Shown here piece after piece: positions 1 through 64,000 of a stretch of 64,000 nt of DNA. Made by a program: the position numbers and the translations under genes. Origin of the DNA: Eledone cirrhosa. Taxonomy: Eukaryota. Under the pieces are notes generated by a model, which saw only the letters and a list, made by a program, of their open reading frames with translations, did not search any database and was not told where the DNA came from. The stretch is from the NCBI GenBank assembly GCA_964016885.1, contig OZ024741.1, positions 407,402,001 through 407,466,000 of the forward strand, in the 5' to 3' direction. The first letter of the stretch is position 1; every line of letters begins with the position of its first letter.

Positions 1-3000
1 CTCATTGGTATCTTCTCATCAGTTTAATACACTGTAGTAAACTCTAGGACCAGTCCTCATTGGTATCTTCTCATCAGTTTAATACACTGTAGTAAACTCT
101 AGGTACAGTCCTCATTGGTATCTTCTCATCAGTTTAATACACTGTAGTAAACTCTAGGTACAGTCCTCATTGGTATCTTCTGATCAGTTTAATAAACTGT
201 AGTAAACTCTAGGTAGAGGCCTCATTGGTATCTTCTGATCAGTTTAATAAACTGTAGTAAACTCTAGGTACAGTCCTCATTGGTATCTTCTGATCAGTTT
301 AATAAACTGTAGTAAACTCTAGGTAGAGGCCTCATTGGTATCTTCTGATCAGTTTAATAAACTGTAGTAAACTCTAGGTACAGTCCTCATTGGTATCTTC
401 TGATCAGTTTAATAAACTGTAGTAAACTCTAGGTAGAGGCCTCATTGGTATCTTCTGATCAGTTTAATAAACTGTAGTAAACTCTAGGTACAGTCCTCAT
501 TGGTATCTTCTGATCAGTTTAATACACTGTAGTAAACTCTAGGTACAGTCCTCATTGGTATCTTCTCATCAGTTTAATAAACTGTAGTAAACTCTAGGTA
601 GAGGCCTCATTGGTATCTTCTGATCAGTTTAATAAACTGTAGTAAACTCTAGGTACAGTCCTCATTGGTATCTTCTCATCAGTTTAATACACTGTAGTAA
701 ACTCTAGGTACAGTCCTCATTGGTATCTTCTCATCAGTTTAATACACTGTAGTAAACTCTAGGTACAGTCCTCATTGGTATCTTCTGATCAGTTTAATAC
801 ACTGTAGTAAACTCTAGGTACAGTCCTCATTGGTATCTTCTGATCAGTTTAATAAACTGTAGTAAACTCTAGGTAGAGGCCTCATTGGTATCTTCTGATC
901 AGTTTAATAAACTGTAGTAAACTCTAGGTACAGTCCTCATTGGTATCTTCTGATCAGTTTAATAAACTGTAGTAAACTCTAGGTAGAGGCCTCATTGGTA
1001 TCTTCTGATCAGTTTAATAAACTGTAGTAAACTCTAGGTACAGTCCTCATTGGTATCTTCTCATCAGTTTAATACACTGTAGTAAACTCTAGGTACAGTC
1101 CTCTTTGTTATCTTCTCATCAGTTTAATACACTGTAGTAAACTCTAGGTACAGTCCTCATTGGTATATTCTCATCAGTTTAATACACTGTAGTAAACTCT
1201 AGGTACAGTCCTCATTGGTATCTTCTGATCAGTTTAATACACTGTAGTAAACTCTAGGTACAGTCCTCATTGATATCTTCTGATCAGTTTAATAAACTGT
1301 AGTAAACTCTAGGTACAGTCCTCATTGGTATCTTCTCATCAGTTTAATACACTGTAGTAAACTCTAGGTACAGTCCTCTTTGTTATCTTCTCATCAGTTT
1401 AATACACTGTAGTAAACTCTAGGTACAGTCCTCATTGGTATCTTCTGATCAGTTTAATAAACTGTAGTAAACTCTAGGTACAGTCCTCATTGGTATCTTC
1501 TGATCAGTTTAATACACTGTAGTAAACTCTAGGTACAGTCCTCATTGATATCTTCTGATCAGTTTAATAAACTGTAGTAAACTCTAGGTACAGTCCTCAT
1601 TGGTATCTTCTCATCAGTTTAATACACTGTAGTAAACTCTAGGTACAGTCCTCATTGGTATCTTCTCATCAGTTTAATACACTGTAGTAAACTCTAGGTA
1701 CAGTCCTCATTGGTATCTTCTCATCAGTATAATACACTGTAGTAAACTCTAGGTACAGTCCTCATTGGTATCTTCTCATCAGTTTAATACACTGTAGTAA
1801 ACTCTAGGTACAGTCCTCATTGGTATCTTCTCATCAGTTTAATACACTGTAGTAAACTCTAGGTACAGTCCTCATTGGTATCTTCTCATCAGTTTAATAC
1901 ACTGTAGTAAACTCTAGGTACAGTCCTCATTGGTATCTTCTGATCAGTTTAATACACTGTAGTAAACTCTAGGTACAGTCCTCATTGATATCTTCTGATC
2001 AGTTTAATAAACTGTAGTAAACTCTAGGTACAGTCCTCATTGGTATCTTCTCATCAGTTTAATACACTGTAGTAAACTCTAGGTACAGTCCTCTTTGTTA
2101 TCTTCTCATCAGTTTAATACACTGTAGTAAACTCTAGGTACAGTCCTCATTGGTATCTTCTGATCAGTTTAATAAACTGTAGTAAACTCTAGGTACAGTC
2201 CTCATTGGTATCTTCTGATCAGTTTAATACACTGTAGTAAACTCTAGGTACAGTCCTCATTGATATCTTCTGATCAGTTTAATAAACTGTAGTAAACTCT
2301 AGGTACAGTCCTCATTGGTATCTTCTCATCAGTTTAATACACTGTAGTAAACTCTAGGTACAGTCCTCATTGGTATCTTCTCATCAGTTTAATACACTGT
2401 AGAAAACTCTAGGTACAGTCCTCATTGGTATCTTCTCATCAGTTTAATACACTGTAGTAAACTCTAGGTACAGTCCTCATTGGTATCTTCTCATCAGTTT
2501 AATACACTGTAGTAAACTCTAGGTACAGTCCTCATTGGTATCTTCTCATCAGTATAATACACTGTAGTAAACTCTAGGTACAGTCCTCATTGGTATCTTC
2601 TCATCAGTTTAATACACTGTAGTAAACTCTAGGTACAGTCCTCATTGGTATCTTCTCATCAGTTTAATACACTGTAGTAAACTCTAGGTACAGTCCTCAT
2701 TGGTATCTTCTCATCAGTTTAATACACTGTAGTAAACTCTAGGTACAGTCCTCATTGGTATCTTCTCATCAGTTTAATACACTGTAGTAAACTCTAGGTA
2801 CAGTCCTCATTGGTATCTTCTCATCAGTTTAATACACTGTAGTAAACTCTAGGTACAGACCTCATTGGTATCTTCTGATCAGTTTAATACACTGTAGTAA
2901 ACTCTAGGTACAGTTCTCATTGGTATCTTCTCATCAGTTTAATACACTGTAGTAAACTCTAGGTACAGTCCTCATTGGTATCTTCTCATCAGTTTAATAC

Positions 3001-6000
3001 ACTGTAGTAAACTCTAGGTACAGTTCTCATTGGTATCTTCTCATCAGTTTAATACACTGTAGTAAACTCTAGGTACAGTTCTTATTGGTATCTTCTCATC
3101 AGTTTAATACACTGTAGTAAACTCTAGGTACAGTCCTCATTGGTATCTTCTGATCAGTTTAATACACTGTAGTAAACTCTAGGTACAGTTCTCATTGGTA
3201 TCTTCTCATCAGTTTAATACACTGTAGTAAACTCTAGGTACAGTCCTCATTGGTATCTTCTCATCATTTTAATACACTGTAGTAAACTCTAGGTATAGTC
3301 CTCATTGGTATCTTCTCATCAGTTTAATACACTGTAGTAAACTCTAGGTACATTTCTCATTGGTATCTTCTCATCAGTTTAATACACTGTAGTAAACTCT
3401 AGGTACAGTTCTCATTGGTATCTTCTCATCAGTTTAATACACTGTAGTAAACTCTAGGTACAGTTCTCATTGGTATCTTCTCATCAGTTTAATACACTGT
3501 AGTAAACTCTAGGTACAGTTCTCATTGGTATCTTCTCATCAGTTTAATACACTGTAGTAAACTCTAGGTACAGTTCTCATTGGTATCTTCTCATCAGTTT
3601 AATACACTGTAGTAAACTCTAGGTACAGTTCTCATTGGTATCTTCTCATCAGTTTAATACACTGTAGTAAACTCTAGGTACAGTCCTCATTGGTATCTTC
3701 TCATCAGTTTAATACACTGTAGTAAACTCTAGGTACAGTTCTCATTGGTATCTTCTCATCAGTTTAATACACTGTAGTAAACTCTAGGTACAGTCCTCAT
3801 TGGTATCCTCTCATCAGTTTAATACACTGTAGTAAACTCTAGGTACAGTCCTCATTGGTATCTTCTCATCAGTTTAATACACTGTAGTAAACTCTAGGTA
3901 CAGTCCTCATTGGTATCTTCTGATCAGTTTAATAAACTGTAGTAAACTCTAGGTACAGTTCTTATTGGTATCTTCTCATCAGTTTAATACACTGTAGTAA
4001 ACTCTAGGTACAGTCCTCATTGGTATCTTCTCATCAGTTTAATACACTGTAGTAAACTCTAGGTACAGTTCTCGTTGGTATCTTCTCATCAGTTTAATAC
4101 ACTGTAGTAAACTCTAGGTACAGTTCTCATTGGTATCTTCTCATCAGTTTAATACACTGTAGTAAACTCTAGGTACAGTTCTCATTGGTATCTTCTCATC
4201 AGTTTAATACACTGTAGTAAACTCTAGGTACAGTTCTCATTGGTATCTTCTCATCAGTTTAATACACTGTAGTAAACTCTAGGTACAGTCCTCATTGGTA
4301 TCTTCTCATCAGTTTAATACACTGTAGTAAACTCTAGGTACAGTTCTCATCGGTATCTTCTCATCAGTTTAATACACTGTAGTAAACTCTAGGTACAGTC
4401 CTCATTGGTATCTTCTGATCAGTTTAATACACTGTAGTAAACTCTAGGTACAGTCCTCATTGGTATCTTCTCATCAGTTTAATACACTGTAGTAAACTCT
4501 AGGTACAGTTCTCATTGGTATCTTCTCATCAGTTTAATACACTGTAGTAAACTCTAGGTACAGTCCTCATTGGTATCTTCTCATCAGTTTAATACACTGT
4601 AGTAAACTCTAGGTACAGTCCTCATTGGTATCTTCTGATCAGTTTAATACACTGTAGTAAACTCTAGGTACAGTCCTCATTGGTATCTTCTCATCAGTTT
4701 AATACACTGTAGTAAACTCTAGGTACAGTCCTCATTGGTATCTTCTGATCAGTTTAATAAACTGTAGTAAACTCTAGGTACAGTTCTTATTGGTATCTTC
4801 TCATCAGTTTAATACACTGTAGTAAACTCTAGGTACAGTCCTCATTGGTATCTTCTGATCAGTTTAATACACTGTAGTAAACTCTAGGTACAGTCCTCAT
4901 TGGTATCTTCTGATCAGTTTAATACACTGTAGTAAACTCTAGGTACAGTCCTCATTGGTATCTTCTCATCAGTTTAATACACTGTAGTAAACTCTAGGAC
5001 CAGTCCTAATTGGTATCTTCTGATCAGTTTAATACACTGTAGTAAACTCTAGGTACAGTCCTCATTGGTATCTTCTCATCAGTTTAATACACTGTAGTAA
5101 ACTCTAGGTACAGTCCTCATTGGTATCTTCTCATCAGTTTAATACACTGTAGTAAACTCTAGGTACAGTCCTCATTGGTATCTTCTCATCAGTTTAATAC
5201 ACTGTAGTAAACTCTAGGTACAGTTCTCATTGGTATCTTCTCATCAGTTTAATACACTGTAGTAAACTCTAGGACCAGTCCTCATTGGTATCTTCTCATC
5301 AGTTTAATACACTGTAGTAAACTCTAGGTACAGTCCTCATTGGTATCTTCTCATCAGTTTAATACACTGTAGTAAACTCTAGGTACAGTCCTCATTGGTA
5401 TCTTCTGATCAGTTTAATAAACTGTAGTAAACTCTAGGTAGAGGCCTCATTGGTATCTTCTGATCAGTTTAATAAACTGTAGTAAACTCTAGGTACAGTC
5501 CTCATTGGTATCTTCTCATCAGTTTAATAAACTGTAGTAAACTCTAGGTAGAGGCCTCATTGGTATCTTCTGATCAGTTTAATAAACTGTAGTAAACTCT
5601 AGGTACAGTCCTCATTGGTATCTTCTGATCAGTTTAATAAACTGTAGTAAACTCTAGGTAGAGGCCTCATTGGTATCTTCTGATCAGTTTAATAAACTGT
5701 AGTAAACTCTAGGTACAGTCCTCATTGGTATCTTCTGATCAGTTTAATACACTGTAGTAAACTCTAGGTACAGTCCTCATTGGTATCTTCTCATCAGTTT
5801 AATAAACTGTAGTAAACTCTAGGTAGAGGCCTCATTGGTATCTTCTGATCAGTTTAATAAACTGTAGTAAACTCTAGGTACAGTCCTCATTGGTATCTTC
5901 TCATCAGTTTAATACACTGTAGTAAACTCTAGGTACAGTCCTCATTGGTATCTTCTCATCAGTTTAATACACTGTAGTAAACTCTAGGTACAGTCCTCAT

Positions 6001-9000
6001 TGGTATCTTCTGATCAGTTTAATACACTGTAGTAAACTCTAGGTACAGTCCTCATTGGTATCTTCTGATCAGTTTAATAAACTGTAGTAAACTCTAGGTA
6101 GAGGCCTCATTGGTATCTTCTGATCAGTTTAATAAACTGTAGTAAACTCTAGGTACAGTCCTCATTGGTATCTTCTGATCAGTTTAATAAACTGTAGTAA
6201 ACTCTAGGTAGAGGCCTCATTGGTATCTTCTGATCAGTTTAATAAACTGTAGTAAACTCTAGGTACAGTCCTCATTGGTATCTTCTCATCAGTTTAATAC
6301 ACTGTAGTAAACTCTAGGTACAGTCCTCTTTGTTATCTTCTCATCAGTTTAATACACTGTAGTAAACTCTAGGTACAGTCCTCATTGGTATATTCTCATC
6401 AGTTTAATACACTGTAGTAAACTCTAGGTACAGTCCTCATTGGTATCTTCTGATCAGTTTAATACACTGTAGTAAACTCTAGGTACAGTCCTCATTGATA
6501 TCTTCTGATCAGTTTAATAAACTGTAGTAAACTCTAGGTACAGTCCTCATTGGTATCTTCTCATCAGTTTAATACACTGTAGTAAACTCTAGGTACAGTC
6601 CTCTTTGTTATCTTCTCATCAGTTTAATACACTGTAGTAAACTCTAGGTACAGTCCTCATTGGTATCTTCTGATCAGTTTAATAAACTGTAGTAAACTCT
6701 AGGTACAGTCCTCATTGGTATCTTCTGATCAGTTTAATACACTGTAGTAAACTCTAGGTACAGTCCTCATTGATATCTTCTGATCAGTTTAATAAACTGT
6801 AGTAAACTCTAGGTACAGTCCTCATTGGTATCTTCTCATCAGTTTAATACACTGTAGTAAACTCTAGGTACAGTCCTCATTGGTATCTTCTCATCAGTTT
6901 AATACACTGTAGTAAACTCTAGGTACAGTCCTCATTGGTATCTTCTCATCAGTTTAATACACTGTAGTAAACTCTAGGTACAGTCCTCATTGGTATCTTC
7001 TCATCAGTTTAATACACTGTAGTAAACTCTAGGTACAGTCCTCATTGGTATCTTCTCATCAGTATAATACACTGTAGTAAACTCTAGGTACAGTCCTCAT
7101 TGGTATCTTCTCATCAGTTTAATACACTGTAGTAAACTCTAGGTACAGTCCTCATTGGTATCTTCTCATCAGTTTAATACACTGTAGTAAACTCTAGGTA
7201 CAGTCCTCATTGGTATCTTCTCATCAGTTTAATACACTGTAGTAAACTCTAGGTACAGTCCTCATTGGTATCTTCTCATCAGTTTAATACACTGTAGTAA
7301 ACTCTAGCTACAGTCCTCATTGGTATCTTCTCATCAGTTTAATACACTGTAGTAAACTCTAGGTACAGTCCTCATTGGTATCTTCTCATCAGTTTAATAC
7401 ACTGTAGTAAACTCTAGCTACAGTCCTCATTGGTATCTTCTCATCAGTTTAATACACTGTAGTAAACTCTAGGTACAGTCCTCATTGGTATCTTCTCATC
7501 AGTTTAATACACTGTAGTAAACTCTAGGTACAGTCCTCATTGGTATCTTCTCATCAGTTTAATACACTGTAGTAAACTCTAGGTACAGTCCTCATTGGTA
7601 TCTTCTCATCAGTTTAATACACTGTAGTAAACTCTAGGTACAGTCCTCATTGGTATCTTCTCATCAGTTTAATACACTGTAGTAAACTCTAGGTACAGTC
7701 CTCATTGGTATCTTCTCATCAGTTTAATACACTGTAGTAAACTCTAGGTACAGTCCTCATTGGTATCTTCTCATCAGTTTAATACACTGTAGTAAACTCT
7801 AGGTACAGTCCTCATTGGTATCTTCTCATCAGTTTAATACACTGTAGTAAACTCTAGGTACAGTCCTCATTGGTATCTTCTCATCAGTTTAATACACTGT
7901 AGTAAACTCTAGGTACAGTCCTCATTGGTATCTTCTCATCAGTTTAATACACTGTAGTAAACTCTAGGTACAGTCCTCATTGGTATCTTCTCATCAGTTC
8001 AATACACTGTAGTAAACTCTAAGTACAGTTCTCATTGGTATCTTCTCATCAGTTTAATACACTGTAGTAAACTCTAGGTACAGTCCTCATTGGTATCTTC
8101 TCATCAGTTTAATACACTGTAGTAAACTCTAGGTACAGTCCTCATTGGTATCTTCTCATCAGTTTAATACACTGTAGTAAACTCTAGGTAGAGGCCTCAT
8201 TGGTATCTTCTCATCAGTTTAATACACTGTAGTAAACTCTAGGTACAGTCCTCATTGGTATCTTCTCATCAGTTTAATACACTGTAGTAAACTCTAGGTA
8301 CAGTCCTCATTGGTATCCTCTCATCAGTTTAATACACTGTAGTAAACTCTAGGTACAGTCCTCATTGGTATCTTCTGATCAGTTTAATACACTGTAGTAA
8401 ACTCTAGGTACAGTCCTCATTGGTATCTTCTCATCAGTTTAATACACTGTAGTAAACTCTAGGTACAGTCCTCATTGGTATCTTCTCATCAGTTTAATAC
8501 ACTGTAGTAAACTCTAGGTACAGTCCTCATTGGTATCTTCTCATCAGTTTAATACACTGTAGTAAACTCTAGGTACAGTCCTCATTGGTATCTTCTCATC
8601 AGTTTAATACACTGTAGTAAACTCTAGGTACAGTCCTCATTGGTATCTTCTCATCAGTTTAATACACTGTAGTAAACTCTAGGTACAGTCCTCATTGGTA
8701 TCTTCTCATCAGTTTAATACACTGTAGTAAACTCTAGGTACAGTCCTCATTGGTATCTTCTCATCAGTTTAATACACTGTAGTAAACTCTAGCTACAGTC
8801 CTCATTGGTATCTTCTCATCAGTTTAATACACTGTAGTAAACTCTAGGTACAGTCCTCATTGGTATCTTCTCATCAGTTTAATACACTGTAGTAAACTCT
8901 AGGTACAGTCCTCATTGGTATCTTCTCATCAGTTTAATACACTGTAGTAAACTCTAGGTACAGTCCTCATTGGTATCTTCTCATCAGTTTAATACACTGT

Positions 9001-11682
9001 AGTAAACTCTAGGTACAGTCCTCATTGGTATCTTCTCATCAGTTTAATACACTGTAGTAAACTCTAGGTACAGTCCTCATTGGTATCTTCTGATCAGTTT
9101 AATACACTGTAGTAAACTCTAGGTACAGTCCTCATTGATATCTTCTGATCAGTTTAATAAACTGTAGTAAACTCTAGGTACAGTCCTCATTGGTATCTTC
9201 TCATCAGTTTAATACACTGTAGTAAACTCTAGGTACAGTCCTCATTGGTATCTTCTCATCAGTTTAATACACTGTAGTAAACTCTAGGTACAGTCCTCAT
9301 TGGTATCTTCTCATCAGTTTAATACACTGTAGTAAACTCTAGGTACAGTCCTCATTGGTATCTTCTCATCAGTTTAATACACTGTAGTAAACTCTAGGTA
9401 CAGTCCTCATTGGTATCTTCTCATCAGTATAATACACTGTAGTAAACTCTAGGTACAGTCCTCATTGGTATCTTCTCATCAGTTTAATACACTGTAGTAA
9501 ACTCTAGGTACAGTCCTCATTGGTATCTTCTCATCAGTTTAATACACTGTAGTAAACTCTAGGTACAGTCCTCATTGGTATCTTCTCATCAGTTTAATAC
9601 ACTGTAGTAAACTCTAGGTACAGTCCTCATTGGTATCTTCTCATCAGTTTAATACACTGTAGTAAACTCTAGCTACAGTCCTCATTGGTATCTTCTCATC
9701 AGTTTAATACACTGTAGTAAACTCTAGGTACAGTCCTCATTGGTATCTTCTCATCAGTTTAATACACTGTAGTAAACTCTAGCTACAGTCCTCATTGGTA
9801 TCTTCTCATCAGTTTAATACACTGTAGTAAACTCTAGGTACAGTCCTCATTGGTATCTTCTCATCAGTTTAATACACTGTAGTAAACTCTAGGTACAGTC
9901 CTCATTGGTATCTTCTCATCAGTTTAATACACTGTAGTAAACTCTAGGTACAGTCCTCATTGGTATCTTCTCATCAGTTTAATACACTGTAGTAAACTCT
10001 AGGTACAGTCCTCATTGGTATCTTCTCATCAGTTTAATACACTGTAGTAAACTCTAGGTACAGTCCTCATTGGTATCTTCTCATCAGTTTAATACACTGT
10101 AGTAAACTCTAGGTACAGTCCTCATTGGTATCTTCTCATCAGTTTAATACACTGTAGTAAACTCTAGGTACAGTCCTCATTGGTATCTTCTCATCAGTTT
10201 AATACACTGTAGTAAACTCTAGGTACAGTCCTCATTGGTATCTTCTCATCAGTTTAATACACTGTAGTAAACTCTAGGTACAGTCCTCATTGGTATCTTC
10301 TCATCAGTTTAATACACTGTAGTAAACTCTAGGTACAGTCCTCATTGGTATCTTCTCATCAGTTCAATACACTGTAGTAAACTCTAAGTACAGTTCTCAT
10401 TGGTATCTTCTCATCAGTTTAATACACTGTAGTAAACTCTAGGTACAGTCCTCATTGGTATCTTCTCATCAGTTTAATACACTGTAGTAAACTCTAGGTA
10501 CAGTCCTCATTGGTATCTTCTCATCAGTTTAATACACTGTAGTAAACTCTAGGTAGAGGCCTCATTGGTATCTTCTCATCAGTTTAATACACTGTAGTAA
10601 ACTCTAGGTACAGTCCTCATTGGTATCTTCTCATCAGTTTAATACACTGTAGTAAACTCTAGGTACAGTCCTCATTGGTATCCTCTCATCAGTTTAATAC
10701 ACTGTAGTAAACTCTAGGTACAGTCCTCATTGGTATCTTCTGATCAGTTTAATACACTGTAGTAAACTCTAGGTACAGTCCTCATTGGTATCTTCTCATC
10801 AGTTTAATACACTGTAGTAAACTCTAGGTACAGTCCTCATTGGTATCTTCTCATCAGTTTAATACACTGTAGTAAACTCTAGGTACAGTCCTCATTGGTA
10901 TCTTCTCATCAGTTTAATACACTGTAGTAAACTCTAGGTACAGTCCTCATTGGTATCTTCTCATCAGTTTAATACACTGTAGTAATCTCTAGGTACAGTC
11001 CTCATTGGTATCTTCTCATCAGTTTAATACACTGTAGTAAACTCTAGGTACAGTCCTCATTGGTATCTTCTCATCAGTTTAATACACTGTAGTAAACTCT
11101 AGGTACAGTCCTCATTGGTATCTTCTCATCAGTTTAATACACTGTAGTAAACTCTAGGTACAGTCCTCATTGGTATCTTCTCATCAGTTTAATACACTGT
11201 AGTAAACTCTAGGTACAGTCCTCATTGGTATCTTCTCATCAGTTTAATACACTGTAGTAAACTCTAGGTACAGTCCTCATTGGTATCTTCTCATCAGTTT
11301 AATACACTGTAGTAAACTCTAGGTACAGTCCTCATTGGTATCTTCTCATCAGTTTAATACACTGTAGTAAACTCTAGGTACAGTCCTCATTGGTATCTTC
11401 TCATCAGTTTAATACACTGTAGTAAACTCTAGGTACAGTCCTCATTGGTATCTTCTCATCAGTTTAATACACTGTAGTAAACTCTAGGTACAGTCCTCAT
11501 TGGTATCTTCTCATCAGTTTAATACACTGTAGTAAACTCTAGGTACAGTCCTCATTGGTATCTTCTCATCAGTTTAATACACTGTAGTAAACTCTAGGTA
11601 CAGTCCTCATTGGTATCTTCTCATCAGTTTAATACACTGTAGTAAACTCTAGGTACATTCCTCATCGGTATCTTCTCATCAG
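1..11682. repeat. 55-bp tandem satellite, ~212 units, continues off the left edge
   Basis: Unit CTCATTGGTATCTTCTCATCAGTTTAATACACTGTAGTAAACTCTAGGTACAGTC recurs at 1, 56, 111 ... 7261, 11221, 11661 (all 1+55n), so phase is kept with no net indels; only point variants seen. Confidence 0.99.
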
Positions 11683-11902
11683 AATTTACAAATCTCACGG
11701 GTATAGATTTATGGTACCCATTTGTGTTGAAACTGTTCAGTCACCCCAACCCACAATGCAACGTTGTCTCTCCATTGCAATATTCAAATGTGATTACCAA
11801 CAATCTGTCTTCGTATTCTTCTTATATAGAATCTAATTTAAATACACACCCAATACTCCGCCATTACTTAAACCTGTTATTTTCTTCTTCTTCCTACCAT
11901 TA

Positions 11903-14900
11903 TATCTAGACTCACTACAGAATCTACTGTCTATAGTTGTTATCTAGACTAACCAGTGAATATACTACCTATAGTTGTTATCAAGGCTCACCACAGAATC
12001 TACTTCCTATAGTTGTTATCTAGACTCACCACAGAATCTACTGACTATAGTTAGTATCTAGAATCACCACATCTTCTACTGCCTATAGTTGTTATCTAGT
12101 CTCACAACAGAATCTACTGCCTATAGTCTAGACTCACCACAGAATCTACTGACTATAGTTAGTAGCTTGACTCACCACAGAATCTAATGCCTACAGTTGT
12201 TTCGTAGACTCACCACAGTAACTACTGCCTATAGTTAGTATCTAGACATATTACAGAATCTACTGCCTTTAGTTTTTGTCTAGACTTATGACAGAATCTA
12301 CTGCCTATAGTAGTTATATAAACTCATAACAGAATCTACTGTCTATAGCTCGTATCTAGACTCACCACAGAATCCACTGCCTATAGTTGTAATCTAGACT
12401 CACCATAGAAACTACTTCCCATAGCTAGTATCTAGACTCATCACAGTATCTACTGACTATAGTTAGTATCTAGACTTATTACAGAATCTACTGCCTACAG
12501 TTGTTATCAAGACATATTACAGAATATACTGCCTATATTTGTTATCTAGACTCACCAAAGAATCCACTGGCTATAGTTGTTATCTAGACTGATCACAGAA
12601 TATACTTCCTATAGTTAGTATCTAGACTTATTATAGAAAATACTGCCTATAGTTAGTATCTAGACTCACCACAGAATCTACTGCCTATAGTTACTATCTA
12701 GACTTAATACAGAATCTACTGCCTATAGTTGTTATCTAGACTTAATACAGAATCTACTGCCTATAGTTAGTATCTAGACTTATTACAGAATCTACTGCCT
12801 ATAGTTAGTAACTTGACTTAACACAGAATCTACTGTCTATAGTTGTTATCTAGACTTATTACAGAATCTATAGCCCATAGTTGTTATCTAGACTCATAAC
12901 AGAATCTACTGTTTATAGATAGTATCTAAACTCACCACAAAATCTACGGCCTATAGTTGTTATCTACACTCATCACAGAATCTACCGATTATAGTTAGTA
13001 TCTAAACTTATTACAGAATCTACTGCCTATAGTTAGTATCTAGACCCATCACAGAATCTACTGCCTATAGTTAGTATCTAGACTCACCACAGAATCTACT
13101 GCCTACAATTGTTAACTAGACTCATCACAGAATCTACTGTCTATAGTTGTTATCCAGACTTATTACAATATCTACTGCCTATAGTTGTTATCTTGACTCA
13201 CCACAGAATTTACTGCCTATAGATGTTATCTAGACTCATCACAGTATCTACTGACTATAATTATTATCTAGAGTTATTACATAATCTACTGCCTATAGTT
13301 ATTATCTAGACTTATTACAGAATCTACTGCCTATAATTAGTATGTAGACTCATCACTGAATCTACTCTCTATAGTTAGTAACTAGACTCACCACATAATC
13401 TACTGCCTATAGTTGTTATCTAGAATCACCACAGAATCTACTTCCTATAGTTAGTATCTAGACTTATTACAGGAATCTACTGACTATAGTTAGTATCTAG
13501 ACTCATCACAAAATCTACTGACTATAGTTAGTATCTAGACATATTACAGAATCTACTGCCTATAGTTGTTATCTAGACTCACCACAGAATCTACTGCCTA
13601 CAGTTGTTATCTAGACACACCACAGAATCTACTGCCTATAGTTAGTAACTAGACTTATTACAGAATCTAATGCCTATAGTTAGTATCTAGTCTTATTACA
13701 TAATATACTGCCTATAGTTGTTATCTAGACTTATTACAGAATCTACTGCCTATAGTTGTTATCTAAACTCATATCAGAATCTACTGTCTATAGCTAGTAT
13801 CTATACTCACCAGAGAATCCACTGGCTATACTTGTTACCTAGACTCATCACTGAATCTACTGACTATAATTAGTATCTAGACTTATTACAGAATCTACTG
13901 ACTATAGTTAATATCTAGACTTATCACAGTATCTACTTCCCATAGTTAGTATCTAGACTTATTACAGAATCTACTGCCTATAGTTAGTATCTAGACTCAT
14001 CAGAGTATCTACTGACTATAGTTAGTATCTAGACTTATTACAGAATCTACTGCCTATTGTTGTTATCTAGACTTATTAGAGAATCTACTGCCTATAGTTG
14101 TTATCTAGACTCACCACAGAATCTACTGCCTACACTTGTTATCTAGACGCACCACAGAATCTACTGTCTATAGTTAGTATCTAGACTTATTACAGAATCT
14201 ACTGCCTATAGTTGTTATCTAGACTCATAACAGAATCTACTGTCTATAGTTGTAATCTAGACTCATCACAGAATCTACTGCCTTTAGTTGTTATCTAGAC
14301 TCACCACAGAATCCACTGGCTATAGTTGTTATCTAGACTTCTTACAGAATCTACTGCCTATAGTTAGTAGATAGACTCACCACAGAATCTACAGACTATA
14401 GTTGTTATCTAGACTCACCACAGAATCTAGTGACTATAGTTAGTATCTAGACTCACAACATCTTCTACTGCCCGTAGTTGTTATCTAGTCTCACAACAGG
14501 ATCTACTGCCTATAGTCTAGACTCATCACAGAATCTTCTGACTATAGTTAGTATCTAGACTCACCACAGAATCTACTGCCTACACTTGTTTTCTAGACTC
14601 ACCCCAGAAATTACTGCCTATAGTTAGTATCTAGACTTATTACAGAATATACTGCCTATAGTTTTTATGTAGACATATTTACATAATCTACTGCCTATAG
14701 TAGTTATCTAAACTCATAACAGAATCTACTGTCTATAGCTCGTATGATAGTTAGTTGATAGACTCACCACAGAATCTACAGACTATAGTTGTTATCTAGA
14801 CTCACCTCAGAATCCATTGGCTATAGTTGTTATCTAGACTCATCACAGAATCTACTGACTATACTTAGTATCTGGACTTATTGCAGAATCTACTGCCTAT

Positions 14901-17900
14901 AGTTACTATCTAGACTTATTACAGAATCTACTGCCTATAGTTGTTATCGAGACGCATCACAGTATCTACTGTCTATAGTTAGTAACTAGACTCACCACAG
15001 AATCTACTGCCTATATTTGTTATCTAGACTCACCATAGAATCTACTTCCCATAGTTAGTATCTAGAATTATTACAGAATCTACTGCCTATAGTTAGTATC
15101 TAGACTCATCAGAGTATCTACTGACTATAGTTAGTATCTAGTCTTATTACAGAATCTACTGCCTATAGTTGTTATCTAGACAAATTACAGAATCTACTGC
15201 CTATAGTTGTTATCTAGACTCACCACAGAATCTACTGCCTACACTTGTTATCTAGGCGCACCACAGAATCTACTGTCTATAGTTAGTATCTAGACTTATT
15301 ATAGAATCTACTGCCTATAGTTGTTATCTAGACTCATAACAGAATCTACTGTCTATAGTTAGTATCTAGACTCACCACACAATCTACTGCCTATAGATGT
15401 TATCTAGACTCACAACACAATCTACTGACTGTAGTTAGTATCTAGACTTATTACAGAATATACTGCTTATAGTTAGTATCTACACTTATTACAGAATCTA
15501 CTGCCAATAGTTGTTATCTAGGCTCATCACAGATTCTACTGTCTATAGTTAGTATCTAGATTCACCACATAATCTAGTGCCTATCGTTGTTATCTAGACT
15601 CATACACAGAATCTACTGCCTATAATTAGTATCTAGTCCCCTCACAGAATCTACTGTTATAGTCAGTGTCTAGACGCACCACAGAATCTACTGCCTATAG
15701 TTGTTTTCCTAGAATCATCGTAGAATCTACTGACTATAATTCGTATCTAGACTCACCACATCATCTACTGCCTATAGTTGTTATCTAGACTCATCACAGA
15801 ATATACTGCCTATAGTTAGTATCTAGTCTCATCACAGAATCTACTGACTATAATTGTTATCTAGTCTCATACCAGAATCTACTGTCTATAGCTAGTATCT
15901 AGACTCACCACAGAATCTACTGCCTATAGTTGTTATCTAGACTCACCACAGAATCTACTGCCTATAGTTAGTATCTAGACTTATTACAGAATCTACTGCC
16001 TATAGTTAGTAACTTGACTTAACACAGAATCTACTGCCGATAGTTGTTATCTAGACTTATACAGAATCTACTGCCTATAGTTGTTATCTAGACTCACCAC
16101 AGAATCTACTGCCTATAGTTAGTATCTAGACTTATTACAGAATCTACTGCCTACAGTTGTTAACTAGACTCACCACAGAATCTACTGCCTATAGTTTTTA
16201 TCTAGACTCACTGCAGAATCCACTGGCTATAGTTGTTATCTAGACTTCTTACAATATCTACTGCCTATAGTTGTTATCTAGACTCACCACAGAAGCCACT
16301 GGCTATAGTTGTTATCTAGACTTATTACAGAATCTACTCTCTATAGTTAGTAGCTAAACTTTCCACAGAATCTACTGCCTATAATTAGTATCTTGACTTA
16401 TCACAGAATCTACTGTCTATAGTTAGTATCTAGACTCACCACAGAATCTACTGCCTATAGTCAGTACCTAGACTCACCACAGATTATAGTTCCTATAGTT
16501 GTTATCTAGACTCACCACATAATCTACTACCTATATTTAGTAAGTAGACTCACCACAGAATCTACTGCCTATAGTTAGTATCTAGATTCACCATAGACTC
16601 TACTGCCTATAGTTCTTATCTAGACTCACCACAGAATCTACTGCCTATAGATAGTATCTAGACTCAGCGCAGAATCTACTGACTATGGTTGTTATCGAAA
16701 CTGACCACAGAAACTACTGCCTATAGTCGTTATCTAGACTCATGCCAGAATCTACTGTATGTAGCTAGTATTAGACTCACCACAGAATCTAATGGCTATA
16801 GTTGTTATCTAGACACTTCACAGAATCTACTGACTATAATTAGTATCTAGAATTATTACAGAATCTACTGCCTATAGTTGTTAACTAGACTCACCACAGA
16901 ATCTACTGTCTATAATTTTTATCTTGACTCACTGCAGAATCCACTGGCTATAGTTGTTATCTAGACTTATTACAGAATCTACTGTATATAGTTAGTAGCT
17001 AGACTTACCACATAATCTACTGCCTATAATTAGTATCAAGACTCATCACAGAATCCTACTGTCTATAGTTAGTATCTAGATTCACCACAGAATCTACTGC
17101 CTATAGTTGTTATCTAGAGACTCATCACAGAATGTACTGCCTATAGTTAGTATCTAGTCTCATCACATAATCTACTGACTATAGTTGTTATCTAGTCTCA
17201 TATCAGAATCTACTGTCTATAGCTAGTATCTAGACTCACCACAGAATCTACTGCCTATAGTTGTTATCTAGACTCACCACAGAATCTACTGCCTATAGTT
17301 AGTAGCTAGACATATTACAGAATCTACTGCCTATAGTTGTTATCTAGACTCAATGCAGAATCCAAGGGCTATAGTTGTTATCTAGAATTACTACAGTATC
17401 TACTGCCTATAGTTGTTATCTAGACTCACCACAGAAGCCACTGGCTATAGTTGTTATCTAGACTTATTACAGAATCTAATCTCTATAGTTAGTAGCTAGA
17501 CTTACCACAGAATCTACTTCCTATAATTAGTATCAAAACTCATCACAGAATCTACTGTCTCATGGTTAGTATCTAGACTCACCACAGAATCTACTGCCTA
17601 TAGTTGTTATCTAGACTCATAACAGAATCTACTGCCTATAGTTAGTGTCTAGACTCACCAGAGAATATACTGCCTATAGTTAGTATCTATACTCAACACA
17701 GAATCTAGTTCCTATAGCTGTTATCTAGACTCACCACATAATCCACTACCTACATTTAGTAAGTAGACTCACCACAGAGTCTACTGCCTATAGTTAGTAT
17801 CTAGATTCACCAGAGAATCTATTACCTATAGTTGTTATCTAGATTTACCACAGAATCTACTGTCTATACTTAGTAACTAGACACACCACAGAATCTGTAG

Positions 17901-20900
17901 CCTATAGTTAGTATCTAGACTCACCATAGACTCTACTGCCTATAGTTGTTATCTAGACTCACCACAGAATTTACTGCCTATAGATATTATCTAGAATCAC
18001 CACAGAATCTACTGACTATAGTTGTTATCTAGATTCACCACATAATCTACTGCCTATAGTTGTTATCTAGACTTATTACAGAATATACTGCCTATAGTTG
18101 TTATCTAGACTCATTACAGAATCTACTGTCTATAGCTAGTATCTAGACTCACCACAGAATCTACTGCCTATAGTTGTTATCTAGACTCACCACAGAATCT
18201 ACTGCCTATAGTTAGTATCTAGACTCACCACAGAACCTAGTTCCTATAGTTGTTATCTAGACTCACCACAGAATCTACTACCTATCGTTTTTATCTAGAC
18301 TCACTGCAGAATCCACGGCCTATAGTTGTTGTCTAGACTTATTACAATATCTACTACCTATAGTTGTTATCTAGACTCATAACAGAATCTGATGTTTATA
18401 GCTAGTATCTAGACTCACCACAGAATCTACTGCCTATAGTTGTTATCTAGACTCACCACAGAATCTACAGACTATAATTAATATCTAGACTTATTACAGA
18501 ATCTACTGCCTATAGTTGTTAACTAGACTCACCACAGAATCTACTGCCTATCGTTTTTATCTAGACTCACTGCAGAATCCACGGGCTATAGTTGTTATCT
18601 AGAATTATTACAATATCTACTGCCTATAGTTGTTATCTAGACTCATCACAGAAGCCACTGGCTATAGTTGTTATCTAGACTTATTACAGAATCTACTCTC
18701 TATAGTTAGTAGCTAGACTTACCACAGAATCTACTGCCTATAATTAGTATCAAAACTCATCACAGAATCTACCGTCTATAGTTAGTATCTAGACTCACCA
18801 CAGAATCTACTGCCTATAGTTGTTTTCCTAGACTCATCATAGAATCTACAGACTATAATTCGTATCTAGACTCACCACATCATCTACTGCCTATAGTTGT
18901 TATCTAGACTCATCACAGAATCTACTGCCTATAGTTGTTATCTAGTCTCATACCAGAATCTACTGTCTATAGCTAGTATCTAGACTCACCACAGAATCTA
19001 CTGCCTATAGTTGTTATCTAGACTCACCACAGAATATACTGCCTATAGTTAGTACCTAGACTTATTACAGAATCTACTGCCTATAGTTGTTATCTAGACT
19101 CATTACAGAATCTACTGTTTATAGCTAGTATCTAGACTCACCACAGAATCTACTGGCTATAGTTGTTATCTAGACTCATCACAGAATCTACTGACTATAA
19201 TTAGTATCTAAACTTATTACAGAATCTACTGCCTTTAGTTGTTAAATAGACTCACCACAGAATCTACTGCCTATCCTTTTTATCTAGACTCAATGCAGAA
19301 TCCACGGGCTATAGTTGTTATCTAGACTCACCACAGAAGCCACTGGCTATAGTTGTTATCTAGACTTATTACAGAATCTACTCTCTATAGTTCGTAGCTA
19401 GACTTACCACAGAATCTACTGCCTATAATTAGTATCAAAGCTCATCACAGAATCTACTGCCTATAGTTAGTATCTAGTCTCATTACAGAATCTACTGACT
19501 ATAGTTGTTATCTAGTCTCATACCAGAATCTACTCTCTATAGCTAGTATCTAGACTCACCACAGAATCTACTGCCTATTGTTGTTATCTTGACTCACCCC
19601 AGAATATACTGCCTATAGTTAGTATCTAGACTTATTACAGAATCTACTGGCTATAGTTGTTATCTAGACTCATCACAGAATCTACTGACTATAATTAGTA
19701 TCTAAACTTATTACAGAATCTACTGCCTATAGTTGTTAAATAGACTCACCACAGAATCTACTGCCTATCCTTTTTATCTGGACTCACTGCAGAATCCACG
19801 GGCTATAGTTGTTATCTAGACTTATTACAATATCTACTGCCTATAGTTGTTATCTAGACTCACCACAGAAGCCACTGGCTATAGTTGTTATCTAGACTTA
19901 TTACAGAATCTACTCTCTATAGTTCGTAGCTAGACTTACCACAGAATCTACTGCCTATAATTAGTATCAAAACTCATCACAGAATCTATTGTCTATAGTT
20001 AGTATCTAGACTCACCTCAGAATCTACTGCCTATAGTTGTTATCTAGACTCATAACAGAATCTACTGCCTATAGTTACTGTCTAGACTCACCACAGAATC
20101 TACTACCTATATTTAGTAAGTAGACTCACCACAGAATCTACTGCCTATAGTTAGTATCTAGATTCACCAGAGAATCTATTACCTATAGTTGTTATCTAGA
20201 TTCACCACAGAATCCATTGTCTATACTTAGTAACTAGACAAACCACAGAATCTACTGACTATAGTTGTTATCTAGATTCACCACATAATATACTGCCTAT
20301 AGTTGTTATCTAGACTTATTACAGAATCTACTGCCTATAGTTGTTATCTAGACTCATACCAGAATCTACTGTGTATAGCTAGTATCTAGACTCACCACAG
20401 TATCTACTGCCTATAGTTAGTATCTAGACTCACCACAGAACCTAGTTCCTATAGTTGTTATCTAGACTCACCACAGAATATACTACCTATATTTAGTATG
20501 TAGACTCACCACAGAATTTACTGCCTATAGTTCTTATCTAGATTCACCACAGAATACACTGCCTATAGTTGTTATCTAGATTTATTACAGAATCTACTGC
20601 CTATAGATGTTATCTAGACTTATTACAGAATCTACTGACTATAATTAGTATCTAGACTTATTACAGAATGTAATGCCTATAGTTGTTAACTAGACTCACC
20701 ACAGATTCTACTGCCTACAGTTGTTATCTAGACTCACCACAGAATATACTGTCTCTAATTAGTATCTAGACTTATCACAGAATCTACTGCCTATAGATAG
20801 TATCTAGACTCACCACAGAATCAACTGCCTATACTTAGTATCTAGACATAACACAGAATTTACTACCTATAGTTTTAATCTAGACTGAGTGCAGAATCCA

Positions 20901-23900
20901 TTGGCTATAGTGGTTATCTAGACTTATTACAGAATCTACTGCCTATAGTTAGTAGCTAGACTTACCGCGGAATCTACTGCCTATAATTAGTATCTTGACG
21001 CATCAGAGAATCTACTGTCTATAGTTAGTATCTAGACTCACCATAGAATCTAGTGCCTATAGTTAAAATCTAGACTCACCACAGAATCTACTGCATATAG
21101 TTAGTATCTAGACACACCATAGTATCTACTGCCTATAGTTGTTATCTAGACGACTCACCACAGAATCTACTGCCTATAGATAGTCTCTAGACTCACCACA
21201 GAATATACTGCCTATAGTTAGTATCTAGACTTACCACAGAATATACTGCGTATAGTTAGTATCTAGTCTCACCACAGAATCAACTGCCTATAGTTAGTGT
21301 GTAGACTTACCACAGAATCTACTGCCTATAGTTCGTATCTAGACTCACCACAGAATCTACTACCTATAGTTGTTATCTAGACTCCCCATAGAATATACTG
21401 CCTATAGTTGTTATCTAGACTCACCACAGAATGTACTGCCTATAGATAGTATTTAGACTTACCACAGAATCTAGTGACTATAGTTGTTATCTAGACTCAC
21501 CACAGAATCTACTGCCGATAGTTGTTATCTAGACTTATTACAGAATCTACTCCTATAGTTGTTATCTAGACACATAACAGAATCTACTGTTTATAGCTAG
21601 TATTAGACTCACCACAGAATCCACTGGCTATAGTTGTTATCTAGACTCTTCACAGAATCTACTGACTATAATTAGTATCTAGACTCACTGCAGAATCCAC
21701 TGGCTATTGTTGTTAACTAGACTTATTACAATATCTACTGCCTATAGTTGTTATCTAGACTCACCACAGAATCCACTGACTATAGTTGTTATCGAGACTT
21801 ATTACAGAATCTACTGTCTATAGTTAGTAGCTAGACTTACCACATAATCTACTGCCTATGATCAGTATCAAAACTCATCACAGAATCCTACTGTCTATAG
21901 TTAGTATCTAGACTCACCACAGAATCTACTGCCTATAGTTGTTATCTAGACTTATTACAGAATCTACTGCCTATAGTTGTTATCTAGACTCATACCAGAA
22001 TCTACTGTCTATAGTTAGTATCTACACTTATTACAGAATCTAGTGCCTATAGTTGTTATCTAGACTCATCACATAATCTACTCTCTATAGTTAGTATCTA
22101 GATTCGCCACAGAATCTACGGCCTATCATTGTTATGTAGACTCACCACAGAATCTACTGTCTATAGTTAGTATCTAGTCTTATTACAGAATCTACCGCCA
22201 ATAGTTAGTATCTTGACTTAACACAGAATCTGCTGCCTATAGTTGTTATCTAGACTTACTACAGAATCTACTGACTATAATTAGTATCTAGACTTATTAC
22301 AGAATCTACTGCCTATAGTTGTTATGTAGACTCATAACAGAATCTACTGCCTATAGTTAGTATCTAGAGTCACCACAGAATCTACTGCCTATAGTTAGTA
22401 TCTAGACTCACCACAGAATCAACTTCCTATAGTTAGTATCTAGACTCACCACAGAATCCACTGGCTATAGTTGTTATGTAGACATATTACAGAATCTACT
22501 GCCTATAGTAAGTAGCTAGACTTACCAAAGAATCTACTCCCTATAATTAGTATCTTGGCTCATCACAGAATTTAATGCCTACAGTTGTTATCTAGACTCA
22601 CCACAGTTTCTACTCCCTATCTTTAATATATAGAGTCACCATAGAATCTGCTGCCTATAGTTAGTATCTAGAATCACCACAGAATCTACTGCCTATAGTT
22701 AGTATCTAGACTCACCACAGAATCAACTGCCTATAGTTAGTGTATAGAATCTACACAGAATCTACTGCCTATAGTTAGTATCTAGACTCACCACAGAATC
22801 TAGTTCCTATAGTTGTTATCTAGACTCACCACATAATCTACTACCTATATTTAGTAATTAGACTCACCACAGAATCTACTGCCTATAGTTAGTATCTAGA
22901 TTCACCACAGAATCTACTGCCTATTCTTAGTAACTAGACACACCACAGAATCTATAGCCTATAGTTAGTATCTAGACTAACAATAGACTCAACTGCTTAT
23001 AATTGTTATCTAGACTCACCACAGAATGTACTGCCAATAAATAGTATCTAGAATCACCACAGAATCTACTGACTATAGTTGTTTTCTAGACTCACCACAT
23101 AATCCACTGGCTATAGTTGTTATCTAGACTCACCACAGAATCTACTGCCTACAGTTGTTATCTAGACTTATTACAGAATATACTGCCTATAGTTGTTATC
23201 TAGACTCATCACAGAATCTACTGCCTATAGTTTTCATCTAGACACACTGCAAAATCCACTATCTATAATTGTTATCTAGACTTATTACAATCTACTGACT
23301 ATAGTTGTTATCTAGACTCACCACAGAATCCAATGGCTATAGTTGTTATCTAGACTTATTACAGAATCTACTGTCTATAGTTAGTATCTAGACTCACCAC
23401 AGAATCAACTGCCTATACTTAGTATCTAGACATAACACAGAATTTACTGCCTATAGTTTTAATCTAGACTGAGTGCAGAATCCATTGGCTATAGTGGTTA
23501 TCTAGACTTATTACAGAATCTACTGCCTATAGTTAGTAGCTAGACTTACCGCGGAATCTACTGCCTATAATTAGTATCTTGACGCATCAGAGAATCTACT
23601 GTCTATAGTTAGTATCTAGACTCACCATAGAATCTAGTGCCTATAGTTAAAATCTAGACTCACCACAGAATCTACTGCATATAGTTAGTATCTAGACACA
23701 CCATAGTATCTACTGCCTATAGTTGTTATCTAGACGACTCACCACAGAATCTACTGCCTATAGATAGTCTCTAGACTCACCACAGAATATACTGCCTATA
23801 GTTAGTATCTAGACTTACCACAGAATATACTGCATATAGTTAGTATCTAGTCTCACCACAGAATCAACTGCCTATAGTTAGTGTGTAGACTTACCACAGA

Positions 23901-26900
23901 ATCTACTGCCTATAGTTAGTGTGTAGACTTACCACAGAATCTAGTGACTATAGTTGTTATCTAGACTCACCACAGAATCTACTGCCGATAGTTGTTATCT
24001 AGACTTATTACAGAATCTACTCCTATAGTTGTTATCTAGACACATAACAGAATCTACTGTTTATAGCTAGTATTAGACTCACCACAGAATCCACTGGCTA
24101 TAGTTGTTATCTAGACTCTTCACAGAATCTACTGACTATAATTAGTATCTAGACTCACTGCAGAATCCACCGGCTATTGTTGTTATCTAGACTTATTACA
24201 ATATCTACTGCCTATAGTTGTTATCTAGACTCTTCACAGAATCCACTGACTATAGTTGTTATCGAGACTTATTACAGAATCTACTGTCTATAGTTAGTAG
24301 CTAGACTTACCACATAATCTACTGCCTATGATCAGTATCAAAACTCATCACAGAATCCTACTGTCTATAGTTAGTATCTAGACTCACCACAGAATCTACT
24401 GCCTATAGTTGTTATCTAGACTTATTACAGAATCTACTGCCTATAGTTGTTATCTAGACTCATACCAGAATCTACTGTCTATAGTTAGTATCTACACTTA
24501 TTACAGAATCTAGTGCCTATAGTTGTTATCTAGACTCATCACATAATCTACTCTCTATAGTTAGTATCTAGATTCGCCACAGAATCTACTGCCTATCATT
24601 GTTATGTAGACTCACCACAGAATCTACTGTCTATAGTTAGTATCTAGTCTTATTACAGAATCTACCGCCAATAGTTAGTATCTTGACTTAACACAGAATC
24701 TGCTGCCTATAGTTGTTATCTAGACTTACTACAGAATCTACTGACTATAATTAGTATCTAGACTTATTACAGAATCTACTGCCTATAGTTGTTATCTAGA
24801 CTCACCACAGTTTCTACTCCCTATCGTTAATATATAGAGTCACCATAGAATCTGCTGCCTATAGTTAGTATCTAGAATCACCACAGAATCTACTGCCTAT
24901 AGTTAGTATCTAGACTCACCACAGAATCAACTGCCTATAGTTAGTGTATAGAATCTACACAGAATCTACTGCCTATAGTTAGTATCTAGACTCACCACAG
25001 AATCTAGTTCCTATAGTTGTTATCTAGACTCACCACATAATCTACTACCTATATTTAGTAATTAGACTCACCACAGAATCTACTGCCTATAGTTAGTATC
25101 TAGATTCACCACAGTATCTACTGCCTATTCTTAGTAACTAGACACACCACAGAATCTATAGCCTATAGTTAGTATCTAGACTAACAATAGACTCAACTGC
25201 TTATAATTGTTATCTAGACTCACCACAGAATGTACTGCCAATAAATAGTATCTAGAATCACCACAGAATCTACTGACTATAGTTGTTTTCTAGACTCACC
25301 ACATAATCCACTGGCTATAGTTGTTATCTAGACTCACCACAGAATCTACTGCCTACAGTTGTTATCTAGACTTATTACAGAATATACTGCCTATAGTTGT
25401 TATCTAGACTCATCACAGAATCTACTGCCTATAGTTTTCATCTAGACACACTGCAAAATCCACTATCTATAATTGTTATCTAGACTTATTACAATCTACT
25501 GACTATAGTTGTTATCTAGACTCACCACAGAATCCAATGGCTATAGTTGTTATCTAGACTTATTACAGAATCTACTGTCTATAGTTAGTAGCTAGACTCA
25601 CCACAGAATCATCTGCCTGTAGTTAGTATCTAGACTCACCATAGAATCTACTGCCTTTAGTTTTTATATAGACTCACTGCAGAATCCACTGGCTATAGTT
25701 GATATCTAGACTTATTACAGAATCTACTGCCTATAGTTAGTAGTTAGACTTACCACAGAATCTACTGCCTATAATTAGTATATTGTCTCATCACAGAATC
25801 TACTGTCTATAGTAGGTATCTAGACACACCACAGAATCTACTGCCTATAGTTGTTATCTACTCTCACTACATAATCTACTGCCTATATTTAGTATCTAGA
25901 CTCACCATAGAATCTACTGCCTATAGTTGTTATCTAGACTCACCACAGAATCTACTGCCTATAGATAGTCTCTAGACTTACCACAGAATCTACTGACTAT
26001 AGTTGGTATCTAAACTCACCACATAATCTACTGCCTATAGTTGTTATCTAGACTTATTACAGAAACTACTGCGTATAGTTGTTATCTAGACGCATACCAG
26101 AATCTACTGTCTATAGCTAGTATCTAGACTCACCACAGAATCTACTGCCTATAGTTGTTATCTAGACTCACCACAGAATCTACTGACCGTAGTTAGTATC
26201 TAGACTTATTACATTATCTACTGCCTATAGTTGTTATCTAGACTCATCACAGAATCTTCTGTCTATAATTAGTATCTAGATTCACCACAGAATCTGCTGT
26301 CTATCGTTATGTAGACTCACCGCAGAATCTACTGCCTATAGTTAGTATCTAGACTCACCACAGAATCTACTGCCTATATATTGTTATCTAGACTCACCAC
26401 AGAATCAACTGCCTATCGTTAGTATCTAGGATCACCATAGAATCAACTGCCTATAGTTGTTATCTAGACTCACCTCGGAATCTACTGCCTATAGTTCGTA
26501 GCTAGACTCACCACAGAATCTACTGCCTATAGTTGTTATCTAGAATCATAACAGAATCTACTGCCTATAGTTGTTATATAGACTCACCACAGAATCTACT
26601 GACTGTAGTTAGTATCTAGACTTATTACAGAATATTCTGCCTATAGTTAGTATCTACACTTATTACATTATCTACTGCCTATAGTTGTTACCTAGACTCA
26701 TCACAGAATCTACTGTCTATAGTTAGTGTCTAGATTCACCACAGAATCTGCTGTCTATCGTTATGTAGACTCACCATAGAATCTACTGCCTATAGTTAGT
26801 ATCTAGACTCACCACAGAATCTACTGCGTATATATTGTAATCTAGTCTCACCACAGAATCTACTGCCTATAGTTAGTATCTAGACTCACTACAGAATCAA

Positions 26901-29900
26901 CTGCTTGTAGTTAGTACCTAGACTCACCCCAGAATCTTATACTTATAGTTAGTATCTAGACTCACCAGAGAACCTAGTTCCTATAGTTCTTATATAGAAT
27001 CACCAGAGAATCTACTACCTATATTTAGTATGTAGACTCACCACAGAATTTACTGCCTATAGTTCTTATCTACACTCACCAAAGATTCTACTGCCTATAG
27101 ATAGTATCTAGACTTACCATAGAATCTACTGACTATAGTTGTTATCTAGACTCACGACAGAATCTACTGACTGTAGTTAGTATCTAGATTTATTACAGAA
27201 TCTACTGCGTATAGTTAGTAGCTAGACATACCGCAGCATCTACTGTCTTTAGTTAGTATCTAGAGTCACCACTGAATCTAATGCCTATAGTTGTTATCTA
27301 GACTCATAACAGAATCAACTGCCTATATTTAGTATCTAGACTCACCACAGAATCTACTGATATAGTTTTTATCGAGACTCACTGCTGAATCCACTGGCTA
27401 TAGTGGTTAACTTGACTTATTGCAATATCTACTGCCTATAGTTGTTATATTGACTTACCACAGAATCTACTGCCTATAGTTAGTAGCTAGACTTACCAAA
27501 GAATCTACTGCCTATAATTAATATCTTGACTTATCACAGAATCTACTGTCTATAGTAGGTATCTACACTCACCACAGAATCTACTGCCTATAGTTGTTAT
27601 CTAGACACACCACAGAATCTACTGCCTATAGTTAGTACCTAGACTCATCACAGAATCTACTGCCTATAGTTGTTATCTAGACTCAACACAGAATCTACTG
27701 CCTATAGATAGTATCTAGACACACTACAGCATCTACTGACTATAGGTGTTATCTAGATTCACCACAGAATCTACTGCCTAGAGTTGTTTTCTAGACTTAT
27801 TACAGAATCTACTCCCTATAGTTGTTATCTAGACGCAAACCATAATCTACTGTCTATAGCAAGTATCTAGACTCACCACAGAATCTACTGCCTATAGTTG
27901 CTATCTAGACTCAGCACAGAATCTACTGAGTGTAGTTAGTATCTAGATTTATTACAGAATCTACTGCGTATAGTTAGTAGCTAGACATACCGGAATATTT
28001 ACTGCGTATAGTTAGTATCTAGACTCACCATAGAATCAACTGCCTATAGTTGTTATCTAGACTCATAACAGAATCTACTGCCTATAGTTAGTATCTAGAC
28101 TCACCAGAGTATCAACTGCCTATAGTTAGTGTGTAGACTCACCACAGAATCTACTGCCTATAGTTAGTATCTTGACTCCCCATAGAATCTACTGCCTATA
28201 GTTGTTATCTAGCCTCATACCAGAATCTACTGTCTATAGCTAGTATCTAGACTCACCACAGAATCAACAGCCTATAGTTGTTATCTAGACTCATAACAGA
28301 ATCTAATGCCTATAGTTAGTGTCTAGACTCACCACAGAATCTACTGCCTTTAATTAGTATCTAGATTCACCACAGAATCAACTACCTATAGTTAGTATCT
28401 AGACTCACCACAGAATCTACTGCCTATAGTTTTTATATAGACTCACTGCAGAATCTACAGGCTATAGTGTTTAAATAGACGTATTACAATATCTACTGCC
28501 TATAGTTGGTATATAGACTCACCACAGAATCCAATGGCTATAGTTGTTATCTAGACTTATTACAGAATCTACTGTCTATCGTTAGTAGCTAGACTAACCA
28601 GAGAATCTACTGCCTATAATTATATCTAGACTCATTTACAGAATGTACTGTCTATAGTTAGTATCTAGACTCACCACAGAATCCACTGACTATAGTTATT
28701 ATCTAGACTTATTACAGAATGTACTGCCTATAGTTAGTAGCTAGACTTACCACATAATCTACTGCTTATAATTAGTATCTTGACTTATCACAGATTTTAC
28801 TGTCAATAGTAGGTATCTAGACTCATCACAGAATCTACTGCCTATAGTTGTGGTCTAGACTCAGCACAGAATCTACTGCCTATAGTTAGTATCTAGACTC
28901 ATCATAGAATCTACTGCCTATAGTTGTTATCTAGACTCAACACAGAATCTACTGCCTATAGTTGTTATCTCGACGCACACCAGAATCTACTGTCTATAGC
29001 TAGTATCTAGACTCACCACAGAATCTACTGCCTATAGTTGTTATCTAGATTCACCACGGAATCTACTGACTGTAGTTAATATCTACACTTATTACAGAAT
29101 CTACTGCCTATAGTTAGTATCTAGATTCAGCACAGCATCTGCTGCCTATCGTTGTTATGTAGACTCACCACATAATCTACTGCCTATAGTTCGTATCTAG
29201 ACTCACTGTGAATCTACTGCCTGTAGTTGTTATCTAGACACATAACAGAATCAACTACCTATAGTTAGTATCTAGACTCACCACAGAATCAACTACCTAT
29301 ATTTATTATGTAGACTCACCACAGAATCTACTGCCTATAGTTGTTATTTAGATTCACCATAGAATCTACTGCATTTAGTTAGTATCTAGACTCACCACAG
29401 AATCTATAGCCTATAGTTAGTATCTAGACTCACCACAGAATCTACTGCCTTTAGTTGTTATCGAGACTCACCACAGGTTCTATTGCCTATCGTTAGTATC
29501 TAGACTCACCATAGAATCTACTGCCTATAGTTGTTATCTAGACTCACCAAATAATTTACTGCCTATAGTTCGTACCTAGACTCACCACAGAATCTAATGC
29601 CTATAGTTGTTATCTAGACTCATAACAGAATCTACTGCCTATAGTTAGTATCTTGACTCACCACAGAATCTACTGCCTATAGTTAGTATCTAGACTCACC
29701 ACATAATCTACTGACTGTAGTTAGTATATAGACTTATTAGAGAATCTACTGCCTATAGATAGTATCTACACTTATTACAGAATCTACTGCCTATAGTTGT
29801 TATCTAGCCTCATCACAGAATCTACTGCCTATAGATGTTATCTAGACTCACCACAGAATCTACTGACTATAGTTGTTATCTAAATTCACCACAGAATCTA

Positions 29901-32900
29901 CTGCCTATAGTTGTTATGTAGACTTATTACAGAATCTACTACCTATAGTTTTTATCTAGATGCATACCAGAATATACTGTCTATAGCTAGTATCTAGACA
30001 CACCAGAGAATCTACTGCCTATAGTTGTTATCTAGACTCACCAAAGAATATACTGCCTATAGTTCGTATCTAGACTCACTGTGAATCTACTGCCTGTAGT
30101 TGTTATCTAGACACATAACAGAATCAACTACCTATAGTTAGTATCTACACTCACCACAGAATCTACTACCTATATTTATTATGTAGACTCACCACAGAAT
30201 CTATTGCCTATCGTTAGTATCTAGACTCACCATAGAATCTACTGCCTATAGTTGTTATCTAGACTCACCAAAGAATTTACTGCCTAGAGTTTGTATCTAG
30301 ACTCACCACAGAATCTACTGCCTATAGTTGTTATCTAGATTCATAACAGAATCTACTGCCTATAGTTAGTATCTAGACTCACTACATAATCAACTGCCTA
30401 TAGTTAGTGTCTAGACTCACCACAAAATCTTCTACCTATATTTATTATGTAGACTCACCACAGAATCTACTGTCTATAGTTGTTATTTAGATTCACCAGA
30501 GAATCTACTGCATTTAGTTAGTATCTAGACTTAACACAGAACTATAGCCTATAGTTAGTATCTCGACTCACCATGGAATCTACTGCCTATAGTTGTTATC
30601 TACACTCACCACAGAGTCTACTGCCTAAAGATAGTATCTAGACTCACCACAGAATATACTGACTATAGTTATTATCTAGACTCACCACAGTATCTACTGC
30701 CTATAGATGTTATCTAGACTCATACCAGAATCTACTGTCTATAGTTAGTATCTACAATTATTATAGAATCTAGTGCCTATAGCTGTTATCTAGACTCATC
30801 ACAGAATCTACTGTTTATAGCTAGTGTCTAGACTCACCACAGAATCCACTGGCTATAATTGTCATCTAGACTCATCACAGAATCTACAGACCATAAATAG
30901 TATCTAGACTTAGTACAGAATCTACTGCCTATAGTTGTTAACTAGACTCACCACAGAATCTACTGCCTACAGTTGTTATCTAGACTCACTACATAATCTA
31001 GTGTCTATAGTTAGTATCTCGACTCACCACAGAATCAACTGCCAATAGTTGTTATATAGACTCATCACATAATCTAGTGCCTATACTTTTTATCTAGACT
31101 CACTGCAGAATTAACTGTCTATAGTTGTTATCTGGACTTATTAAAATCTACTGCCTATAGTTGTTATCTAAACTCACCACAGAATCCAATGGCTATATTT
31201 GTTATCTAGACTTATTACAGAATCTACTGTCTATAGTTAGTAGCTAGACTTACCACATAATCTAATGCCTATAATTATATCTAGACTCATTTACAGAATC
31301 TACTGTCTATAGTTAGTATCTAGACTCACCACTGAATCTACTGCCTATAGTTGTTATCTAGACTCATAACAGAATCTACTGCATATAGTTAGTATCTAGA
31401 CTCACCACATAATCTACTGCCTATAGTTTTAATCTAGACTCACTGCAGAATCCACTGTCTATAGTGGTTAACTAGACTTATTACAATATCTACTGCCTAT
31501 AGTTGTTATATAGACTTACCACAGCATCCACTGGCTATAGTTGTTATCTAGACTTATTACAGAATCTAATGCCTATAGTTAGTAGCTAGACTTACCACAG
31601 AATCTACTGCCTATAATTAATATCTTGACGTATGACACAATCTACTGTCTATAGTAGGTATCTAGACTCACCACAGAATCTACTGCCTATAGTTGTTATC
31701 TAGACTCACCACAGAATCTACTGCCTATAGATAGTATCTAGACTCACCACAGAATCTACTGACTATATGTGTTATCTAGATTCACCACAGAATCTACTGC
31801 CTGGAGTTGTTATCTAGACTTATTACAGAAAATACTGCCTATAGTTGTTATCTAGACGCATACCAGAATCTACTGTCTATACCTAGTATCTAGACTCACC
31901 ACAGTATCTACTGCCTGTAGTTATCTAGACTCACCGCATAATCTACTGCCTATAGTTAGTATCTACAATTATTACAGAATCTACTACCTATAGTTAGTAT
32001 CTAGATACACCACAGCATCTACTCACTATAGTTGTTATCTAGACTCACCACCGAATCAACTGCCTATCGTTAGTATCTAGACTCACCACAGAATCTACTG
32101 CCTATAGTTAGTATCTCAACTCACTACATAATCAACTGCCTATAGTTAGTATCTAGACTCACCACAGAATCTACTGCCTATAGTTACTATCTAGATTCAC
32201 CACATAATCTAGTTCCTATAGTTGTTATCTAAACTGACCACAGAATCTACTGCCTATCGTTAGTATCTAGACTCACCACAGAATCTACTGCCGATAGTTA
32301 GTATCTAGACTCACCACAGAATCTACTGCCTATAGTTGTTATCTAGACTCACCACCGAATCTACTGCCTATCGTTAGTATCTAGACTCACCACAGAATCT
32401 ACTGCCTATAGTTAGTATCTAGACTCACTACATAATCAACTGCCTATAGTTAGTATCTAGACTCACCACAGAATCTACTGCCTATAGTTACTATCTAGTC
32501 TCACCACAGAATATAGTTCCTATAGTTGTTATCTAGACTCATCACAGAATCTACTGCCTATAGATTGTATCTAAACTCACCACAGAATCTACTGACTATA
32601 GTTTTATCTAGACTCACCACGGAATCTACTGCCTATAGTTAGTATTTAGACTCACCACAGAATCAACTGCCTATATTTAGTATCTAGACTTACCACAGAA
32701 ACTACTGCCTATAGTTACTACCTAGATGTACCACAGAATCTAGTTCCTATAGTTGTTATCTAGACTCACCACAGAATCTACTGCCTATCATTGTTATGTA
32801 GACTCACCACAGAATCTACTGCCTATAGTTAGTATCTAGACTCACCACAGAATCTACTGCCTATCGTTGTTATCTAGACTCACCACCAAATCTACTGCCT

Positions 32901-35900
32901 ATCGTTAGTATCTAGACTCACCACATAATCTACTGGCTATAGTTAGTATCTAGACTCACTACATAATCCACTGCCTATAGTTAGTATCTAGACTCACCAC
33001 AGAATCTACTGCCTATAGTTACTATCTAGACTCACCACAAAATCTAGTTCCTATAGTTGTTATCTAGACTCACCACAGAATCTACTGACTATAGTTTTAT
33101 CTAGACTCACCACAGAATCTACTGCCTATAGTTGTTATCTAGACTTATTACAGAATCTACTGCCTATAGTTAGTATTTAGACTCACCACGGAATCTACTG
33201 CCTATAGTTAGTATTTAGACTCACCACAGAATCAACTGCCTATATTTAGTATCTAGACTTACCACAGAAACTACTGCCTATAGTTGTTATCTAGATTATT
33301 ACAGAATCTACTGCCTATAGTTTTTATCTAGACGCATACCAGAATCTACTGTCTATAGCTAGTATCTAGACTCACCACAGTATCTACTGCCTATAGTTTT
33401 TATCTAGACTCACTGCAGAATCCATTGGCTATACTGGTTATCTAGACTTATTACAATGTCTACTACCTATATTTGTTATCTAGACTCACCACAGAATCAA
33501 CTGGCTTAGTTGTTATCTAGACTCAACACAGAATCTACTGCCTATAGTTGTAATCTGGATTTATTAAAGAATCTACTGCCTATAGTTGTTATCTAGACGC
33601 ATACCAGTATCTACTGTCTATAGCTAGTATCTAGACGCACCAAAGAATCTACTGACTATAGTTGTTATCTAGATTCACCAGATAATTAACTGCCTATATA
33701 TAGTATCTAGACTTACCACAGAAACTACTGCCTATAGTTGTTATCTAGACTCACCACATAATCTACTGACTGTAGTTAGTATCTAGACATATTACAGAAT
33801 CTACTGCCTATAGTTAGTAGCTAGACTTACCCCGGAATCTACTGCCTATAGTTAGTATCTAGACTCACCATAGAATCTACTGCCTATAGTTGTTATCTAG
33901 ACTCACAACAAAATTACTGCCTATAGTTGTTATCTAGACTCATAACAGAATCTACTGCCTATAGTTAGTATCTATACACACCACAGAATCAACTGCCTAT
34001 AGTTAGTATGTAGACTCACCGCAAAATCTACTGCCTATAGTTAGTATCTAGACTCACCACAGAATCTACTACCGATAGTTGTTATCTAGATTCACCACAG
34101 AATCTACTGCCTATAGTTAGTATCTAGACTCACCACAGAGTATATAGCCTATAGTTAGGTATCTAGACTCCCCATAGAATCTACTGCCTATAGTTGTTAT
34201 CTAGACTCACCACCGAATCTACTGCCTATCGTTAGTATCTAGACTCACCACAGAATCTACTGCCTATAGTTAGTATCTAGACTCACTACATAATCAACTG
34301 CCTATAGTTAGTATCTAGACTCACCACAGAATCTACTGCCTATAGTTACTATCTAGACTCACCACAGAATATAGTTCCTATAGTTGTTATCTAGACTCAT
34401 CACAGAATCTACTGCCTATAGATAGTATCTAGACTCACCACAGAATCTACTGACTATAGTTTTATCTAGACTCACCACAGAATCTACTGCCTATAGTTGT
34501 TATCTAGACTTATTACAGAATCTACTGCCTATAGTTAGTATTTAGACTCACCACGGAATCTACTGCCTATAGTTAGTATTTAGACTCACCACAGAATCAA
34601 CTGCCTATATTTAGTATCTAGACTTACTACAGAAAATACTGCCTATAGTTACTATCTAGATGCACCACAGAATCTAGTTCCTATAGTTGTTATCTAGACT
34701 CACCACAGATTCTACTGCCTATTATTATTATGTAGACTCACCACAGAATCTACTGCCTATAGTTAGTATCTAGACTCACCACAGAATCTACTGCCTATCG
34801 TTGTTATCTAGACTAACCACCGAATCTACTGCCTATCGTTAGTATCTAGACTCACTACATAATCCACTGCCTATAGTTAGTATCTAGACTCACCACAGAA
34901 TCTACTGACTATAGTTACTATCTAGACTCACCACAGAATCTAGTTCCTATAGTTGTTATCTAGACTCACCACAGAATCTACTGACTATAGTTTTATCTAG
35001 ACTCACCACAGAATCTACTGCCTGTAGTTGTTATCTAGACTTATTACAGAATCTACTGCCTATAGTTAGTATTTAGACTCACCACGGAATCTACTGCCTA
35101 TAGTTAGTATTTAACTCACCACAGAATCAACTGCCTATATTTAGTATCTAGACTTACCACAGAAACTACTGACTATAGTTGTTATCTAGACTTATTACAG
35201 ATTCTACTGCCTGTAGTTGTTATCTAGACGCATACCAGAATCTACTGTCTATAGCTAGTATCTAGACTCACCACAGTATCTACTGCCTATAGATTTATCT
35301 AGACTCACTGCAGAATCCATTGGCTATACTGGTTATCTAGACTTATTACAATATCTACTACCTATATTTGTTATCTAGACTCACCACAGAATCAACTGGC
35401 TATAGTTGTTATCTAGACTCAACACAGAATCTACTGCCTATAGTTGTTATCTGGATTTATTACAGAATCTACTGCCTATAGTTGTTATCTAGACTCACCA
35501 CAGAATATACTACCTATAGTTGTTATCTAGATTCACCACAGAATCTACTGCCTATAGTTAGTATCTAGACTCAACACAGAATATATAGCCTATAGTTAGT
35601 ATCTAGACTCCCCATAGAATCTACTGCCTATAGTTGTTATCTAGACTCACCACCGAATCTACTGCCTATCGTTAGTATCTAGACTCACCACAGAATATAG
35701 TTCCTATAGTTGTTATCTAGACTCATCACAGAAACTACTGCCTATAGATAGTATCTAGACTCACCACAGAATCTACTGACTATAGATTTATCTAGACTCA
35801 CCACAGAATCTACTGCCTATAGTTGTTATCTAGACTTATTACAGAATCTACTGCCTATAGTTAGTATTTAGACTCACCACGGAATCTACTGCCTATAGTT

Positions 35901-38900
35901 AGTATTTAGACTCACCACAGAATCAACTGCCTATATTTAGTATCTAGACTTACCACAGAAACTACTGCCTATATTTACTATCTAGATGCACCACAGAATC
36001 TAGTTCCTATAGTTGTTATCTAGACTCACCACAGAATCTACTGCCTATCATTGTTATGTAGACTCACCGCATAATCTACTGCCTATAGTTAGTATCTATA
36101 CTCACCACAGAATCTACTGCCTATCGTTGTTATCTAGACTCACCACAGAATCTACTGCCTATAGTTAGTATCTAGACTCACTACATAATCCACTGCCTAT
36201 AGTTAGTATCTAGACTCACCACAGAATCTACTGCCTATAGTTACTATCTAGACACACCACAGAATCTAGTTCCTATAGTTGTTATCTAGACTCACCACAG
36301 AATCTACTGACTATAGTTTTATCTAGACTCACCACAGAATCTACTGCCTATAGTTGTTAACTAGACTTATTACAGAATCTACTGCCTATAGTTAGTATTT
36401 AGACTCACCACGGAATCTACTGCCTATAGTTAGTATATAGACTCACCACAGAATCAACTGGCTATAGTTGTTATCTAGACTCAACACAGAATCTACTGCT
36501 ATAGTTGTTATATGGACTTATTAGAGAATCTACTGCCTATAGTTGTTATCTAGACGCATACCAGAATCTACTGTCTATAGCTAGTATCTAGACGCACCAC
36601 AGAATCTACTGCCTATCGTTAGTATCTAGACTCACCATAGAATCTAATGCCTATAGTTGTTATCTAGACTCACCAAAGAATCTACTGCCTATAGTTCGTA
36701 TCTAGACTCACCACAGAATCTACTGCCTATAGTTGTTATCTAGACTCATGACAGATCTACTGCCTATAGTTAGTATATATACTCACCACAGAATCTACTG
36801 CCTATAGTTACTATCTAGACTCACCACAGCATCTAGATCCTATAGTTGTTATCTAGACTCACCACAGAATCTACTGCCTATATATAGTATCTAGACTCAC
36901 CATAGAATCTACTACCTATAGTTGTTATCTAGACTTATTACATAATCTACTGCCTATAGCTAGTATTTAGACTCACCACGGAATCTACTGCCTATAGTTA
37001 GTATCTGGACTCACCACAGAATCAACTGCCTATATTTAGTATCTAGACTCACTGCAGAAACTACTGCCTATAGTTTTTATCTAGACTCACTGCAGAATCC
37101 ATTGGCTATAGTGGTTATCTAGACTTATTACAATGTCTACTACCTATATTTGTTATCTAGACTCACCACAGAATCAACTGGCTATAGTTGTTATCTAGAC
37201 GCAACACAGAATCTACTGTCTATAGATAGTATCTAGACCACCGCATAATCTACTGACTATAGTTGTTATCTAGATTCACCACAGAATCTACTGCCTATAG
37301 TTGTTATCTAGACTTATTAGAGAATCTACTGCCTATAGTTGTTATCTAGACGCATACCAGAATCTACTGTCTATAGCTAGTATCTAGACTCACCACAGAA
37401 TCTACTGCTTATAGTTATTATCTGGACTCAGCACAGAATCTACTAACTGTAGTTAGTATCTAGACTTATTACAGAATCTACTGCCTATAGTTAGTAGCTA
37501 GACTTACCCCAGAATCTACTGCCTATAGTTAGTATCTAGACTCACCACAGAATCTACTGCCTATAGTTGTTATCTAGACTCATAACATAATCTACTGCCT
37601 ATAGTTAGTATCTAGACTCATCACAGAATCAACTGCCTATAGTTAGTGTGTAGACTCACCACAGAATCTACTGCCTATAGTTAGTATCTAGACACGCCAC
37701 AGAATCTACTACCTATAGTTGTTATCTAGATTCATCACAAAATCTGCTGCCTATAGTTACTATCTAGACTCCCCACATAATTTATAGCCTGTAGTTAGTA
37801 TCTAGACTCCCCATAGAATCTAGTGCCTATAGTTGTTATCTAGACTTATTACATAATCTACGGCCTATAGTTGTTATCGACACTCATACCAGAATCTACT
37901 GTCTATAGCTAGTATCTAGACTCACCACAGAATCTACTGCCCATAGTTGTTATCTAGACTCACCATAGAATCTACTGACTGTAGTTAGTATCTTGACTTA
38001 TTACAGAAATACTGCCTATAGTTAGTATCTACACTTATTACAGAATCTATTGCCTATAGTTGTTATCTAGACTCATCACAGAACCTACTGTCTATAGATA
38101 GTATCTAGATTCACAAACAGAATCTACTGCCTATCATTGTTATGTAGACTCACCACAGAATCTAGTGCCTATAGTTAGTATCTAGACTTATTACAGAATC
38201 TACTGCCTATAGTTAGTAACTTGACTTAACACAGAATCTACTGCCTATAGTTATTATCTAGACTTATTAAAGAAACTCCTGCCTATAGTTGTTATCTAGA
38301 CTCATAACAGAATCTACTGTTTATAGCTAGTATCTAGACTCACCACAGAATCCACTGGCTATAATTGTTATCTAGACTCATCACAGAATCTACTGACTCT
38401 AATTAGTATCTAGACTTATTACTGAATCTACTGCCTATAGTTGTTATCTAGACTCACCACAGAATCTGCTGCCTACAGTTGTTATCTAGATTCACCACAG
38501 AATCTACTGCCTATAGTTAGTATCTAGACTGACCACAGAATCTATAGCCTATAGTTAGTATCTAGACTCCCCATAGAATCTACTGCCTATAGTTGTTATC
38601 TAGACTTACCACAGAATCTACTGCCTATAGATAGTATTTAGACTCACCACAGAATCTACTGACTCTAGTTGTTATCTAGTCTCACCACAGAATCTACTGC
38701 CTATAGTTGTTGTCTAGACTTATTACAGAATGTACTGCCTATAGTTGTTATCTAGACTCATACCATAATCTACAGTCTATAGCTAGTATCTAGACTCACC
38801 ACAGAATCTAATGCCTATAGTTGTTATCTAGACTCACCACAGAATCTAGTGCCTATATTTATTATCTAGACTTATTACAGAATCTACTGCCTATAGTTAA

Positions 38901-41900
38901 TATCTTGACTTAACACAGAATCTACTGCCTATAGTTGTTATCTAGACTTATTAAAGAAACTCCTGCCTATAGTTGTTATCTAGACTCATAACAGAATCTA
39001 CTGTTTATAGCTAGTATCTAGACTCACCACAGAATCCACTGGCTATAATTGTTATCTGACTCATCACAGAATCTACTGACTATAATTAGTATCTAGACTT
39101 ATTACAGAATCTACTTCCTTATAGATGTTATCTAGACTCGCCACAGAATCTGCTGCCTACAGTTGTTATCTAGACTCACCACAGAATCTACTGTCTATAG
39201 TTTAGTATCTAGACTTATTACAGAATCTACTGCCTATAGTTAGTATCTAGACTCATCACAGAATCCACTGTATATAGTCAGTGTCTAGACGTACCACAGA
39301 ATATACTGCCTATTGTTGTTATATAGATTTATTACAGAATCTACTGCCTATAGTTAGTATCTAGATTTATTACAATATCTACTGACTATAGTTGTTATCT
39401 AGACTCATCGCAGAATCTACTGCATATAGTTTTTATCTAGACTCACAGCAGAATCCACTGGCTATAGTTGTTATCTTGACTTATTACAATATCTACTGCC
39501 TATAGTTGTTATTTAGACTCATCACAGAATCTACTCCCTATAGTTGTTATCTAGACTCACCACAGAATACCCTGGCTATAGTTGTTATCTAGACTTATTA
39601 CAGAATCTACTGCCTATAGTTAGTAGCTAGACTTACCACAGAATCTACTGCCTATAATTAGTATCTCGACTCATCACAGAATCTACTGACTCTAGTTAGT
39701 CTCTAGACTTATTACAGAATTCACTGACTCTAGTTAGTATCTAGAATTATTAGAGAATCTACTGCCTATAGTTAATGTCTAGACTCATCACAGAATCTAC
39801 TGACTATAGTTAGTATCTAGATTTATTACAGAATCTACTGACTATAGAGGGTATCTAAACTTGTTATAGAATCTACTGTCTATAGTTAGTATCTAGACTT
39901 ATTACAGAATCAACTGACTACAGTTAGTATCTAGACTTATTAAAGAATCTACTAACTATAGATGGTATCTAGACTTATTACAGAATCTATTGCCTATAGT
40001 TAGTATCTAGATTTATTACTATATCTACTGCCTATAGTTGTTATCTAGACTCATCACAGAATCTACTGCCGATAGTTGTTATCTAGACTCACTACAGAAT
40101 CCACTGGCTATAGTTGTTATCTAGACTTATTACAAAATTCTGCCTATAGTTGTTATCTAGGCTCATCACAGAATCTACTGCCTATAGTTGTTATCTAGAC
40201 TCACCATAGAATCCACTGGCTTTAGTTGTTATCTAGACTTATTACAGAATCTACTGCCTATAGTTATCATCTAGACTTATTGCAGTATCTACTGCCTATA
40301 GTTAGTATCTAGATTTATTACCGAATCTACTGCCTATAGTTAATATCTCGACTCACCACAGAATCTACTGCCTATAGTTAGTATCTAGACTTATTACCGA
40401 ATCTACTCCCTATATTTGTTATCTAGGCTCACCACAGATCCTACTGCCTATAGTTATTATGAAGACTTATTACAGAATCTACTGCATATAATTAGTATTT
40501 AGACTCACCACAGAATCTACTGCCTATAGTTACTATCTTGACTCACCACAGCATCTAGATCCTATAGTTGTTATCTAGACTCACCACAGAATCTACTGCC
40601 TATATATAGTATCTAGACTCACCACAGAATCTACTACCTATAGTTGTTATCTAGACTTATTACATAATCTACTGCCTATAGCTAGTATTTAGACTCACCA
40701 CGGAATCTACTGCCTATAGTTAGTATCTGGACTCACCACAGAATCAACTGCCTATATTTAGTATCTAGACTCACTGCAGAAACTAATGCCTATAGTTTTT
40801 ATCTAGACTCACTGCAGAATCCATTGGCTATAGTGGTTATCTAGACTTATTACAATGTCTACTACCTATATTTGTTATCTAGACTCACCACAGAATCAAC
40901 TGGCTATAGTTGTTATCTAGACTCAACAACGAATCTACTGCCTATAGATAGTATCTAGACCACCGCATAATCTACTGACTATAGTTGTTATCTAGATTCA
41001 CCACAGAATCTACTGCCTATAGTTGTTATCTAGACTTATTAGAGAATCTACTGCCTATATTTGTTATCTGGACTCACCAGAGAATCTACTGACTGTAGTT
41101 AGTATCTAGACTTATTACAGAATCTACTGCCTATAGTTAGTAGCTAGACTTACCCCAGAATCTACTGCCTATAGTTAGTATCTAGACTCACCATAGAATC
41201 AACTGCCTATATTTGTTATCTAGCCTCTCCAAAGAATCTACTGCCTATAGTTGTTATCTAGACTCATAACATAATCTACTGCCTATAGTTAGTATCTAGG
41301 CTCCTCACAGAATCAACTGCCTATAGTTAGTGTGTAGACTCACCACAGAATCTACTGCCTATAGTTAGTATCTAGACACACCACAGAATCTACTACCTAT
41401 AGTTGTTATCTAGATTCACCACAAAATCTGCTGCCTATAGTTACTATCTAGACTCCCCACACAATCTATAGCCTGTAGTTAGTATCTAGACTCCCCATAG
41501 AATCTAGTGCCTATAGTTGTTATCTAGACTTATTACAGAATCTACTGCCTATAGTTGTTATCGACACTCATACCAGAATCTACTGTCTATAGCTAGTATC
41601 TAGACTCACCACAGAATCTACTGCCTATAGTTGTTTTCTAGACTCACCACAGAATCTACTGACTGTAGTTAGTATCTTGATTTATGACAGAAATACTGCC
41701 TATAGTTAGGATCTACACTTATTACAGAATCTACTGCCTATAGTTGTTATCTAGACTCATCACAGAACCTACTGTCTATAGATAGTATCTAGATTCACCA
41801 CAGAATCTACTGCCTATCGTTGTTATGTAGACTCACCACAGAATCTAGTGCCTATAGTTATTATCTAGACTTATTACAGAATCTACTGCCTATAGTAAGT

Positions 41901-44366
41901 ATCTTGACTTAACACAGAATCTACTGCCTATAGTTGTTATCTAGACTTATTAAAGAAACTCCTGCCTATAGTTGTTATCTAGACTCATAACAGAATCTAC
42001 TGTTTATATCTAGTATCTAGACTCACCACAGAATCCACTGGCTATAATTGTTATCTAGACTCATCACAGAATCTACTTACTATAATTAGTATCTAGACTT
42101 ATTACTGAATCTACTGCCTATAGTTGTTATCTAGACTCACCACAGAATCTGCTGCCTACAGTTGTTATCTAGATTCACCACAGAATCTACTGCCTATAGT
42201 TAGTATCTAGACTGACCACAGAATCTATAGCCTATAGTTAGTATCTAGACTCCCCATAGAATCTACTGCCTATAGTTGTTATCTAGACTTACCACAGAAT
42301 CTACTGCCTATAGATAGTATTTAGACTCACCACAGAATCTACTGACTCTAGTTGTTATCTAGTCTCACCACAGAATCTACTGCCTATAGTTGTTGTCTAG
42401 ACTTATTACAGAATGTACTGCCTATAGTTGTTATCTAGACTCATACCATAATCTACAGTCTATAGCTAGTATCTAGACTCACCACAGAATCTACTGCCTA
42501 TAGTTGTTTTCTAGACTCACCACAGAATCTACTGACTGTAGTTAGTATCTTGATTTATGACAGAAATACTGCCTATAGTTAGGATCTACACTTATTACAG
42601 AATCTACTGCCTATAGTTGTTATCTAGACTCATCACAGAACCTACTGTCTATAGATAGTATCGAGATTCACCACAGAATCTACTGCCTATCGTTGTTATG
42701 TAGACTCACCACAGAATCTAGTGCCTATAGTTATTATCTAGACTTATTACAGAATCTACTGCCTATAGTAAGTATCTTGACTTAACACAGAATCTACTGC
42801 CTATAGTTGTTATCTAGACTTATTAAAGAAACTCCTGCCTATAGTTGTTATCTAGACTCATAACAGAATCTACTGTTTATAGCTAGTATCTAGACTCATC
42901 ACAGAATCTACTGACTATAATTAGTATCTAGACTTATTACAGAATCTACTGCCTATAGATGTTATCTAGACTCGCCACAGAATCTGCTGCCTACAGTTGT
43001 TATCTAGACTCACCACAGAATCTACTGTCTATAGTTAAGTATCTAGACTTATTACAGAATATACTGCCTATAGTTAGTATCTAGACTCATCACAGAATCT
43101 ACTGTATATAGTCAGTGTCTAGACGTACCACAGAATATACTGCCTATTGTTGTTATATAGATTTATTACAGAATCTACTGCCTATAGTTAGTATCTAGAT
43201 TTATTACAATATCTACTGCCTATAGTTGTTATCTAGACTCATCGCAGAATCTACTGCATATAGTTTTTATCTAGACTCACAGCAGAATCCACTGGCTATA
43301 GTTGTTATCTTGACTTATTACAATATCTACTGCCTATAGTTGTTATCTAGACTCATCACAGAATCTACTCCCTATAGTTGTTATCTAGACTCACCACAGA
43401 ATCCCCTGGCTATAGTTGTTATCTAGACTTATTACAGAATCTACTGCCTATAGTTAGTAGCTAGACTTACCACAGAATCTACTGCCTATAATTAGTATCT
43501 CGACTCATCACAGAATCTACTGACTCTAGTTAGTCTCTAGACTTATTACAGAATTCACTGACTCTAGTTAGTATCTAGAATTATTAGAGAATCTACTGCC
43601 TATAGTTAATGTCTAGACTCATCACAGAATCTACTGACTATAGTTAGTATCTAGATTTATTACATAATCTACTGACTATAGAGGGTATCTAAACATGTTA
43701 TAGAATCTACTGTCTATAGTTAGTATCAAGACATATTACAGAATCTACTGACTACAGTTAGTATCTAGACTTATTAAAGAATCTACTAACTATAGATGGT
43801 ATATAGACTTATTACAGAATCTATTGCCTATAGTTAGTATCTAGATGTATTACTATATCTACTGCCTATAGTTGTTATCTAGACTCATCACAGAATCTAC
43901 TGCCTATAGTTGTTATCTAGACTCACTACAGAATCCACTGGCTATAGTTGTTATCTAGACTTATTACAAAATTCTGCCTATAGTTGTTATCTAGGCTCAT
44001 CACAGAATTTACTGCCTATAGTTGTTATCTAGACTCACCATAGAATCCACTGGCTTTAGTTGTTATCTAGACTTATTTCAGAATCTACTGCCTATAGTTA
44101 TCATCTAGACTTATTGCAGTATCTACTGCCTATAGTTAGTATCTAGATTTATTACCGAATCTACTGCCTATAGTTAATATCTCGACTCACCACAGAATCT
44201 ACTGCCTATAGTTAGTATCTAGACTTATTACCGAATCTACTCCCTATAGTTGTTATCTAGGCTCACCACAGATCCTACTGCCTATAGTTATTATGTAGAC
44301 TTATTACAGAATCTACTGCATATAATTAGTATCGAGACTCACCACAGAATCTACTGCCCACAGTTG
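11903..44366. repeat. 38-bp tandem satellite, ~850 units
   Basis: Consensus TATCTAGACT(CACC/TATT/CATC)ACAGAATCTACTGCCTATAGTT(GT/AG); period 38 (e.g. AGACTCACCA at 15901 and 15939); many substitutions and occasional indels. Confidence 0.99.
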
Positions 44367-44546
44367 AACAACACCGAAAAGACTGCTGAAGAAGATTACC
44401 CATTATATACATAGCAACGCTAAGATAAATAAAATTAGCTTCTGTGCTGTAACTGTGACACAAACTTATAATGTACGTTGCTCAATACAACAAGAATTCC
44501 ATTGAAATAAAAGAAAACATTCTCAGAAAATATACGAGAAATCTAG

Positions 44547-44733
44547 CAATAATAGTTTCTACTTTTGGCAAAAGGACAGCAATTACCTAGTGCATTACTG
44601 GTACTTTCTTTTATCGACCCTGTAAGGATGAAAAGCAAAGTTAACCTTGACTGGATTTGAACTCAGACGGTAAAGGGACGTAACTTTGCTAGAAATCATG
44701 GCGTCCAACCCTCTACCGATACTGCCAATTCAC
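44547..44733 (-). mobile_element. tRNA-derived SINE, Meta-domain type (diverged copy 1)
   Basis: Minus strand has A-box-like TGGCAGTATCGG, B-box GTTCAAATCC (~44653-44662), then CTTTGCTTTTCATCCTTACAGGGTCGATAAAAGAAAGTACCAGT, which matches my recollection of the MetaSINE core in octopus SINEs; a second copy lies adjacent. Confidence 0.8.
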
Positions 44734-44744
44734 AGCAATAATGG

Positions 44745-44948
44745 TGTGTGATTTAGGCACAAGGCCAACAATTTTGTAGGAAGGGAAAGTCAATTAAATC
44801 GAAGCATTACTGGTACTTTATTTTATCAACTCTATAATGATAAAAGGCAAAGTTATCCTCGGTGGTATTTGAAATCAGAATGTAAAGGGCCGTAACTCTA
44901 TGCCACTAAACATGGTGCCCGACTCTCTACTGATATTATCAATCCACT
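44745..44948 (-). mobile_element. tRNA-derived SINE, Meta-domain type (diverged copy 2)
   Basis: Homologous to 44547-44733 (CATTACTGGTACTTT...TTTATC...AAAGGCAAAGTTA...ATTTGAA..CAGA), plus a GGCACAAGGCC..AATTTT tail segment. Confidence 0.75.
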
Positions 44949-45040
44949 CTGGGAAAGCTAGCAAAAATGCAAAATAAAAAAGGAAACAAGAAATTCCATC
45001 AAATCCAAGATCATATCGATATAAAACATGACTGGCTTAA

Positions 45041-45200
45041 TCTTCTTCTTCTTCTTCTTCTTCTTCTTCTTCTTCTTCTTCTTCTTCTTCTTCTTCTTCT
45101 TCTTGGAATACCTTTATCTCACCACCATCAAAAGAAGAAGAAGAAGAAGAAGAAGAAGAAGAAGAAGAAGAAGAAGAAGAAGAAGAAGAAGAAGAAGAAG
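45041..45200. repeat. (CTT)~21 and (AAG)~23 tracts in inverted orientation with a ~27-bp spacer
   Basis: Read directly: 45041-45104 and 45132-45200. Confidence 0.97.
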
Positions 45201-46240
45201 AAAGAAAGAAAGAAAGAAATGTGAAAAAGAAAGAAATTAACCCCCAAATGCCTCTCTATGAGCCTCTCCAGTGTAAGTTAATCTGGTGTTCCCCCATCTC
45301 TCTGTAATCTAATTTAATCGAACTGTGTTAGTAGGGATATAAAATATGTTCACCGAGACAATAAGACCCGTATATGTCTTGTACAGAAATATAAGTTTTC
45401 TAAACTTAATTCTTCTCTATATCTTCTTCAATATTACTCTCACATCATTTCAATCTCTAGTCATCTTCAGTTAATAGGATATTCTCATTGAGCTTTTAAA
45501 TAATGTTTTCCTCCTTCCTTATTGTATATGTTTGTTTGTTATGCCATCGCCTCTAGTTTCATGATTTCATGCAGCCATGAACATTAAGATGCTTACAGAC
45601 GTGCATAATATGTGCATACATCCATATACGCACATAAATTGATGCACACACGTACATATGCACACGTGTTTGCATACTGATACATACGAAGCATATATTT
45701 TGACATGTTCGGAAATTATCGTGTAAGGAAAATACAGTGTTCATCTTATTGAAGAAGTCCTGGGAGACCATTTCCAAGAGAATTGATCCTTGAGAGGATT
45801 CCAGTCAGGCTTCAGGACACACAATGTTTGGCAGCTATGACGACATCTTCCACAAGACATCACTGAAGCTGCAGTTATTAATTCGAACCTATCGATTCGG
45901 TTGGTTAAATTAACACGATGGGTGATTGAAAGTATGAGTTTAGGGAGGAACGATTTAGAGGTGATGTAATGTAGTGTGGTTTCAAATTGTCCATAACCTC
46001 AGTAAAGTCAGGCGAGAGGAAGAGAGATAGTTGTTCGCAGCAAATATTTAGTTGTTGGAATTGACTAAGTCTATAAAGCTGAATTAATTCATGTATGCAT
46101 GCAGGCATACATGTAAACGGATAAGAATATATAGAAATGGATGTATGTGCACATGCATACATACATAGAGGCTTCGAAAAAATATACGTACATACATATT
46201 CAAACATACATACAGAAATGTATGAGCACATACATTCATA

Positions 46241-46248
46241 CACACACA

Positions 46249-46294
<46 letters not shown>

Positions 46295-46363
46295 CATATC
46301 TATATGCACACACACACACAAATACACACATACGCACACATACACACACACGCACACACAGAG

Positions 46364-46401
<38 letters not shown>
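46241..46401. repeat. compound (CA)n/(TA)n microsatellite
   Basis: Read directly. Confidence 0.95.
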
Positions 46402-46402
<1 letters not shown>

Positions 46403-46789
46403 GTAATAATAATAAATTTGAAGACTAAAATCCAAAGAGGGCTCGATAAAGATAAATATATATCAAATATATAAGAACCGTAGAGCAAATATATTTATAT
46501 AAATGAAAAAGAGAATTGGCTAGATGAGGTATGCTTAAAAATAAGAATAAGGAGAAAGCAAGAACAAGAGGGGAAGTTTTCCTCATCAGTTGTCTGCTGG
46601 GGGTCTTGGATATTTCTAGGCATTAAAGACAAGATATCTACTCCCACTGCGTTCAATAACAAGGTGATTCAGGTACGTTATTGGGATAACGAAGGAGGGA
46701 GGGAAAGAAAATATAGGAGAACAGAAGGGAAAATGGAAGAAAAGAGAAAAGAGACAAACAGCGAAAAAAATGGGAAACAACCAACCGAA

Positions 46790-47567
<778 letters not shown>

Positions 47568-47755
47568 ACAGAGATAACTAATATATACACACAAGTGCAT
47601 GAGCATGAATACATCTATCCATATATAGATACAGGCAATCATACACATATTTAAACATACATAAATACCGTACATAATTATATATATATACAATCATACA
47701 TCCATGCACATACAAATCCATACACTCATACATACATACATACATACATACATAC

Positions 47756-48323
47756 ATGGTGGCTGCCAATTCGTTTTCGAGTACGGCCACTACTTTATAT
47801 CCATGAAGGGGAACCCCTACAGATGCGCTGAACGAGTGTGACTTTTTAGTCCAGCCAGCGACTTGAAAACTTTGGTACAAACACTACACTTGTGACAATT
47901 ATTGACACATAGTGTTGGGGCCATGGTACCATGTGACGACAAGTGCAGAGAGATCTCCAGATATAAAGCAATGCCTGTGCCGTGAAGCTTTTATAGTGAG
48001 CAAAGGCACTGCACAAAGCCAGTCCCACTCTCTTAACCAAGATGATATTTACCAAAAAGAAGAACAAGTCAACATCATTGGATACCATCAGGGTTGCAGG
48101 TTTTCGAGTACGGCCACTACTTTATATACATGTAGGAGAACCCCTACCGATGCGCTGAACGAGTGTGACTTTTTAGTCCAGCCAGCGAGTTGAAAACTCT
48201 GGTACAAACACTACACTTGGTATCCAATGATGTTGACTTGTTCTTCTTTTTGGTAAATATCATCTTGGTTAAGAGAATGGGACTGGCTTTGTGCAGTGCC
48301 TTTGCTCACTATAAAAGCTTCAC
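47756..48323 (-). mobile_element. rearranged copy of the non-autonomous RTE-derived element (3' part, tandem fragment, inverted fragment)
   Basis: 47756-48100 matches 48412-48756; 48100-48219 repeats the 3' segment; 48218-48323 is an inverted copy of ~47983-48087; flanked by (CATA)n. Confidence 0.85.
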
Positions 48324-48411
48324 ATATATACATACATTCATACATACATACATACATACATACATACATACATACATACATACATACATACATACATACA
48401 TACATACATAC

Positions 48412-49020
48412 ATGGTGGCTGCCAACTCGTTTTCGAGTACGGCCACTACTTTATATCCATGTAGGAGAACCCCTACCAATGCGCTGAACGAGTGTGACTT
48501 TTTAGTCCAGCCAGCGACTTGAAAACTGTGGTACAAACACTACACTTGTGACAATTATTGACACATAGTGCTGGGCCCATGGTACCATGTGACGACAAGT
48601 GCAGAGAGATCTCCAGATATAAAGCAATGCCTGTGCTGTGAAGCTTTTATAGTGAGCAAAGGCACTGCACAAAGCCAGTCCCACTCTCTTAACCAAGATG
48701 ATATTTACCAACAAGAAGAACAATTCAACATCATTGGATACCATCAGGGTTGCAGGTGTTATATCAGAGTTTTCCTTCTCCTAGAATTCTGCCTTGACAA
48801 AGGCTAAGGGGTCATCTCTCCCGGTGATTTGGGATGGCTATTGACTCTTAAGAGCCCCTTTGCCTTTTGACAGGTTTTGTTTTTAGTCCTGCAGGATGTC
48901 CAAAGCCACCCTCCTCACCAAGAAACCTTGGTGGGGTTGCCAGTTTAGTCGCCAACGACCCGACCATGAGACAGGTTGTACTGGGATACATGTTACCAGT
49001 AGCACCAACTGGTGACCTGA
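48412..49020 (-). mobile_element. ~610-bp non-autonomous RTE-type LINE derivative (5' UTR joined to 3' end), apparently full length
   Basis: Minus strand carries the RTE 5'-UTR-like motif GGAGAAGGAAAACTCTGAT, a terminal C2H2-like remnant (C-S-V-C-x-x-x-F-K-S-L-A-G-L-K-S-H-T-R-S-A), a 3' hairpin CTCG-AAAA-CGAG and a (TATG)n tail; (CATA)n on both sides; multiple copies in the window. Confidence 0.75.
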
Positions 49021-49095
49021 CATACATACATACATACATACATACATACATACATACATACATACATACATACATACATACATACATACATACAT

Positions 49096-49418
49096 GTTTG
49101 GGACCACACATTGAAAACGTGTTCTGTTGTGGAGATCAGCTGCCCACTTGTGTAAACGTTGTCAGAAAAATACAGGAGAAGGAGGACATCTACGGACCAT
49201 TGATGAGGAGATTACAAATCGAGTATCCAAGATACACCTTTAGCTTCATACCCATCATTATTGGAGCTACGGGTTATATACCAACCCGCTTGGACCAAAG
49301 TATGACTGAACTTGAATTTGCGGACAAAGAGCGCAGCTCCCTAATTCATAGTCTACAAATGGCTGCGAAAGCTGGCACCTTCAACATTTGCAAAACATTC
49401 TTGCGATTCAAGGGATGA
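49096..49418 (+). pseudogene. C-terminal restriction-like endonuclease fragment of an R4/Dong-type non-LTR retrotransposon
   Basis: WDHTLKTCSVVEISCPL, then a frameshift near 49150, then VNVVRKIQEKEDIYGPL...FIPIIIGATGYIP...LQMAAKAGTFNICKTFL; matches the E-x-S-C-P...EK..Y..L...PIIIGA.G...Q....GT..I pattern of RLE C-termini. Confidence 0.8.
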
Positions 49419-49869
49419 CAATTTCTTTTCTTTTACAACCTTGCCACCAGGAAGGTAGCCGGTCAAAAAAATATACTCGAAATTAAGAGAAAGAGATAAC
49501 ATACCTAAATGCATGCAGACATAGATGGAAACCTACACACATGCATAAATATAAATATGCTGACTGGCAGACATATATGCAGTTAATGAGACAGACATGG
49601 AAACAGCCAGACTATCTGATAGGCTTACAGACTGACAGACTGACGGGCTTAGAGACTGACAGACAGACTAACTCAATTTGTTGCAGTTATATAAGTAATT
49701 ATATGCATCTATAGCGATTTTTAAAAGCGTATAAACGTAAATCGGAATATCGATTTGAACACAAATACAGTACTATAACACTTATAGAATGATAAACATT
49801 TATTTACATACAGGATGGAAAGTAAAGAGAGAAGGTGGAGAAGAGGTTGACTGGAGTCAGTATATGGAA

Positions 49870-50170
49870 ATATGTAGAGACATATGTAGAGACATATATA
49901 TGTTGAGATATATGTGGAGACATATATATATGTAGAGACATATATATATATGTAGATATATATATATATATATGTAGACATATATGTGGAGACATATATA
50001 TATGTAGATATATATATATATATATGTAGAGACATATGTAGAGATATATATATATATGTAGAGACATATGTAGAGACATATATATGTAGAGACATATATA
50101 TATGTAGAGACATATACATATGTAGAGACATATGTAGAGACATATATATATATATGTAGAGACATATACA
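49870..50170. repeat. variable minisatellite ATGTAGAGACAT(AT)n
   Basis: Repeated TGTAGAGACA cores separated by variable (TA)n. Confidence 0.9.
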
Positions 50171-50528
50171 TGCCTATATCCATTTACTCATATACATACT
50201 CACACACATGCACACACATATATACATATATTGTTAATTTATGTTCATACACGGAACATACATACGCGCACATATATATATATATATATATATTCATGTA
50301 AAATATATATATACACACACACATATATATATAAACATACATATGTATATACACATATATATATATATGTATATATATATGTATATACAGTATATATGTA
50401 TATGTATGTATATACATATTTAGGTATACATATATACACACACATAAATATATATATACACATAATTTTAAATGTGTGTGACTGTATTTGTGTGTGTATA
50501 TTATATATATATATATATATGTATATAT

Positions 50529-50738
50529 AGAAGAGAGTATGACCCCGACGGCAGAGCTCAAGCCGTTTCGACGGCTATTTCTGGACTAACTCTTACAGTA
50601 GTCCAGAAATAGCCGTCGAAACAGCTTGATCTCTGCCGTCAGGGTCATACTTTCTCCTTTTACCCACTCTACTACCCTAAGTATTGAGTACTCTGGTGCG
50701 TTATGGTCCACCTGGTTCCTTACCACACCTCCTTCGTT
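50529..50738 (+). mobile_element. short fold-back element, family F copy 1
   Basis: ~60-bp inverted arms (50529-50588 / 50599-50658) plus an ~80-bp unique tail; flanked by (TA)n; homologous to 54440-54631 and 55465-55645. Confidence 0.85.
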
Positions 50739-50755
50739 ATATATATATATCTATA

Positions 50756-50951
50756 TGTATGTGTGTGTGTATGTGTGTGTTTCTGTGTATGTGTGCATGT
50801 GGGTGTGTGGGTGTATGTGGGTGTGGTTGTGTGTAGTGTGTGTGTGTATGCGTGTATGTGTGTGTGTATGTGTGTGTGTGTATGTGTGTGTGTGTATGTG
50901 TGTGTGTGTATGTGTGTGTGTATGTGTGTGTGCGTGCGTGTGTGTGTGTGT
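50756..50951. repeat. degenerate (TG)n microsatellite
   Basis: Read directly. Confidence 0.93.
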
Positions 50952-51115
50952 AACTGATATGCACCACGATGCGTTACGACATGCAACTATCCAACAACTC
51001 TGATTCTCAGTAAAGATTTATATATCTTTTCAATTACTCTCAATAACCGTTTCATCAACGGCTCATATATATGTATATATATACTTACATTATATATATA
51101 TATGTATGTATATAC

Positions 51116-51166
<51 letters not shown>

Positions 51167-51265
51167 CTAGCTTTGACAATTATACGCACGTACACATGTT
51201 TATATATATATATATATATATAAATAATGTGTGTGTGTGTATGTATGTATGTATGTATGTATATA

Positions 51266-51722
51266 TCAAAGGGCAAAGGAGCTCTTAAGAGTCAATGGCC
51301 ATCTAAAATCACTGGGAGAGATGACCCCTTAGCCTTTGTCAAGGCAGAATTCTAGGAGAAGGAAAACTCTGATATAACACCTGCAACCCTGATGGTATCC
51401 AATGATGTTGACTTGTTCTTCTTTTTGGTAAATATCATCTTGGTTAAGAGAGTGGGACTGGCTTTGTGCAGTGCCTTTGCTCACTATAAAAGCTTCACGG
51501 CACAGGCATTGCTTTGTATCTGGAGATCTCTCTGCACTTGTCGTCACATGGTACCAAAGGCAAAGCACTATGTGTCAATAATTGTCACAAGTGTAGTGTT
51601 TGTACCAGAGTTTTCAAGTCGCTGGCTGGACTAAAAAGTCACTCGTTCAGCGCATCGGTAGGGGTTCTCCTACATGGATATAAAGTAGTGGCCGTACTCG
51701 AAAACGAGTTGGCAGCCACCAT
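51266..51722 (+). mobile_element. 5'-truncated copy of the non-autonomous RTE-derived element
   Basis: Reverse complement of ~48412-48870; ends GTACTCGAAAACGAGTTGGCAGCCACCAT followed by a TATG-rich tail. Confidence 0.85.
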
Positions 51723-51763
51723 ATATCTATGTATGTATGTATGTATATATCTGTATCTATATA

Positions 51764-51837
<74 letters not shown>

Positions 51838-51842
<5 letters not shown>

Positions 51843-52685
51843 TATTAAAAAAATAATGAATAAACAAAGAAACAATTCCTTATATTAAAAAAATTCATCA
51901 TTTTACGATCGTTTCTAGGATATATATGTGTTAGAGTTGGTATGCATATTCTATAGATCTATGTACAATATTTATACAAACTATCAGAGGGAATATATAT
52001 ACCTACACATATATATGCTGTCTTCAGAAATAATGATATTTGTTTATTGATAAGAACAAAGATTCAATACAATAGGTCTGTTTGGGAACAGGTTTTGAAT
52101 TGACCAATAGAGAGATAGTGAGGGTCAAGATAGTATTATAGTAGTAAGAGAACCTTAAATTATGGGTAGAGGAAGGTAGATTTCAGTTTTGGATGGAAAA
52201 GAGTATTATGAATGAAGGATTATTTTAGGGAAGAAATAGGTCATATGCTGACCTCAGAAATAATTTTATTTGTTCATTGAATAAAACCAACAAAGATCTA
52301 ATATATTCTGTCTGTTTGGTAAGAGGTTTAGAATTAACCAATAGAAAGTTAATAATTGGCCAAATGGTAAAATAGTAGTAATTGAAGCTTATTTTAGGGG
52401 TGAAACTAGGTCAGGTGGTCAGTAAAAGGTATACAAGCAGTTGCTGTTATAAAATAGTAATGCCAATACAAATATCTAAGGTGACCAAAGTTTTAAGATA
52501 AGAATGTTAGTGAAAAAATACATCTATGAAAAGAATATAAAATTAATTTAATTGATGGGTATATTTATATTGATAAAATTATACTAATACATATAGATAT
52601 GATAAATAAGAGTTAGATGCAGTTGAAAAGTGCTGTTAAAATGAGGGGGGATTAAAAGAATATAAAAATAATATAAAAATATAAA

Positions 52686-52745
<60 letters not shown>

Positions 52746-52938
52746 ATGAATTTTTTTAATATAAGGAATTGTTTCTTTGTTTATTCATTATTTTTTTAAT
52801 AATTTATCTTGACTCTGTTTTCCGTTTATTTTTCACCGAAAGTAGTTTTTGAATGCATCTTCTCTTTTCATGATATCCGGATTACATTGAGTTCTTCATA
52901 CGGATTGGACACTACCGTAAACTTTTGGTAGATTTATC

Positions 52939-52941
<3 letters not shown>
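51838..52941 (-). mobile_element. hammerhead-bearing non-coding element (51838-~52690) plus an inverted partial copy (52741-52941)
   Basis: 51838-51903 is the reverse complement of 52741-52806; hammerhead at 51895-52036; diverged internal ~230-bp duplication (52021 vs 52251); (TA)n at all borders. Confidence 0.75.
51895..52036 (-). ncRNA. type I hammerhead ribozyme with long stem II
   Basis: Minus strand: TCATTATTT CTGAAGA [cagcATATATATGTGT...ACACATATATATccta] GAAA CGATCG TA^AAATGATGA; 9-bp stem I with one G-U pair, palindromic stem III; base of stem II partly decayed. Confidence 0.75.
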
Positions 52942-52993
<52 letters not shown>

Positions 52994-52994
<1 letters not shown>

Positions 52995-53735
52995 CAATAC
53001 CTAAACAGAGAAAGCCTTAAACGATACTCCAACCAACTCCATCTCACTCAACAAACATTAGGATATACCTAAGTATTATCCCAATTTAGTGTTTGGAGTG
53101 CTAACTAATCAGTATTTCGTGGATAACTGGTTGTATTATTTTATATGAGACATTATTAAATAAATATTTCTTTCCTTCCAGACGGCCGTTTCGTTATAAG
53201 ATTTCTACAATTTGGGATAAATAATTTCCAGGTTATGTAGAAATTTGTATATAATCCATAGTTTTATACACAAGCAGGCACTTATAAACTCATCAGTGGA
53301 TGCCCAAATAATATCGATATAAGAATTATATCAACATTAATAGAATGGTGATGGTCTCCCTCAGCACTAAGAAGAGACTGGTAGATTAGAACCCAGCAGT
53401 CCTCCCAAATATAAAATACACGCCGCCCCTAAGAGGGTAAGGGGAGGTAATCTTAAAATAAAACAATATACACGCTGGTCATTTAAACCTGTCAGGTATT
53501 AACCACGTGTATAAGAACACAATTGGATATTGAAAGAATAACCATATGTATACACAACCAATGCACACACAGAGATATTAAAACATAATAAATACATATA
53601 TGGATTACCCATATACACACATAGCCATTCTATAAGGCTAAATCAGACATGGGATACAAGGAAGATCAATCAGTATTTCATATAAAAAATAATAATAATA
53701 AAGAGAGTCATACCTTATATCTGGAAATCATATAG
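52994..53735 (-). mobile_element. (TA)n-flanked non-coding element with hammerhead
   Basis: Unique sequence between (TA)n tracts containing the canonical hammerhead at 53177-53300. Confidence 0.65.
53177..53300 (-). ncRNA. type I hammerhead ribozyme, canonical core, branched long stem II
   Basis: Minus strand: TCCA CTGATGA GTTTATAAG...CTTATAAC GAAA CGGCCG TC^TGGA; GUC cleavage triplet, palindromic stem III. Confidence 0.88.
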
Positions 53736-54000
53736 ATATATATATATATACATATACATATACATATACATATATATACATATTTAATTAGATAATTCTA
53801 TTGATTGATTAATTGTTTATGTTTGTTTGATAACGTCTGGTTGAGTGCTTAATTCGGTTTGTCTAAAGGAATTTCATTCCTTTGTCTCAAATTTCGAATT
53901 CACCGCCAAAACGGGGGTACCTCCCTTGGAGAAAACCACGTGTCTATAGCGAAATTTACTGCTAGAACATACCCACAGAGGCTAAATAACACAAGACTTG

Positions 54001-54097
54001 TTGAAGAAGTAAATCCTTTGTTCTGTCGTCAAAGACCATTAACTTGCAGACCCCTGCAAGCGGAATTTGTCGATCTTGGATTTGCAGAAACCTAGCG
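54001..54097 (+). ncRNA. degenerate hammerhead-like motif
   Basis: TTGAAGA a GTAAATCC...GGATTTGC a GAAA CCTAG cg; stem II is good, but the cleavage triplet and stem I are decayed. Confidence 0.35.
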
Positions 54098-54398
54098 CTG
54101 ATGTTGTGTGCTGTATGTGATGTATGTCGTATGCTATACGATATGCATTATATGTTGCATTCGATCTCAGCATTTTGTCCAGGTCACTCTAAAATCTTTT
54201 CCTGAGTCCAACCATTCTCGTTGGTGTGGTAATGCTGCTGGACTGCCGATCGCAATATTTGACTTGCTAAGCTGTCTAAACGTATTTTTATTACTCTGGG
54301 ATACTATTCCCATTCGAGTGCTAAAGCTACATACCGAATTTGCATTCGTTAGCTTGGCCGCAAACTAAGGCTTCGTTAATGCTGTACTAAAATGTGTA

Positions 54399-54439
<41 letters not shown>

Positions 54440-54441
<2 letters not shown>

Positions 54442-54628
54442 CGAAGGAAATGTGGTAAGGAACCAGGTGGACCATAACGCACCAAAGTACTCAATACTTG
54501 AAGTAGTAGAGTGGGTAATAGGAACCAGTAAGACCCCGACAGCTGAGCTCAAGCCGTTTCGACGGCTAATTCTGGACTGAATTAGCCGTCGAAACGGCTT
54601 GAGCTCAGCTGTCGGGGTCTTACTGGTT

Positions 54629-54631
<3 letters not shown>
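54440..54631 (-). mobile_element. short fold-back element, family F copy 2
   Basis: Reverse-orientation homolog of 50529-50738; perfect arms around CTGGACT (~54572-54578); (TA)n flanks. Confidence 0.85.
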
Positions 54632-54667
<36 letters not shown>

Positions 54668-54945
54668 GGAATAGAATGATACGAAATTTCATTTCTCACT
54701 CTTAGTACGACACTTACTTAAATGTAAGTATGTATGCATGTATACGTACATACATATATGTATACAGACGTACGGTAGTATGTATATATATACATACATG
54801 CACACATATATATATGCACGTATCGGTTTACTGAACATTTACTATAATGCTCGGTTTGTTTGTTTGTAAACAAACAAACGGCCCGAATTACGCCGTACAG
54901 TGTTTAGGCAACCACTTCACCTTTTTGTTCAACACTGACACAGGA

Positions 54946-54988
54946 ACGATGTACTAGTTTCAAGCTTATTAGCTATCGTCAGCATCGT
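54946..54988 (-). ncRNA. minimal type I hammerhead ribozyme (left arm)
   Basis: Exact reverse complement of 55147-55189. Confidence 0.88.
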
Positions 54989-55146
54989 ATACCTTCCTGC
55001 CAGATGGCTGAACGTCTGAAAGTATATCGTTTTCGGTGTTGCCGGCCGACTGAACTCACTCGATATGCAAATTAGGCTGCTCAGCCGTTAATATGCATAA
55101 GGAAAGTATATACTTTCAGACGTTCAACCATCTGGCAGGAAGGTGT

Positions 55147-55189
55147 ACGATGCTGACGATAGCTAATAAGCTTGAAACTAGTACATCGT
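55147..55189 (+). ncRNA. minimal type I hammerhead ribozyme (right arm)
   Basis: ACGATG CTGACGA t-AGCT-aata-AGCT-t GAAA CTAG TA^CATCGT; 6-bp stem I, palindromic stem III ACTAGT. Confidence 0.88.
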
Positions 55190-55408
55190 TCCTGTGTCAG
55201 TGTTGAACAAAAAGGTGACGTGGTTGCCTAAACACTGTACGGCGTAATTCGGGCTGTTTGTTTGTCTACAAACAAACAAACCGAGCATTATAATAAATGT
55301 TCGGTAAACTGATACGTGCATATATATATATATGTGTGCATGTATGTATATATATACATACTACTGTACGTCTGTATACATATATGTATGTACGTATACA
55401 TACATACT

Positions 55409-55464
<56 letters not shown>

Positions 55465-55466
<2 letters not shown>

Positions 55467-55640
55467 AAAAAGTATGACCTCGACGGCAGAGCACAAGCCG
55501 TTTCGACGGCTATTTCTGGAGTCCAGAAATAACCGTCGAAACGGCTTGAGCTCTGCCGTCGGGGTCATACTTTTTCCTATTTCCCACTCTACTCCCTAAG
55601 TATTGAGTACTCTGGTGCGTTATGGTCCATCTGGTTCCTT

Positions 55641-55645
<5 letters not shown>
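55465..55645 (+). mobile_element. short fold-back element, family F copy 3
   Basis: Arms meet at CTGGA|GTCCAG (55520/55521); same tail as copy 1; (TA)n flanks. Confidence 0.85.
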
Positions 55646-55680
<35 letters not shown>

Positions 55681-55809
55681 GTGCATATATCTATGACTGC
55701 TGCATCTGGACACATCTTCAGTGATGTGCCTGGTATCATCGGGTGTTTCGGGTATTTCAACATCATACATTATAGTAAATTGTCAGTGAGTTATGGTTAA
55801 CATGACACC

Positions 55810-56169
55810 GTATTTCCTCTTTGCGTATATTATATATCAAGTTGATCAGTCAAAACATTAAAACCACCTCACATAATTCTGGACAACAAAGTGAATATTC
55901 ATAGTCATAAGATGGTGTTTAGTCTGATGACTACGCTCGCCAATAAGATCTGACAACTCCGTGAATGCAACCGGCAGTTCACCTTGAAATGGGATAAACT
56001 ATCTAGCGCTAGTGCATATCGGAGTGGATTGAAGTACTGCAGATTATGCAACCTTGAACTCTTTTATATCTTAAAATCCAAAAACAAATTAGTAAATTAC
56101 AGAATCGATCGATCATTATACTGCAACCACAAACTGAAGGCTAAATTCTTTCACTATAAAATAACTTAA
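55810..56169 (+). pseudogene. decayed GIY-YIG endonuclease C-terminus of a Penelope-like element
   Basis: IIYQV near 55830, then HKMVF..TTLANKI*QLRE...LKWDKL..ASAY.SG.KYCRLCNLE..YIL....LVNYR......CNH, matching the W..l....Y.....C.LC..E...I.....lN.R......C.H tail of PLE endonucleases; contains stops and deletions. Confidence 0.75.
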
Positions 56170-56623
56170 CATTCGAACCCCAGACTACAACATCGCGTTC
56201 TCGCTAACAAATTACTACTTCCTAACTATATCCCCTACACTACAAGACAATACCCTGCTTATCATTATAAATGGATACTTGAGTGCAATTTGTAGACTAC
56301 AACTATGAACTTGAGATACCCCCATTTCGTAGCTTTCGTCTGCCTCCTCTCTATCCTCCTTTCTATTTCTCTCTCCCTTCCTCTCTATCTCTCTCTCTCT
56401 TTCTCACTCTCTCTCTCTCGCCGTCGGTCTACCTCCCTTCCTCTGCACATCTATGAACCTGCTCTCTGTGGCAATAAATAATTCCAAACTTGACTATATC
56501 AGCACAAAGCCTAGGGTTGTCACTTTGAGAATAAAGAATATAATAAAACCCCTACCACAACATTTTGATTAAGCTATCTGTATTCTTCAAACAAACCACT
56601 CTCTCCCATTTCTCCAACCCCTA

Positions 56624-56668
<45 letters not shown>

Positions 56669-56775
56669 TTCTCTCCCTCTCTCTCCCCTCCCCTTATTTC
56701 TCTCTTCCTTTTCTACTCTATCTTACCCAATGACTTCCTTTAAGAAATACAAGGGTATTTACAATTTAACCATTC

Positions 56776-56900
56776 TGCTCTGAGGAAACGGTAGAAGCAG
56801 CATATGAAAATTGAGTTTCTGCAAATAATTACAAATAATTTTACCAATTTGCACATATCATGATTAGGCTGTATAACTACTGTTGAAACATTTGTATGCA
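56776..56900 (+). ncRNA. type I hammerhead with long stem II in the 3' region of the PLE remnant
   Basis: TGCT CTGAGGA AACGGTAG...CTACTGTT GAAA CATTTG TA^TGCA; 8-bp stem II base; one mismatch at the first stem I pair. Confidence 0.7.
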
Positions 56901-56948
56901 CTCGGAATAAATTACCTTTTTTATGATGTCTACCTGTTATTATTCATT

Positions 56949-57746
<798 letters not shown>

Positions 57747-58000
57747 CCAAATTGAAGGATGAGTATTTAGACTTTATTTTATTCAGAGTTAAGGCTCTAT
57801 TGATTTTTCCCTGGATTTCACAAAATTCTATGGATAAATCTATGTCTTGATTTTTTTTTTATTGAGTTTGAATTATTTTTCCACATCTTACGTTAATTAT
57901 TTTCCATTTTGACGTTATAGTCACTTATATATATTATGAAATACTGTTGGCTTCACGCTCACAATAATTTCTATACTTTCATTTATATATATATATATAT

Positions 58001-58686
58001 ATCACGACAAATTATCACAATAAATTAACGGAGTCATAGAACCTCGCCATTCCCTGTAAATAATGTGCTCAAAGGAGAGGAAATCCTGAGCTCTTTAAAA
58101 TACAATATGTTGAAAAGGTAACACACTAGAGATAGATACAGTGCGCTATCAATAAAACAGGGAAAAACCACCAGCGTATGGAATCTATAACCTATGAAAG
58201 GCAGACTATAGACACGATAATTAAAAATATAAATTAAAGCGTAAATAAATACCTCTATAACTATATAACACACGTACAAATCCAAAGAGATCTGTTCCGC
58301 CAGTAAGTTGTTGACAGAAATGGAATAACACCGATTCTTCAGCGTGTGTAAGGCTATACATTTCAGACAACACTAAGAGAATTTTAAAGTGACTGTCCAG
58401 CTACACGTGGGAGAGAGAAGTCACAGCGTGTTTAAGGGCAGTGAACCAGTGGCCTCTGAGGGACGAGCTGCTAGAAAAGGCAGCCCAAAACCACTCAGAG
58501 AAGTGTGCTCAACCAAACAGAGAGAGAGGAAAGACTGTTATAAGGAGCGAAATATCACGATAAATTAACGGAGCGATACACTCTCACCATTCCCTGTAAA
58601 TAATGTGCTCAAAGGAGAGGAAATCCTGAGCTCTTTAAAATACAATATGTTGAAAAGGTAACACACTAGAGAGAGATACAGTGCGC
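58001..58686 (-). mobile_element. retrozyme-like element: 540-bp monomer plus ~134-bp direct repeat
   Basis: 58013-58146 is repeated at 58553-58686; hammerhead-like motif at 58268-58349; (TA)n on the left, abuts the truncated PLE on the right. Confidence 0.75.
58268..58349 (-). ncRNA. type I hammerhead with GAAA>GGAA change
   Basis: Minus strand: ACACACG CTGAAGA atcggt...actggc GGAA CAGATCT-cttt-GGATTTG TA^CGTGTGT; 7-bp stem I and long stem III; core mutated. Confidence 0.6.
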
Positions 58687-58691
58687 CGAGA

Positions 58692-60690
58692 GAGATACAG
58701 CAAATACATGATGGGAGAGAGTAAATCCTCAACGCTCACATGATGATGTGGACTGACATCGTAAAGCCAAGCAGACGCACTGCCAACAACTTCTAGGCGT
58801 CTAACAATGGCATACCACCCTTGTATGGGCTCCGCAAAGACCACAAGACAGTCGACGACCCGACAACAGGACCACCAACAAGAGCTGTATGCGGAGCAAA
58901 TATAGCTAGCAACTACAGGATCTCCTACTTCCTCTCAATGGTTATACGCCCCATAATGAAGATGTCCCCAGATGTATGTGAAAGTACAGAAGACCTCCTC
59001 AGCAGAATCAGTGAGTGCAACAAAAACAGGAACCTATCCAACTGCACAATAGGCAGCATGGATGTGGTGTCACTGTACCCATCCATTAACATTGATTTTG
59101 CTGTGGAAAAATGTGTGGAGATGATCAGTGAGAGTGAGGTGGAGTTCTGCGACGTCGACACAGACGAACTGAGCCTCCTACTTAGACTTACCTACGATAC
59201 TGACTACCTAGACAGCCATGACCTTAAACATTTCTGCCCCAGTAGACCCATAAGAGGTAGACACCCCACCATAATCTCAATGGCAAAAAAGACTCCCATG
59301 GGAAGGTGGATTGGGTGGACCAAAGTTATACGGACCCCCCAAACAATGATCAGGTAAGAAAAATGGTTGCACATGTAATAGGGACTAGTATCAAAACTAC
59401 CCTAAAGGGCCACATATTCAAATTCAACGAGAAGATCTACACCCAAAATGAGGGAGCAGCCATTGGCGTCAGCATAGCTGGTGACGTTGCCAACCTTTTT
59501 ATGGTATGGTGGGAAAGAAGACTCAAAGATCTCCTTGATGAGAGCTCCATAGACCTCAACATGTACTCTCGTTACGTAGACGACATCAATATATTAATAA
59601 GGACATCCCCACAAGAGAGTACTAACAAGTTTGATTTAGAACGTAGCACAATGGAAAGCATCCAGCAGATAGCTAATTCTATACACCAGAGTATGACTGT
59701 AACTATCGACTACCCTTCCAAACACCCTAACAATAGACTACCTGAATTAGACACGGAACTCTGGATTAACACTATAGACGAGAGAGACCAAATTATCCAC
59801 TTACACTATGCTAAACCCATGGCCTCCAAATACCTGATACTCAAAAACTCAGCAAAGTCCAGCAGTGCTAAGTTTAATATTCTGATCGCAGACTTGGTAC
59901 GAGTGATGAAGAACGTGTCCCGCATGTGTGACCCAACAGAAATGGAAAGACACATCCAACACTTCATCAACCGCATGCAGTTCTCTGGCTACACCCAAAG
60001 AGACAGAATCAGAGTATACGAAGGAGCCACGGAGAAGTATAAGACCCTCATAGAACTGGACATGAAAGGAATTTGCCCATTATACAGGAGCAAATCATGG
60101 AATAGCTTAGATAGGACTAGACATAAGATAGGGAAAGCCACCTCATGGTATGACAACCAGAGATACCAGAGTGTCATTTTTGTGGACGCTACCCCTGGAG
60201 GGAAATTAGCTAACCAGTGTAGAAAGGCCCTGAGAAAGACCCACTTAAAGATTAAGCTGGTAGAAAAGGCAGGAACCACCATAAAATCCCTGATCAGCAA
60301 AACCTACCCTTTTAAGAAAACCCACTGTACTAATAGGAAATGTATTATATGTAAAGTAAACTCCCGGATAAACTGTAAAACTAGAAACGTAGTCTAAAGC
60401 ATAAGATGTACAGAGGGTACTTGCAGAAACATGGCAACAACATACATAGGCGAGACAGCTCGTAGCATAGGTGAAAGGATATACTGGGGGGAACTAAAAG
60501 GACGAAAAAACGGTTCAGTACTATACGAACATGCCAGACAACAACACGACGGTAACATAGACAACATAGAAGTTAGAATAATATCTAAACATAGAAATGA
60601 CCCAGCAGATAGGCAAATCAGAGAGGCCAGCGAAATAGAACTTAGAAGGCCAAGGCTAAACGGAAAAAAATGAATGGAATAACAACACCT
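58692..60690 (+). pseudogene. PLE reverse transcriptase - Zn finger - GIY-YIG endonuclease ORF, disrupted
   Basis: LNAHMMMW...LYGLRKDHK...TRAVC; SMDVVSLYPSI; YTQNEGAAIGVSIAGDVANLFMVWW; RYVDD; HYAKPMAS; FVDATPGG; CxxxxCxxC...C; VV*(Y)...YIGETARS...H...H...RQIREA...LN. Stops at 58722, 58794 and 60395; frameshifts near 59320 and 60670. Confidence 0.93.
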
Positions 60691-60953
60691 AAACAAACAA
60701 CACTGACCTAAGAGAAGTATAAATAAATAAATACATACACAAACACAATAATAACAAACACATATAAACACACACTAGTAAACTAAGATAGAATACATTA
60801 ACCAATACACAGTCACGCAATCACGAACACACATCAAACAAAACACTATACACACACGCAAACGCATGCGCAGAGAAGATAAAAAATAAAAAAATAAACA
60901 AATAAACAGAAGATGGCGTAGGCATACAATACAACGGGAGGAAACATAATAGA

Positions 60954-60995
60954 ACCACTGACGAAGTTGCAGATGTGCAACGAAAGAACTCTGTT
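60954..60995 (+). ncRNA. minimal hammerhead in the PLE 3' repeat
   Basis: ACCA CTGACGA a GTTGCA-gatg-TGCAAC GAAA GAAC TC^TGTT; 6-bp stem II, one stem I mismatch. Confidence 0.7.
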
Positions 60996-61235
60996 AGACT
61001 ATATATATGTGTTTGTGTCTATATTGTATCTGCATTTTGTACCGTTGGTCAGTCAATGGTAACATTGAGGACCGAATGAATTAACTTAACCGATATAAAA
61101 GACACAGAAGCGAAAACCAACCAAACGGTGAGTGTGTTCTGTTATTAATTCTGGCAATATTATTACACAAATATGACCCTCCCCAAGTATAACAAATTTG
61201 TTTCGACACACGATTTCATATCAAAAACCTCGCAA

Positions 61236-61313
<78 letters not shown>

Positions 61314-61316
<3 letters not shown>

Positions 61317-62291
61317 ATATATAGAGTTATAAACTCAAACAGTCTTTTACAATTAAATAGCTCAAAGAAAGAAGTATTTCTGAGCCGTGAAATACAAGTT
61401 AATATAAATTAATATATGATAAACACTAATACAATCATATAAGTGTTTGTATTGCAAATGACCAAGTTAGCTAGATTGAAAAATACTAATTAGATTAATA
61501 CAGTTTGCCTGTCTCGATTTAAAATAATAAATCAATAAAAACAAACCCATATTGGCAATAGCCGTGATACCTGGACAAATTTAAATTTCAAAACTCAAAC
61601 CTGTTCCGTAGATAGGTTTAAATTTCAAAACCCAAATAAGTTTCGCAACGATAAGTGAGAGAGTGAAAGATTCCATTTACTGTGCTCATCGACAGGTATG
61701 CAGAAAAATTGGTATGTTTCACCTCGAAATACTTAGGAGGACTGATAGGCAAGTGTTAACGCACATGGTTTTTCAGTTCCTAGTTATCCCCATTCTCGTG
61801 CTGCTAGAAATAACAGCCGTTTTTATGGGACTAAAATTTAGCTCAACAAAAGGAGCCGTTAATACAATATATAGAGTTATAAACTCAAACAGTCTTTTAC
61901 AATTAAATAGCTCAAAGAAAGAAGTATTTCTGAACCGTGAAATACAAGTTAATATAAATTAATATATGATAAACACTAATACAATCATATAAGTGTTTGT
62001 ATTGCAAATGACCAAGTTAGCTAGATTGAAAAATACTAATTAGATTAATACAGTTTGCCTGTCTCGATTTAAAATAATAAAATAATAAAAACATATAATA
62101 AATAATAAATCAATAAAAACACGGCTATTGCCAATATGGGTTTGTTTTTATTGATTTATTATTTTATATCGTGACAGGCAAACTGTATTAATCTAATTAA
62201 TATTTTTCAATCTAGCTAACTTGGTCATTTGCAATACAAAAACACTTATATGATTGTATTACTGTTTATCATATATTAATTTATATTAACT

Positions 62292-62296
<5 letters not shown>
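61314..62296 (-). mobile_element. retrozyme-like element: 550-bp monomer, direct repeat and fold-back arm
   Basis: 61314-~61540 is repeated at 61864-~62119; 62120-62296 is inverted; hammerhead-like motif at 61567-61699; microsatellite flanks. Confidence 0.85.
61567..61699 (-). ncRNA. hammerhead-like motif with long stems II and III and altered core (TCGATGA)
   Basis: Minus strand: ATACCTG TCGATGA GCA...TGC GAAA C...G TC^CAGGTAT; perfect 7-bp stem I; positions 3-4 deviate from CU. Confidence 0.55.
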
Positions 62297-62365
<69 letters not shown>

Positions 62366-62373
62366 ATATATAT

Positions 62374-63316
<943 letters not shown>

Positions 63317-63360
63317 AATAACAGGAGGTTGGACTGGTGTAAGTCCTTGAAAGGTTTAAT

Positions 63361-63418
63361 TTACTATGATCATTTCAATGACCGAGTTCAATATGAATCC
63401 GATGACATCATCAGGTAA
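63361..63418 (-). ncRNA. type I hammerhead in a ~215-bp (TA)n-flanked insert (63314-63529)
   Basis: Minus strand: TTAC CTGATGA [imperfect stem II] GAAA TGATCA TA^GTAA; palindromic stem III ATGATCAT. Confidence 0.75.
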
Positions 63419-63532
63419 TTCAAAATATAACGAAGGGATATAACAGATAAAAATCCATGGTGCTGAAAATCAGAGACAGGAGGGCGACCGGCAATTTAGC
63501 AGCTTCTACCTCTGTCGGCTGCCCTCAATATA

Positions 63533-63570
<38 letters not shown>

Positions 63571-63577
63571 CTTATAC

Positions 63578-63657
<80 letters not shown>

Positions 63658-63660
63658 ATG

Positions 63661-64000
63661 GCAGAGACTAAAACAAAATATCTGGTGGAGAATGTTGAGA
63701 AGCCAGAGGGGATCACTAATGTAGGCGGGAAGCCGCTGGAATTGGTTGAGGACTTCCTGTATTTGGGAGCAAAGATTGGGAATACGGATGATGATGTGGT
63801 TGGGAGGAAGAGCAAGGCCTGGGCGGCGTGTCACAGCTTGAGATCGGTGTGGAAGTCGGACCTTCGTAGAGACCTGAAGATCCGCCTCTTCATTGCTGTA
63901 GTGGAGTCTGTGCTGCTGTATGGGTCTGAGACTTGGACACTGACCAAGAGACTCATTCAGATGGTGGATGGGTGCTACACGAGAATGCTGAGGATGGCTC
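63661..64000 (+). mobile_element. RTE-clade LINE, 5'-truncated RT C-terminal/thumb coding fragment, runs off the right edge
   Basis: Open frame ...KTKYL...[14 protein letters not shown]...[15 protein letters not shown]...[23 protein letters not shown]...[11 protein letters not shown], which are typical RTE motifs. Confidence 0.9.

Follow-up and report, generated by a model that had tools for sequence, protein, structure and literature searches.

Inverted pairs of Penelope-like element ends have been described before. Excerpts of PMC8557442 report an inverted 5'-truncated copy with a tail at one end and (TA)n targets, and those of PMC3846280 report inverted pLTRs placed head-to-head, with palindromes of 18–38 bp at the pLTR 5' end and self-priming as the proposed origin. 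According to PMC11167929, the tail is made by two internal starts of reverse transcription, both target strands are extended and uncut RNA is the main template. The role of the Penelope hammerhead is called unclear in the excerpts of PMC8557442, and the ribozyme is dispensable in vitro according to PMC11167929.

The window, i.e. the whole 64-kb stretch of DNA that was analysed, contains three fold-back copies of a short repeat, here called family F. As far as the excerpts of PMC3846280 and PMC8557442 go, they share with the head-to-head pLTR insertions of EN+ Penelope-like elements the inverted 5'-truncated 5' copy, a tail on one arm only, an AT-rich simple target and a palindrome at the junction. 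Unlike the pairs in those excerpts, family F consists of the end only, with no ORF; its tail measures about 80 nt rather than 30–40 nt, and its turning point varies by no more than 8 nt between copies and between organisms. By analogy, family F is likely a solo head-to-head pLTR pair with a tail, a kind already known for Penelope-like elements.

The Hydra clade, as represented in part of PMC8557442 (files S1, S2 and S7), has the same (TA)n preference and likewise a palindromic stem III followed by a GUH triplet, and three of its six consensus sequences carry, by eye, the same RCTC..GAGY-ACT hairpin after the hammerhead. Family F differs from it in a longer stem III loop and in showing no visible 5' core, and the 3' end of Hydra-1_Obim is different. 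Poseidon PAc of Anolis (PMC11167929) also has two internal 3' ends downstream of the hammerhead and carries the cut site uncut; these ends lie at least 85 nt after the cut in PAc, but 18 and 98 nt after it in family F. Like the non-LTR retrozymes in excerpts of bioRxiv 10.64898/2026.07.22.740005 and PMC7229834, family F is short, non-coding, apparently PLE-derived and linked to a hammerhead, but it forms head-to-head pairs rather than tandems and has no complete hammerhead. A neighbouring family, b, with a 319-nt partial tandem and a complete hammerhead, fits the retrozymes of these excerpts well. The 3' ends of Naiad_Obim/Ovul are only loosely like family F and were set aside.

Anatomy and turning point of family F

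Similarity search and alignment bore out three fold-back copies with differing junctions, as the original prediction had it. Each copy has head-to-head arms of about 55–60 and 125–140 nt. Copy 1 (50529–50738) and copy 3 (55464–55646) have their long arm on the plus strand and copy 2 (54440–54633) on the minus strand; the other matches in the window span only 13–21 nt (E 0.39–0.45). Copy 1 is composed of a short, inverted, tail-less arm (50529..50588, minus strand) whose outer end lies on (TA)n, a 10-nt spacer (50589..50598) that is nearly private to this copy by read and contig depth, and a long arm (50599..50738, plus strand) made of a pLTR-like end and a tail of about 80 nt, ending in CCTTCGTT on (TA)n. 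The long and short arms occupy 54440..54578 (minus strand) and 54579..54633 (plus strand) in copy 2; in copy 3 the short arm is at 55464..55520 (minus strand) and the long arm, whose tail end is shorter, at 55521..55646 (plus strand).

All six outer ends lie on (TA)n, which obscures any target-site duplication of fixed length. The three short arms all stop at the same inner, tail-less 3' end (50658..50659, plus strand), which we infer to be the start of the first reverse transcription. The family has two alternative 3' ends, 50658 and 50738, about 80 nt apart, and (AT)n follows 50658 in 577 X12 reads and 24 X1 contigs. Over 53 sites the two arms of a copy differ at five positions in copy 1, none in copy 2 and three in copy 3. 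The arms of copy 2 share one haplotype (53/53 identical), 7–10 sites away from the other copies; those of copy 1 (5/53 apart) are as far from each other as from copy 3 (4–6). The long arms fold no better than shuffled sequences (z 0.66, 0.85 and −0.21).

The copies turn at 50599–50606 in copy 1 numbering. The junctions read CTGGACTA-ACTCTTACAG-TAGTCCAG in copy 1, GCTAATTC-AGTCCAG in copy 2 and TTCTGGA-GTCCAG in copy 3, and the short arms end at 50599, 50606 and 50602, respectively, that is, within 8 nt. Record 19 of X7, a contig from another organism, has the junction 50602/50601, identical to that of copy 3, and X1 contigs show numerous short deletions spanning 50590–50599. The fold-backs are not an assembly artefact, because their arms differ, the copy 3 junction recurs in X7 record 19 and the X1 contigs carry these deletions. 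The turning point is fixed at 50599–50606 in more than one organism. The proposal that all copies invert at the same point is right in that the turn is fixed across the family, but it is fixed only to within 8 nt. Copy 1 had also been described as keeping a spacer before an arm that starts at GTCCAG; the spacer is there, but TA is present in both arms, so that it measures 10 nt, and T50599, 2 nt upstream of the cut that had been proposed, is the first base of the arm.

Sequences upstream of the turn

In place of the BLAST check suggested in the original prediction, 19,696 reads from four of the 14 listed runs were piled up on copy 1 with a 185-nt query; depths are not copy numbers, as RAD reads over-weight some loci. 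In X12, depth is about 62 over 50590–50596, 120 at 50598, 1,677 at 50599 and 2,973 at 50609. Coverage of the copy 1 spacer is about 2 per cent of depth (~62 of ~3,000 in X12; ~6,000 of 636,000 in X1). T replaces A at 50597 in 55 of 100 reads and G at 50598 in 53 of 100.

Five upstream consensus lines of 30 letters each are listed, with an agreement of 0.44–0.45 in the two large sets; a further 360 loose-end rows lie outside these lines and could include a minority subfamily. A sequence of about 21 nt upstream of the turn is common to X1, X5 and X7 (X5 against X7, 17/21), and the X12 consensus (706 reads, agreement 0.44) agrees with it at the last few letters only. Longer copies share a natural sequence upstream of the turn; it has no match within the 64-kb window. 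The X5 version pairs back on the arm start, shuffles being as good in 10 of 2,000 cases with the copy 2 arm and in 49 of 2,000 with the copy 1 arm. For X7 the pairing is not significant (522 and 560 of 2,000 shuffles). Both pair about equally well or better with 50697–50737. Letters resembling a core just 5' of this shared stretch vary among X1, X5 and X7 and were rejected as a hammerhead core.

Origin of the palindromes

A hammerhead-like 3' half, GTC-GAAA-stem III-GTC^GGGG, sits whole within both arms (50615..50646, plus strand). Its stem III has 5–6 bp and a loop with the palindrome GAGCTC, and its predicted cut, 50640|50641, lies 41 nt beyond the turn. It is intact in five of the six arms; a G-to-A change at 50623 breaks it in the long arm of copy 1. 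Dinucleotide shuffles match all its features at frequencies of 0.0004–0.0012 and the stem alone at 0.03–0.04. Judged by its sequence, this is a better hammerhead half than the copy 1 spacer. X12 depth has no step at 50641 (bins of 8,530, 8,754 and 8,586 across 50632–50652). The hammerhead 5' core is absent from the arms and from the 30 listed upstream letters, and the three copies hold neither tandem units nor a complete hammerhead. At the gathering threshold, nothing in the window matches Rfam; when E is relaxed to 10, the copies give only chance matches of hairpin type, and a weak Hammerhead_1 match appears at 53175–53302. Two other arrangements were discarded. A second hammerhead with TGGACTA/TAGTCCA as stem II (cf. 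Penelope-2_NV) works only with 2 nt inserted after GAA, and takes the fold-back arm itself as its 5' strand; for a type II permutation, CUGANGA is missing from the long arm.

Further along lies a tail hairpin, ACTC-TAC..GTA-TT-GAGT-ACT (50666..50692, plus strand; 17 of 20,000 shuffles). The pattern GCTC..GAGC-ACT is seen by eye in three of six Hydra-clade consensus ends; the hairpin pattern was picked after the Hydra sequences had been viewed and is not a published defining mark.

The reading that we favour, and hold to be somewhat probable, is that the palindromes are head-to-head pairs, inserted in (TA)n, of the end of a short high-copy repeat, likely a Hydra-clade-like Penelope pLTR, copied from RNA that was likely uncut by its own hammerhead and that folded back at a natural imperfect palindrome. 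A Penelope reverse transcriptase-endonuclease acting in trans would nick (TA)n, and cDNA would start at two internal sites, so that one arm has the tail and the other lacks it. The copy would then fold back at the imperfect palindrome in the RNA, and therefore every insertion would turn at nearly the same place; small differences between junctions would reflect the fold-back register, deletions that arose later in the centre of the palindrome, or end-joining. Retrotransposition had been proposed from the outset, and we judge this to be right. Against the Penelope-end reading stand the tail of about 80 nt, where 30–40 nt is usual, the internal half with no 5' half in the 30 listed letters, the fold-back pairing, which is not significant for X7 and is equalled or bettered by 50697–50737, the X12 upstream consensus, which has little in common with the shared sequence, the long arms, whose folding does not exceed that of shuffles, and the arms of copy 1, which are no closer to each other than to copy 3. 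An RT/GIY-YIG remnant at 58.8–60.7 kb has a 3' end unlike family F, and no ORF-bearing parent was found in metagenome, prokaryote genome and viral collections. Five family F motifs had no match in the full-text literature, nor exact ones in the PMC8557442 supplement.

Alternatively, although we think this unlikely, the turn could mark where an RNA begins after an upstream hammerhead in a master copy has cut it, or after other processing, as in family b, whether or not the copy 1 spacer forms part of the ribozyme. The family boundary at 50599–50601 is indeed sharp, the neighbouring families b and c turn at or near hammerheads (see below), and one of the five upstream lines (X7, two contigs, agreement 0.67) has GAAA, within an A-run, 14 nt upstream. 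The other four lines, however, end in ATT without GAAA, none of the five has the 5' core, reads that enter the spacer mostly show TT, and the better hammerhead half is found within the arm, 41 nt past the turn.

We give still less weight to a palindromic master copied whole, in which the turn would be inherited rather than new and the junctions would differ by later centre deletions. Long palindromes are prone to such deletions, and those across 50590–50599 in X1, with one junction found in two organisms, speak for it. The haplotype shared by the copy 2 arms would nevertheless need a new fold-back or conversion, and most reads do not come from fold-backs (the short arm has a depth of about 110 in X12, palindromes being likely under-sequenced).

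The original prediction took AA-CT-cttac-AG-TA^GTCCAG in copy 1 as the remnant 3' half of a hammerhead, the arms as its cleavage product starting at GTCCAG, and expected CTGANGA and GAAACTCTTACAG immediately 5' in longer copies. One arm does start at G50601 in copy 3 and in X7 record 19, and stem III is similarly short in Hydra-clade hammerheads. The hammerhead at the spacer is not supported, and this exact model is largely refuted and very improbable: the spacer is not common to the family; immediately 5' of the triplet, neither GAAA nor stem III is conserved; the AG of the spacer is mostly TT in the reads; chance alone yields a half-site of this kind in 7.6 per cent of cases; TA belongs to both arms and to 1,677 reads; and the spacer would be missing from any 3' cleavage product. 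Neither CTGANGA nor GAAACTCTTACAG occurs in any of the five listed 30-letter upstream lines.

A MITE, or another derivative of a DNA transposon that has long inverted repeats, was rejected in the original prediction, rightly in our view. It would be short, high-copy, non-coding and palindromic with TA-rich targets, but is equally improbable, since the long arm continues for about 80 nt beyond the inverted repeat, which is thus not terminal, (TA)n follows single arms at either of two sites, and the arms hold the hammerhead half and the Hydra-type tail hairpin.

Neighbouring fold-backs and predicted hammerhead cuts

For family F the outcome is mainly one of correct annotation: repeat finders would likely call these palindromes MITEs or miRNA-like hairpins, and they are probably Penelope ends. 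They would yield double-stranded RNA if transcribed.

A side result on the neighbouring fold-backs outweighs this, as it bears on whether retrotransposed RNA has first been cleaved by the Penelope hammerhead; it is one clear case. Literature searches, incomplete in coverage, found no published link between turning point and hammerhead cut, and this does not prove that none exists. It is possible, and we say so tentatively, that in this genome Penelope-type palindromes preserve, in their turning points, a fossil record of RNA template ends, some families (b, perhaps c, perhaps F via an upstream ribozyme) turning exactly at their hammerhead cut. If true, retrotransposition of cleaved RNA in vivo would be shown, and the role of the Penelope hammerhead could be read from genomes family by family. 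The comparison of junctions with cut sites covers four neighbours here and can be extended genome-wide.

A relaxed hammerhead scan gave 13 candidates, several long and loose ones being taken as chance. Fold-backs a (54732–55407) and d (62769–62974) have no turn at a hammerhead cut, and the fold-back of family c (61945–62293) starts 7 nt past a degenerate hammerhead. One of the four neighbouring fold-backs, that of family b (57273–57599), begins 0–2 nt from the predicted cut of a complete hammerhead. The general mechanism first proposed, turning at a hammerhead cut, is not supported for family F and may hold for family b.

The family b ribozyme is a complete type I hammerhead with a U3–A8 core (57119..57164, minus strand; predicted cut 57123|57122), reading AGCC-TTGATAA-stem II-A-GAAA-CAAG/CTTG-TC^GGCT, which none of 5,000 shuffles equalled. 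By alignment, the first base of the inverted arm (57429..57599, plus strand) matches the base that directly follows the predicted cut, the junction lying at cut+0 to +2 with a 2-nt microhomology. The partial tandem (57006..57428, minus strand; period 319 nt) begins at cut+12, takes in the tail, the body and the hammerhead, which is intact, and stops on (TA)n at an end without a tail.

Structure and abundance of the family F fold-backs

BLAST confirmed the three copies of the fold-back repeat family F (50529–50738, 54440–54633 and 55464–55646), each composed of a short arm of 55–60 nt and a long arm of 125–140 nt placed head-to-head, with all six outer ends on (TA)n. In the numbering of copy 1, whose long arm occupies 50599–50738 (+), the long arm begins at T50599 and the short arm stops at 50599 in copy 1; the corresponding positions are A50600 and 50606 in copy 2, and G50601 and 50602 in copy 3. 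The TA of copy 1 belongs to both arms, so its spacer is 10 nt long. Deletion is a known event at the centre of long palindromes. The arms differ from each other at 5, 0 and 3 of 53 sites in copies 1, 2 and 3, and copy 2 differs from the other copies at 7–10 sites. The long arm continues for about 80 nt past the inverted repeat, which argues against a MITE, in agreement with the original prediction.

Four of the 14 listed runs were matched to 50562–50746 at 80% likeness. Family F is abundant in RAD reads (X12; 19,696 of 12.47 million reads, a depth not equal to copy number) and in contigs (X1; 15,796 of 16.5 million), and is present in two other organisms (38 contigs in X5 and 10 in X7). Record 19 of X7 has the same junction as copy 3; the turning point, fixed as predicted, is therefore common to more than one organism. 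These fold-backs are a real feature of a kind already known, and the family is new.

The turning point and the spacer of copy 1

The X12 depth is about 62 over 50590–50596, 120 at 50598, 1,677 at 50599 and 2,973 at 50609; the boundary is thus sharp and the spacer nearly private to copy 1. This spacer had been read as the 3' half of a hammerhead cut at TA^GTCCAG, the palindromes being retrotransposed 3' cleavage products. That reading is not supported: reads mostly have TT (T at 50597 in 55 and at 50598 in 53 of 100 covering reads in X12, and likewise in X1), and among random AT-rich 12-mers followed by a fixed TA, 7.6% contain a half-site of the same quality. Neither the CTGANGA core nor the sequence predicted upstream of the turn occurs in the five upstream consensus lines listed (30 letters each), outside which there are 360 further loose-end rows. 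Their support is 706 reads (agreement 0.44), 45 contigs (0.45), 2 (0.93), 1 and, for the last, 2 contigs (0.67); four finish in ATT and the last has GAAA within an A-run. About 21 nt upstream of the turn are common to X1, X5 and X7 (17/21 between X5 and X7), and therefore a longer natural form exists, which is not a hammerhead 3' half.

The X1 depth rises about fivefold past 50655 (region 50650–50660). A larger subfamily in X1 shares the tail, differs around 50645–50660 and keeps GAGCTCAGCCGTCGGGGTC.

Hammerhead-like half, tail and probable origin of family F

A scan for hammerhead 3' halves identified GTC-GAAA-CGGC(T)-loop-(A)GCCG-TC^GGGG in five of the six arms. It has C11.1, A15.1-U16.1, C15.2-G16.2, a GUC triplet and a palindromic loop, all listed as features of Penelope-like element (PLE) hammerheads (PMC4209133); shuffles were as good in 0.0004–0.0012 of cases (0.03–0.04 for the stem alone). 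The predicted cut falls between 50640 and 50641, 41 nt beyond the turn, and the depth shows no step there, so the copies derive from RNA that had not been cut at this position. No 5' half was found in the arms or the 30 upstream letters; the ribozyme may therefore be inactive, or its stem II may be long, as in the hammerhead at 53180–53296 (−), which has a 97-nt stem II insert, palindromic GAAAC-GGCC-GTC and a weak Rfam Hammerhead_1 match (E 0.59).

A second 3' end lies at 50658, 80 nt ahead of the first, and 577 reads and 24 contigs run into (AT)n behind it. The tail hairpin RCTC..GAGY-ACT (50666–50692) has, by eye, a likeness in three of six new Hydra consensus sequences (PMC8557442), apart from a G-C to A-T exchange. 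This pattern, drawn up after the Hydra sequences were seen, matches only the three family F copies in the window and occurs in 17 of 20,000 shuffles.

Family F combines two 3' ends, (TA)n targets, a fixed turn and a hammerhead half carried whole. According to published work, PLE insertions commonly include an inverted 5'-truncated copy and bear a tail at one end (PMC8557442); junctions of the head-to-head kind, which have palindromes at the 5' end of the terminal repeat (pLTR), are interpreted as self-priming (PMC3846280); and the tail arises from two internal reverse transcriptase starts, with both strands extended and uncut RNA as the main template (PMC11167929). A Penelope origin, taken alone, is very likely. 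The fuller scheme, in which a Penelope protein acting in trans would insert the element end from two starts and the copy would fold back at a natural imperfect palindrome, seems rather probable. Support for this fold-back step is mixed: pairing of the X5 upstream sequence with the arm start was matched by 10 and 49 of 2,000 shuffles, whereas that of X7 was no better than shuffles (522 and 560 of 2,000), and both pair equally well with 50697–50737.

Neighbouring fold-backs and repeats

Four other fold-backs (families a–d) lie in 44.4–64 kb. Family b (57006–57599) is retrozyme-like, with a 319-nt partial tandem, an inverted arm and a complete type I hammerhead (57119–57164, −; 0/5,000 shuffles) whose U3-A8 core is known from PMC4209133. 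Alignment of the inverted arm, at 57429, begins with the base directly past the predicted cut and shows 2-nt microhomology; the second arm begins at cut+12, from where it continues as the partial tandem. The proposal that fold-backs turn at a hammerhead cut therefore has one good example in the window, in another family, but is not supported for family F itself. We estimate the chance of a turn within 3 positions of the cut in a ~320-nt unit at about 1%, or about 4% for four tries. A non-exhaustive literature search found no published link between fold-back turning points and hammerhead cuts; the family b junction is the main interest here and invites a genome-wide comparison of junctions with cuts.

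The arm of family c (61945–62293) starts 7 nt past a degenerate hammerhead site; in a longer copy (61310–61720) this site (GTC^CAGGTAT) belongs to a three-way fold that is hammerhead-like but degenerate and whose stem III is very long. In families a and d the turn is not at the cut. Family a (54732–55407; ~306-nt arms) carries a whole minimal type I hammerhead in both arms (cores 55153+ and 54982−, CTAG loop) and turns well upstream of the cut. Family d (62769–62974), a fold-back of a repeat end also present at 62375–62640 (−), where a hammerhead core (62632−) lies upstream of that end, turns far downstream of the cut.

The window is repeat-rich, animal-type DNA: satellite arrays of a 55 bp unit (x 212, 97% matches; 1–11682) and a 38 bp unit (x 855, 81% matches; 11903–44365) are followed by microsatellites and transposon pieces. 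A SINE-like repeat at 44.6–44.9 kb may resemble octopus SINEs. A coding remnant at 49095–49418 (+) had no Pfam match; its translation resembles the restriction-like endonuclease that non-LTR elements carry at the C terminus. The broken Penelope-like ORF at 58797–61000 (+), rejected as the parent of family F, has a reverse transcriptase (RVT_1, E 2e-4; YVDD), a GIY-YIG-like stretch beyond a stop codon and a hammerhead core at 60958, and ends on (TA)n 8 nt past the predicted cut. A ~460-nt repeat of high identity (96%) forms several full or partial, direct or inverted pieces (47758–48870 and 51266–51720) with (ACAT)n flanks. An identical 64-nt inverted pair (51840–51903 and 52741–52804, ~840 nt apart), each member adjoining (TA)n, encloses a 230-bp direct duplication.
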